Source of the DNA: Escherichia coli
GTDB taxonomy: Bacteria; Pseudomonadota; Gammaproteobacteria; Enterobacterales; Enterobacteriaceae
Assembly: GCF_001677475.2 (NCBI RefSeq)
Contig: NZ_CP015229.1
DNA: 64,000 nt
Reading direction: 5' to 3' (one strand)
Shown here: positions 1 through 64,000 of the stretch, piece by piece
Layout: every line of letters begins with the position of its first letter
Position numbering within the stretch: the stretch's first letter is position 1
The notes under the pieces: generated by a model
Told to the model about the DNA's origin: nothing
The model's input: only the letters and a program-made list of their open reading frames with translations
Database searches by the model: none
Translations under genes and position numbers: made by a program

Positions 1-2829
1 AAGGTATTTGATTACCATCTGGATATTCCTGGTGTTCAGACGCAAACCCATACCCTGGCAACCGGTCCGGTTAATGACCTTGAACTGGCCCTGTTCCCGG
101 ATGAACACGGTGATTTGAGTATTGAAATCCTCGCCAATAAACAGCGTTACGCTGAGCCAACGTTAATCCAGCATGCTGAACGCCTGAAAATGCTGATCGC
201 CCAGTTTGCCGCGGATCCGGCGCTGTTGTGCGGCGATGTCGATATTATGCTGCCAGGTGAGTATGCGCAGCTGGCGCAGATCAACGCCACTCAGGTTGAG
301 ATTCCAGAAACCACGCTGAGCGCGCTGGTGGCAGAACAAGCGGCAAAAACACCGGATGCTCCGGCGCTGGTTGATGCGAGTTACCAGTTTAGCTATCGGG
401 AAATGCGCGAGCAGGTGGTGGCGCTGGCGAATCTGCTGCGTGAGCGCGGCGTTAAACCGGGGGACAGCGTGGCGGTGGCACTACCGCGCTCGGTCTTTTT
501 GACCCTGGCGCTACATGCGATAGTTGAAGCTGGCGCGGCCTGGCTACCGCTGGATACCGGCTATCCGGACGATCGCCTGAAAATGATGCTGGAAGATGCG
601 CGTCCGTCGCTGTTAATCACCACCGACGATCAACTGCCGCGCTTTGCCGATGTTCCAGATTTAACCAACCTTTGCTATAACGCCCCGCTTACACCGCAGG
701 GCAGTGCGCCGCTGCAACTTTCACAACCGCATCACACGGCTTATATCATCTTTACCTCTGGCTCCACCGGCAGGCCGAAAGGGGTAATGGTCGGGCAGAC
801 GGCTATCGTTAACCGCCTGTTGTGGATGCAAAATCATTATCCGCTTACAGGCGAAGATGTCGTTGCCCAAAAAACGCCGTGCAGTTTTGATGTCTCGGTG
901 TGGGAGTTTTTCTGGCCGTTTATTGCCGGGGCTAAACTGGTGATGGCTGAACCGGAAGCGCACCGCGACCCGCTCGCTATGCAGCAATTCTTTGCCGAAT
1001 ATGGCGTAACGACCACGCACTTTGTTCCCTCAATGCTGGCGGCATTTGTTGCATCGCTGACGCCGCAAACCGCTCGCCAGAGTTGCGTGACGTTGAAACA
1101 GGTTTTCTGTAGTGGTGAGGCCTTACCGGCTGATTTATGCCGCGAATGGCAACAGTTAACCAGCGTGCCGTTGCATAATCTATATGGCCCAACGGAAGCG
1201 GCGGTAGATGTCAGCTGGTATCCGGCTTTTGGCGAGGAACTGGCACAGGTGCGCGGCAGCAGTGTGCCGATTGGTTATCCGGTATGGAATACGGGTCTGC
1301 GTATTCTTGATGCGATGATGCATCCGGTGCCGCCGGGTGTGGCGGGTGATCTCTATCTCACCGGCATTCAACTGGCGCAGGGGTATCTTGGACGACCCGA
1401 TCTGACCGCCAGCCGTTTTATTGCCGATCCTTTTGCCCCAGGTGAACGGATGTACCGTACCGGAGACGTTGCCCGCTGGCTGGATAACGGCGCGGTGGAG
1501 TACCTCGGGCGCAGTGACGATCAGCTAAAAATTCGCGGGCAGCGTATCGAACTGGGCGAAATCGATCGCGTGATGCAGGCGCTGCCGGATGTCGAACAAG
1601 CCGTTACCCACGCCTGTGTGATTAACCTGGCGGCAGCCACCGGTGGTGATGCGCGTCAGTTGGTGGGCTATCTGGTGTCGCAATCAGGTCTGCCGTTGGA
1701 TACCAGCGCATTACAGGCACAGCTTCGCGAAACATTGCCGCCGCATATGGTGCCGGTCGTTCTGATGCAACTGCCGCAGTTGCCACTTAGCGCCAACGGC
1801 AAGCTGGATCGCAAAGCCTTACCGTTGCCTGAACTGAAGGCACAAGCGCCGGGACGTGCGCCGAAAGCGGGCAGTGAAACGATTATCGCCGCGGCATTCG
1901 CATCGTTGCTGGGTTGTGACGTGCAGGATGCCGATGCTGATTTCTTCACGCTTGGCGGTCACTCGCTACTGGCAATGAAACTGGCAGCGCAGTTAAGTCG
2001 ACAGTTTGCTCGTCAGGTGACGCCGGGGCAGGTGATGGTCGCGTCAACCGTCGCCAAACTGGCAACGATTATTGATGGTGAAGAAGACAGCTCCCGGCGC
2101 ATGGGATTCGAAACCATTCTGCCGTTGCGTGAAGGTAATGGCCCGACGCTGTTTTGTTTCCATCCGGCGTCCGGTTTTGCCTGGCAGTTTAGTGTGCTCT
2201 CGCGTTATCTCGATCCACAATGGTCGATTATTGGCATTCAGTCGCCGCGCCCTCATGGACCCATGCAGACAGCGACAAACCTGGATGAAGTCTGCGAAGC
2301 GCATCTGGCAACGCTACTTGAGCAACAACCGCACGGTCCTTATTACCTGCTGGGGTATTCCCTTGGCGGTACGCTGGCGCAGGGTATTGCGGCGCGACTG
2401 CGTGCCCGTGGCGAACAGGTGGTATTTCTTGGCTTGCTGGATACCTGGCCGCCAGAAACGCAAAACTGGCAGGAAAAAGAGGCTAATGCTCTGGACCCGG
2501 AAGTGCTGGCGGAGATTAACCGCGAACGCGAGGCCTTCCTGGCGGCACAGCAGGGAAGTACTTCAACGGAGTTGTTTACCACCATTGAAGGCAACTACGC
2601 TGATGCTGTGCGCCTGCTGACGACTGCTCATAGCGTACCGTTTGACGGTAAAGCGACGCTGTTTGTTGCTGAACGCACGCTTCAGGAAGGTATGAGTCCC
2701 GAACGCGCCTGGTCGCCGTGGATAGCGGAGCTGGATATCTATCGTCAGGATTGTGCGCATGTGGATATTATCTCTCCAGGGGCGTTTGAAAAAATTGGGC
2801 CGATTATTCGCACTACGCTAAACAGGTAA
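1..2829 (+). CDS. entF: Enterobactin NRPS component F, 3' portion (5' end lies outside the window)
   Basis: Frame is open from base 1 to the stop at 2829. Translation shows adenylation core FTSGSTGRPKG, carrier-domain serine motif FFTLGGHSLLAMKL and thioesterase GYSLGG. Followed by fepE/fepCGD. Confidence 0.95.
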   Translation, partial: KVFDYHLDIPGVQTQTHTLATGPVNDLELALFPDEHGDLSIEILANKQRYAEPTLIQHAERLKMLIAQFAADPALLCGDVDIMLPGEYAQLAQINATQVEIPETTLSALVAEQAAKTPDAPALVDASYQFSYREMREQVVALANLLRERGVKPGDSVAVALPRSVFLTLALHAIVEAGAAWLPLDTGYPDDRLKMMLEDARPSLLITTDDQLPRFADVPDLTNLCYNAPLTPQGSAPLQLSQPHHTAYIIFTSGSTGRPKGVMVGQTAIVNRLLWMQNHYPLTGEDVVAQKTPCSFDVSVWEFFWPFIAGAKLVMAEPEAHRDPLAMQQFFAEYGVTTTHFVPSMLAAFVASLTPQTARQSCVTLKQVFCSGEALPADLCREWQQLTSVPLHNLYGPTEAAVDVSWYPAFGEELAQVRGSSVPIGYPVWNTGLRILDAMMHPVPPGVAGDLYLTGIQLAQGYLGRPDLTASRFIADPFAPGERMYRTGDVARWLDNGAVEYLGRSDDQLKIRGQRIELGEIDRVMQALPDVEQAVTHACVINLAAATGGDARQLVGYLVSQSGLPLDTSALQAQLRETLPPHMVPVVLMQLPQLPLSANGKLDRKALPLPELKAQAPGRAPKAGSETIIAAAFASLLGCDVQDADADFFTLGGHSLLAMKLAAQLSRQFARQVTPGQVMVASTVAKLATIIDGEEDSSRRMGFETILPLREGNGPTLFCFHPASGFAWQFSVLSRYLDPQWSIIGIQSPRPHGPMQTATNLDEVCEAHLATLLEQQPHGPYYLLGYSLGGTLAQGIAARLRARGEQVVFLGLLDTWPPETQNWQEKEANALDPEVLAEINREREAFLAAQQGSTSTELFTTIEGNYADAVRLLTTAHSVPFDGKATLFVAERTLQEGMSPERAWSPWIAELDIYRQDCAHVDIISPGAFEKIGPIIRTTLNR

Positions 2830-2844
2830 ATTAATATTATCTAT

Positions 2845-2890
2845 AAACCCATAATTACAGAAAATAATTATGGGTTTGTTATTTATTTTA
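2845..2890 (+). terminator. Intrinsic terminator downstream of entF
   Basis: Perfect 13-bp inverted repeat aaacccataatta / taattatgggttt with 7-nt loop, followed by a T-rich tract. Confidence 0.6.
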
Positions 2891-3044
2891 TTTATAAGTT
2901 TAGTGGTTATTTCTCTTAAATAGAATGAATGTTGCATTCAGTGGAAGGAATTTACAAACTTCAGCTTCGGATAATTCTCACCAACTGGTAAAGTGAGCGC
3001 CGTGGAGATTTTCCCCTATTGGACTCATTTTCAGGTTATACCCC

Positions 3045-4178
3045 ATGTCATCACTGAATATTAAACAGGGAAGTGACGCTCATTTTCCTGAGTATCCTCT
3101 GGCGTCGCCCAGTAATAATGAAATTGATTTACTTAATCTAATCGAAGTTTTATGGCGGGCCAAAAAAACGGTCATGGCGGTCGTTTTTGCATTTGCCTGC
3201 GCAGGTTTACTGATCTCTTTCATCCTGCCGCAAAAATGGACCAGCTCAGCCGTTATTACTCCCGCCGAAGCCATTCAGTGGCAGGACCTGGAGAAAACCT
3301 TTACCAAACTCCGCGTTCTTGATCTCGATGTTAATATCGACCGTGGCGGTGCATTTAACCTGTTTATCAAGAAGTTTCAGTCGGTTAGCTTGCTGGAAGA
3401 GTACCTACGTTCATCACCTTATGTGATGGACCAATTAAAAGAGGCGAAAATCGACGAACTGGATTTGCATCGCGCAATTGTCGCATTGAGCGAAAAAATG
3501 AAAGCGGTTGATGACAATGCCAGTAAGAAAAAAGATGAACCGTCACTGTATACCTCCTGGACGCTAACTTTTACCGCACCAACCAGTGAAGAAGCGAAGA
3601 CCGTTTTGAGCGGGTATATCGATTATATCTCTGCGTTGGTGGTGAAAGAGTCGATAGAAAACGTCCGTAATAAACTGGAGATCAAAACCCAGTTTGAAAA
3701 AGAAAAACTGGCTCAGGATCGCATTAAAACGAAAAATCAACTTGATGCAAACATTCAGCGCCTCAATTATTCACTCGACATTGCCAACGCGGCAGGAATT
3801 AAAAAGCCCGTATACAGTAATGGTCAGGCCGTTAAAGATGACCCCGATTTCTCTATTTCTCTCGGCGCAGACGGTATTGAACGCAAACTGGAAATTGAAA
3901 AAGCGGTCACTGACGTTGCGGAACTGAACGGTGAATTACGTAATCGTCAGTATCTTGTTGAGCAGTTAACAAAAGCAAATATCAACGATGTGAATTTTAC
4001 GCCATTTAAATATCAGTTAAGCCCGTCATTGCCAGTGAAAAAAGACGGTCCGGGTAAGGCGATTATTGTGATCCTTTCCGCGTTGATCGGCGGAATGGTG
4101 GCTTGTGGTGGCGTGCTGTTGCGCCATGCGATGGCATCCAGAAAACAGGATGCCATGATGGCAGACCACTTAGTTTAA
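3045..4178 (+). CDS. fepE: Polysaccharide co-polymerase (Wzz-like chain-length regulator)
   Basis: 377-aa ORF with N- and C-terminal hydrophobic segments flanking a long coiled periplasmic region; position between entF and fepC. Confidence 0.9.
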   Translation: MSSLNIKQGSDAHFPEYPLASPSNNEIDLLNLIEVLWRAKKTVMAVVFAFACAGLLISFILPQKWTSSAVITPAEAIQWQDLEKTFTKLRVLDLDVNIDRGGAFNLFIKKFQSVSLLEEYLRSSPYVMDQLKEAKIDELDLHRAIVALSEKMKAVDDNASKKKDEPSLYTSWTLTFTAPTSEEAKTVLSGYIDYISALVVKESIENVRNKLEIKTQFEKEKLAQDRIKTKNQLDANIQRLNYSLDIANAAGIKKPVYSNGQAVKDDPDFSISLGADGIERKLEIEKAVTDVAELNGELRNRQYLVEQLTKANINDVNFTPFKYQLSPSLPVKKDGPGKAIIVILSALIGGMVACGGVLLRHAMASRKQDAMMADHLV

Positions 4179-4990
4179 ATATTTGCGGTTGAAGGTGCCG
4201 TTCGTCCGAGCGGCACCACGAGCGGCGTTCCGGCTACCGGATCGTCAATTATCATGCAGCGCAGACCATAAATGCGCTCGATCAATTCAGCAGTGACAAT
4301 CTCCTTCGGCGCTCCCTGAGCAATAATTTTCCCTTCCCGCAATGCAATCAAATGGCTGGCGTAACGACAGGCCTGGTTAAGATCGTGCAGCACTGCCGCC
4401 AGGGTATAGCCTTTCTCACGGTTCAGTTCGCTCAACAGTTCCAGTAGATCAATCTGATGACTGATATCCAGCCAGGTCGTTGGTTCGTCGAGCAGCATAA
4501 TTGCCGTTTCCTGGGCCAGCACCATCGCGATCCACGCTCGCTGGCGTTGTCCACCAGAAAGGGTATCCACGCTTTGATTTGCCAGATGAGTTATTCCCGT
4601 GGCCTGCATCGCTTTCGTTACCGCTTCTTCATCTTCTTTGCGCCAGCGGGTAAACAGCGGTTGATGCGGGTAACGTCCACGCGCCACCAGCTCCTGCACG
4701 GTGATATCGCCCGGCGTGGTAGCATTTTGCGCCAACAGACCAATCCGGCGTGCAACCTCTTTACTGGCGTAATGTTGAATGTGCTCACCATCCAGCCAGA
4801 CATGCCCGTGAGCAGGCGTCATCAGGCGGCTTAAAGTACGCAGTAAAGTGGATTTACCGCAGCCATTTGGCCCGATAATTGCCGTGAAGTGACCATCAGG
4901 TATTTCTACAGTCAGATTTTCCGCAACGGTATATTTGCCATATCCGAGGGTTAACTGTTCGCCGCGCAAACGGGCTACTGATTCGGTCAT
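4175..4990 (-). CDS. fepC: Ferric enterobactin ABC transporter ATP-binding protein
   Basis: ORF-track frame trimmed to internal ATG (MTESV...). Walker A GPNGCGKST, ABC signature LSGGQRQR, Walker B LLDEPT. ATGA overlap with fepG. Confidence 0.93.
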   Translation of the reverse strand: MTESVARLRGEQLTLGYGKYTVAENLTVEIPDGHFTAIIGPNGCGKSTLLRTLSRLMTPAHGHVWLDGEHIQHYASKEVARRIGLLAQNATTPGDITVQELVARGRYPHQPLFTRWRKEDEEAVTKAMQATGITHLANQSVDTLSGGQRQRAWIAMVLAQETAIMLLDEPTTWLDISHQIDLLELLSELNREKGYTLAAVLHDLNQACRYASHLIALREGKIIAQGAPKEIVTAELIERIYGLRCMIIDDPVAGTPLVVPLGRTAPSTANI

Positions 4991-5979
4991 TTTTTGCGAG
5001 ACTCCTGAATTAACAAGACGATAAGGTAAATACCGCCGAGGCTGACGGTAACGACGCCAACCGGAAGTTGATACGGCATAAACAGTTGTTGGGCGCAGAG
5101 ATCGGCCGCCAGCAGTAACAGCGCCCCGCACAGCGCCGCCTGGGTCAGCCCCCAGCGAGCGGTGCCGCTAATGCGTCGGGCAATGTGCGGCGCGACTAAA
5201 GCAATAAAGGAAATCGGCCCGGCAAGCGCTGTTGCCGCAGCGGTAAGCACCACTGCAACCAGCATCATTAATAGACGCGAACGTTCGACGCTGACGCCCA
5301 GCGCACACGCGGTATCATCGCCCATCTCCAGCAAGCGCATTCGCCGCACCAGTAAGGCGGCGGCAATGAGCATCAATATAATGATGGGGGCGGAAGGCGA
5401 GGTTTTTGCCCACGTCAGGCCGTTGAGCGATCCGGCATTCCACAAACCTGCTGTTAGCGCCGTTTCTAAAGACGCTTTCAGCAACAGCCAGGTATTAAAG
5501 GCCACCAGCATGGCGCGAACACCGATACCGATAATAATCAACCGAAAGGTGTCGATGCCGTTACGCCAGGCGAGCAGCCAGACCAACAGCGAAGTGACAA
5601 TGCCGCCCATCATTGCTGCCAGCGCGATAGCCGTCAGGTCCTGACCAAACAGCACCATCGCCACCAGCACGCCGCTCCACGCCCCGGTGTTAAAACCCAT
5701 TACGTCAGGGCTGCCGAGCGGGTTACGCATCAGCGACTGAAAAATCGCGCCGCTGACGCCCAGCGCCGCGCCAATCAACAGCGCCATCAGCACGCGTGGT
5801 AAACGCCATTCGGTGACCACCATCGTCATACTGCGCGGCGCATCGCCCATCAGCGCGGCGAATACCTGCGAGGTTTCCAGCGTGACGGCACCGCTGCGTA
5901 ATCCCCAGATACCTGCAACCACACAGGCGGAAATCAGCAGCAAACAGGTGATGAGTAATCGGCGAGAGACGTAAATCAT
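4987..5979 (-). CDS. fepG: Ferric enterobactin ABC transporter permease
   Basis: 330-aa polytopic membrane ORF of the FecCD permease type; 4-nt overlaps with fepC and fepD. Confidence 0.93.
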   Translation of the reverse strand: MIYVSRRLLITCLLLISACVVAGIWGLRSGAVTLETSQVFAALMGDAPRSMTMVVTEWRLPRVLMALLIGAALGVSGAIFQSLMRNPLGSPDVMGFNTGAWSGVLVAMVLFGQDLTAIALAAMMGGIVTSLLVWLLAWRNGIDTFRLIIIGIGVRAMLVAFNTWLLLKASLETALTAGLWNAGSLNGLTWAKTSPSAPIIILMLIAAALLVRRMRLLEMGDDTACALGVSVERSRLLMMLVAVVLTAAATALAGPISFIALVAPHIARRISGTARWGLTQAALCGALLLLAADLCAQQLFMPYQLPVGVVTVSLGGIYLIVLLIQESRKK

Positions 5980-6980
5980 GCACCACCTCGCGTTTTACGT
6001 CGCACGAGGAAGATTAGCACCGGTGCACCAATAAACGCACTGACCACAGAAACGCGCAACTCGCCGGGCACAATCACCCGCCCGATGATATCGGCAAACA
6101 GCAGCAGGGCAGGGGTGGCGAGTAGCGTGACGGGCAGCGACCAGCGATGATCGGCACCCACCAGCCAACGCGCCATATGCGGCATCATCAGGCCAATAAA
6201 GGCAATCGGGCCAACTACCGCTGTCGCACTACCACAAAGCACGGTAATCGCCAGCAGACCAATTAACTGTGTGCGCGCCACGCGACTGCCCAGCGCCGTC
6301 GCGGTGTCGCTGCCGAGGCTTAAACTGTTCAGTGCGCGGCTCAGTAATAGCGCGGTTGCTCCGGCGACCAGCACCGGGATCAGCACCACTTTTAAGGTAT
6401 GTAGATTGCGAATATCCAGCGAACCGGCTTGCCAGAAACGTAGTTGATCGTAGACGTCAGGATTAAGCAGGGCGATGCCGCTGGTCAGCCCTTCCAGCAC
6501 CGCCGCCAGCGCCACGCCCGCCAGGGTTAAACGCACCGGACTTAACTGCCCGCCGCCCTGGCTGCCGGTAAAGGCAACAATCAACGAGGCCACCAGCGCC
6601 CCGGCGAAGGCCATCGCCAGTTGTTCCTGTGCGGAAGAGTAACCAAACAGCGCCGCACCCAGCACAATGGCAAAGCTGGCTCCGGCGTTCACGCCAAGCA
6701 AGCCGGGGTCGGCAAGTGGATTTCGGGTGAGGGTTTGCATCAACGCCCCGGCAAGGCCAAGCGCGCCGCCTGCAAGTAAACCGGCAAGGGTGCGCGGCAG
6801 TCGCGCGTCGAGCACGATGGTGCAGTCGGCGCTCTGACAGGTGCCGGAGAGGGCCTCCAGCACTACGGAAGCGGGGAGTGATTTTGCCCCAATGAGCAGG
6901 CTTAATGCCGTCGCGATAATCAGTAATAACAGCAATCCGGGCACGGCAATGGCGCGTGTCACGGCAACAGAACCAGACAT
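5976..6980 (-). CDS. fepD: Ferric enterobactin ABC transporter permease
   Basis: ORF-track frame trimmed to second ATG (MSGSVAV...), which has GGAAG 5 nt upstream. The first ATG directly abuts the Fur box. Confidence 0.9.
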   Translation of the reverse strand: MSGSVAVTRAIAVPGLLLLLIIATALSLLIGAKSLPASVVLEALSGTCQSADCTIVLDARLPRTLAGLLAGGALGLAGALMQTLTRNPLADPGLLGVNAGASFAIVLGAALFGYSSAQEQLAMAFAGALVASLIVAFTGSQGGGQLSPVRLTLAGVALAAVLEGLTSGIALLNPDVYDQLRFWQAGSLDIRNLHTLKVVLIPVLVAGATALLLSRALNSLSLGSDTATALGSRVARTQLIGLLAITVLCGSATAVVGPIAFIGLMMPHMARWLVGADHRWSLPVTLLATPALLLFADIIGRVIVPGELRVSVVSAFIGAPVLIFLVRRKTRGGA

Positions 6981-6992
6981 ACGAACTTCCAT

Positions 6993-7011
6993 GATAATGA
7001 AATTAATTATC
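6993..7011. promoter_or_regulatory. Fur box in the divergent fepD / entS promoter region
   Basis: gataatgaaattaattatc is a close match to the Fur consensus GATAATGATAATCATTATC; lies between divergent iron-uptake genes. Confidence 0.7.
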
Positions 7012-7090
7012 GTTATCGATCTTATTTGGATATGTTAGCATGTGCAGCCTAAGAATAGGTATTTAAAATATTTGATGGCAAGGCATTGTA

Positions 7091-8341
7091 ATGAATAAAC
7101 AATCCTGGCTGCTTAACCTCAGCCTGTTGAAAACGCACCCGGCGTTTCGCGCAGTATTCCTCGCTCGTTTTATCTCAATTGTGTCTCTGGGTTTGCTCGG
7201 CGTCGCGGTACCGGTGCAGATCCAGATGATGACGCATTCTACCTGGCAGGTGGGGCTTTCGGTGACGCTGACCGGCGGCGCGATGTTTGTTGGCCTGATG
7301 GTCGGCGGTGTGCTGGCGGATCGCTATGAGCGCAAAAAAGTGATTTTACTGGCGCGCGGCACCTGTGGCATTGGCTTCATTGGACTGTGCCTGAATGCGC
7401 TGCTGCCGGAGCCGTCATTGCTGGCAATCTATTCACTCGGTTTATGGGATGGTTTTTTCGCATCGCTTGGCGTTACGGCGCTACTGGCGGCGACACCTGC
7501 ACTGGTAGGGCGTGAAAACCTAATGCAGGCCGGGGCGATCACCATGTTGACCGTGCGTCTGGGATCGGTGATTTCGCCCATGATTGGCGGTTTACTGCTG
7601 GCGACTGGCGGCATAGCCTGGAACTACGGGCTGGCGGCGGCGGGCACGTTTATTACCTTGCTACCGTTGTTAAGCCTTCCGGCGTTGCCACCGCCACCGC
7701 AGCCGCGTGAGCATCCGTTGAAATCATTACTGGCAGGATTTCGTTTTCTGCTCGCCAGCCCGCTGGTAGGAGGGATTGCGCTGCTGGGTGGTTTATTGAC
7801 GATGGCGAGCGCGGTGCGGGTACTGTATCCGGCGCTGGCTGACAACTGGCAGATGTCGGCGGCACAGATTGGTTTTCTCTATGCGGCGATCCCGCTCGGT
7901 GCGGCTATTGGCGCGTTAACCAGCGGGAAGCTGGCACATAGCGCGCGACCAGGGTTATTGATGTTGCTCTCCACGCTGGGATCGTTCCTCGCCATTGGTC
8001 TGTTTGGCCTGATGCCGATGTGGATTTTAGGCGTGGTTTGTCTGGCGCTGTTCGGCTGGCTGAGCGCGGTTAGTTCGTTGCTGCAATATACAATGCTGCA
8101 AACGCAAACCCCGGAAGCGATGTTAGGGCGGATTAACGGTTTGTGGACGGCGCAAAATGTGACGGGAGATGCCATAGGCGCGGCGCTGCTGGGCGGTTTG
8201 GGAGCGATGATGACACCGGTTGCTTCCGCAAGCGCGAGCGGTTTTGGTTTGTTGATTATCGGCGTGTTGTTGTTGCTGGTGCTGGTGGAGTTGCGACGTT
8301 TTCGCCAGACGCCGCCGCAGGTGACAGCGTCCGACAGTTAG
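7091..8341 (+). CDS. entS: Enterobactin exporter, MFS family
   Basis: 416-aa ORF with about 12 hydrophobic segments; divergent from fepD behind a Fur box. Confidence 0.93.
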
Positions 8342-8353
8342 CTAAAGGTGCAT

Positions 8354-8396
8354 TTTCCCCTCACCCTAACCCTCTCCCCAAAGGGGCGAGGGGACT
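8354..8396. repeat. GC-rich palindromic intergenic element, copy 1
   Basis: cccctcaccctaaccctctcccc aaa ggggcgaggggac; the same 23-nt core recurs at 16753-16775. Sits between convergent entS and fepB, so a likely bidirectional terminator hairpin. Confidence 0.6.
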
Positions 8397-8421
8397 GTTA
8401 GTGCTCTAATTTTATGTTTTA

Positions 8422-9387
8422 TCAATCTTTTTTAAACAGTGAATTAAGTCTGTCCAGCACTTGCATGGCGCTGTAGTAATCCAGGCGGAACGTCTCGGTT
8501 CCCAGCGCATAAACCTGCTTGTTTTGTACTGCGGGCAGGTGTGCGAGCAGCGGATTAGCATAAATAGCATCGGCGTCTTTCTGATCACCGGCGAACAGGA
8601 ATAGTGACTCGCCATTTAACCCTGCAGCCAGATTTTCCCCACCAAGCTGAATGATGTCATGGCGTTTGCCCTGGCTTTGGCTGGCGTTTAAGCCTGCGGG
8701 CAACTTCGCCAGCGTAAAGCCGAGTTGTTCCAGCATCTGCCCTTGTGCTGATTCCGGCGTCCAGAGATTGGCACTGTGTGCAGCGGCAGTATAGACAATG
8801 GCAGTGATCGGCTGCGGCGGTAATTTGATTTGCTCTTTCGCCGCTGCCAGTTGCTTATCAAACTGTGCAATCCGCTTTGCCGCTTGTTTCTCATGCCCGG
8901 TAATTTCGCCAAGCTGCGTTAACAGCGACTGCCAGCTTTTGTCGTCGTAATTGATGATTAATGTCGGGGCGATGGTAGAGAGCTGATCATACAGCGCCAG
9001 CGCCGAATCACCGCCGGTTGCGCTAATTAAAATCAGATCCGGCATTTGCGCGGCAACGGCTTCTGCACTCGGTTCGCCGATATAGAGCCGTTGCAGTTTG
9101 CGTTCTGTCGCCACCTTGCTCCACTGGCGTAAAAAGCCCTGGTCATCCGCGACGCGGTTATTTGGCGTGGTCGCGCCGCTGGCGATCACCGGAGCATCAA
9201 TCGCCAGCAGTGAGCCGGTCAAGGTGACGCTGGTGGAAACAATACGCTGCGGCTGGCTTTCCAGGGTATGAGTGCCACGGCTGTCAGTAATCTGACGCGG
9301 CCAGTCGGCAGCCTGAACTACGGCTATTCCTGAAAGCAAAAGTCCTGTTAATAGAAGGGCGTTGCGGTAGAGCGAGGCGAGTCTCAC
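8422..9387 (-). CDS. fepB: Ferric enterobactin periplasmic binding protein
   Basis: 321-codon ORF beginning at GTG (MRLASLYRN...), signal-peptide-like N-terminus; Fur-regulated divergent partner of entC. Confidence 0.9.
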
Positions 9388-9527
9388 AAATCAGCTTCCT
9401 GTTATTAATGAAGTTAATGCTTCTCATTTTCATTGTAACCACAACCAGATGCAACCCCGAGTTGCAGATTGCGTTACCTCAAGAGTTGACATAGTGCGCG
9501 TTTGCTTTTAGGTTAGCGACCGAAAAT

Positions 9528-9546
9528 ATAAATGATAATCATTATT
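9528..9546. promoter_or_regulatory. Fur box in the divergent fepB / entC promoter region
   Basis: Core tgataatcattat (9533-9545) matches the Fur consensus exactly, with partial matches on both flanks. Confidence 0.7.
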
Positions 9547-9575
9547 AAAGCCTTTATCATTTTGTGGAGGATGAT

Positions 9576-10751
9576 ATGGATACGTCACTGGCTGAGGAAG
9601 TACAGCAGACCATGGCAACACTTGCGCCCAATCGCTTTTTCTTTATGTCGCCGTACCGCAGTTTTACGACGTCAGGATGTTTCGCCCGCTTCGATGAACC
9701 GGCTGTGAACGGGGATTCGCCCGACAGTCCCTTTCAGCAAAAACTCGCCGCGCTGTTTGCCGATGCCAAAGCGCAGGGCATCAAAAATCCGGTGATGGTC
9801 GGGGCGATTCCCTTCGATCCACGTCAGCCTTCGTCGCTGTATATTCCTGAATCCTGGCAGTCGTTCTCCCGTCAGGAAAAACAAGCTTCCGCACGCCGCT
9901 TCACCCGCAGCCAGTCGCTGAACGTGGTGGAACGCCAGGCAATTCCGGAACAAACCACGTTTGAACAGATGGTTGCTCGCGCTGCCGCACTTACCGCCAC
10001 GCCGCAGGTCGACAAAGTGGTGTTGTCACGGTTGATTGATATCACCACTGACGCCGCCATTGATAGTGGCGTATTGCTGGAACGGTTGATTGCGCAAAAC
10101 CCGGTTAGTTACAACTTCCATGTCCCGCTGGCTGATGGTGGCGTCCTGCTGGGGGCCAGCCCGGAACTGCTGCTACGTAAAGACGGCGAGCGTTTTAGCT
10201 CCATTCCGTTAGCCGGTTCCGCGCGTCGTCAGCCGGATGAAGTGCTCGATCGCGAAGCGGGTAATCGTCTGCTGGCGTCAGAAAAAGATCGCCATGAACA
10301 TGAACTGGTGACTCAGGCGATGAAAGAGGTACTGCGCGAACGCAGTAGTGAGTTACACGTTCCCTCCTCTCCACAATTGATTACCACGCCGACGCTGTGG
10401 CATCTCGCAACTCCCTTTGAAGGTAAAGCGAATTCGCAAGAAAACGCACTGACTCTGGCCTGTCTGCTGCATCCGACCCCCGCGCTGAGCGGTTTCCCGC
10501 ATCAGGCCGCGACCCAGGTTATTGCTGAACTGGAGCCGTTCGACCGCGAACTGTTTGGAGGCATCGTGGGTTGGTGTGACAGCGAAGGTAACGGCGAATG
10601 GGTGGTGACCATCCGCTGCGCGAAGCTGCGGGAAAATCAGGTGCGTCTGTTTGCCGGAGCGGGGATTGTGCCTGCGTCGTCACCGTTGGGTGAGTGGCGC
10701 GAAACAGGCGTCAAACTTTCTACCATGTTGAACGTTTTTGGATTGCATTAA
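9576..10751 (+). CDS. entC: Isochorismate synthase
   Basis: ORF-track GTG start trimmed to ATG at 9576 (MDTSLAEEV...), which has GGAGG upstream; first gene of entCEBAH. Confidence 0.93.
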
Positions 10752-10760
10752 GGAGCGAGG

Positions 10761-12371
10761 ATGAGCATTCCATTCACCCGCTGGCCGGAAGAGTTTGCCC
10801 GTCGCTATCGGGAAAAAGGCTACTGGCAGGATTTGCCGCTGACCGACATTCTGACTCGCCACGCTGCGAGTGACAGCATCGCGGTTATCGACGGCGAGCG
10901 GCAGTTGAGTTATCGGGAGCTGAATCAGGCGGCGGATAACCTCGCGTGTAGTTTACGCCGTCAGGGCATTAAACCTGGTGAAACCGCGCTGGTACAATTG
11001 GGTAACGTCGCTGAACTTTACATTACCTTTTTCGCACTACTGAAACTGGGCGTTGCGCCGGTGCTGGCGCTGTTCAGCCATCAGCGTAGTGAACTGAACG
11101 CCTATGCCAGCCAGATTGAACCGGTGTTACTGATTGCCGATCGCCAACATGCGCTGTTTAGCGGAGATGATTTCCTTAATACTTTCGTCACAGAACATTC
11201 CTCCATTCGCGTGGTGCAACTGCTCAACGACGGCGGTGAGCATAACTTGCAGGATGCGATTAACCATCCGGCTGAGGATTTTACTGCCACGCCATCACCT
11301 GCTGATGAAGTGGCTTATTTCCAGCTTTCCGGCGGCACCACCGGCACACCGAAACTGATCCCGCGCACTCATAACGACTACTACTACAGCGTGCGTCGTA
11401 GCATCGAGATTTGTCAGTTCACACAACAGACACGCTACCTGTGTGCGATCCCGGCGGCTCATAACTATGCCATGAGTTCGCCAGGATCGCTGGGCGTCTT
11501 TCTTGCCGGAGGAACGGTTGTTCTGGCGGCCGATCCCAGCGCCACGCTTTGCTTCCCATTGATTGAAAAACATCAGGTGAACGTCACCGCGCTGGTGCCG
11601 CCAGCAGTCAGCCTGTGGTTGCAGGCACTGGCTGAAGGCGAAAGCCGAGCGCAGCTTGCCTCGCTGAAACTGTTACAGGTCGGTGGTGCACGTCTTTCTG
11701 CCACGCTTGCGGCGCGTATTCCCGCAGAGATTGGCTGCCAGTTACAGCAGGTGTTTGGCATGGCGGAAGGGCTGGTGAACTACACCCGTCTTGATGATAG
11801 CGCGGAGAAAATTATCCATACCCAGGGTTACCCAATGTGCCCGGACGATGAAGTGTGGGTTGCCGATACTGAAGGAAATCCACTGCCGCAAGGGGAAGTC
11901 GGACGCCTGATGACGCGCGGTCCGTACACCTTCCGTGGCTATTACAAAAGCCCGCAGCACAATGCCAGCGCCTTTGATGCCAACGGTTTTTACTGTTCCG
12001 GCGATCTGATCTCTATTGATCCCGACGGTTATATCACCGTGCAGGGGCGCGAGAAAGATCAGATCAACCGTGGCGGCGAGAAGATCGCAGCCGAAGAGAT
12101 CGAAAACCTGCTGCTGCGCCATCCGGCGGTGATCTACGCCGCACTGGTGAGCATGGAAGATGAGCTGATGGGCGAAAAAAGCTGTGCTTATCTGGTGGTA
12201 AAAGAGCCTCTACGCGCGGTGCAGGTGCGTCGTTTCTTGCGTGAACAGGGTATTGCCGAATTTAAATTACCGGATCGCGTGGAGTGTGTGGATTCACTTC
12301 CGCTGACGGCGGTCGGGAAAGTCGATAAAAAACAATTACGTCAGTGGCTGGCGTCACGCGCATCAGCCTGA
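10761..12371 (+). CDS. entE: 2,3-dihydroxybenzoate-AMP ligase
   Basis: 536 aa; adenylation motif SGGTTGTPK. Confidence 0.95.
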
Positions 12372-12384
12372 AGGAGAGAACACG

Positions 12385-13241
12385 ATGGCTATTCCAAAAT
12401 TACAGGCTTACGCACTGCCGGAGTCTCACGATATTCCGCAGAATAAAGTCGACTGGGCCTTTGAACCGCAACGTGCCGCGTTGTTAATCCATGATATGCA
12501 GGACTATTTTGTCAGCTTCTGGGGCGAGAACTGCCCGATGATGGAGCAGGTGATCGCGAATATTGCGGCACTACGCGACTACTGCAAACAGCACAATATC
12601 CCGGTTTATTACACCGCCCAGCCGAAAGAGCAGAGCGATGAAGATCGGGCGCTGTTGAATGATATGTGGGGACCGGGCCTGACCCGTTCGCCGGAACAGC
12701 AAAAGGTGGTGGATCGCCTGACGCCAGATGCCGACGACACGGTGCTGGTGAAGTGGCGCTACAGCGCGTTTCATCGTTCTCCGCTGGAGCAAATGCTCAA
12801 AGAGAGTGGACGTAACCAGCTGATTATTACCGGGGTATATGCCCACATTGGCTGTATGACCACCGCAACCGACGCATTTATGCGCGATATTAAACCGTTT
12901 ATGGTGGCGGATGCGCTGGCCGATTTCAGCCGTGACGAGCATTTGATGTCGCTGAAATATGTGGCTGGACGTTCTGGCCGGGTGGTGATGACCGAAGAAT
13001 TACTGCCAGCACCTATCCCCGCCAGCAAAGCGGCGCTGCGTGAGGTTATCCTGCCGTTGCTGGACGAGTCCGATGAACCGTTCGATGATGACAACCTGAT
13101 CGACTACGGTTTGGATTCGGTGCGCATGATGGCGCTGGCGGCGCGCTGGCGCAAAGTACATGGCGATATCGACTTTGTCATGCTGGCGAAAACCCCAACC
13201 ATTGATGCCTGGTGGAAACTGCTCTCCCGCGAGGTGAAATA

Positions 13242-13242
<1 letters not shown>
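12385..13242 (+). CDS. entB: Isochorismatase / aryl carrier protein
   Basis: 285 aa; C-terminal carrier motif DYGLDSVRMMAL; stop overlaps the entA start by 1 nt. Confidence 0.95.
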
Positions 13243-14404
<1,162 letters not shown>

Positions 14405-14447
14405 GCCCGACAGAATTAAATGAGATTGCAGGAAAACTCGGTTAACG

Positions 14448-14467
14448 GAGTGATCGAGTTAACATTG
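14448..14467. promoter_or_regulatory. Candidate CRP-type site upstream of cstA
   Basis: gaGTGATcgagtTAACAttg resembles TGTGA-N6-TCACA; cstA is a known CRP-dependent gene. Weak call. Confidence 0.3.
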
Positions 14468-14584
14468 TTAAGTTAAATATTGGTTTCAACTCCGATTTAC
14501 ATGGTTGCTGTGTTGTTAAATTGTACAAAGATGTTATAGAAACAAAATGTAACATCTCTATGGACACGCACACGGATAACAACT

Positions 14585-16690
14585 ATGAACAAATCAGGGA
14601 AATACCTCGTCTGGACAGTGCTCTCTGTAATGGGAGCATTTGCTCTGGGATACATTGCTTTAAATCGTGGGGAACAGATCAACGCGCTGTGGATTGTGGT
14701 GGCGTCGGTCTGTATCTATCTGATCGCTTATCGTTTTTATGGTCTGTATATCGCCAAAAATGTGCTGGCGGTTGACCCGACGCGTATGACGCCAGCGGTG
14801 CGCCATAACGACGGGCTGGATTATGTGCCGACGGACAAGAAAGTGCTGTTCGGTCACCATTTTGCGGCCATTGCCGGAGCTGGTCCGTTGGTGGGGCCGG
14901 TGCTGGCAGCGCAAATGGGCTACCTGCCGGGGATGATCTGGCTGCTTGCTGGGGTGGTTCTCGCCGGTGCGGTACAGGATTTCATGGTGCTGTTTGTTTC
15001 CACGCGCCGTGACGGTCGCTCGCTGGGTGAGCTGGTCAAAGAAGAGATGGGGCCAACCGCCGGGGTGATTGCGCTGGTTGCCTGCTTTATGATCATGGTC
15101 ATCATCCTTGCCGTGCTGGCGATGATCGTGGTGAAAGCCCTGACCCATAGCCCGTGGGGAACGTATACCGTTGCGTTCACCATTCCGCTGGCGCTGTTCA
15201 TGGGGATCTACCTGCGCTATCTGCGTCCAGGGCGTATTGGCGAAGTGTCGGTCATTGGCCTGGTGTTCCTGATTTTCGCCATTATCTCTGGCGGCTGGGT
15301 GGCAGAAAGTCCGACCTGGGCACCGTACTTTGACTTTACCGGCGTGCAGCTGACCTGGATGCTGGTGGGTTACGGCTTCGTGGCGGCGGTGCTGCCGGTG
15401 TGGTTGCTGCTGGCCCCGCGTGACTACCTCTCAACCTTCCTGAAAATCGGGACTATTGTCGGTCTGGCGGTAGGCATTCTGATTATGCGCCCGACGCTGA
15501 CCATGCCTGCTCTGACCAAATTTGTTGATGGCACTGGCCCGGTATGGACCGGTAACCTGTTCCCGTTCCTGTTTATTACTATCGCCTGTGGCGCGGTGTC
15601 TGGCTTCCATGCGCTGATCTCTTCTGGCACCACGCCGAAGATGCTGGCGAACGAAGGGCAGGCGTGCTTTATCGGCTACGGTGGGATGTTAATGGAATCC
15701 TTCGTGGCGATTATGGCGCTGGTTTCCGCCTGTATCATCGATCCGGGCGTTTACTTCGCAATGAACAGCCCAATGGCGGTGCTGGCTCCGGCAGGGACGG
15801 CGGATGTGGTTGCTTCTGCCGCGCAGGTGGTGAGTAGCTGGGGCTTTGCGATTACCCCGGATACGCTAAACCAGATTGCCAGCGAAGTGGGTGAACAGTC
15901 GATCATTTCCCGTGCGGGCGGTGCGCCGACCCTGGCGGTGGGGATGGCCTACATTCTGCACGGTGCGCTGGGCGGCATGATGGATGTGGCGTTCTGGTAT
16001 CACTTCGCCATTCTGTTTGAAGCACTGTTTATTCTGACGGCGGTGGATGCAGGTACGCGTGCTGCGCGCTTTATGTTGCAGGATCTGCTGGGCGTGGTGT
16101 CTCCGGGCCTGAAACGGACAGATTCTCTGCCTGCTAACCTGCTGGCAACGGCGCTGTGTGTGCTGGCGTGGGGCTACTTCCTGCATCAGGGCGTGGTCGA
16201 TCCGCTGGGCGGTATTAACACCCTGTGGCCGCTGTTTGGTATTGCCAACCAGATGCTGGCAGGGATGGCGCTGATGCTCTGTGCCGTAGTGCTGTTCAAG
16301 ATGAAACGTCAACGTTACGCCTGGGTGGCGCTGGTGCCAACGGCCTGGCTGCTGATTTGTACCCTGACCGCAGGCTGGCAGAAAGCGTTCAGCCCGGATG
16401 CGAAAGTGGGCTTCCTGGCCATTGCTAATAAGTTCCAGGCAATGATCGACAGCGGTAATATTCCGTCGCAGTATACTGAGTCACAACTGGCGCAACTGGT
16501 GTTCAACAACCGTCTGGATGCCGGGTTGACCATCTTCTTTATGGTGGTTGTGGTGGTTCTGGCGCTGTTCTCGATTAAGACGGCACTGGCGGCATTGAAA
16601 GAGCCGAAGCCAACGGCGAAAGAAACGCCGTATGAGCCAATGCCGGAAAATGTCGAGGAGATCGTGGCGCAGGCGAAAGGCGCGCACTAA
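14585..16690 (+). CDS. cstA: Carbon starvation protein A (peptide/pyruvate transporter family)
   Basis: 701-aa polytopic membrane ORF; characteristic N-terminus MNKSGKYLVWT. Confidence 0.95.
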   Translation: MNKSGKYLVWTVLSVMGAFALGYIALNRGEQINALWIVVASVCIYLIAYRFYGLYIAKNVLAVDPTRMTPAVRHNDGLDYVPTDKKVLFGHHFAAIAGAGPLVGPVLAAQMGYLPGMIWLLAGVVLAGAVQDFMVLFVSTRRDGRSLGELVKEEMGPTAGVIALVACFMIMVIILAVLAMIVVKALTHSPWGTYTVAFTIPLALFMGIYLRYLRPGRIGEVSVIGLVFLIFAIISGGWVAESPTWAPYFDFTGVQLTWMLVGYGFVAAVLPVWLLLAPRDYLSTFLKIGTIVGLAVGILIMRPTLTMPALTKFVDGTGPVWTGNLFPFLFITIACGAVSGFHALISSGTTPKMLANEGQACFIGYGGMLMESFVAIMALVSACIIDPGVYFAMNSPMAVLAPAGTADVVASAAQVVSSWGFAITPDTLNQIASEVGEQSIISRAGGAPTLAVGMAYILHGALGGMMDVAFWYHFAILFEALFILTAVDAGTRAARFMLQDLLGVVSPGLKRTDSLPANLLATALCVLAWGYFLHQGVVDPLGGINTLWPLFGIANQMLAGMALMLCAVVLFKMKRQRYAWVALVPTAWLLICTLTAGWQKAFSPDAKVGFLAIANKFQAMIDSGNIPSQYTESQLAQLVFNNRLDAGLTIFFMVVVVVLALFSIKTALAALKEPKPTAKETPYEPMPENVEEIVAQAKGAH

Positions 16691-16706
16691 AGTCAGAGTG
16701 AGGGGG

Positions 16707-16736
16707 GAATGTTGGCGAATGTTGGCGAAAGTTGGC
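16707..16736. repeat. Tandem 10-mer repeat, three copies
   Basis: gaatgttggc gaatgttggc gaaagttggc, lying between the cstA stop and the second copy of the GC-rich palindrome. Confidence 0.6.
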
Positions 16737-16748
16737 ATGGTGCCGAGG

Positions 16749-16793
16749 GTTCCCCCTCACCCTAACCCTCTCCCCGGTGGGGTGAGGGGACTG
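16749..16793. repeat. GC-rich palindromic intergenic element, copy 2
   Basis: ccccctcaccctaaccctctcccc ggt ggggtgaggggac; same core and orientation as 8354-8396. Confidence 0.6.
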
Positions 16794-16853
16794 ACCGAGC
16801 GCGTTGATAGCTATTAATGCACTCTCTCAGCAATCTGATTACCGGAGGTATTG

Positions 16854-17051
16854 ATGTTTGATTCACTGGCAAAAGCCGGAAAATATTTAGGTCAGGCGGC
16901 GAAGCTGATGATTGGTATGCCTGATTACGACAACTATGTCGAACATATGCGGGTTAACCATCCCGATCAAACGCCGATGACCTACGAAGAGTTTTTCCGT
17001 GAGCGGCAGGACGCGCGCTACGGTGGAAAAGGTGGCGCGCGCTGCTGCTAA
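16854..17051 (+). CDS. ybdD: Small DUF466-family protein paired with cstA
   Basis: 65 aa from the ATG at 16854, with GGAGG upstream; conserved cstA-ybdD pairing. Confidence 0.85.
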
Positions 17052-17060
17052 ATTTGTACG

Positions 17061-18149
17061 TCAGGCTTTAAACGATTCCACTTTTTCGAACGCTGCACGC
17101 AACGTATCTGGTGTCAGCGTGACTGGCAGGTAATGAATGGACTCCACCGGACGTAAGGTGTGGGCAATCACTTTGTCGATCTCCGCCTGATTATTGATAT
17201 CCACTTCCAGCTCCGCCAGCGTAGTCGGCAGATGAAAACGTTGATACGCCCCGGTTAATTGCGCCAGCACATCATCCTGACCCAGCAAGGCGCTTTGCAC
17301 CAGAATGCCGTAGGCGACTTTGGTGCCGTGGAGAAACTTCTCGGTTTGCGGCAAAACGGTCAGACCGTTATGCACGGCATGGGCCGCCGCCACACGCGTA
17401 AAACGATCGCCCAGACCACCGACCATCCCACCACCAGCAATAATAGCATCCACCACATCGCAAAATGATTGCGTTAACTGTTGTTTTTGCTGATCGCTCA
17501 GCGCCTGTTCGCTACTGTTTAACAAGACGTCGCGAATGGCCTGCGCATTATTGATCCCCAGACGCACGGTTAGCGGCAAGGTTTCTGGTTGCGGAGCCAG
17601 CACCACCGCTTCATACCATTTCGCCAGCGTGTCACCGATCCCCGCCAGCAGATATTCTTGCGGCGCATTGAGGATAATCTCTGGCTCCACCAGCACCATA
17701 AAATTGGCGTCGTCGAAAATCTCATAATGCAGCGCCTGTCCGGCATCGTTATACCAGACGGAGAGCGGTGTCCAGGCGGCGCAGGTGGCGGCGATCGTCG
17801 GAACGGCAACAAACGGCAGACCGAGACGGCGGGCGAGGGCTTTCGCGGTGTCGAGCAGTGCGCCGCCGCCGACGCCAATCACCACGCTGCGATCGTCACC
17901 GGACTCAGCCGCCAGGTGCTGTACATCGCTTTCGCTGCAATGACCGCGAAACAAAATATGCTTTGCACCAGGCAGTTGAAACGCTGGTGGAAGTCTGATT
18001 TGCGCCGCAGCAATGGCGCGTTCGCCGTAGATCCACACCGCGCGAGAAAGCTGTTCATCAGTGAAAAAGTCGTGCAGGTGATTGAAACTTCCTGGATGTG
18101 AAAAGTAGTTAGCCGGGCCGACGACGACGCGGATAGGATTGTGAGGCAT
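17061..18149 (-). CDS. ybdH: Iron-containing alcohol/hydroxycarboxylate dehydrogenase family protein
   Basis: 362-aa ORF with glycine-rich NAD-binding stretch GVGGGALLDTAK. Confidence 0.9.
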   Translation of the reverse strand: MPHNPIRVVVGPANYFSHPGSFNHLHDFFTDEQLSRAVWIYGERAIAAAQIRLPPAFQLPGAKHILFRGHCSESDVQHLAAESGDDRSVVIGVGGGALLDTAKALARRLGLPFVAVPTIAATCAAWTPLSVWYNDAGQALHYEIFDDANFMVLVEPEIILNAPQEYLLAGIGDTLAKWYEAVVLAPQPETLPLTVRLGINNAQAIRDVLLNSSEQALSDQQKQQLTQSFCDVVDAIIAGGGMVGGLGDRFTRVAAAHAVHNGLTVLPQTEKFLHGTKVAYGILVQSALLGQDDVLAQLTGAYQRFHLPTTLAELEVDINNQAEIDKVIAHTLRPVESIHYLPVTLTPDTLRAAFEKVESFKA

Positions 18150-18257
18150 GTTGTGTTGTCCTTATTGTTTTATTTAGACATCTAAACGTCTTGATTGCCA
18201 AATACTAGCATCGTGTTATAGTGCCTTCAACACGCAACTTCGTCAGGCACAATAAAA

Positions 18258-19418
18258 ATGACAAATAACCCTCTGATTCCACAAAGCAAACTTCCACAAC
18301 TTGGCACTACCATTTTCACCCAGATGAGCGCGCTGGCGCAGCAACACCAGGCGATTAACCTGTCGCAAGGCTTTCCTGATTTTGATGGTCCGCGCTATTT
18401 ACAGGAGCGGCTGGCGTACCACGTTGCCCAGGGGGCAAACCAATACGCGCCCATGACCGGCGTGCAGGCCTTGCGCGAGGCGATTGCTCAGAAAACGGAA
18501 CGTTTGTATGGCTATCAACCAGATGCCGATAGCGATATCACCGTAACGGCAGGGGCGACGGAAGCGTTATATGCAGCGATTACCGCATTGGTGCGCAATG
18601 GTGATGAAGTGATCTGCTTTGATCCCAGCTATGACAGTTACGCGCCCGCCATCGCGCTTTCGGGGGGAATAGTGAAACGTATTGCACTGCAACCACCGCA
18701 TTTTCGCGTGGACTGGCAGGAATTTGCCGCATTGTTAAGCGAGCGCACCCGACTGGTGATCCTCAACACCCCGCATAACCCCAGTGCAACTGTCTGGCAG
18801 CAGGCTGATTTCGCCGCTTTGTGGCAGGCAATTGCCGGGCACGAGATTTTTGTCATTAGCGATGAAGTTTACGAGCACATCAACTTTTCACAACAGGGCC
18901 ATGCCAGCGTGCTGTCGCATCCGCAGCTGCGTGAGCGGGCGGTGGCAGTTTCTTCATTTGGCAAGACTTATCATATGACCGGCTGGAAAGTGGGTTATTG
19001 CGTTGCGCCAGCGCCCATCAGTGCCGAAATTCGCAAGGTACATCAGTATCTGACCTTTTCGGTAAATACCCCGGCGCAACTGGCGCTTGCCGATATGCTA
19101 CGTGCAGAACCTGAGCATTATCTTGCGTTACCGGACTTTTATCGCCAGAAACGCGATATTCTGGTGAATGCCTTAAGTGAGAGTCGGCTGGAGATTTTAC
19201 CGTGCGAAGGTACATACTTTTTGCTGGTGGATTACAGCGCCGTGTCTACGCTGGATGACGTTGAGTTTTGCCAGTGGCTGACGCGGGAGCACGGTGTAGC
19301 GGCGATTCCGCTGTCGGTGTTTTGCGCCGATCCCTTCCCCCATAAACTGATTCGTCTCTGTTTTGCCAAGAAGGAATCGACGTTGCTGGCAGCAGCTGAA
19401 CGCCTGCGCCAGCTGTAG
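18258..19418 (+). CDS. ybdL: PLP-dependent aminotransferase (methionine aminotransferase family)
   Basis: 386 aa; PLP-lysine motif SFGKTYHMTGWKVGY. Confidence 0.9.
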   Translation: MTNNPLIPQSKLPQLGTTIFTQMSALAQQHQAINLSQGFPDFDGPRYLQERLAYHVAQGANQYAPMTGVQALREAIAQKTERLYGYQPDADSDITVTAGATEALYAAITALVRNGDEVICFDPSYDSYAPAIALSGGIVKRIALQPPHFRVDWQEFAALLSERTRLVILNTPHNPSATVWQQADFAALWQAIAGHEIFVISDEVYEHINFSQQGHASVLSHPQLRERAVAVSSFGKTYHMTGWKVGYCVAPAPISAEIRKVHQYLTFSVNTPAQLALADMLRAEPEHYLALPDFYRQKRDILVNALSESRLEILPCEGTYFLLVDYSAVSTLDDVEFCQWLTREHGVAAIPLSVFCADPFPHKLIRLCFAKKESTLLAAAERLRQL

Positions 19419-20048
19419 TTATTTAACCGTCCAGGCGCGGGAAAATTGACGGTCGGCAAACAGTTCTTGCAGGCCGTTAATTTGCTTCAGGCGCAGCACT
19501 TCGTCGCTGTCCATTCCCAGCTCTTTGCCGATTTTATGATCGTCCCATCCCAACTGGCTGAGTTCACGAACAATTTCGGACATGGCAGTGATTTGGTGGC
19601 GACCACGAGCGCGGTTATGACGAATAGTCGCGGCGATGCGTTGATTACGCGTACCTTCCAGACAGGTCACCGGCAAATAACCTTTTAAGCGTAATTTTAA
19701 CGATGATGAGCCTTTACCAATTTCATGGCGGTGAAAACCATCCACGATTTCCAGGGCATTTTTATCCGTATGCGTGACCACAATGGGTTGGGTAAAACCA
19801 TCTATTTCAATGGATTTTTTCAGCAGTTTTTTTTCGGGTGGTGCCACGTTGTTTGGGTTGTAATCATTAGGCATAAGTTGGCTGTTTTTAACCCACAGAA
19901 CGCAATCCACTGGCTCTTCTCGAAAGGGGCTAACCTGATGGATCGCCATGCGGATTTCATTAATCGCTTTGATGCGATCGTCTTCCGGCAAGCTGGCGAG
20001 AAATTGGGTTAAATCCTGCGTTAATCGTTGTTGCATAGTATCCCCCAT
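19419..20048 (-). CDS. ybdM: ParB/sulfiredoxin-like domain protein
   Basis: 209 aa; DGFHRH motif and arginine-rich RHNRARGRH; start overlaps the 3' end of ybdN by 28 nt. Confidence 0.85.
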   Translation of the reverse strand: MGDTMQQRLTQDLTQFLASLPEDDRIKAINEIRMAIHQVSPFREEPVDCVLWVKNSQLMPNDYNPNNVAPPEKKLLKKSIEIDGFTQPIVVTHTDKNALEIVDGFHRHEIGKGSSSLKLRLKGYLPVTCLEGTRNQRIAATIRHNRARGRHQITAMSEIVRELSQLGWDDHKIGKELGMDSDEVLRLKQINGLQELFADRQFSRAWTVK

Positions 20049-21241
20049 TCCTGACGTTTTCCTTTTATTCGTTCGTTATAACGCTGATAGTTCTTCGCTT
20101 TGGTCGGGCTAAATGATAATGCCCGACACCAGTAATCGTTATTGAGTAAAACTTTGCATATTCGCCGCCAGGAGGGGATATCTTTCGCGCCAATGTCCCC
20201 TTGCTGGGTTTGTGGAACCTCGATGCCTTTTTTCTGATACCAGTGCAAATAAATGGCGATTTTATTGCGATAATGCTCAGCTGTTTTCTCCGGCATGCTG
20301 TTGAGTAGCAATAATGCATACTCCTGCCAGTCTAAATGTTCGGGCTTGAGGATTTTCCGATGACCATAAAAATGGTTGTCATGTCCGGCGTAAATGCCGC
20401 CACTTTTTACCCCGCTGACTCGTGCGCACATAGCAGCCCAGCGATCCGGTTCGATAACGTGATAGAGCCATAATCCTTGCCGTTGTTCCGGACCAAAAGG
20501 TTCGCAAATTCGCATATGACGCAGAGGAACGCCTGCCTGATACATTAGGTTATACAGTGGGTTGCAGAGACTTTGATGATTTGCATACCAGGTCCAGATA
20601 TCAGCCACTTTCCAGTCGTAGATGGGGTAAATGTACCAACTATGACCGCCTGGTGCGGCAGTAGTCCAGGGCTTATCATCGGCAAAACGTTGTTTATTTA
20701 AACTGGCGATGGCGACAAAACGGTTGTAGGACTCATCCGCACGGATGCCGATCATCATCGCCGCCGGACGTTTTTGCGAAAACCATTCGGCAAACTCACG
20801 CACAAATTGTTCGAAGGTCATGCCAGGCTGGTAAAAGGAGAAAAAGTCAGGATCGGTTATCGCATCTTGCGGGGGCTGACGTACCCATTCGACATCAGGT
20901 TCCCAGCACTGCCATTCGGGTTGGTATTGTGATAGGGAATTTTGCGTTGTAAGCGGGAGCGCAACCCAGTAAAACTCTTCGATGACATCGGTGTACAACT
21001 CGCGCAGAGACTGAACATAGTTAATGGTGCAAGAGAACTGAGCTTCCCAGTCGATAAATAAAACACAAATTTTTTTGCCCATTTGTCGGGCAAGTTCGGC
21101 GGTCAGATGCAGCATTAATCCGGAATCTTTACCACCCGAAAAAGAAACGCAGACGCGGGGTAGGGTGTTAAGTGTCCAGGTAATACGTTCTTTTGCAGCT
21201 TCCAGAATATTCAGTGGAAGCGGGATTTTATAAATAGACAT
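20021..21241 (-). CDS. ybdN: PAPS-reductase-like / PP-loop ATP pyrophosphatase family protein
   Basis: 406 aa; PP-loop SFSGGKDS near the N-terminus. Confidence 0.85.
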   Translation of the reverse strand: MSIYKIPLPLNILEAAKERITWTLNTLPRVCVSFSGGKDSGLMLHLTAELARQMGKKICVLFIDWEAQFSCTINYVQSLRELYTDVIEEFYWVALPLTTQNSLSQYQPEWQCWEPDVEWVRQPPQDAITDPDFFSFYQPGMTFEQFVREFAEWFSQKRPAAMMIGIRADESYNRFVAIASLNKQRFADDKPWTTAAPGGHSWYIYPIYDWKVADIWTWYANHQSLCNPLYNLMYQAGVPLRHMRICEPFGPEQRQGLWLYHVIEPDRWAAMCARVSGVKSGGIYAGHDNHFYGHRKILKPEHLDWQEYALLLLNSMPEKTAEHYRNKIAIYLHWYQKKGIEVPQTQQGDIGAKDIPSWRRICKVLLNNDYWCRALSFSPTKAKNYQRYNERIKGKRQEWGILCNND

Positions 21242-21387
21242 CTGAAAACGCTCTCTGAACGTTACGGGGTGATCAGTGAGATAAGACTGTTAATTATAAA
21301 GTAAACACTGTAAAGCAGAGTGTTTTATTTTTCATTCGCGCCGTGAATAAATAGATGAAAGTTATAGTAGCTGTCTGAAGTTATATA

Positions 21388-22290
21388 TCAAAAACTCTCA
21401 TTTAGGCGGTCAATAAATCGGGAGAACACCAGGTTATTTAAAGAAGATTTATTATAGGAAATGTAAAGCTTTATTGAAGGTAACGGATGCTCTAGTTTTA
21501 TCTCTTTTAAATTAAGAAAGTCACGGTGGGAGTTATAAAGTTCATAGGGAACTATTCCCAGTAAATCTGTAACTGCAATGCTATTAATGATTGTCAGCAA
21601 AGAGGAACCACGAAATGAAATTTTGCGATTCATAAACTTCTCATCTATTTCCATTTGAATATCATCAACCCCTGCTGATTTGGATATTAATTGGGTGAAC
21701 TCTTCTGCCATAATTTGCTCATAAGTGCTATTGTCAGTAATTCGCGGATGCTTATTACTACAAATTAGAGTATTGCGAATTGTATGCAATGGCATGCAAA
21801 TAACGGAACGGCTGATTACTGGCATTTGGGTGATCACCAGATCGGCTTTGCGGTGAACCAACAGTTCTTCAGCATTCTCTGCTGACATGAGGATATCATG
21901 GCACTCAATCTCGACAGAGGCATCTTGTCGTAGGCAGCGGATCAGCATACTATTATTAGAGCAAGAAATGAGCTGAGGGCCGTAGATAATAAAATTTTTC
22001 TTTAGTTCGGACTTATTGACTATATTAATTGTTTGTTCAAGGTCTCTGAGATTTTTCTCAAGATGGTGATGCAGATTTAACCCTGTCGTCGTCGGCGCGA
22101 TACCTTTTCCTGAGCGAATGAATAAAGGGTCATTAAATTGCGCACGTAAGCGTTGTAACGACTGGCTCACGGCTGATGGGGTGATATATAGTGATTCAGC
22201 AGCCTTGCTAATGCTTAAATGCTGATAAATACACTCAAATATGACAAGAAGATTTAAGTCGAACTTTTTCAAGTCGTAGAGATTGGCCAT
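21388..22290 (-). CDS. ybdO: LysR-family transcriptional regulator
   Basis: 300 aa; N-terminal helix-turn-helix (ISKAAESLYITPSAVSQSLQRL); AT-rich gene. Confidence 0.85.
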   Translation of the reverse strand: MANLYDLKKFDLNLLVIFECIYQHLSISKAAESLYITPSAVSQSLQRLRAQFNDPLFIRSGKGIAPTTTGLNLHHHLEKNLRDLEQTINIVNKSELKKNFIIYGPQLISCSNNSMLIRCLRQDASVEIECHDILMSAENAEELLVHRKADLVITQMPVISRSVICMPLHTIRNTLICSNKHPRITDNSTYEQIMAEEFTQLISKSAGVDDIQMEIDEKFMNRKISFRGSSLLTIINSIAVTDLLGIVPYELYNSHRDFLNLKEIKLEHPLPSIKLYISYNKSSLNNLVFSRFIDRLNESF

Positions 22291-22499
22291 ACACTACTCC
22301 GGTTATATTTTTCTTCCATGGTATATTCACTTAATCAATGTTTTTTTGCGTATATATTTTTATTGATTATATTTTTTTGCTTAACTCAGGATTAAGTTTT
22401 TCTAAAATAGCACAGCCACTTAGGGCAGAGCGAGCAATTCATGCTTTTTTAGGATGGTTGAAAAGCAGGGATGTATTTCAACCATCCATGAATTATCTT

Positions 22500-23246
22500 T
22501 TATTTATTCCCCATAATGATATTAAGCGTTTTCTGATCGGGCAACCCCACGGCCTGTTGCAGCGTATTTTCCTTACTCATGTAATAGATAGCTGGTGTGA
22601 CATTTGCCCCCAGATCGTCCATGAGTTTTTCGTTGTCGCTTAACACTTTCATTTGCTCTGTACTTACGTTTGCAGGCACGTTTAGCTTAAGCTTGCCACC
22701 AGAGGATTCATATTCTTGCCAGGTTTTTGCGGGATCTTTGGAGGCAAGAATTGCCGCTGCTGTAGCCGGGCTTTCTGGCTTGATAACCCCAACCAACAAT
22801 GTTCTTAATTGCACTTTGCCAGAATCTACCCACGGGCGCGCCTGCTGCCAGAACTGTTTACAATATGGGCAGAACGGATCGGCGAAGACGTAGACAATGA
22901 CCGGCGCATCTTTTTTACCGTCGAGGAGCCAGTGGGATTGTTCCATCCGTTGCCACATTTCGCGTCCGGCTGGTGCGTAAATTTCTTTTTCGATAAGTGT
23001 GTTACTCAGGTTTTCACCTTTCTCGTTGTACATGTAACCGGATATGGCGTGCTTACCATCTGGAGTCAGGTAGATGGTGACGCCCATATCCTGATACTTT
23101 CCGAGATAACCTTTCATTCCTCCGGGGGCATCGAACGTTTTGATGATTGTAATGCCCTGTTTTTCAATCGCTTTTACTGGGGCAGGAAGTTCCTCTGCGA
23201 AGGCGATTGCTGGAAGCAGAGCCAGTAAAAGTATCTTTTTTAACAT
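22500..23246 (-). CDS. dsbG: Periplasmic thiol:disulfide interchange protein
   Basis: Trimmed to ATG at 23246 ([11 protein letters not shown]...); signal peptide; CPYC active site. Confidence 0.9.
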
Positions 23247-23617
23247 TAATTTGTCCTTTTCAGTCAGTGCAAAAGTCGAGTAAAAGGCATAACCTATCAC
23301 TGTCATAGGTAAGAGCTTAGATCAGGTGATTGCCCTTTGTTTATGAGGGTGTTGTAATCCATGTCGTTGTTGCATTTGTAAGGGCAACACCTCAGCCTGC
23401 AGGCAGGCGCTGAAGATACCAAAGGGTAGTTCAGATTACACGGTCACCTGGAAAGGGGGCCATTTTACTTTTTATCGCCGCTGGCGGTGCAAAGTTCACA
23501 AAGTTGTCTTACGAAGGTTGTAAGGTAAAACTTATCGATTTGATAATGGAAACGCATTAGCCGAATCGGCAAAAATTGGTTACCTTACATCTCATCGAAA
23601 ACACGGAGGAAGTATAG

Positions 23618-24181
23618 ATGTCCTTGATTAACACCAAAATTAAACCTTTTAAAAACCAGGCATTCAAAAACGGCGAATTCATCGAAATCACCGAAAAAGA
23701 TACCGAAGGCCGCTGGAGCGTCTTCTTCTTCTACCCGGCTGACTTTACTTTCGTATGCCCGACCGAACTGGGTGACGTTGCTGACCACTACGAAGAACTG
23801 CAGAAACTGGGCGTAGACGTATACGCAGTATCTACCGATACTCACTTCACCCACAAAGCATGGCACAGCAGCTCTGAAACCATCGCTAAAATCAAATATG
23901 CGATGATCGGCGACCCGACTGGCGCCCTGACCCGTAACTTCGACAACATGCGTGAAGATGAAGGTCTGGCTGACCGTGCGACCTTCGTTGTTGACCCGCA
24001 GGGTATCATCCAGGCAATCGAAGTTACCGCTGAAGGCATTGGCCGTGACGCGTCTGACCTGCTGCGTAAAATCAAAGCAGCACAGTACGTAGCTTCTCAC
24101 CCAGGTGAAGTTTGCCCGGCTAAATGGAAAGAAGGTGAAGCAACTCTGGCTCCGTCTCTGGACCTGGTTGGTAAAATCTAA
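23618..24181 (+). CDS. ahpC: Alkyl hydroperoxide reductase, peroxiredoxin subunit C
   Basis: 187 aa; peroxidatic cysteine motif FTFVCPTEL. Confidence 0.97.
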
Positions 24182-24320
24182 ATTTCCTTCGTCTTTCACG
24201 CCATAGCGGCGTTGGCGTCGCCCGCTCACCCCGGTCACTTACTTGTGTAAGCTTCCGGGGATTCACAGGCTAGCCGCCTTGCTCTGGCGTGAAATACTTC
24301 GGAAATTCACCTAATTCTTC

Positions 24321-24345
24321 GGGTGCTGCGGCACCCGATTTTCTT
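24321..24345 (+). terminator. Intrinsic terminator/attenuator between ahpC and ahpF
   Basis: gggtgc-tgcg-gcaccc hairpin followed by gattttctt. Confidence 0.55.
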
Positions 24346-24425
24346 CCCCGCATCATGATGCAAGCTGCATCCAGGTAGCCGCAGAGGCCGCTTGCATGAT
24401 GATGTTTAAAGCCCAGGAGATAAAC

Positions 24426-25991
24426 ATGCTCGACACAAATATGAAAACTCAACTCAAGGCTTACCTTGAGAAATTGACCAAGCCTGTTGAGTTAATTGCC
24501 ACGCTGGATGACAGCGCTAAATCGGCAGAAATCAAGGAACTGTTGGCTGAAATCGCAGAACTGTCAGACAAAGTCACCTTTAAAGAAGATAACAGCTTGC
24601 CGGTGCGTAAGCCGTCTTTCCTGATCACCAACCCAGGTTCCAACCAGGGGCCACGTTTTGCAGGCTCCCCGCTGGGCCACGAGTTCACCTCGCTAGTACT
24701 GGCGTTGCTGTGGACCGGTGGTCATCCGTCGAAAGAAGCGCAGTCTCTGCTGGAGCAGATTCGCCATATTGACGGTGATTTTGAATTCGAAACCTATTAC
24801 TCGCTCTCTTGCCACAACTGCCCGGACGTGGTGCAGGCGCTGAACCTGATGAGCGTACTGAACCCGCGCATCAAGCACACTGCAATTGACGGCGGCACCT
24901 TCCAGAACGAAATCACTGATCGCAACGTGATGGGCGTTCCGGCAGTGTTCGTAAACGGGAAAGAGTTTGGTCAGGGCCGCATGACGTTGACTGAAATCGT
25001 TGCCAAAATTGATACTGGCGCGGAAAAACGTGCGGCAGAAGAGCTGAACAAGCGTGATGCTTATGACGTATTAATCGTTGGTTCCGGCCCGGCGGGTGCA
25101 GCGGCAGCGATTTACTCCGCACGTAAAGGCATCCGTACCGGCCTGATGGGCGAACGTTTCGGTGGTCAGATCCTCGATACCGTTGATATCGAAAACTACA
25201 TTTCTGTACCGAAGACCGAAGGGCAGAAACTGGCAGGTGCGCTGAAAGTTCACGTTGATGAATACGACGTTGATGTGATCGACAGCCAGAGCGCCAGCAA
25301 ACTGATCCCGGCAGCGGTTGAAGGTGGTCTGCATCAGATTGAAACAGCTTCTGGCGCGGTACTGAAAGCACGCAGCATTGTCGTGGCGACCGGTGCAAAA
25401 TGGCGCAACATGAACGTTCCGGGCGAAGATCAGTATCGCACCAAAGGCGTGACCTACTGCCCGCACTGCGACGGCCCGCTGTTTAAAGGCAAACGCGTAG
25501 CGGTTATCGGCGGCGGTAACTCCGGCGTGGAAGCAGCAATCGACCTGGCGGGTATCGTTGAGCACGTAACTCTGCTGGAATTTGCGCCAGAAATGAAAGC
25601 CGACCAGGTTCTGCAGGACAAACTGCGCAGCCTGAAAAACGTCGACATTATTCTGAATGCGCAAACCACGGAAGTGAAAGGCGACGGCAGCAAAGTCGTT
25701 GGTCTGGAATATCGAGATCGTGTCAGCGGCGATATTCACAACATCGAACTGGCCGGTATTTTCGTCCAGATTGGTCTGCTGCCGAACACCAACTGGCTGG
25801 AAGGCGCAGTCGAACGTAACCGCATGGGCGAGATTATCATTGATGCGAAATGCGAAACCAACGTCAAAGGCGTGTTCGCAGCGGGTGACTGTACAACGGT
25901 TCCGTACAAGCAGATCATCATCGCCACTGGCGAAGGTGCCAAAGCCTCTCTGAGTGCTTTTGACTACCTGATTCGCACCAAAACAGCATAA
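24426..25991 (+). CDS. ahpF: Alkyl hydroperoxide reductase, flavoprotein subunit F
   Basis: Trimmed to ATG at 24426 ([10 protein letters not shown]...), which has AGGAG upstream; redox motifs CHNCPD and CPHCDG. Confidence 0.95.
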
Positions 25992-26020
25992 GAAGAAGTA
26001 AGATTCACCTGCAATTGCTT

Positions 26021-26053
26021 AGCCGCCGGGGTCAAACCTGGCGGCTTTTTTAT
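26021..26053 (+). terminator. Intrinsic terminator of ahpF
   Basis: agccgcc...ggcggc hairpin followed by a T6 run. Confidence 0.6.
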
Positions 26054-26055
26054 TG

Positions 26056-26096
26056 CAATAAAAAGCCCCGCCGGGATGGCTCCGGGCAGGGCGGGA
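26056..26096 (-). terminator. Intrinsic terminator of uspG (convergent with the ahpF terminator)
   Basis: GC-rich inverted repeat cccgcc...ggcggg followed on the minus strand by a U-run (plus-strand aataaaaag). Confidence 0.5.
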
Positions 26097-26112
26097 TAAA
26101 TACTTTTATCTA

Positions 26113-26541
26113 TTAGCGAACGACCAGCACCGGCAGATTGGCGTGGCGGATAACGCTGGAGGCGTTAGAACCTAACAGATGGGTCGAAATCGATGGGTTG
26201 CGCGAACCGATAACGACAACATCAGCCCCCAGTTCTTCTGCCAACTCATTGACTTCATCCCGCACGCTACCAAAACGGACATGTTGTTTAATGCGGGAAG
26301 GATCGATGGTGAAGTGGCTGACCATCGTTTGCAGACGTTCTTCTGCTTCATGTTGCAGATGCTCTTCAAAACGACGCACATCAGCGGCAAAACGGTGCAG
26401 GCTCAGGCTGGCTGACCCCGGTAGTACGTGAAGTAGATGAATAACTCCGTCATCCTGGGCGAGGAATTCAGCGTGGCGAACAGCTTTGTCGCTCAATTCC
26501 ATTTCGAAAACATCCACTGGCATGATGATTGTTTTGTACAT
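26113..26541 (-). CDS. uspG: Universal stress protein G
   Basis: Trimmed to ATG at 26541 ([10 protein letters not shown]...), which has AGGAGAG upstream; 142 aa UspA fold. Confidence 0.9.
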
Positions 26542-26664
26542 AAGCATTCTCTCCTTGTTTTTGCATGTATACATAACAGCACATTATTGGTTATGAATCT
26601 ATAATTTGCGAGGCTGATTTGATCTGAATTTGCTATTGAGCTGGAAAATAAATAAAACCAGGCG

Positions 26665-26754
26665 CTACCAGCGTTGTTCAAGGTATAGCACTGCAGCAAC
26701 AATAATTGCTGCTATGAATATATAAAATGCAGTGATACCGAGAGCTTCGCTCAT
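26665..26754 (-). CDS. Hypothetical 29-aa hydrophobic small protein (unverified)
   Basis: ATG-to-TAG ORF MSEALGITAFYIFIAAIIVAAVLYLEQRW, one predicted transmembrane helix; weak GGAA upstream. Could be a chance ORF. Confidence 0.15.
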   Translation of the reverse strand: MSEALGITAFYIFIAAIIVAAVLYLEQRW

Positions 26755-26896
26755 ATGAGGTTCCGCAGATGAATAACCAGTTCAGATTAGAATGCTGCGC
26801 TTAAGAGCAAAATGATAAATCTGGTTGATATTTGAGCGGAAAGAGGATGCGAGTGCATCCTCTGGGCAAAGCGAGTTATCGCTTGTGCAGATGGGA

Positions 26897-27307
26897 TTAA
26901 AGCAGGTAGTCGCCAGCAGCTTCTGGCTGGTATTCGAGTTCCAGCACTTCAAGGTGGGTTGCAACGCCGCCCGGAAGTTCCCAGTGAATGGAATCGCCAA
27001 CGCGCAGTCCCAGCAGTGCGGCACCTACCGGAGCCATAACGGAAAGCTGAGTATTGCTATCGGTCATTTTTGCCGGATACACCAGCGTGCGCACACGCAC
27101 TTCGCCATCGCTAAGATTGCGGAATTTAACCCGGCTGTTCATTGTCACCACGTCGTGTGGCATCTGTTCTGGCGAACACATTTGGGCGCGATCCAACTCT
27201 GCGTTTAACGCGTCGGCGATTGGCAAACCAGCATAGGCGGGTTGCTCCAGCAGAATATCGATGCGTTCGGCATCCAGGTCGTTAATGATGATAGTTGGTC
27301 TGGACAT
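26897..27307 (-). CDS. rnk: Regulator of nucleoside diphosphate kinase (GreA/GreB-like)
   Basis: ORF-track TTG-initiated frame trimmed to ATG at 27307 ([10 protein letters not shown]...); 136 aa. Confidence 0.9.
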
Positions 27308-27535
27308 TTTTACTCCATGTCGTCGGTACTGCGAGTGTCGCAGTAAACATACCCAAAAGAAAACCCTCACCGTCAGGCGGCGAGGGTTTAACTCACATGA
27401 TGATACTGACTGTTGCTCACTCTTTGAAGTGATTTGCGTCACATTCAGGGAATTCCTCAATGCAGCGCATTATGTATAATTCTTAATCGTCACGGTTTAT
27501 GGAAGACGAATTAGCGTGTTTTGTAAATCAGATGA

Positions 27536-28342
27536 TTAATAACCCACTTTATCAATCAGAAAGGTTTTGCCACAGTTGCCTGGGTGTGGTTGTGGCAAGA
27601 ATGAGTTTGCAGAAAGCGGAGCGTTGATGGCGTCAGCTTTGATCGAGATCTGAATTTCAGTCAAATACGCAGGGTTACCCTGGCACGTTAGCTTAACTGC
27701 TTTCACGTTCTCTTTTCCCCAGCTTTTGGCAAAGGCGGCATCAAAGTCACGGCGGCTCACTGTTTTACCGTAGTTATCCGCTAGGAATTTTCCGGCTTCG
27801 CTCTCTTTAATTTCTTGATTCAGGCGTACCATCGTGCCGAAGTATGCGTCTGGATCAAAACCAAAGCAGGCACCGTGTTTGGCATATTCGTAGCGTTCCA
27901 GGCAGGAACGTCCGCCAGCTCCTGGCATGACTTCACTTAGTTTAGCGGCCGTTTCCAGTGATAACCCGGTTTCCGGCGATGAACACATTCGGCTGGCGCG
28001 CGCTTCTGGTAGATTCGGGATTGGGCGAGTAGCGCAACCGAAGCGCATCCAGCGGCGTTCATCAACACCACGAGCAGCAACCGATTTAGGCAATCCTGGC
28101 CACAGACCATGTACGGTCAGAAAATCAGCTTTGTTGGTCGTTTCGGTTTGCAGGCGACATTCATCTCGTTCGTTACGATTTCGATCGTGTTGACTCTGGC
28201 AAAATCCGGTTTGCCAGGAGAGGGCCAGGACATAGCGATCAAAATCGCCATACTGTTTTGCCTGCAACGCCACGGCGTTGGCAGAAGAGAAGGGAAGCAG
28301 AGAAACCGCGAGCAACGCGGCGTTACGCCAGAATGCTTTCAT
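27536..28342 (-). CDS. rna: Periplasmic ribonuclease I (RNase T2 family)
   Basis: Trimmed to ATG at 28342 (MKAFWRNAAL...); signal peptide; RNase T2 active-site motifs HGLWP and KHGAC. Confidence 0.93.
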   Translation of the reverse strand: MKAFWRNAALLAVSLLPFSSANAVALQAKQYGDFDRYVLALSWQTGFCQSQHDRNRNERDECRLQTETTNKADFLTVHGLWPGLPKSVAARGVDERRWMRFGCATRPIPNLPEARASRMCSSPETGLSLETAAKLSEVMPGAGGRSCLERYEYAKHGACFGFDPDAYFGTMVRLNQEIKESEAGKFLADNYGKTVSRRDFDAAFAKSWGKENVKAVKLTCQGNPAYLTEIQISIKADAINAPLSANSFLPQPHPGNCGKTFLIDKVGY

Positions 28343-28389
28343 AATGGGTGTGGAACTCATACATACACTGAATACTATCTATTAAATCA

Positions 28390-28424
28390 TAAAAAAGCCC
28401 GCCAGGTGGGCTTACCTGGCGGGC
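28390..28424 (-). terminator. Intrinsic terminator of citT
   Basis: gcccgccagg / cctggcgggc inverted repeat, followed on the minus strand by a U6 run. Confidence 0.65.
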
Positions 28425-28455
28425 GTGATGATTTATTCAGCGTTTGGCGAACGTA

Positions 28456-29919
28456 TTAGTTCCACATGGCGAGAATCGGCCAGCCAACCAACAGCAACAT
28501 AGAGATGTAAATCACCCCGAAGATTGCGCCAAGTCGCCAGTAATCTTTTGATTTCACATAGCCACAGCCGTAAATAATCACCCCAGGACCGGTTGCATAC
28601 GGCGTCAGACAGCCCATGATACCGATAGACAGCACCAGCAGGATACACAGTTGTTCCATTGGTACGCCCGGAATACCTTTACCGACGGCCAGAATAACCG
28701 GCAGCATGGTTGCAGTGTGCGCAGACAGGCTGGCAAACAGGTAGTGTGCAAAGTAGAACACCAGAACCAGTACAATCACCGTTGCGTTTGGTGAGAATCC
28801 TTCCAGGTGCGTACTCATGGTACCGGCGAACCAGTCAATAAAACCAGAACGAGTCAGGCCGTTAGCCATCACAACCAGAGTTGCCAGGTTGACCAGCGTG
28901 TTCCATGCGCTGTTATAGCGGGTAATGTCTTTCCACGGCACAACGTGCAGGGCCAGCATTAGCGAAACTGCCAGCAGACCAACCGCAGTAGCATTAATGA
29001 CTTCACTGCCAAATACCCACAAACCTAAGCTGAGCAATACAAGGCCAATCAGCGTCCACTCTCTGCGTGTCAGCGCACCCATGGTTTTTAGTTCATCACC
29101 CGCCCAGGTTGCCACTTCTTCACTGTGTGTGATTTCCGGTTTGTACAACACGTAGGAAAGCCACGGCGCAATGATAAGCAAGATAACCCCAACCGGCAGG
29201 AAGCAGAGGAACCACTGCAACCAGCTAATCTGGATACCGGCAATTTTGCTGACGAACTCCAGACCCAGCACGTTTGGTGCCGCACCGGTGACAAACATGG
29301 ACGAACTCAGACTGGTACTAATGACCATCATCCACATCAAATAGCCGCCAATACGACGCGCGGACGGATCGTTCGGGAATGATTTAAACAACGGCGGCAG
29401 GTTTTTAATGACCGGAAAAACCGTACCCCCGGTACGCGCGGTGTTGGACGGTGTAAACGGTGCCAGCAGAATGTCGATAATGACAATCGCATAACCCAAC
29501 GTCAGCGTGCGTTTGCCCATGAATTTCACCAGGAAAAGGGCAATGCGACGACCTAACCCGGAAACTTCATACCCTAATGCAAAAATAAATGCGCCAAATA
29601 CCAGCCATACCGTGGTGCTGGAAAAACCAGCCAGACCCCATTTCAGCGCCTGTTTTTGCGCATTAAACGCTGGGTCAGCTAATTCTTTGGCATCAAAGAG
29701 CAGGTAATTACTGCCAATAACGCAAATAGTAACCGCAATAAAACTGATCGCTGTTGCCGGAATTGGCTCGAGGATCATGCCGACAATCATTGCCACAAAC
29801 ACAGCGAAGTAATGCCATGCCTGCGGCGGCATACCGTCGGGGACAGGGATAAGAAACATGACACCCATCACCACCAGTGGGGCCAATAGTTTCCATATAT
29901 TATCTTTTGCTAAAGACAT
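28456..29919 (-). CDS. citT: Citrate:succinate antiporter
   Basis: 487-aa polytopic membrane ORF at the distal end of the cit gene cluster. Confidence 0.93.
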   Translation of the reverse strand: MSLAKDNIWKLLAPLVVMGVMFLIPVPDGMPPQAWHYFAVFVAMIVGMILEPIPATAISFIAVTICVIGSNYLLFDAKELADPAFNAQKQALKWGLAGFSSTTVWLVFGAFIFALGYEVSGLGRRIALFLVKFMGKRTLTLGYAIVIIDILLAPFTPSNTARTGGTVFPVIKNLPPLFKSFPNDPSARRIGGYLMWMMVISTSLSSSMFVTGAAPNVLGLEFVSKIAGIQISWLQWFLCFLPVGVILLIIAPWLSYVLYKPEITHSEEVATWAGDELKTMGALTRREWTLIGLVLLSLGLWVFGSEVINATAVGLLAVSLMLALHVVPWKDITRYNSAWNTLVNLATLVVMANGLTRSGFIDWFAGTMSTHLEGFSPNATVIVLVLVFYFAHYLFASLSAHTATMLPVILAVGKGIPGVPMEQLCILLVLSIGIMGCLTPYATGPGVIIYGCGYVKSKDYWRLGAIFGVIYISMLLLVGWPILAMWN

Positions 29920-29969
29920 ACGAGTTCTCCGAAAATTAATATTTCCAAATTTATCAAGTGCTTAAATAA

Positions 29970-31374
<1,405 letters not shown>

Positions 31375-31377
31375 GGC

Positions 31378-32910
31378 TTATTCCTTCACCTGATGCACAA
31401 CATCGATCACCGAGCCATCGCGGTAACGCACAACGGCAACGACGCGGTCGGTGAATTCAATCGGCTGTGGTTCACCGGTCAGCAGACGCGCACGTTCGCG
31501 CAGCCACTCAATAGAAACCACTTTGATACCTGCTTCCTGCAGACGTTCTGCCAGCTCCGGACGTGCCGGGTTAACAGCGATACCGTGGTCGGTAACCAGG
31601 ATATCGACGCTGGAACCCGGGGTGATGCAGGTCAGCACGTTATCCACCAGAGTCGGAATACGACCGCGTACCAGCGGTGCGACGATGATGGAAAGGGCGG
31701 ATGCAATCGCGGTATCGCAGTGACCGCCGGAAGCGCCACGCAGTACGCCGTCAGAGCCAGTCAGCACGTTGACGTTGAACTGGGTGTCAATTTCCAGCGC
31801 GCTCAGTACCACCACGTCGAGACGATCAACCGATGCACCTTTCGAACCCCAGTTGGCGTACTGGTTGGCGCTGATTTCGATATGATTCGGGTTACGAGCC
31901 AGCGATTGCGCAGCGTGGCTGTCAAAGCTCTGCACATCCAGCAGTTTGCGGATCAGACCTTTTTCGTGCAGGTCAACCATCGTCGCGGTAATACCGCCAA
32001 GGGCGAAGTCGGCGCGAATATCGTGGCTACGCATTTTGTCTTCCAGGAAACGGGTTACCGCCAGCGATGCGCCGCCGGTGCCGGTTTGCATGGAGAAACC
32101 TTCTTTGAAGTAGCCAGAGTTGACAATCACATCCGCAGCGCTACGGGCAATAAGCAGTTCGCGCGGGTTAGTGGTCATACGGGTTGCACCAGCGCCGATT
32201 TTTGCAGCATCGCCAACGCGATCAACTTTGACGATCAGATCAACCTGATCTTGCTCAATGCTTGCCGGATTATGCGGATAAGGCAGCAGTTCTTCGGTAA
32301 GCATCACAACCTGTTTTGCGTTGTCGGCATCAACCATTGCATAGCCGAGGGAGCCGCAGCAGGCTTTACCGGTGTAGCCGTTGGCATTACCGAATTCATC
32401 ACAGGACGGGACGCCGAGGAAAGCCACGTCGATATTCAGTTCGCCGCTCTGTACCAGATGCACACGTCCGCCGTGAGAGTGGATTTGCACCGGTTCCGCC
32501 AGCAGACCACGGGAGATCTCTTCCGCCAGTGGACCGCGCAGGCCGGAGGTATAAATGCGGGTGACCACACCCTGACGAATATGTTCTACCAGCGGTGCAT
32601 GGCAGTCGCTCAAAGAGCTGGACGCCAGGGTCAGGTTTTTAAAGCCCATCTTCGCGATGACGTCCATCACCATATTGACGGTCAGGTCACCGCCACGGAA
32701 AGCGTGGTGGAAGGAGACGGTCATGCCGTCCTTTAAACCAGAACGACGAATAGCGTCTTCCAGGTTGGCGCACAGTTTGCGATCGCGCGCTTTTTCAGCC
32801 TGGTAGGTTTGCTTTGGCGAGTTCTGGAAAGCGGCAAGATCGCATTCAGCGCGACGATTCCAGGCCGCTACCCGTTCTTGTCGTTGAGATTGTTCAATTT
32901 TCTGCGTCAT
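31378..32910 (-). CDS. citF: Citrate lyase alpha subunit
   Basis: Trimmed to ATG at 32910 (MTQKIEQSQR...); 510 aa. Confidence 0.95.
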   Translation of the reverse strand: MTQKIEQSQRQERVAAWNRRAECDLAAFQNSPKQTYQAEKARDRKLCANLEDAIRRSGLKDGMTVSFHHAFRGGDLTVNMVMDVIAKMGFKNLTLASSSLSDCHAPLVEHIRQGVVTRIYTSGLRGPLAEEISRGLLAEPVQIHSHGGRVHLVQSGELNIDVAFLGVPSCDEFGNANGYTGKACCGSLGYAMVDADNAKQVVMLTEELLPYPHNPASIEQDQVDLIVKVDRVGDAAKIGAGATRMTTNPRELLIARSAADVIVNSGYFKEGFSMQTGTGGASLAVTRFLEDKMRSHDIRADFALGGITATMVDLHEKGLIRKLLDVQSFDSHAAQSLARNPNHIEISANQYANWGSKGASVDRLDVVVLSALEIDTQFNVNVLTGSDGVLRGASGGHCDTAIASALSIIVAPLVRGRIPTLVDNVLTCITPGSSVDILVTDHGIAVNPARPELAERLQEAGIKVVSIEWLRERARLLTGEPQPIEFTDRVVAVVRYRDGSVIDVVHQVKE

Positions 32911-32920
32911 TTTGATTGCC

Positions 32921-33829
32921 TTATTCTTCGCGGATGCCGGAAAGTTCTGCGCGGGAGAGCACCAGACGGGCACGATCGATAACCGGACCGTCAACCATCT
33001 TGCCGTTCAGGGAAACCACACCGAGGCCTTCGCGAGCGGCGGCTTCAGCGGCTTCTACGACGCGGCGTGCGTGATCCACTTCTTTCTGGGTTGGTGCGTA
33101 GAGGTTGTGGAGCAGATCAATCTGACGCGGGTTGATCAGCGATTTGCCGTCAAAGCCCAGCTGTTTGATGTGGGCGGCTTCTTGCAGGAATCCGGCTTCG
33201 TTGTTGGCGTCGGAATAGACGGTATCGAACGCCTGGATACCGGCAGAGCGCGCGGCTTGCAAAATGGAGCAGCGAGCGAACAGCAGTTCCGTACCTTCCG
33301 GTGAGCGTTCAGTGCGCAGGTTACGCACGTAGTCTTCCGCGCCCAGCGCGATACCGATTAAACGTTCAGATGCGTGAGCGATTTCTACCGTGCGGGTAAT
33401 ACCCAGCGGAGATTCAATCGCCGCCAGCAGGCCGGTGCTGCCGGGTTCACGACCACAGGCTTTTTCGATACGCAGGATCTCTTTTTCGATATCCAGCACA
33501 TCCTGAGCGGTATCGGTTTTCGGCAGACGCACAACGTCCGCACCACCGCGAACGACGGCTTCCAGGTCGTTAACACCCCATTCGGAATCCAGCGCGTTTA
33601 CACGCACAATGGTTTCAATATCGCGATACAGCGGATGTTGCAGCGCGTGGTAAACCATGCGGCGGGCGGTGTCTTTTTCACGCAATGCTACGGAGTCTTC
33701 GAGGTCAAACATCAGGGCATCAGCCGGGTAGATGAAGGAGTTGCTGACCATCGCGGCATTGGCACCAGGCACAAACAACATGCTGCGGCGGGTGCGAGTT
33801 TTACGTTGTTGCAGCGAAGCGGAAATCAT
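32921..33829 (-). CDS. citE: Citrate lyase beta subunit
   Basis: Trimmed to ATG at 33829 ([10 protein letters not shown]...); 302 aa; 4-nt overlap with citD. Confidence 0.95.
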
Positions 33830-34122
33830 TGGCAATCCTCCCATGGCAGAGCCGGGATACCGCTGGCGCGTGCCAGCAGGGCTTCCAGTCGTGCACGTAA
33901 AATGCAGTCCAGTGCGCCTTTGTCATCGACATTCAGCTGTACGCCGCGCACGTTGTAGCGGGCGAGAACGTCCAGAATGGTGGTGCGAATGGCATCGCCA
34001 AACTGTTTCTCAACGCTGCTGTTGATTTGCAGGTCGATATCCTGCGTATCGAGTGGGGCGATGCGTATCATCACATCCCCAGACTCAAGGGTGCCTGCAA
34101 CGGCGGGCTGGTTTATTTTCAT
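33826..34122 (-). CDS. citD: Citrate lyase acyl carrier protein (gamma subunit)
   Basis: 98 aa. Confidence 0.93.
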
Positions 34123-34136
34123 TTTTCACCTGTTTC

Positions 34137-35195
34137 TCATGCGGGGGTCTTTTGACGAGCTGCCGCGTCCTGGCGGGAGTGCTCAAGCAGGTTCTGCAAA
34201 TAATGCAGCGTGACTGCAGGGACCAGCGGCGCGATAGCCGTGAGATCGTTTTTCGCCAGCAGTTGACGTACCCGGGAAGCGGATATCGGCATCTCCTGGT
34301 AACGCAGCCGCTCAATTTCAACCAGTTCGATGGGCGGTGCGGAGATAGTCGGCGTTTCCAGCCAGTAGCGCATATCCTGGTTGTACTGGGCGGTAACGCG
34401 ACAAAAGGGTTCAGTACCGACAAAGCGGTGAGTTACACCCAGCGCGGGAGCGAGGTACTGACGGAAAATCTTCAGATCAATTTCGGTGTAACAATGGTTA
34501 ATGACGCTCTGTTCTTTAATGAAGTAGCAAGGGAACGTGGCGCGGGAGATGATGTATTCGGAGCCGCGATGCACAGTCAGGCGTGGAATATCGGCGGTGC
34601 CTTTTAACACCAGATCCAGCCGGTCTTCATAGGGGAAGCGTGAAGAATCTTCTTTGACTAAAAACAGATGCAACCAGTCGCACTGTGCTGCAGCCTGTTG
34701 AATCAGATAACGGTGACCATTCGTAAAGGGATTGGCGTTCATCACAATGCAGCCAATCTTATTCCCTGGATGACGAAATTTTTTCAGCGATTCGGCATAG
34801 CGTTTCAGTCGCGTGGCGCTGTTTTCCATCAGCACCATCACGCCGGGTACACTAGTCAGCGTGGAAAAACCGCACTGGCGGAACAGCGCCTCGTATTCGG
34901 TTTTGGTATAAATAAATAGATGCGTGCTGTGCCGCTCATAGGCGAGGTTAATTAGCTCGGTGGCTAATGTCAGCGCCAGTCCTTCACCGCGAACGGATTC
35001 ACTGATAGCAACGCATTTAATAATATTTCCGGCAATTCCACCGCACGCGATAAGCTTTTCATCGCGGGTTACGGTAATAAATACTTCGACTGTGGTGTCA
35101 ACGCTCAAATCATTTTCATGCAGGAATTGGGCGATTTCCGCCATTTTTTTATTTTCTGAACGTTTTACACGGGTGAAAATATCATTGCCGAACAT
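34137..35195 (-). CDS. citC: [Citrate (pro-3S)-lyase] ligase
   Basis: Trimmed to ATG at 35195 (MFGNDIFTRV...); 352 aa; first gene of the cit operon. Confidence 0.9.
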   Translation of the reverse strand: MFGNDIFTRVKRSENKKMAEIAQFLHENDLSVDTTVEVFITVTRDEKLIACGGIAGNIIKCVAISESVRGEGLALTLATELINLAYERHSTHLFIYTKTEYEALFRQCGFSTLTSVPGVMVLMENSATRLKRYAESLKKFRHPGNKIGCIVMNANPFTNGHRYLIQQAAAQCDWLHLFLVKEDSSRFPYEDRLDLVLKGTADIPRLTVHRGSEYIISRATFPCYFIKEQSVINHCYTEIDLKIFRQYLAPALGVTHRFVGTEPFCRVTAQYNQDMRYWLETPTISAPPIELVEIERLRYQEMPISASRVRQLLAKNDLTAIAPLVPAVTLHYLQNLLEHSRQDAAARQKTPA

Positions 35196-35574
35196 AATAA
35201 ATAGTATCCTGAAGGTGCATGTTGTTATCGATTTGCAACAAATGTTGTTCGATGTTGCAAACTGATAACCTTTTATTTTCACTTGGGAGAAAGGGGGGCG
35301 ATCGAGGTATATCTTTTTCTCCTTTCGCTATACATCCTAAGGAGTATTGCAGCGTGAAATTTTGATTTATTTCACATAGAGTTAGTGGTTTTTTATTTAT
35401 TTAATGGTTTTAAGTTTTTTAATTAATGTAATTACGAAATGACCCGCAGGTTTAAGTGATTTAATTGATTTAATGAATAAAATTTGCCACGATTATATTT
35501 AATATCTATGTATTTTGATTCAACATTTTAATTACATTCGTCAAAGAGGCTCGGGACAACCCGCAAGGAAAACA

Positions 35575-37233
35575 ATGTTGCAGCTTAACGAGAATAAACA
35601 GTTTGCATTTTTCCAAAGACTGGCATTTCCGCTGCGTATCTTTTTGCTGATTCTGGTGTTCTCAATATTTGTCATTGCAGCCCTGGCGCAATATTTTACG
35701 GCCAGTTTTGAGGACTATTTAACGCTTCATGTACGCGACATGGCAATGAATCAGGCAAAAATTATTGCTTCTAATGACAGTATCATCAGCGCAGTGAAAA
35801 CGCGTGACTACAAGAGGCTGGCGACCATCGCTGACAAATTACAAAGAGATACTGATTTCGATTATGTGGTGATTGGCGATCGGCACTCGATTCGTCTTTA
35901 CCATCCTAATCCGGAGAAAATTGGTTATCCTATGCAGTTCACCAAACCGGGCGCGCTGGAGAAAGGGGAGAGCTACTTCATCACCGGGAAAGGGTCAATT
36001 GGCATGGCAATGCGTGCCAAAACGCCAATCTTTGATGACGATGGAAAAGTCATCGGCGTGGTGTCGATTGGCTACCTGGTGAGTAAAATCGATAGCTGGC
36101 GTGCTGAGTTTTTATTACCGATGGCAGGTGTGTTTGTCGTGCTGTTAGGGATTCTGATGTTGCTATCGTGGTTCCTGGCCGCGCATATCCGTCGGCAGAT
36201 GATGGGCATGGAGCCAAAGCAAATCGCACGCGTGGTCCGTCAGCAAGAGGCGCTGTTTAGTTCGGTTTATGAAGGGCTGATTGCGGTGGATCCGCACGGT
36301 TACATTACCGCCATCAATCGTAACGCAAGAAAGATGCTGGGGCTGAGTTCCCCTGGACGACAATGGTTGGGTAAACCCATTGCTGAAGTGGTCAGGCCTG
36401 CCGATTTCTTTACCGAACAGATTGATGAAAAACGTCAGGATGTGGTGGCTAACTTTAACGGCCTGAGCGTTATTGCCAATCGGGAAGCTATTCGTTCAGG
36501 TGATGATTTGCTGGGGGCCATTATCAGCTTTCGCAGTAAAGACGAAATTTCCACCCTCAATGCGCAACTGACGCAAATTAAACAATACGTCGAGAGCCTG
36601 CGCACATTGCGACACGAGCATCTCAATTGGATGTCGACGCTCAATGGTCTGTTGCAGATGAAAGAGTATGATCGCGTGCTGGCGATGGTGCAGGGGGAGT
36701 CTCAGGCCCAGCAACAGCTTATTGACAGCCTGCGCGAGGCGTTTGCCGATCGCCAGGTGGCGGGGCTGCTTTTTGGTAAAGTGCAGCGCGCCCGCGAACT
36801 GGGGCTAAAAATGATCATCGTCCCCGGCAGCCAGCTTTCGCAACTGCCGCCAGGACTGGATAGCACCGAGTTTGCCGCCATTGTTGGCAATTTACTTGAT
36901 AACGCCTTCGAAGCCAGCCTGCGTAGCGATGAAGGAAACAAGATCGTTGAATTATTCCTCAGCGATGAAGGCGATGATGTGGTGATTGAAGTCGCCGATC
37001 AGGGCTGCGGCGTTCCAGAGTCTCTACGAGACAAAATATTTGAGCAGGGTGTCAGTACGCGTGCTGACGAGCCCGGCGAACATGGCATTGGGTTGTACTT
37101 GATTGCCAGCTACGTAACGCGCTGCGGTGGTGTTATCACTCTCGAAGATAATGATCCCTGCGGTACCTTATTTTCAATCTATATTCCGAAAGTGAAACCT
37201 AATGACAGCTCCATTAACCCTATTGATCGTTGA
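35575..37233 (+). CDS. dpiB: Sensor histidine kinase (citrate-responsive)
   Basis: Trimmed to ATG at 35575 (MLQLNENKQF...), which has AAGGA upstream; two transmembrane segments; H-box LRHEHLNW; ATPase domain. Confidence 0.9.
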   Translation: MLQLNENKQFAFFQRLAFPLRIFLLILVFSIFVIAALAQYFTASFEDYLTLHVRDMAMNQAKIIASNDSIISAVKTRDYKRLATIADKLQRDTDFDYVVIGDRHSIRLYHPNPEKIGYPMQFTKPGALEKGESYFITGKGSIGMAMRAKTPIFDDDGKVIGVVSIGYLVSKIDSWRAEFLLPMAGVFVVLLGILMLLSWFLAAHIRRQMMGMEPKQIARVVRQQEALFSSVYEGLIAVDPHGYITAINRNARKMLGLSSPGRQWLGKPIAEVVRPADFFTEQIDEKRQDVVANFNGLSVIANREAIRSGDDLLGAIISFRSKDEISTLNAQLTQIKQYVESLRTLRHEHLNWMSTLNGLLQMKEYDRVLAMVQGESQAQQQLIDSLREAFADRQVAGLLFGKVQRARELGLKMIIVPGSQLSQLPPGLDSTEFAAIVGNLLDNAFEASLRSDEGNKIVELFLSDEGDDVVIEVADQGCGVPESLRDKIFEQGVSTRADEPGEHGIGLYLIASYVTRCGGVITLEDNDPCGTLFSIYIPKVKPNDSSINPIDR

Positions 37234-37882
37234 GGACGAAACGCCGCTGGCAGAGATGCATGCGGAATATATTCGTCACATTCCCGGATTCAGTCAGATA
37301 TTACTGGCGGGAAACCTGGCGCAGGCCCGAATGATGATCGAGCGTTTTAAGCCGGGGCTAATCTTGCTCGATAACTATCTTCCTGACGGTAGAGGGATTA
37401 ATTTACTGCATGAACTGGTGCAGGCGCATTTTCCCGGCGACGTGGTGTTTACCACTGCAGCCAGCGATATGGAAACGGTGTCTGAAGCCGTACGTTGTGG
37501 TGTATTTGATTATCTCATTAAGCCCATTGCCTATGAGCGGCTGGGGCAAACGCTAACCCGTTTCCGCCAGCGTAAACATATGCTGGAAAGTATTGATAGC
37601 GCCAGCCAGAAGCAAATTGATGAGATGTTTAATGCCTATGCTCGCGGTGAACCTAAAGACGAACTGCCGACCGGCATTGACCCCTTGACGCTAAACGCGG
37701 TGCGAAAACTGTTTAAAGAGCCTGGTGTGCAACATACGGCAGAAACGGTGGCGCAGGCACTGACCATCAGCCGCACCACTGCCAGGCGTTATCTTGAATA
37801 TTGCGCCAGCCGCCATCTGATTATTGCTGAAATTGTTCACGGCAAAGTTGGCAGACCGCAACGCATATACCACAGTGGGTGA
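37202..37882 (+). CDS. dpiA: Response regulator
   Basis: 226 aa; receiver-domain aspartate context LLDNYLPDG; overlaps dpiB by 32 nt. Confidence 0.93.
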   Translation: MTAPLTLLIVEDETPLAEMHAEYIRHIPGFSQILLAGNLAQARMMIERFKPGLILLDNYLPDGRGINLLHELVQAHFPGDVVFTTAASDMETVSEAVRCGVFDYLIKPIAYERLGQTLTRFRQRKHMLESIDSASQKQIDEMFNAYARGEPKDELPTGIDPLTLNAVRKLFKEPGVQHTAETVAQALTISRTTARRYLEYCASRHLIIAEIVHGKVGRPQRIYHSG

Positions 37883-37885
37883 CAT

Positions 37886-37914
37886 GAAAAAGCCGGAGGA
37901 AACTTGCCTCCGGC
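37886..37914 (-). terminator. Intrinsic terminator of dcuC, in the dpiA/dcuC convergent gap
   Basis: gccggagg-aaacttg-cctccggc hairpin with an A5 run on the plus strand (U-run on the minus strand). Confidence 0.6.
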
Positions 37915-37922
37915 ATGACTAT

Positions 37923-39308
37923 TTACTTGCCTGTGACCACTGCTGCCGTTCCTGGCACCATCAGCTCTGTAGCAACGATAACAATCACTAGCCCAACAAG
38001 CACCGGCACCGAGGTGCGTTTTACGACTTCAAATGGTGAGATTTTCGCCATCCCGGCAACCGCAACGACTACGCCAGAAACGGGTGATAGGGTACGACCC
38101 AGGTTTGACGCCTGCAGCATCGGGATAGTCAAATACGCCGGGTTAATGCCGGAAGAGTGCGCCAGTTTCGGGATCATCTCAACAAACGCATAAAACGGCG
38201 CATTGCCTGAACCGGTCGTGACTGCCGCCAGCATTGTCAGAATCACCAATACCAGCATCAGGATGATACTCGCCGAACCAAACGAGGTAGCAATAGAAAT
38301 CAGACTTTGAATAAAGCCGATGGTGCTAAGCCCCTGAGCGAATACCCCAGCGGCAACCAGCAGCATCACCACGTTAGCAAACGCATCTGCCATCCCGCGA
38401 TAAGCCACTTCCAGACCAGAGAAAACTTTCTGGGTATTAAAGCTGCGGATGAACTCCAGAATGGAGGCAATCAGCATACAAATCACCAGAATAGTGATGA
38501 TGTGTAATTGCGGACCCCATTTGCCGTCAAAAATCAGTACACCGATGATAGGCGTGAACGGCAAAATGGCATAAAACGCAGGAGCAGTGGTGGTGATTTC
38601 ACTGACATCTAACATTTCATGAGAGATGTGCTCTTTTTTATCCAGATAACGTTGCCAGAAGAAGTGGGCGATCGCCATGCCGATAATTGCAGCAATTGAG
38701 ATAGGCAGCGTCGTTTTGAAGGCGAAGTCAATCAGCGACATTTCGGAAGCCTGCGCCGCCAGCACCACATCCCCTGAAGTCGGTGCGAGAATAATCGCCG
38801 CCGGGGAGGCACAAATGGCAGCTGCTGCGCCACGACTGATACCAACGTTTACCATCACCGGAAACAGGGTTGCCATCAGCAAAACACCCAGACCGGTCGC
38901 GGAAGAGACGGCCAGAGACATCAGACAGGCGACAAAATAGGCGGCAATCATCAGCAGGTAAGGGGAGTTAATATACTGCAATGGTTTTGACGCCAGCTTG
39001 ACCACCATATCATTCGCGCCGATATGGGTCATGTAAGCGGCAAAGCCACACAGCATCATAATCATCATGCCGAGGTCGCCGCCGCGGCTCATTAGCAATA
39101 TTTTAACGTATTCAACGATATCCGTGGCGCTGTAGCCTGTTGAAGCCTGGCTGGACGGTAACACTTTGTGCCCCATAATGGCACTGATAATCAGCAATAA
39201 CAGGCCACCGACAAATAACACGCCAGTGGCGGAATACCCTTTAATGATGTAGCGAGCTACACCCACAATAACCACAACCCCAATAAGGAGTTCAATGAAT
39301 GTCAGCAT
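37923..39308 (-). CDS. dcuC: Anaerobic C4-dicarboxylate transporter
   Basis: 461-aa polytopic membrane ORF; uninterrupted. Confidence 0.93.
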   Translation of the reverse strand: MLTFIELLIGVVVIVGVARYIIKGYSATGVLFVGGLLLLIISAIMGHKVLPSSQASTGYSATDIVEYVKILLMSRGGDLGMMIMMLCGFAAYMTHIGANDMVVKLASKPLQYINSPYLLMIAAYFVACLMSLAVSSATGLGVLLMATLFPVMVNVGISRGAAAAICASPAAIILAPTSGDVVLAAQASEMSLIDFAFKTTLPISIAAIIGMAIAHFFWQRYLDKKEHISHEMLDVSEITTTAPAFYAILPFTPIIGVLIFDGKWGPQLHIITILVICMLIASILEFIRSFNTQKVFSGLEVAYRGMADAFANVVMLLVAAGVFAQGLSTIGFIQSLISIATSFGSASIILMLVLVILTMLAAVTTGSGNAPFYAFVEMIPKLAHSSGINPAYLTIPMLQASNLGRTLSPVSGVVVAVAGMAKISPFEVVKRTSVPVLVGLVIVIVATELMVPGTAAVVTGK

Positions 39309-39896
39309 AATTTTTCCTGTCTCCAGGCCCCAAAGTAAATAATAAAAAATTCCTAAAACTTAAGGAAAAAATATGCCCAATAAATTGGCGATGAATGCTG
39401 ATTAAAATCAAGAAAAACTGCCATTAACACATTGAAGTTACTGTTTTTATACATAGATAACAAAACACATATTTAGCGGTTGGTAATTATCACATAATAA
39501 TGTGTGTAAATTGATGGCGGATTGATGCAAATTTGTTAATAGCAATGGTGTTAGCTGCGATTGCGTGCTCAAAAAATAATCTGTAATGAGCATGGGTTGA
39601 CGATATATAATATATTTTTCGTTAAGATTCTTTTTGTATGTTGTTAAAAAATAAAGTAATTTTATCCTGGTTGTATTTTGTTATCAGAACCGACTTGCTT
39701 TTTATTTAATGACTATTCCCATCACAGAAAACGAAGTATCATCTTAAATCGATGCGCGGAAATATTTAACTTGAACAAGCGGAAATAAATAGAGCAGCTA
39801 TTCAGATTATTCTTTATATTGGGGCTATTAAGGTTATGTTAATTGTAGCTTTGCTATGCTAGTAGTAGATTTTTGATAAATGTTTTATGGTCACAA

Positions 39897-40457
39897 ATGA
39901 ACGTGAGTAAGTATGTCGCTATCTTTTCCTTTGTTTTTATTCAGTTAATCAGCGTTGGTAAAGTTTTTGCTAACGCAGATGAGTGGATGACAACGTTTGG
40001 AGAAAATATTACACAAACCTGGCAACAGCCTGAACATTATGATTTATATATTCCTGCCATCACCTGGCATGCTCGTTTCGCTTACGACAAAGAAAAAACC
40101 GATCGCTATAACGAGCGACCGTGGGGTGGCGGTTTTGGTCAGTCGCGATGGGATGAAAAAGGAAACTGGCATGGCCTGTATGCCATGGCATTTAAGGACT
40201 CGTGGAACAAATGGGAACCGATTGCCGGATACGGATGGGAAAGTACCTGGCGACCGCTGGCGGATGAAAATTTTCATTTAGGACTGGGATTCACCGCTGG
40301 CGTAACGGCACGCGATAACTGGAATTACATCCCTCTCCCGGTTCTACTGCCATTGGCCTCTGTGGGTTATGGTCCAGTGACTTTTCAGATGACCTACATT
40401 CCGGGTACCTATAACAATGGCAATGTGTACTTTGCCTGGATGCGCTTTCAGTTTTGA
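39897..40457 (+). CDS. pagP: Lipid A palmitoyltransferase (outer-membrane beta-barrel)
   Basis: ORF-track TTG start trimmed to ATG at 39897 ([10 protein letters not shown]...); 186 aa. Confidence 0.9.
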
Positions 40458-40631
40458 GACAAATGAAATTTTAGTAAACTCTTTAAAATCAATGGGTAAA
40501 ATAATTAACATCAAAAATAACGCGACTTTTATCACTTTTTAGTAAAGTTGCACTGGACAAAGCGTACCACAATTGGTGTACTGGTAACCGACACAGCATT
40601 TGTGTCTATTTTTCATGTAAAGGTAATTTTG

Positions 40632-40841
40632 ATGTCTAAGATTAAAGGTAACGTTAAGTGGTTTAATGAGTCCAAAGGATTCGGTTTCATTACTCCGGAA
40701 GACGGCAGCAAAGACGTGTTCGTACACTTCTCTGCAATCCAGACTAATGGTTTTAAAACTCTTGCTGAAGGTCAGCGCGTAGAGTTCGAAATCACTAACG
40801 GTGCCAAAGGCCCTTCTGCTGCAAACGTAATCGCTCTGTAA
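40632..40841 (+). CDS. cspE: Cold-shock-domain protein
   Basis: 69 aa; RNP1 motif KGFGFI. Confidence 0.97.
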
Positions 40842-40860
40842 GATACGTCAGCAAGAATTC

Positions 40861-40889
40861 AAAACCCGCTTAATCAGCGGGTTTTTTTT
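40861..40889. terminator. Bidirectional intrinsic terminator between cspE and crcB
   Basis: aaacccgct-taatc-agcgggttt hairpin flanked by an A-run and a T8 run. Confidence 0.7.
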
Positions 40890-40894
40890 GGTCT

Positions 40895-41278
40895 TTAGTG
40901 TGCGGTTGAGGCTGAAAACAGCCAGAATGCCAGTGCGGTCATGGCAAAAGAGCCCAGAAGGTTGACGAAAACGTTCAGTAATGCCCAGCCAAAGCGACCC
41001 TCTTGTAACAAAAACACCACTTCTGCCGAAAATGTTGAGAAGGTTGTTAGACCGCCACAAAATCCGGTGGTGATTAATACTTTCCACACTGGATCAATGT
41101 TCGTCATCCTGCTGAACCAGGCGAATCCCATTCCTATGATGAATGCCCCAATCAGGTTTGCTGTCAGCGTCCCCAACGGAATCGCCTGATGCAGTGGGTT
41201 AAATCGCATACTTAACAGCCATCTCGCCACGCTTCCCGTACCACCGCCAATAAAAACTGCTAAAAGAAGTTGTAACAC
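40895..41278 (-). CDS. crcB: Fluoride channel
   Basis: 127-aa small membrane protein with four hydrophobic segments. Confidence 0.93.
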
Positions 41279-41370
41279 TGCAAAATCCTGCTATTTGATT
41301 TGTATGAGTGATAAGTGTAACGCCGAATAATCGTCGTTGGCGAATTTTACGACTCTGACAGGAGGTGGCA

Positions 41371-42159
41371 ATGCTGGTTGCTGCAGGACAGTTTGCTGTT
41401 ACATCTGTGTGGGAAAAGAACGCTGAGATTTGTGCCTCGTTGATGGCGCAGGCGGTGGAAAACGACGTATCGCTGTTTGTCCTGCCGGAAGCATTGCTGG
41501 CGCGCGATGATCATGATGCAGATCTATCGGTTAAATCAGCACAGCTGCTGGAAGGCGAATTCCTCGGACGTTTACGGCGAGAAAGTAAACGTAACATGAT
41601 GACGACAATTCTGACGATTCATGTTCCTTCAACGCCGGGGCGCGCATGGAATATGCTGGTGGCACTTCAGGCAGGAAACATCGTCGCCCGTTATGCCAAA
41701 CTGCATCTCTATGATGCATTTGCCATTCAGGAATCACGTCATGTTGATGCTGGTAATGAAATAGCTCCGTTACTGGAGGTGGAAGGGATGAAGGTCGGTC
41801 TGATGACCTGTTATGACTTACGCTTTCCAGAGCTGGCGCTGGCACAGGCATTACAGGGAGCTGAAATCCTGGTAGTTCCTGCCGCCTGGGTTCGTGGGCC
41901 GCTCAAAGAGCATCACTGGTCAACGTTGCTTGCCGCTCGTGCGCTGGATACCACCTGTTATATGGTGGCGGCGGGGGAGTGCGGGAACAAAAATATCGGG
42001 CAAAGCCGAATTATAGATCCCTTTGGCGTCACGATTGCGGCAGCGTCAGAAATGCCTGCACTCATTATGGCGGAAGTGACGCCCGAACGTGTGCGTCAGG
42101 TGCGCGCGCAACTGCCCGTCTTAAACAACCGTCGCTTTGCGCCGCCGCAATTATTATGA
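41371..42159 (+). CDS. ybeM: Nitrilase-superfamily (C-N hydrolase) protein, intact reading frame
   Basis: 262 aa from the ATG, with GGAGG 5 nt upstream. Catalytic triad contexts present: Glu (VLPEAL), Lys (YAKLHLYD), Cys ([10 protein letters not shown]). Confidence 0.85.
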
Positions 42160-42287
42160 TGTTTTTTTACTCGGCGCTTGATTCACCTTGTTACAGATTG
42201 CTATTGTGTGCGCGCGTCGAATGACCGTTAATATTCTCTGGTTTTTAAGGCGCGTTCTGTTGCCGGTTATATGTCAAGAAGGTATCT

Positions 42288-42491
42288 ATGGGTGAGATTA
42301 GTATTACCAAACTGCTGGTAGTTGCGGCGCTGGTCGTTCTGCTGTTTGGGACTAAGAAGTTACGTACGCTGGGCGGAGACCTTGGAGCGGCCATTAAAGG
42401 GTTCAAGAAGGCGATGAATGATGACGATGCTGCGGCGAAAAAAGGCGCAGACGTTGATCTTCAGGCTGAAAAGCTCTCTCATAAAGAGTGA
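42288..42491 (+). CDS. tatE: Twin-arginine translocase subunit (TatA paralog)
   Basis: 67 aa; single transmembrane helix followed by an amphipathic segment. Confidence 0.95.
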
Positions 42492-42531
42492 CGTGGCGAG
42501 CAGGACGCTCCCTCAATATCTTGTTCGATAC

Positions 42532-42563
42532 AAAAAAACCCGCTTCAAAAAGCGGGTTTTTTA
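42532..42563. terminator. Bidirectional intrinsic terminator between tatE and lipA
   Basis: aaacccgctt-caaaa-agcgggttt hairpin flanked by an A7 run and a T6 run. Confidence 0.7.
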
Positions 42564-42592
42564 TCAGACAGATGTAAGTAATTATTACAGGA

Positions 42593-43558
42593 TTACTTAA
42601 CTTCCATCCCTTTCGCCTGCAAATCGGCGTGGTAAGACGAGCGGACAAACGGACCGCATGCAGCATGGGTAAAGCCCATCGCCAGCGCTTCGGCTTTCAT
42701 TTCGTCGAACTCATCCGGGCTAACGTAACGTTGAACCGGCAGGTGATGGCGGCTTGGCTGCAAATATTGCCCCAGCGTTAGCATCGTCACACCATGACGG
42801 CGCAGGTCGCGCATTACCTCAATAATTTCTTCATTGGTTTCACCCAGACCCACCATCAGACCAGACTTGGTCGGGATTTCCGGATGCGCTTCTTTAAAGC
42901 GTTCCAGCAGCTTCAGCGACCAGTTGTAATCTGCACCAGGCCGTACCTGACGGTAAATACGCGGTACGTTTTCCAGGTTATGGTTGAACACATCTGGTGG
43001 TGTGGCGGTCAGAATATCCAGAGCACGATCCATACGACCGCGGAAATCCGGCACCAGAGTTTCAATTTTGATTTGCGGGCTTTTTTCCCGAATGGCAGTA
43101 ATGCAATCCGCAAAGTGTTGGGCACCGCCATCGCGCAGGTCATCACGGTCAACGGAGGTGATAACCACATAACGCAGCGCCATATCGGCAATGGTCTGCG
43201 CCAGTTTCACTGGTTCATTGGCATCCGGAGCTACCGGGCGACCGTGGGCAACGTCACAGAACGGACAACGGCGGGTACAAATAGCGCCGAGGATCATAAA
43301 CGTTGCTGTGCCGTGGTTGAAGCATTCCGCCAGGTTAGGGCAGGAGGCTTCCTCGCAGACAGAATGCAGGCCATTTTTGCGCATTGCGGCTTTGATGCCC
43401 TGGATACGTGTAGAGTCCGCTGGAAGCTTGATTTTCATCCATTCCGGCTTGCGCAGCAGGGCTTCGCGCTCTGTTGCCACGTTTTTAACCGGGATAAGGG
43501 CCATCTTATCGGCATCGCGGTATTTAACACCGCGTTCCATCACAATGGGTTTACTCAT
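42593..43558 (-). CDS. lipA: Lipoyl synthase (radical SAM)
   Basis: 321 aa; radical-SAM CTRRCPFC and auxiliary cluster [12 protein letters not shown]. Confidence 0.97.
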
Positions 43559-43766
43559 AGCGTGCGTGTTCCAGTTGCGAATTACGAAGGAAAGCGTTTC
43601 AATTCAATAGATTGTTGTAATTATCAACTATTTTTGAATTAACGACTGGCAGTATATCATTGAAACGGACCTGAAAGCAGCCAAAGCGGTCGCGAAAATG
43701 TAAAATTGTTGTTGGATTGTGCCATTTTTTCGCTCTTCGCTGTGATCTGGCTGTAACAATACTTTT

Positions 43767-44720
43767 TCAAAATGCATTACGGATAACATCTATTACCCCG
43801 TGCAGGATGGGATCACGCAGGCTGAATTTGTTGTAGTGGATAGAGAAATCTATTTGCTCCTCATTTAAGGACGGAAAAGGCAGTTTTTCTAGCGGCCAAC
43901 AACGGCTAAACAGGTTATAAAAACGGCTGGGAATAATCGCTAACATGTCACTGTTGGCAACCAGTGCAGCGATTGTCAAAATGTTGTAGCTGGTGAAACT
44001 GATTTGCCGGTCCGGAAACATCTCTTGAACTCTCTGCCGCAGACCGCTGAAATTTTGCCCTTCCGGTAACAGGAGTATATGCGCAGCGTTGTCGATAGTC
44101 TCCCTGTCATCTTCTAAAGAGAGTAGTGGATTTCCCTCACGGCAAATTAACACCATATTGTCGGTGAACAGAACATGATGTTGCACCGTACGATTGGTGC
44201 AAAACATGTTATCGATGATGAGATCGGTTTGAAACTGACTGAGTTGGTTTTCCGCGTCGCTGATGGGCGGGTTGCGCAGTAAAAGCTGCGGATAGTGAGT
44301 TTTAATCGCCCGATAGATGACAGGAAGGACCAGGGCTCCGACCGAGGGGGTGGTCGCAATAGTTATCGTTCGTTGCTTATCATAGCTTCCTTCGATATCC
44401 AGCGCGCCAAGAATGGACTCAAGGCCCTGACTGATATACTCATGTAGATGCATCGCAAATGCGGTAGGAGTGACACCCTGGCCTTTGCGAATAAACAATG
44501 GGTCAGGGAATATAACGCGCAGTTTCTGAATAGACTGACTGATTGCCGAGGGTGTCAGATTAAGCACTTTCGCTGCATTAACGATCCCTTTATGTACATA
44601 TACAGCTTCAAAAATAGTCAGAAGGTTAAGATCAATATTTCGTAAGGTTGTAAATATTTGTGGTTTACCTTCTGACGACTTTCTGCTTAAACAGGTTTCA
44701 ATTTGATTATTACTATCCAC
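43767..44720 (-). CDS. ybeF: LysR-family transcriptional regulator
   Basis: 317 aa; N-terminal helix-turn-helix (VNAAKVLNLTPSAISQSIQKLR). Confidence 0.88.
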   Translation of the reverse strand: MDSNNQIETCLSRKSSEGKPQIFTTLRNIDLNLLTIFEAVYVHKGIVNAAKVLNLTPSAISQSIQKLRVIFPDPLFIRKGQGVTPTAFAMHLHEYISQGLESILGALDIEGSYDKQRTITIATTPSVGALVLPVIYRAIKTHYPQLLLRNPPISDAENQLSQFQTDLIIDNMFCTNRTVQHHVLFTDNMVLICREGNPLLSLEDDRETIDNAAHILLLPEGQNFSGLRQRVQEMFPDRQISFTSYNILTIAALVANSDMLAIIPSRFYNLFSRCWPLEKLPFPSLNEEQIDFSIHYNKFSLRDPILHGVIDVIRNAF

Positions 44721-44979
44721 GCACTTACTCCAATTTTATTCATGGAAAAATAATATTTAAAAAAATTACAATAATCTTATGTCTAATTGGAACGGAACGC
44801 TTTTGCTCACCATAATCAACTATTTCAATAAGTTAATCAATGGGGTGAGTTACGGAGCAAGGCGTAGCATCGCATTTCTGCAAGTGATAAAGAAAATATA
44901 CAAACGCGAAGGAGATGTAAAGCATTAGCGGGTATTATGAGTAATGACCCAGTGTAAATTGGGCCATTGAGGTATGCAA

Positions 44980-45621
44980 TTAAGCGGTAATATATTCGAA
45001 GTCAGGATTGTTTAGTAGCGCTAAAATATTTTCCAGTAAACGTGGTGCAATATTATTAGTCGTCGCTTCGGGTTTCCATTGTGATATTTTAGCCATTTCC
45101 ATTCCGGCATACCCACAAGGATTAATACGTAAAAATGGTGAAAGATCCATATTGACGTTTAATGCCAGACCGTGGAATGAACAACCGCGTCGAATACGTA
45201 AACCCAGTGAGCAAATTTTCTTTTCCCCGACATAGACACCAGGCGCGTCAGCCCGAGGATGCGCTTCTATACCCAGTTCAGCCAGGGTATTCACCACTGT
45301 TTGCTCAAGCAAGGTCACCAGTTCACGCACACCGAGTTTACGGCGTTTCAGGTTAAGCAACACATACATCACCTGTTGCCCCGGCCCGTGATAAGTCACC
45401 TGCCCACCGCGATCGCTCTGAATCACCGGAATATCACCCGGCATTAAAATGTGCTCCGCTTTTCCTGCCTGCCCTTGAGTGAATACCGGATAGTGCTCGA
45501 CCAGCCAGATTTCATCAAGGGTACTTTCATCGCGGGTATCGGTGAATTCATGCATAGCCTGGGAGATTGGCTCGTAAGGCTGAAGACCGAGCTGGCGGAC
45601 AAGAATTTTATCCTGATACAA
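44980..45621 (-). CDS. lipB: Octanoyltransferase (lipoate-protein ligase B)
   Basis: 213 aa; conserved position between ybeD and ybeF/lipA. Confidence 0.93.
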
Positions 45622-45721
45622 AACGGCATCTCCGTGGAGAATGAGTAAAAGTGGGGGAAAAGTATATCACAGCGAGGAGAGGGGAGTTACCCGACCAGGA
45701 GCCGGGTAACGGAGAAGCGAG

Positions 45722-45985
45722 TTACAGAACCATGCGGACAATATCGATTTTGCCCAGTTCTTCATACAGTGTTTCAACCTGCTCGATATGAGTCGCGTTG
45801 ATAGTGATAGATACCGAGTGGTAGTTGCCTTTGCTGCTTGGTTTTACCGTTGGGGTGTAGTCACCTGGCGCATGGCGCTGTACCACTTCAACCACCTGAT
45901 CAACCAGCTCAGGTAACGCCTGCCCCATAACTTTGTAAGTAAAAGGAGTAGGGAATTCAAGCAGTTCGTTAAGTTTGGTTTTCAT
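45722..45985 (-). CDS. ybeD: UPF0250 family small protein
   Basis: 87 aa; between dacA and lipB. Confidence 0.93.
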
Positions 45986-46094
45986 GTCAGCTCCGGCGTA
46001 ACGTAATTAAATAGCAACTCCCGCCAGAAGGCGGGAGTTTTTTACTGATGCTTAGTATATGGGGACGGAAATTACACTTTCAAGTGTTCAATTT

Positions 46095-47306
46095 TTAACC
46101 AAACCAGTGATGGAACATTAATTTAATGTAATCAATGATTTTGCCGAAGAAGTTACCTTCCGGGATTTCTTGCAACACAACCAGCGGGCGTTGCTCGATC
46201 GTTTTGCCATCAAGCTGGAAGTTGATAGTTCCGACGACCTGATTCTTTTGCAGCGGCGCATGCAATTCACTGCTGTTCAGCACATAGCTGGCTTTCAGAT
46301 CTTTCATGCGACCACGCGGAATGGTCAGGTACACGTCTTTATCAACCCCTAACGAAGCGCGATCAGAATCACCAAACCAAACCGGTTCAGAGGCGAACTC
46401 TTTACCTACTTTCAGTGGGTTAACGGTTTCGAAGAAACGGAAGCCCCAGGTCAGCAGTTTTTTACTTTCGGCTTCACGGCCTTTAAAAGTACGTCCGCCC
46501 ATCACCGCAGAGATCAAGCGCATCTGGCCTTCAGTCGCAGAAGCAACAAGGTTGTAACCTGCTTTGTCAGTGTGTCCGGTTTTGATGCCGTCGACATTCA
46601 GGCTGTTATCCCATAACAGACCGTTACGGTTCAGCTGGCGAATACCGTTAAACGTAAATTCTTTTTCTTTATAGATCGAGTATTCATTTGGTACGTCACG
46701 GATCAACGCCTGGCCGATCAGCGCCATATCGCGCGCGGAGCTGTACTGACCATCAGCATCCAGACCATGTACCGTCTGGAAGTGGGTATTTTTCAGGCCC
46801 AGGGCGTTAACGTAGCTGTTCATCAAGCCAACAAAAGCGTCCTGGCTACCAGCGGCAAAATCGGCCATGGCGACGCAAGCATCGTTACCCGATTGCAGGT
46901 TAATACCGCGGATCAGCTGAGAAACCGGAACCTGCATGCCCGGTTTGAGGAACATCAGCGAAGAACCTTTAAACACCGGGTTACCGGTGGCCCATGCGTC
47001 GTTGCCGATAGTGACTAAATCAGTTTCTTTAAATTTACCGGCTTTCATTGCCTGGCCGATAACGTAACTGGTCATCATTTTGGTCAGGCTGGCAGGATCG
47101 CGGCGGACATCTGCGTTCTGTTCGGCGAGCACTTTGCCGGAGTTATAGTCAATCAGGATGTAGGACTCCGCGTCGATCTGCGGTACACCCGGGATCATAG
47201 TTTTGATATTCAGGTCATCGGCATGTGCAGCAGAGATAAAGGCTGTGCAAAGAGCCGTGGTGAGCGCCAGGCGCTTCATGATACGAGCGGAAAAAATGGT
47301 ATTCAT
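46095..47306 (-). CDS. dacA: D-alanyl-D-alanine carboxypeptidase (PBP5)
   Basis: 403 aa; signal peptide; SLTK, SGN and KTG motifs. Confidence 0.96.
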
Positions 47307-47445
47307 GGTCTGAACTACGACATCCGTGATGGAATTAAAAAAAGTGCCCTACTATAGCAAATGCACTACCGGCAGGCATCTGACTTTCCGCGTGACTTTG
47401 TTAACGTCATTTACAGAAATTGACACATCAGATGCCTGCTTTACG

Positions 47446-48534
47446 CTACTGCGCGGTGGTAATAAATGACTGTAATTGGGCTTCGGTTTGCAAACGTTGC
47501 TGCAAGGTACTGGCTTCGGCTTTGCTGGCGAATGGGCCAAGCTGGATCCGCCAGACCGCGCCATTTTGAGTTACGCGACCGGGGACGCCGAACTTCTGTC
47601 CCAGTTGCTGTTGGTACTGTTGCGCACGCGCCTGATCGCTTACGGCCCCAACTTGCACCATAAAGTTGCCGCTGGCGCTTTGCGAGGCGGCTTGCGGTGT
47701 CACCATTGCAGGCGAGGTTGCAGGCGTTGTCGACGGAGCTGTAACAACGGGCTGTGGCGCAGGTGTTGGTTCGCTGCCTTCCAGAACACCAGGCGCTAAG
47801 GTCGTTGGTGCACCGAGGAAACCGCTGCTGGTTACCGGCGCGCCGGTCGGATCTTCGCTTTTTAGCGTCGAATTACTGACCGGAAGAATGTCACCCTGCG
47901 GGCCAGACACTGAACTTGTTCCCGCGCCACCGCTTAAATCGGGAGGTGCAGGCAGGGCATAAGTCTGTTTAGCAACTGTGGTACAGGCCATACCAGGACC
48001 AGAAAGCGAACCATCCTGGGCGACAATAATCGGATCGATACGAACTTTGGTGTTGTTTGACGTGTTAAGACGGTCAGCTGCCGCGCGAGAAAGCGAAATA
48101 ACGCGGTCGTTGCCGTAAGGACCGCGATCATTAATGCGCACCACGATCATTCGCCCGTTAGCCAGGTTAGTGATTCTGGCGTAGCTGGGGATCGGAAGCG
48201 TTGGATGGGCCGCCGTCAACTGTGTCGGATCGAATGCTTCGCCAGAGGCCGTCAGGTTACTGCCGGGTTCGGCATCATAGATTGCCGCCAGTCCCGCCAG
48301 GCTAAATCGAGACGGATCCTGTACGATTTTGTAGCTTTTACCGTCGCGCTGGTAATCCTGGTTTGCCGTCGCGTTCAGTGGTTCGAAACGCGGGTCCGCC
48401 CCGCTAATTTCAACTATGGGGCCGTTACATACCGCAGGCTGCGGTACACTTACCGTCTGTTGCTGACCATCATCGCTTGTACATGCCGCGAGCATTCCTG
48501 CCGCGATGCAGATCCCGAGCCACTGCTTACGCAT
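47446..48534 (-). CDS. rlpA: Septal ring lytic transglycosylase RlpA (rare lipoprotein A)
   Basis: 362 aa; lipobox LAAC; Pro/Thr/Ala-rich linker; C-terminal SPOR-like region. Confidence 0.93.
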   Translation of the reverse strand: MRKQWLGICIAAGMLAACTSDDGQQQTVSVPQPAVCNGPIVEISGADPRFEPLNATANQDYQRDGKSYKIVQDPSRFSLAGLAAIYDAEPGSNLTASGEAFDPTQLTAAHPTLPIPSYARITNLANGRMIVVRINDRGPYGNDRVISLSRAAADRLNTSNNTKVRIDPIIVAQDGSLSGPGMACTTVAKQTYALPAPPDLSGGAGTSSVSGPQGDILPVSNSTLKSEDPTGAPVTSSGFLGAPTTLAPGVLEGSEPTPAPQPVVTAPSTTPATSPAMVTPQAASQSASGNFMVQVGAVSDQARAQQYQQQLGQKFGVPGRVTQNGAVWRIQLGPFASKAEASTLQQRLQTEAQLQSFITTAQ

Positions 48535-48544
48535 TGCGCACCTC

Positions 48545-49657
48545 TTACACGCTTTTCGACAACATTTTCCTGTGGGTGTGGATTGACATTACAATCCCGA
48601 ACCCAGCCATCAGCACAATAAGCGCCGATCCTCCATAACTGACCAGTGGGAGCGGAACCCCTACAACCGGCAGAATACCGCTTACCATACCAATATTTAC
48701 GAAGACATAAACGAATAATATCAGCATTAAGCCGCCAGCCATGACGCGACCAAAGGTGGTTTGCGCTCTGGCGGCTATCCACAGCCCGCGCATGATCAGC
48801 AGAATGTAAAGAGCGAGCAGAATCAAAATGCCCACTAATCCCAGCTCTTCCGCCAGTACCGCGAAGATAAAGTCGGTATGGCGTTCGGGGAGAAATTCAA
48901 GCTGTGACTGAGTGCCATGCAGCCAGCCTTTGCCGCGTAATCCGCCGGAGCCAATAGCAATTTTAGACTGAATAATGTGATAGCCCGCGCCGAGTGGGTC
49001 TGATTCCGGGTCCAGGAGCATCATTACGCGCTGGCGCTGGTAATCATGCATCAGGAAGAACCACAGAATAGGAATGAACGCCGCCACCAGCACTACTGCG
49101 ACGCCAATCAGACGCCAGCTAAGGCCAGAGAGGAACAGTACAAACAGACCGGAAAGCGCAACGAGGATTGATGTCCCCAGGTCAGGCTGCGCAGCCACCA
49201 GCAGCGTGGGCATAAATATCAGCACCAGCGCGATGCCTGTGTTCTTCAACGACGGCGGGCAAACGTCGCGGTTGATAAAGCGCGCAACCATCAGTGGTAC
49301 GGCTATTTTGGCAATTTCCGACGGCTGAAAACGAACAATACCGAGGTCCAGCCAGCGTTGAGCGCCTTTAGAGATGGCACCGAAAGCATCTACCGCCACC
49401 AGCAAAATAATACAGATGATATAGAGATAGGGGGCCCAGCCTTCATAAACGCGTGGAGGAATTTGCGCCATCACCACCATGATGACCAGACCCATCGCGA
49501 TTTGGCCTATTTTACGCTCCATCATGCCAATATCCTGACCGCTGGCGCTCCAGATAACCAGGGCGCTGTAAACCAGCAATGCCAGTAAAATCAGCAGCAT
49601 TGTGGGATCGAGATGGACTTTATCCCAGAATGTTTTTTTATTCGGATTATCCGTCAT
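48545..49657 (-). CDS. mrdB: Peptidoglycan glycosyltransferase RodA (SEDS family)
   Basis: 370-aa polytopic membrane ORF immediately downstream of mrdA. Confidence 0.96.
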
Positions 49658-49659
49658 GA

Positions 49660-51561
49660 TTAATGGTCCTCCGCTGCGGCAACCGCTGGATTTTCCGCAG
49701 GCAGATCGGTGTTGTTATCACCCAGCATAATGTGGTCGAGGATCTGGCGCATCAGCGTACCAACCGCTGGACCCGCGCCACCGTTCTCCAGAATCATGGC
49801 GACAGCCACTTGCGGATTGTTGTATGGCGCAAAGGCAGTCATCAGTTTGTGGTCACGTAAACGCTCGGCAATTTTGTGCGCATTATAGGTTTCGTTCGCT
49901 TTCAGACCGAAGACCTGAGCTGTACCAGATTTCGCCGCAATTTTGTACGGTGCGCTGGCAAAGTATTTATGCGCCGTACCGTTAGGGCGGTTAGCAACAC
50001 CGTACATACCGTCTTTCGCCAGCTCCCAGTAACCGGAATGAATATCGCCGACGGGTGGTTCATGCGGTTGTACCCATGGCACCTGTTTGCCGTCTTCGGC
50101 GGTGCTCATCAGCAAATGCGGAACCTTCACGATACCGTCATTAATCAGGATCATCAGTGCCTTACTCATCTGGATTGGGGTCGCTGTCCAGTAACCCTGG
50201 CCGATACCAACCGGAATGGTGTCACCCTGATACCACGGTTTTTTAAAGCGTTTCTGTTTCCATTCGCGGGTAGGCATGTTGCCGGAACGTTCTTCCGCCA
50301 GGTCGATACCGGTATAATGACCATAACCGAATTTACCCATCCATTCGGAGAGGCGATCGATCCCCATATCGTAGGCCACCTGATAGAAGAAGGTATCCGC
50401 AGATTCTTCCAGCGATCTTGTGACATTCAGACGCCCGTGGCCCCATTTTTTCCAGTCACGATAACGTTTTTCCGAACCTGGCAGTTGCCACCAGCCTGGG
50501 TCAAACAGCGTCGTATTGCGCGTGATCACCCCGGCGCTTAATGCCGAAACCGCCACATAGGGTTTAACTGTAGACGCGGGAGGATAAACCCCCTGTGTGG
50601 CGCGGTTCACCAGCGGTGTATTCGGGTCGTTCAGCAAGGCGGAATAATCTTTGCTGGAGATACCGTCAACAAATAGGTTTGGGTCATAACTAGGCGTGGA
50701 AACCAGCGCCAGCACCCCACCTGTACGCGGATCGGTGACTACCACAGCTGCGCGGCTACCCGCCAGCAGCGTTTCAATATATTGCTGGAGTTTGAGATCC
50801 AGCGTCAGGTAAATATCGTGTCCGGCTTGCGGTGGCACTTCTTTTAACTGGCGGATAACACGCCCACGGTTGTTAACTTCAACCTCTTCATAACCAGTCT
50901 GACCGTGCAGCACGTCTTCATAGTAACGCTCAATGCCCAGCTTACCTATATCATGCGTTGCCGCATAGTTGGCCAGTTTGCCGTCATTATTCAGGCGTTC
51001 GACGTCTTTATCGTTGATTTTCGACACATAGCCGATGACGTGGGTCAACGCCGAACCGTAAGGATAGTAACGACGTTTATAGCCTTTAACTTCAACACCC
51101 GGAAAACGGTACTGATTGACGGCAAAGCGAGCTACTTGTACTTCGGTCAGGTTAGTTTTCACCGGAATGGAGGTGAAACGGTGTGAACGTGCGCGCTCTT
51201 TTCGGAATGCAGCAATATCGTCATCGGTCAGATCAACCACGCTGCGCAAAGCGTCCAGCGTTTGCTGCACGTTATCGACTTTCTCCGGCATCATCTCTAT
51301 CTGGTAGATAGTGCGGTTAAGTGCCAGAGGGATACCGTTACGGTCGTAGATAATGCCGCGGCTGGGCGCGATAGGCACCAGCTTAATGCGGTTTTCATTA
51401 GAGCGGGTCTGGTAATCGGTAAAGCGAACAATTTGCAGATTATACAGGTTGGCGATAAGCACGCCGGTCAGCAGCAAAATCCCCAAAAAGGCGACCAGCG
51501 CCCGGCGCACAAACAGCGCGGACTCTGCCGTATAGTCGCGAAAAGAGTTCTGTAGTTTCAT
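49660..51561 (-). CDS. mrdA: Penicillin-binding protein 2 (elongasome transpeptidase)
   Basis: 633 aa; STVK and KSGT motifs. Confidence 0.96.
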
Positions 51562-51591
51562 CCGCTGCGTTTTCTACTCAAAGCTCCCTTA

Positions 51592-52059
51592 TCACTCACG
51601 GTGATAAGGATGGTTGGTGGTGATGCTCCACGCCCGGTACAGACTCTCTGCGACCAGCACGCGAACCAGCGGATGGGGGAGGGTAAGCGCCGACAGCGAC
51701 CAGCTCTGCTCTGCCGCCGCTTTACAGGCAGGCGACAACCCTTCAGGCCCGCCAATCAGTAGACTGACGTCGCGACCATCCAGCTTCCAGCGTTCCAGCT
51801 CAGCGGCTAACTGCGGCGTATCCCAGGGCTTGCCTGGAATATCGAGGGTGACAATGCGGTTTTTGCCTGCGGCCGCCAACATCTGCTCACCCTCTTTGTC
51901 GAGTATGCGCTTGATGTCCGCATTCTTGCCGCGTTTTCCGGCCGGAATTTCAATCAGCTCGAAGGGCATATCTTTCGGAAAACGACGCAGGTACTCGGTA
52001 AAACCGGTTTGTACCCAGTCCGGCATTTTCGTTCCCACGGCGACAAGTTGCAGCTTCAC
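51592..52059 (-). CDS. rlmH: 23S rRNA (pseudouridine1915-N3)-methyltransferase (SPOUT)
   Basis: 155 aa; operon position after rsfS. Confidence 0.95.
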
Positions 52060-52062
52060 GCA

Positions 52063-52398
<336 letters not shown>

Positions 52399-52639
52399 TC
52401 AAATAGATAAAAATGGTCTGTCAGTATACCTGAACCAGAGGCGATTTCGGGACAATTGTCGCCGAATCGGCTTTCGAAAGTGGGCTATCATCCCACCCCG
52501 CGCCGCAGATTGCATCGCCATTTTTGTAAAACAATTTCTACAAAGTCGTGTCTGGCGAAAAAAGTCTGGCTGCGGAGAATATCAGCCTGCCCGGGGCTGT
52601 CAATGGTCGTTGCGGCTTACCCGTAAAAAAACAGAAAAG

Positions 52640-53251
52640 TCATGCATTCTCGACCCCGATGGCACGGCTATTGAGGACGCGTAGCGTCGCGAATTTTTGG
52701 TTGATATCAATGGCGCTCCAACACCCCTGGTCAACGCGAAAATGCCACATAGCTTCGGCAGGCATACCAATTAAACGGGCGATTAACAGACTCAGTACAC
52801 CCTGATGGCTGACGACTAAAATATTCTGATAGTGCTGAAATTCACTAAGCCTTGCGATAAACCGTTCCACTCGTTGTGAAAATGCCTGAAATCCTTCACC
52901 GTTCGTGGGGATAGCATGCTGCCAGTCATTGCACCACGCGCTATAGTTTTCGGCATCTTCTTGCATGAGGTCGCGATGATGTCGCATCTCCCAGTCGCCA
53001 AAAAACATTTCGTTGAGTTCAGGGATGATTTGCACGGGAAGCTGGCGATCACTGAGAACCAGTCGCGCGGTATGCTGTGCCCGTTCCAGTTCACTGCATA
53101 AAACCAGGTCAAAGGAAACATCATCTAGCAGCGTATGCAGATTTTGCGCTTGCTCAATACCGCGCGCGGTCAGGGGAGTGGGCGCATGACCGCTGTACAG
53201 ACCATCGACATTCGCTTGCGTTTCGCCATGACGAATTAACCACAGTCGCAT
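52640..53251 (-). CDS. cobC: Alpha-ribazole phosphatase / histidine-phosphatase family
   Basis: Trimmed to second ATG (MRLWLIRHGETQ...); RHG catalytic motif. Confidence 0.9.
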   Translation of the reverse strand: MRLWLIRHGETQANVDGLYSGHAPTPLTARGIEQAQNLHTLLDDVSFDLVLCSELERAQHTARLVLSDRQLPVQIIPELNEMFFGDWEMRHHRDLMQEDAENYSAWCNDWQHAIPTNGEGFQAFSQRVERFIARLSEFQHYQNILVVSHQGVLSLLIARLIGMPAEAMWHFRVDQGCWSAIDINQKFATLRVLNSRAIGVENA

Positions 53252-53274
53252 CATGCCCTCCGTAACGACAGGTA

Positions 53275-53916
53275 TCAGCGATACAAGCCTTGTTGGTTAA
53301 TGTAAGTCAGTACCGGTTCCGGCAATAAATCCTCACACGATTCACCGTTTTGCAAACGTTCGCGGATGATGGTCGCCGAGATGTTAAACCACGGCGTTTC
53401 AGCCAGATAAATTTTACCGGCAGGCTGAAGGTGAAGATCTTCCGGGTTATGTGTCAAATGATCTTCCAGCCATTGCTGGTATTGCGTTTGCGCCATTTCA
53501 AGTGGGTAACCTGGACGCCGACAGACGATCAAATGTGCATTGTCGAGTATCGTTTCGTATTCGTACCAGGTCGGAAAGGTCAGCAATGAATCCTGACCAA
53601 TAATAAACGCCAGCGGCACGTCCGGTCCTTGTTCCTGCCGCCACTCTTTCAGTGTTTGCGCAGTGTAAGAAGGGGCATTGCGCTTTAGCTCGCGTTCATC
53701 AAGAGTAAATAATGGCTTGTCGGCAATCGCCAGTTCAAGCATGTGTTTACGCTGCACGCTGTTCGCTTCCGGCTGGGGACGATGCGGAGGAACATTATTA
53801 GGAATTATTGTGACCCGCGTCAGACCAATCAAATTCGCCAGCGTTTCCACGGGTTTTAGATGACCATAGTGCACCGGATCAAAGGTGCCGCCAAACAGAG
53901 CCTGTAAAGATTTCAT
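53275..53916 (-). CDS. nadD: Nicotinate-nucleotide adenylyltransferase
   Basis: 213 aa; nucleotidyltransferase motif [11 protein letters not shown]. Confidence 0.95.
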
Positions 53917-53917
53917 A

Positions 53918-54949
53918 TCAACCGTCGATAAATACGTCCGCCAGGGGTTTATGGCACAACAGAAGAGATAACCCTTCCAGCTCTGCCCACACTGACTGAC
54001 CGTAATCTTGTTTGAGGGTGAGTTCCGTTCGTGTCAGGAGTTGCACGGCCTGACGTAACTGCGGCTGGCTTAAGCGATTTAACGCCTCGCCCATCATGCC
54101 CCGGCGGTTCTGCCATACCCGATGCTTATCAAACAACGCACGCAGTGGCGTATGGGCAGACTGGCGTTTCAGGTTAACCAGTAACAACAGTTCACGTTGT
54201 AATGTGCGCAACAAAATAACCGGCTCGCTGCCTTCCAGACGCAGTTGCTGAAGAATGTGCAATGCGCGCTTGCTTTTGCCCATCAACAAAGCATCGACCC
54301 AATGAAAAGGGGTGAAATGCGCGGCATCATTCACTGCCTGCTCAACGCGCGGTAATGTCAGTTTGCCGTCCGGCCAGAGAAGCGATAAACGCTCCAGCGC
54401 CTGTGCCAGCGCCAGCAGGTTACCTTCATAACAATAGCAGAGCATCTGATTTGCAGCGTCATCCAGTTCTAAGTTGAGCTGTTTTGCACGCGCAGCAACC
54501 CAGCGAGGAAGCTGAGCCTGCTCCGGTGTCTGACAGGTTACCTGCACGCTTCGATTAGCAAGAGCAGTAAACCAGGCAGCATTTTCCTGCGCTTTGCTTA
54601 ATTTATTGCCGCGCACGATCAGCAGCAAATCGTCATGCAGCAGTCCGGTCAGTGTCAGAAGTTGGTCATTGATCGCCGCATTTGGTCCGTTTTCTGGTAA
54701 CAGCAGCAATAGCGTTTGTCGACTGGCGAACAGGCTCATGGCCTGGCATAGCGAAAATATCGCATTCCAGTCGGTGTTGGGATCAATGGAAAAAGTGTGG
54801 TGTTCTGCAAATCCTTGTGCTGCAGCTACCTGACGAACAGCGTCCTGGCTTTCCTGCAACAACAGAGGATCGTTACCAAGCAAAAGATACGCCGCGCGCA
54901 GCCCTTCATTGAGCTGCGCGCGGAGTTGTTCCGGGTACAACCGAATCAT
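53918..54949 (-). CDS. holA: DNA polymerase III delta subunit
   Basis: 343 aa; conserved lptE-holA-nadD arrangement. Confidence 0.95.
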
Positions 54950-55527
54950 CAGTTACCCAGCGTAGTAGAGACGCGTGCAGGCGTTGCTGCAGTATCCGTT
55001 GTTTTCGACGTATCTTCGTCGGAACGGATATCCGCAGCGCGGATGCTTGGCAGCTTACGTATCAGCTGTTCGGCAGCACGGTCGTACATCTCTTGAATGA
55101 TCATGCTTTGCTCATTATCTTTCGCTAACGCCATTTGCGGGTTATCGAAGAACGAACGGAAGACTTTGGCGCTAATCGGGTAGATGTCACGGCCAGGGAT
55201 CAATACTGACGCGCTGACAGTCATCACCATTTGATATTCAGCGGTTTGACCATTACGGAAAACTGAAGCGGTATCCTGGGAGATTGATACAGCACCCAAA
55301 CGCAGGGATGGAACATCCTTACGCGTGGTTTCTTTATCAAGCAACTCAACACCGTTCAGACGCAACTGATTACGCACCGCACGGCTTAACGGCCCGTTCG
55401 GGTCGCCAGAGTCCAGGATCATGACCTTCATAGTGGAAGGAACCTGCGTGGTATCACGCAGATGCCAGCCACACCCGGCGGTGATTAACACCGCCAGAGA
55501 TAACAACAATGTTGCCAGATATCGCAC
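54949..55527 (-). CDS. lptE: LPS assembly lipoprotein
   Basis: 192 aa; lipobox ITAGC; 1-nt overlap with holA. Confidence 0.93.
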
Positions 55528-55541
55528 GCTTCCTCCCGCGC

Positions 55542-58124
55542 TTAGCCAACGACCAGATTGAGGAGTTTACCCGGTACGTAAATCACTTTACGCACGGTAA
55601 CGCCATCAAGATATTTTGCTACCAGATGTTCCTGGCCAGCACGTTCGCGAACCTGTTCTTCCGTTGCATCTACCGGAACGGTGATTTTGGCACGGACTTT
55701 ACCGTTAACCTGCACCACCACCAGCGTGGAATCTTCCACCATCGCTTTCTCGTCTGCAACCGGCCACGGCGCGTTGTCGATATCGCCTTCGCCTTTCAGT
55801 TCCTGCCACAGCGTGAAGCAGATGTGCGGCGTGAACGGGTTAAGCATACGAACAACGGCCAGCAGGGCTTCCTGCATCAGCGCGCGATCCTGCTCACCAT
55901 CGGTCGGTGCTTTTGCCAGTTTGTTCATCAGCTCCATAATCGCCGCAATTGCAGTGTTAAAGGTCTGACGACGACCGATATCATCGGTCACTTTAGCGAT
56001 AGTTTTATGAACATCACGACGCAGAGCTTTCTGATCTTCAGTCAGTGCGTCAACGTTCAGCGCCGCAACATCACCTTTCGCAGTGTGCTCGTAAACCAGT
56101 TTCCAGACACGTTTCAGGAAGCGGTTAGCCCCTTCAACGCCGGACTCCTGCCATTCGAGAGTCATATCCGCCGGAGAAGCGAACATCATAAACAGACGAA
56201 CGGTGTCCGCGCCGTAACGTTCAACCATCACCTGCGGGTCGATACCGTTGTTCTTCGACTTAGACATTTTGCTCATGCCGGTATACACCAGTTCATGGCC
56301 TGCCGCGTCTTTCGCTTTCACGATACGGCCTTTCTCGTCGCGCTCAACGATAGCATCAACCGGGGAAACCCAGTTACGTTCGCCGTTTTCGCCTACATAG
56401 TAGAAGGCATCTGCCAGCACCATCCCCTGACACAGCAGCTGTTTCGCTGGCTCGTCAGAGTTCACCATGCCTGCATCACGCATCAGTTTGTGGAAGAAGC
56501 GGAAGTAGAGCAGGTGCATGATGGCGTGTTCGATACCACCAATGTAGATATCCACTGGCAGCCAGTAGTTAGCTGCTTTGGAATCCAGCATACCCTCTTT
56601 GTACTCCGGGCAAGTGTAGCGCGCATAGTACCAGGAGGACTCCATAAAGGTGTCGAAAGTATCGGTTTCACGCAGTGCCGGCATACCATTAACGGTGGTT
56701 TTCGCCCACTCAGGATCTGCTTTGATCGGGCTGGTAATACCATCCATTACCACATCTTCCGGCAGGATCACCGGCAACTGGTCGTCCGGAGTAGGCATCA
56801 CAGTGCCGTCCTCCAGCGTCACCATCGGAATCGGTGCGCCCCAGTAACGCTGACGGGAAACACCCCAGTCGCGCAGGCGATAGTTTACTTTACGCTCGCC
56901 AACGCCCATTGCCGTCAATTTGTCGGCAATGGCGTTAAAGGCCGCTTCATGGTCAAGACCGTTGAACTCGCCAGAGTTGAACAGCACGCCTTTTTCAGTC
57001 AGGGCTTGCTGAGAAAGATCTGGCTCAGAGCCGTCAGCTGCCAGGATAACCGGTTTGATATTCAGGCCGTATTTAGAGGCAAACTCGTAGTCGCGCTGGT
57101 CGTGACCCGGAACCGCCATAACTGCGCCCGTGCCGTATTCCATCAATACGAAGTTTGCTGCCCAAACGGGAATTTCTTCGCCCGTTAATGGGTGAACCGC
57201 TTTAAAGCCAGTATCGACGCCTTTTTTCTCCATCGTCGCCATTTCAGCTTCGGCAACTTTGGTGTTACGGCATTCGTCAATAAAGGCCGCCAGTTCAGGA
57301 TTATTTTCCGCCGCTTTCTGCGCCAGCGGATGACCCGCAGCTACCGCCAGGTAGGTACAACCCATAAAGGTGTCCGGGCGGGTAGTGTAAACGGTCAGCG
57401 TGTTGTCATAGTCGTTAACGTTGAAGGTGATCTCCACGCCTTCGGAACGACCGATCCAGTTACGCTGCATGGTTTTAACGGTGTCTGGCCAGTGATCCAG
57501 TTTATCCAGATCGTTGAGCAGCTCGTCAGCGTAAGCGGTGATTTTGATAAACCACTGCGGGATCTCTTTACGCTCAACTTTGGTATCGCAGCGCCAGCAG
57601 CAGCCGTCGATAACTTGTTCGTTCGCCAGTACGGTCTGGTCGTTCGGGCACCAGTTGACCGCAGAAGTCTTCTTATATACCAGGCCTTTTTTATACAGCT
57701 CGGTGAAGAATTTCTGTTCCCAACGGTAGTATTCCGGCGTACAGGTTGCCAGCTCGCGGCTCCAGTCATAACCAAAGCCCAGCATTTTGAGCTGGTTTTT
57801 CATATACGCGATGTTGTCGTACGTCCACGGTGCCGGAGCGGTGTTGTTTTTCACCGCCGCGCCTTCCGCAGGCAGACCAAACGCGTCCCAGCCGATCGGC
57901 TGCAGAACGTTTTTGCCCAGCATGCGCTGGTAACGGGCGATCACGTCACCGATGGTGTAGTTACGTACGTGGCCCATGTGTAGTCGACCAGAAGGATAGG
58001 GAAGCATAGACAGGCAGTAATACTTCTCTTTGCTCTCGTCTTCGGTTACTTCAAATGTGCGCTTCTCATCCCAATGAAGCTGTACTTTGGATTCTATCTC
58101 TTCCGGGCGGTATTGCTCTTGCAT
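55542..58124 (-). CDS. leuS: Leucine--tRNA ligase
   Basis: Trimmed to ATG at 58124 ([10 protein letters not shown]...); class I motifs HMGH and KMSKS. Confidence 0.97.
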
Positions 58125-58359
58125 GGCAGCCAGTGGTCCTGTTTTCATTACGGCTACAAAAGTAGCGTTAGAGGTGGTTTTTCAGATCCGCATAGCATAG
58201 CCCAAACGTCCGCGTCAAAACAGCCTTTCGCGCACTCGACGTTGAAATGATGCCCGGATTATTCATACATTAATTTACAGAGTTTGTGGGCGTATTAGCA
58301 AAGCAAGGAACAAAGAACGTCTATTATTATAGTCAGTTAACGACCCGGGAGATGAAACG

Positions 58360-58842
58360 ATGAACAAGGTTGCTCAATATTACCGTGAACTGGTCGCGTC
58401 ACTGAGCGAACGCCTGCGTAATGGCGAACGTGATATCGACGCACTGGTGGAACAGGCGCGCGAGCGCGTAATAAAAACAGGGGAGTTAACGCGAACCGAG
58501 GTCGATGAGCTGACGCGAGCTGTCAGACGTGACCTGGAAGAGTTCGCCATGAGCTATGAAGAGAGCCTGAAAGAAGAATCTGACAGCGTCTTTATGCGGG
58601 TGATTAAAGAAAGCTTATGGCAGGAGCTGGCAGACATCACCGATAAAACGCAGCTTGAATGGCGCGAAGTTTTCCAGGACCTCAATCATCACGGGGTTTA
58701 TCACAGCGGAGAAGTGGTAGGGCTGGGAAATCTGGTCTGCGAGAAATGTCACTTCCATCTCCCAATCTACACACCGGAAGTGCTGACGCTATGCCCGAAA
58801 TGTGGTCATGATCAGTTCCAGAGACGCCCGTTCGAGCCGTAA
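58360..58842 (+). CDS. ybeL: DUF1451 family protein with C-terminal CxxC pairs
   Basis: 160 aa; two Cys pairs (CEKCH ... CPKCGH). Confidence 0.9.
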   Translation: MNKVAQYYRELVASLSERLRNGERDIDALVEQARERVIKTGELTRTEVDELTRAVRRDLEEFAMSYEESLKEESDSVFMRVIKESLWQELADITDKTQLEWREVFQDLNHHGVYHSGEVVGLGNLVCEKCHFHLPIYTPEVLTLCPKCGHDQFQRRPFEP

Positions 58843-58875
58843 TAGTCTGATTTCGCACAGCAATAAAGAGAATAT

Positions 58876-58908
58876 GGGCCGAATGAAATTCCCCGGCCCT
58901 TGTTTTTA
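58876..58908 (+). terminator. Intrinsic terminator of ybeL
   Basis: gggccg...cggccc stem followed by ttgttttta. Confidence 0.55.
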
Positions 58909-58911
58909 TCT

Positions 58912-59889
58912 CTACAGTAAATCTTCAATCTCACGAATTTCTTGACTGACATCTCTGGTTCCGGATGACTGAACTTTACGATACAGGTCGAGAGCCTGTC
59001 GGAGATCGACAGGTCTTCCTTCTCCGTAGTGATACATAATGGCCAGGTTATACCAGGCAGTGGCGTCATTGCATTCAGCGGCTTTCGTAAACCATTCAAA
59101 GGCGGCCTGATAATCTTTCTCAACGCCTTGTCCGTGTTTATACATATAACCGATGTTGACGTAAGCGCCGACGCTCCCCTGAGCGGCAGCCTTCAGATAC
59201 CAGTACATCGCTTGCTTATAGTCCTGGTCCACCCCTTCGCCAGCGTTATAATCCCATGCAATTTGAAACTGAGCATGCCGATTACCCTGCTGTGCGCTTT
59301 TCAAATACCAGAATGCGGCGAGTGTCTCGTTTTGAGCGACGCCTTTTCCGTCTTCATAAAGATCGGCCAGATTGTTTTGCGCGTCACTATGGCCTTGTAA
59401 TGCAGCTTGTTTGTACCAGAAAAATGCCAGCGTATAGTCTTGTGCGACTCCGTTGCCATTTCTGTACATCCACCCAAGATTATTTTGCGCATAAGACATT
59501 CCGCTCTCCGCGGCTATCTGATACCAGGCAACCGCTTCTTTATAGTTGGGGTCTTCTCCACGATCCAGTATCCAGCCAAGGGCGTTGGAAGCGAAAGTAT
59601 GGCCTTGTAGGGCAGCTTTTTTCAGCCAAAAGATGGCTTGCTCATTATCTTTATGACGGCTTTTATCCTCGGAGTATTTCCGCCCTAAGGAATATTGTGC
59701 TTCACAATGGCTTTGCTCAGCGGCCAGCTTCAGCCAGTAAAAGGCCTTTTCGTCGTCCGGAGAGTCAATTGCGCTATCGCGATTATAATAAAACCCAATA
59801 ATATATTGAGCCTCGCAATCGCCTTTTTCAGCACGTTCGATAATCTCATCTATTGATAAATTATCGCAGCAACTTGACGTAAAAATCAT
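58912..59889 (-). CDS. ybeQ: Sel1-repeat (TPR-like) protein
   Basis: Repeated Sel1 units (e.g. AQYSLGRKY, AQNNLGWMYRNG); start set at the second ATG, which has better AAGGA spacing. Confidence 0.85.
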   Translation of the reverse strand: MIFTSSCCDNLSIDEIIERAEKGDCEAQYIIGFYYNRDSAIDSPDDEKAFYWLKLAAEQSHCEAQYSLGRKYSEDKSRHKDNEQAIFWLKKAALQGHTFASNALGWILDRGEDPNYKEAVAWYQIAAESGMSYAQNNLGWMYRNGNGVAQDYTLAFFWYKQAALQGHSDAQNNLADLYEDGKGVAQNETLAAFWYLKSAQQGNRHAQFQIAWDYNAGEGVDQDYKQAMYWYLKAAAQGSVGAYVNIGYMYKHGQGVEKDYQAAFEWFTKAAECNDATAWYNLAIMYHYGEGRPVDLRQALDLYRKVQSSGTRDVSQEIREIEDLL

Positions 59890-60052
59890 TATCATTTCCT
59901 TATGGTTGTAGATAAAACATATTATATTTTTATGTGTTCCATTTTTGCGTAAACCTTATTTTATGCGTATTATGTTGCGTCAGAAAAGTATAAATAAATG
60001 AGCCTCGCAACGTGGTTAATATTCATTGAATGAATATTTAAGGATAAATTAT

Positions 60053-60759
60053 ATGGACATGGAGTCGCAAAAAATATTGTTTGCACTTTCCACTCCGATG
60101 GAAATACGCAATAAATGCTGTTTACCTTCGCATTCATCCCCCAAAATGTATTTAGGTACATGCTTTTTGACCTTTCTTCCTCATGGGGAATTGATGGCCG
60201 TGATGACCTGCTGCGCACAATTCACCGAATGATCGATAACGGTCATGCCGCGCGGTTGGCAGGGCTTTATCACCGCTGGTTTCGTTATTCTCCGTGTGAA
60301 TGGCGTGACTATCTTGCTGAACTAAATGAGCAAGGTCAGGCTTATGCGCAATTTGTCGCCAGCACCGCCGAATGCTGTGGCGAAGGGGGAATCAAAGCCT
60401 GGGATTATGTCCGGATGGGTTTTTTAAGCCGAATGGGCGTACTTAATAACTGGTTGAGCGAAGAAGAAAGTCTATGGATCCAGTCGCGCATTCATCTACG
60501 GGCGCTACGTTATTATAGTAACTGGCAGCAATACTTTGCCGGTTATACCTTTGGTCGGCAATATTGGCAGTCTCCCGAAGATGATAATCTTCAGTTATTA
60601 CGTGAATTCTTAGCGCGTAAAGAATACGACGATTCCGGCAATGATATGTTTTATCAATTATTTGCCAGTGATGATGCGTATTACCCTACCTTGTCCTGGC
60701 AACCATTGGCTTACTATTCTGCATGCCCGGAAACGCTTAAGGATATGAGCGACCTATGA
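60053..60759 (+). pseudogene. ybeR: DUF1266 family gene disrupted by a -1 frameshift in a T-run
   Basis: N-terminal 38 codons (60053..) and the C-terminal body (ORF 60115-60759) are in different frames. Alignment to the intact paralog ybeU shows the break at the T5 run 60164-60168. Confidence 0.75.
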
Positions 60760-62183
60760 AAAATTGCTGGCAGATCCTCGATATATCTCAAACGACTGAC
60801 GTCGATATTATCCGCCGCGCTTATCTGGCGCTGTTACCGTCCTTTCATCCAGAAACCGATCCGCAGGGTTTTAAACAACTTCGTCAGGCGTATGAGGATG
60901 CGCTACGGATTGCGCAGTCGCCTGCTAAATCTGTTTGGCAACCAGAAGAATATGAGGTAGCAGAACATGAAATTCTGCTCGCCTTTCGCGCGTTACTTGC
61001 CTCTGATAGCGAACGTTTTCTGCCCTCCGCCTGGCAGCGATTCATTCAGCAATTAAATTATTGCTCGATGGAAGAGATTGATGAATTACGCTGGTCGCTG
61101 TGCACAATCGCCATGAACACTGCCCATTTATCCTTCGAGTGCGTGGTGTTATTAGCAGAAAGATTGCGGTGGTTGCAGGAGGAAAACGTCGGGGAAATAG
61201 ACGAAGAAGAACTGGAATCCTTTTTATATGCCATTGCGAAGGGGAATGTTTTTAACTTCCAGACCATTCTGCATCTGCACGTTGCCGTGCAAAATGACAC
61301 TATCGATTTTTACCAAATGTTCGCTCGGATTTGGTTATCGCATCCAGAATGGCTGACATTGTATTTAGCGCAACATCGCGCAGTGATTATCCCCGATGAT
61401 GCAAAACTGCACAGAAATTTACTCCGCTGGTATAGCGCAGGTCGCCTGGGAATCCCCGAACTCCTGGATTACGCCCGGTCGTGGCGGGAAGCTGAACCTG
61501 ATAATGAAGATGCGCGTTATTATGAATACGCACAACGCGTCTATTGTGGAGAAGGCGAAAGCTTGCTGGCAGAACTTTGTGACTACTGGCGCGAGTATCC
61601 CTCCACCCAGGCGGATGCTTTAATGTTGCAATGGTGCCGTCAGCATCGGGTCGATTATTACCCGTTAGTGGTGATGATGATTGAAGCTCGTGAACTGGTT
61701 AACGATCAGGGAAAACCGCTACTTTATATCCCCGGCGACAGCGCCCGTACGCGTTTTCATTTATACGAAATACTCAGCGATGAAAAACTCTCTGCTCTGG
61801 GGCGTTCACTGGTCGAGATGGTTTTGCACAAAGGACGTAAGCCGCGAATCTCACTCACGCGTGATACAGAACATCCCTTATGGCCATTATATTTAGTTGC
61901 TAAACAATTAGTTCAGGCCAGCCAACCGACAGAAGAATCATTAATGCCGATTGTGAGCCGCCTTGATGCAGAAGCTCGTTGTCCACTGGAAGCATTAATG
62001 ATTCGTCGATTATTAATTCAGGCGGCAAATTTTACCGAGAAGCAAACCGTCGAACCGGAGCCGCAACCGCAGCCAATGCCCGTTGACGATGGTGGGCCGG
62101 GCTGTCTGGGCGTCATCAAAATTATTTTCTACATTTTTATCTTTGCCGGTTTGATAGGGAAAATACTCCATCTGTTCGGGTGA
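60756..62183 (+). CDS. djlB: J-domain (DnaJ-like) membrane-anchored co-chaperone
   Basis: 475 aa; N-terminal J-domain; C-terminal hydrophobic anchor; ATGA overlap with ybeR. Confidence 0.9.
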
Positions 62184-62192
62184 CAGTCGACG

Positions 62193-62747
62193 TTAATGTG
62201 CGGGAAGCCCGGCAAGTAATCTTTCCGCATTTTTGTAATGTTGTTTGGCGGCCAGTTTTAACCATTTTTGAGATTCATAATGGTTAACATTAATACCTGA
62301 GCCATTTCTGTAGATCAAACCCAAAGTATATTGAGCATGAGCATACCCTTGTTCAGCTGCTTCCTTATACCAGAGAATTGCTTTACGGGTATCGGGTTTG
62401 ACCCCCAGACCTTTGAGGTAGATCCACCCCAGTTTACTTTGCGCGCGTGGATTTTCCTGTTCCGCTGATTGCTCATACCAGTATCTCGCCTGTGTATAAT
62501 CCAGTGGTTTACCGTCGCTACCATGAAGATAAAATTCTCCAAGTCGATATTGCGACGTTGAGTGACCATGAATCGCGGAAAGCTCTGTGGCTGCCGTGGT
62601 GAATGGAAGACTGCCCGGTGAGCTTAAATAATCAAAGGCATAATTCGCCATGGCTTTATCACGCAACGTCGTTTTCTTGGGTTGGCTAATACAGGTTATT
62701 GCTGCAACTATAAATATTGCGAATATATACATTAATTTTTTATTCAT
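62193..62747 (-). CDS. ybeT: Sel1-repeat protein
   Basis: 184 aa; signal-peptide-like N-terminus; Sel1 units ([24 protein letters not shown]). Confidence 0.88.
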
Positions 62748-62848
62748 GTGTGAATACTTCGATTTTCTTTTTATTTTGAAAGCGTCAAGTTTATACTCAT
62801 CAATAATAAAAAAGTAGTCAGTTAATGCACTTAAGGGATTATTAACAA

Positions 62849-63556
62849 ATGAACAAGGAAGAACAATATCTTCTTTTTGCGCTTTCTGCGCCCATGGAAA
62901 TACTTAATCAGGGTTGCAAACCCGCGCATGACTCGCCAAAAATGTATACCGGGATAAAAGAATTCGATCTCTCATCATCCTGGGGAATAAATAATCGTGA
63001 TGATTTAATTCACACTATTTATCAGATGACCGATGATGGTCATGCTAATGATTTAGCTGGCTTATATCTGACATGGCATCGCTCTTCCCCTGAAGAGTGG
63101 AAAGCATTAATTGCTGGCGGCTCGGAGAGAGGGTTGATTTATACCCAATTCGTTGCCCAAACCGCTATGTGTTGTGGGGAAGGGGGAATCAAAGCCTGGG
63201 ATTATGTGCGGATGGGTTTTTTATCACGGGTTGGTGTGCTCAACAAGTGGCTGACGGAAGACGAGAGTTTATGGCTGCAATCGCGCGTCTATATACGAGC
63301 ACACCATTACTATCACAGCTGGATGCACTATTTTTCCGCCTATTCGTTAGGGCGTCTCTACTGGCAATCTTCTCAGTGCGAAGACAACGCTTCGCTACGC
63401 GAGGCGCTAACCCTGTACAAATACGATAGCGCCGGGAGTCGGATGTTCGAAGAGCTGGCAGCGGGAAGCGATCGTTTCTATGCCACGCTTCCCTGGCAGC
63501 CATTAACTGTCCAGCCTGAATGCCCGGTAACGCTTAAGGATGTGAGCGGCCTATGA
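62849..63556 (+). CDS. ybeU: DUF1266 family protein (intact paralog of ybeR)
   Basis: 235 aa; high identity to the ybeR translation (e.g. [20 protein letters not shown] identical). Confidence 0.88.
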
Positions 63557-64000
63557 AAACATGTTGGCAAATCCTCGAAATTGAAAGCACGACGCAAATA
63601 GACATTATCCGCCAGGCTTATCTTGCTCGCTTACCGTTGTGTCATCCCGAAACCGATCCGCAGGGGTTTAAAGCATTACGCCAGGCCTATGAAGAGGCGC
63701 TGCGACTGGCGGTAAATCCTGTCGAGGAAGCAGATAATGAAGAAAAAGATGCCACCGCTGAACATGAAATACTACGAGCATTCAGGACATTACTGGATTC
63801 AGAAAGTGATCGTTTTCAGCCCTCCGCCTGGCAGAAATTTATTCAGCAATTAAATACCTGGAACATGGAGGATGTCGATCAATTACGCTGGCCGCTGTGT
63901 GCAATCGCTATAGAAGCGCGATATCTTTCATTAAATTGTGCTTCTTTGCTGGCAGAGCGTTTGAACTGGCATTCGTTTAATGACAGCGAAGGAATGGATG
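63553..64000 (+). CDS. djlC: J-domain co-chaperone, 5' portion (3' end lies outside the window)
   Basis: ATG at 63553 overlaps the ybeU stop (ATGA). Translation [40 protein letters not shown]... is paralogous to the djlB N-terminus. Frame open to the window end. Confidence 0.85.

Follow-up and report, generated by a model that had tools for sequence, protein, structure and literature searches.

How should the broken reading frame of ybeR in this stretch of E. coli DNA be read: as a gene that has been lost, as a homopolymer that switches the gene on and off, or as a sequencing error? The initial annotation of the stretch, the whole 64,000 nt of which we call the window, had left these three options side by side. 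We find that in this clone of E. coli a run of six Ts in ybeR is one T short, so that the reading frame is broken, and comparison with other genomes makes it very probable that this is a real, recent and clone-specific loss-of-function allele. In kind it is an ordinary frameshift pseudogene, of a sort already known, in a non-essential gene.

The window is a piece of the E. coli chromosome with entF, enterobactin and citrate-lyase genes, lipA and leuS, followed by the genes from ybeL to djlC. ybeR occupies its orthologous position, between ybeQ and djlB and upstream of ybeT-ybeU-djlC, and K-12, VCSW7 and GN06156 share the order ybeL-ybeQ-ybeR-djlB-ybeT-ybeU-djlC in their annotated loci. The 901-nt stretch at 59900-60800 shares 96.9-97.5% DNA identity with annotated ybeR loci (96.9% with K-12), and the restored protein scores 155.9 bits with PF06889 (DUF1266), for which the gathering cut-off is 27 (E=1.5e-45), over profile positions 2-175 of 175. 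This domain match and the synteny with annotated loci bear out the gene name first proposed from the letters alone. The K-12 gene (b0645, in the cluster ybeQ-ybeR-djlB / ybeT-ybeU-djlC beside hscC) is thus alike in position, gene order and domain, but it carries T6 and encodes 235 residues, as do 3,363 complete genomes, whereas the ybeR of the window carries T5 and a split frame. The parts of the locus are as follows.

60040-60044, plus strand: Shine-Dalgarno sequence AAGGA of the native ybeR start (ATG 60053), -5.9 kcal/mol with the 16S 3' end, spacing about 7-8 nt.
60053-60759, plus strand: the entire ybeR pseudogene, a DUF1266 protein gene of 707 nt against 708 nt when intact.
60053-60232, plus strand: 5' fragment ORF (from translation and the ORF list), 38 native YbeR residues, 21 out-of-frame residues and TGA.
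60115-60759, plus strand: 3' ORF of 214 codons with the entire DUF1266 domain (from translation and PF06889), homologous to YbeR from about 60166.
60160-60162, plus strand: internal ATG that shares the frame of the 3' ORF and directly precedes the DUF1266 domain, a possible but weak restart.
60164-60168, plus strand: T5 run, site of the 1-nt deletion, ancestrally T6 (from alignments and oligo searches of complete genomes).
60229-60232, plus strand: ATGA, shared by the TGA that ends the 5' fragment and an in-frame ATG, the Met61 codon of intact YbeR; sequence CGAATGATCGA, placed by frame check.
60756-62183, plus strand: djlB, a J-domain co-chaperone gene (from the ORF list and the annotation of orthologous loci).
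62849-63556, plus strand: ybeU, the unbroken paralog of ybeR (235 aa), with 59% identity to restored YbeR over all 235 aa and no gaps; PF06889 E=8e-45.

The frame opened by ATG 60053 reads MDMESQKILFALSTPMEIRNKCCLPSHSSPKMYLGTCF and then 21 out-of-frame residues, for 59 codons in all, and stops at TGA 60230-60232. The 214-aa translation of the ORF at 60115-60759 carries the conserved body of YbeR, and gene callers report this ORF as a product in its own right (P0002). Both halves of the split had been described correctly, and so had its cause, a T missing from a homopolymer: in a 222-column alignment with K-12 and VCSW7, both T6, the sole gap falls in the run C-TTTTT-G, where the codons 38-39 region TGC TTT TTT GAC has become TGC TTT TTG ACC. 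The site was well placed too, although tgc-ttttt-gac occupies 60161-60171 and not 60161-60170, as had been written. The labels "-1 frameshift" and "+1 frame" are better put as a 1-nt deletion that shifts the downstream frame leftward by one (60053 mod 3 = 2, 60115 mod 3 = 1); ATG 60160 does lie in that downstream frame. As predicted, adding one T yields a 235-aa YbeR, which occurs verbatim in the protein collection (P0001, on 22 contigs labelled E. coli). In a Pfam profile search, PF06889 extends over residues 20-195 of the 3' ORF, or residues 41-216 of intact YbeR. Chance is not at issue here: thousands of genomes have an intact ortholog against which the split is defined. The 90%-identity cluster that contains the YbeR protein (235 aa; P0001/P0002) also holds DjlB proteins (475 aa) and has a DjlB as its representative, an odd grouping for neighboring genes that are unrelated; it may stem from some assemblies in which ybeR and djlB were called as one fused gene.

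The paralog offers an internal point of comparison. ybeU had been described as intact and reading through the same point, and the copy in the window is indeed unbroken there. Like ybeR, it encodes 235 residues with the same domain, and its neighbors are of the same kinds: a divergent Sel1/TPR gene (ybeT) before it and, after it, a J-domain gene (djlC) that overlaps it. Unlike the ybeR of the window, it is intact, and its equivalent codons are of the type GGC ATT AAA GAG TTT GAT (TGIKEFD), so that ybeU has no T6 run at that point. Across the 38 N-terminal residues upstream of the lesion, YbeR and YbeU are identical at 22 of 38 positions, the same level as over the entire protein (59%). This segment is therefore under constraint, and a product that lacks it is unlikely to be equivalent to YbeR.

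Which state came before the other can be read from other isolates. We searched 5,426 complete genomes with oligos of 32-35 nt, such that any 28-nt megablast seed covers the entire T-run with the base on either side, with the following counts for the two flank alleles.

Flank ACATGC: T5 in 0 genomes, T6 in 2,658, T7 in 0.
Flank ACACGC: T5 in 1 genome (NZ_CP048107.1), T6 in 705; T7 was searched with the ACATGC flank only.

T6 thus makes up the total of 3,363 given above, T7 is absent among complete genomes for the one flank allele searched, ACATGC, and T5 occurs once, in an error-ridden assembly. No length polymorphism at the level of the population was seen among the complete genomes. Low-complexity masking was considered as a reason for the lack of T5 matches and rejected, given that 2,658 genomes were hit by the T6 oligo, which is the more repetitive of the two. 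The lineage of the window has no close complete genome: among the 5,426, the best identity is 97.5% over the 901 nt around ybeR and 98.2% over 20 kb (window 40000-60000), and near-identical sequences are found in draft assemblies only. Two of these are draft contigs, L003 (GCA_019143475.1) and L004 (SRR11608754), that encode an identical DjlB and are 99.95% identical to the window over 6,245 nt. Each differs from it by two SNPs and by the T-run, the only indel, and each has T6 and an intact 235-aa YbeR. T6 is the ancestral state; the frame of the window is broken relative to intact orthologs, and its intact ancestor can be identified in these 99.95%-identical relatives as well as in the complete genomes with T6. 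Within ybeR the T-run is the only change relative to the two relatives, and T5 is therefore derived and recent.

Just past the right end of the window, after djlC, this lineage has an insertion. It starts within the hairpin GCCGGATGCAGCGTTTAT|GCCGCATCCGGC (L003 7287-7428; L005 14928-14992), at a place where GN06156 goes on to hscC; its first letters are TGAACTGCACCCCAAATGTTGG, and it codes for a transposase-like HTH protein (MKHSFEVKLAAVNHYLAG...). This is where the contigs L004, L005 and L009 all break off, as a repeated IS element would lead one to expect.

That the strain truly has T6 and that the missing T is a miscall deserves to be weighed with some care, as homopolymer indels are a classic error of several sequencing platforms and the only complete genome with T5 is a case in point. 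NZ_CP048107.1 (L008, 3648445-3653476), a "complete" RefSeq sequence, has leuS, ybeL, ybeQ and ybeR all annotated as frameshifted and is evidently an uncorrected long-read assembly. Its T5 ybeR bears the PGAP label "frameshifted", given to a CDS with a single-base homopolymer indel in an otherwise conserved gene; there the neighbours, including the essential leuS, are frameshifted too, which marks an assembly artefact, whereas in the window ybeR alone is affected. When all indels of the window are listed against the complete genome GN06156, ybeR is the only CDS in 64 kb with a frameshifting indel, the others being intergenic, in-frame, in compensating pairs in divergent stretches, or in or beside a stop codon. 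The window thus shows no sign of systematic homopolymer error against GN06156 despite 47 A6/T6, 11 A7/T7 and 2 A8/T8 runs, and poor overall assembly quality can be set aside. In addition, two distinct NCBI assemblies share the T5, as do Logan re-assemblies made from reads. The contig look-up merges near-identical places, so that the carriers inspected are two named assemblies: L005 (GCA_002516285.1, contig NJSK01000029.1), 100% identical to window 50115-64000 and probably its source, and L009 (GCA_033729275.1), 100% identical to window 58849-64000. These two could come from the same strain or from a closely related outbreak clone. For the 214-aa product itself, NCBI and Logan together have 6 contigs. 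T5 is moreover linked to a SNP in ybeU, with Gly234 in T5 contigs (the window, L009) and Asp234 in the T6 relatives, as expected of a true sub-clade marker. On this evidence the T5 of the window is probably real, and the sequencing-error option raised at the outset looks unlikely. More improbable still is a contingency locus that would switch ybeR, and djlB by polarity, on and off. The run does lie near the 5' end of the gene, a typical place for slipped-strand switches, and both T5 and T6 occur within one very close lineage; the contingency loci of Haemophilus, Neisseria and Campylobacter likewise have a coding homopolymer near the 5' end whose length sets the frame. Unlike them, the tract in ybeR has only 5-6 nt, which is less than bacteria with proficient mismatch repair need for switching at useful rates, and its length is all but constant across E. 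coli, as the counts above show. It is also no different from 46 other A6/T6 runs in the window. The phase-variable option is therefore the one that we drop, and the genuine pseudogene is the one that we favor, with T5 in two assemblies of 100% identity and no other frameshifted CDS in 64 kb.

A real lesion need not abolish the protein, and the layout of the gene invites the question of whether ybeR could still function, through -1 frameshifting or transcriptional slippage at the T-run, or as a truncated DUF1266 protein started at ATG 60160 or at ATGA 60229. The entire Pfam domain (aa 41-216) lies 3' of the lesion and is uninterrupted, an in-frame ATG stands 4 nt before the T-run, and the TGA of the short ORF overlaps an in-frame ATG. 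Recoding finds little to work with, however. No slippery heptamer X XXY YYZ is present in the zero frame at the run, which reads C UUU UUG and whose first base bars P-site re-pairing, and the split arrangement was not found in orthologs, all others examined being single-frame; we therefore rejected a programmed -1 frameshift or slippage. RNA-polymerase slippage needs runs of about 9 or more, and T5 is far shorter. The internal starts fare little better in SD/anti-SD duplex energies, among which the AAGGA of ATG 60053 is the best ribosome-binding site of the candidate ybeR starts. For ATG 60115 an SD-like GGA lies some 11 nt off (-3.3 kcal/mol), which leaves this start essentially without an SD, ATG 60160 has as its only SD-like element an AGGU 1-2 nt from the ATG (-3.7 kcal/mol, poor spacing), and ATG 60229 has none. 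Internal initiation at these three codons was judged unlikely for its poor energies and spacings. The ATGA at 60229-60232 is a chance stop-start overlap, like those used in translational coupling, and reinitiation of ribosomes there is conceivable; a restart at this point would cost the domain its first ~20 residues, among them the motif FDLSSSWG, which YbeU has as well. The conserved 38 N-terminal residues would be lost in every case. Taken together, we regard a still functional ybeR as very unlikely. A related reading, on which we would place hardly more weight, is that T5 is a natural "domain-only" variant rather than a null, with a truncated YbeR made via ATGA 60229-60232 or ATG 60160 and translation still reaching the start of djlB. 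Were it true, the allele would be kept in the clone for altering the DjlB/HscC chaperone module and not for abolishing YbeR.

We return to loss of function as the preferred reading. Replication slippage is the usual cause of single-base loss from such a run, and it would have removed one T from T6 at codons 38-39. Ribosomes that start at ATG 60053 would then make a 59-residue peptide, 38 residues of it native and 21 unrelated. The DUF1266 domain, entirely downstream of the lesion, would be reached only through inefficient initiation at ATG 60115 or 60160 or through reinitiation at the ATGA. With internal start codons that have poor ribosome-binding sites, YbeR is most likely lost, and full-length YbeR is most likely absent from the T5 clone; some truncated product might yet be made from the open DUF1266 frame, with ATG 60160 right before the domain. 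The intact paralog ybeU may mask or compensate any phenotype. Effects on the next gene are also possible. The ATG of djlB overlaps the stop of ybeR (ATGA 60756-60759), an overlap also seen in K-12, and because of it early termination ~525 nt upstream may lower the translation of djlB, via lost coupling or polarity. The DjlB product is intact and identical in relatives; its match to the DnaJ domain is weak and under the Pfam cut-off.

ybeR sits in a duplicated module of Sel1/TPR, DUF1266 and J-protein genes that adjoins hscC. The Hsp70 HscC is stimulated by DjlC and, it is assumed, by DjlB too (PMC8215388). Each of the two J-proteins has a tail anchor, and for DjlC insertion into the plasma membrane has been demonstrated; at the membrane, HscC has DjlC and probably DjlB as its partners (PMC8215388). 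Deletion of hscC, or of djlB and djlC together, raises sensitivity to Cd2+ (PMC8215388). A natural ybeR-null clone with near-isogenic T6 relatives would make a comparison of Cd2+ phenotypes possible. A whole-word search of the literature for "ybeR" gave no paper on the function of YbeR, only background on HscC, DjlB and DjlC, and the PDB holds no significant sequence match to YbeR. A link to anti-phage defense was considered and rejected: the PADLOC defense models gave no match for YbeR, YbeU or DjlB, and only marginal repeat-type matches for the Sel1 proteins. The T5 allele is of use for marking one small clone of E. coli and otherwise matters little; for annotation, the proper label is "frameshifted pseudogene" rather than two ORFs.

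The comparison with GN06156 brought up other differences across the window. The block at 8431-24201 has 95.7% identity to GN06156 with many small indels, against 98.0% for 24282-64000. Within it, citR and the ybdN-citR-dsbG intergenic regions (21273-22366) depart from GN06156 far more than other parts of the window do, which suggests a different allele or a recombined segment. At 16707-16726, in the cstA-ybdD intergenic region, there is a 10-nt tandem duplication (GAATGTTGGC x2) relative to GN06156. A 1-nt indel at 58913, in the stop of ybeQ, turns TAA into TAG and leaves the protein unaltered, and a 3-nt in-frame deletion at 55013 shortens lptE from 193 aa in GN06156 to 192 aa.
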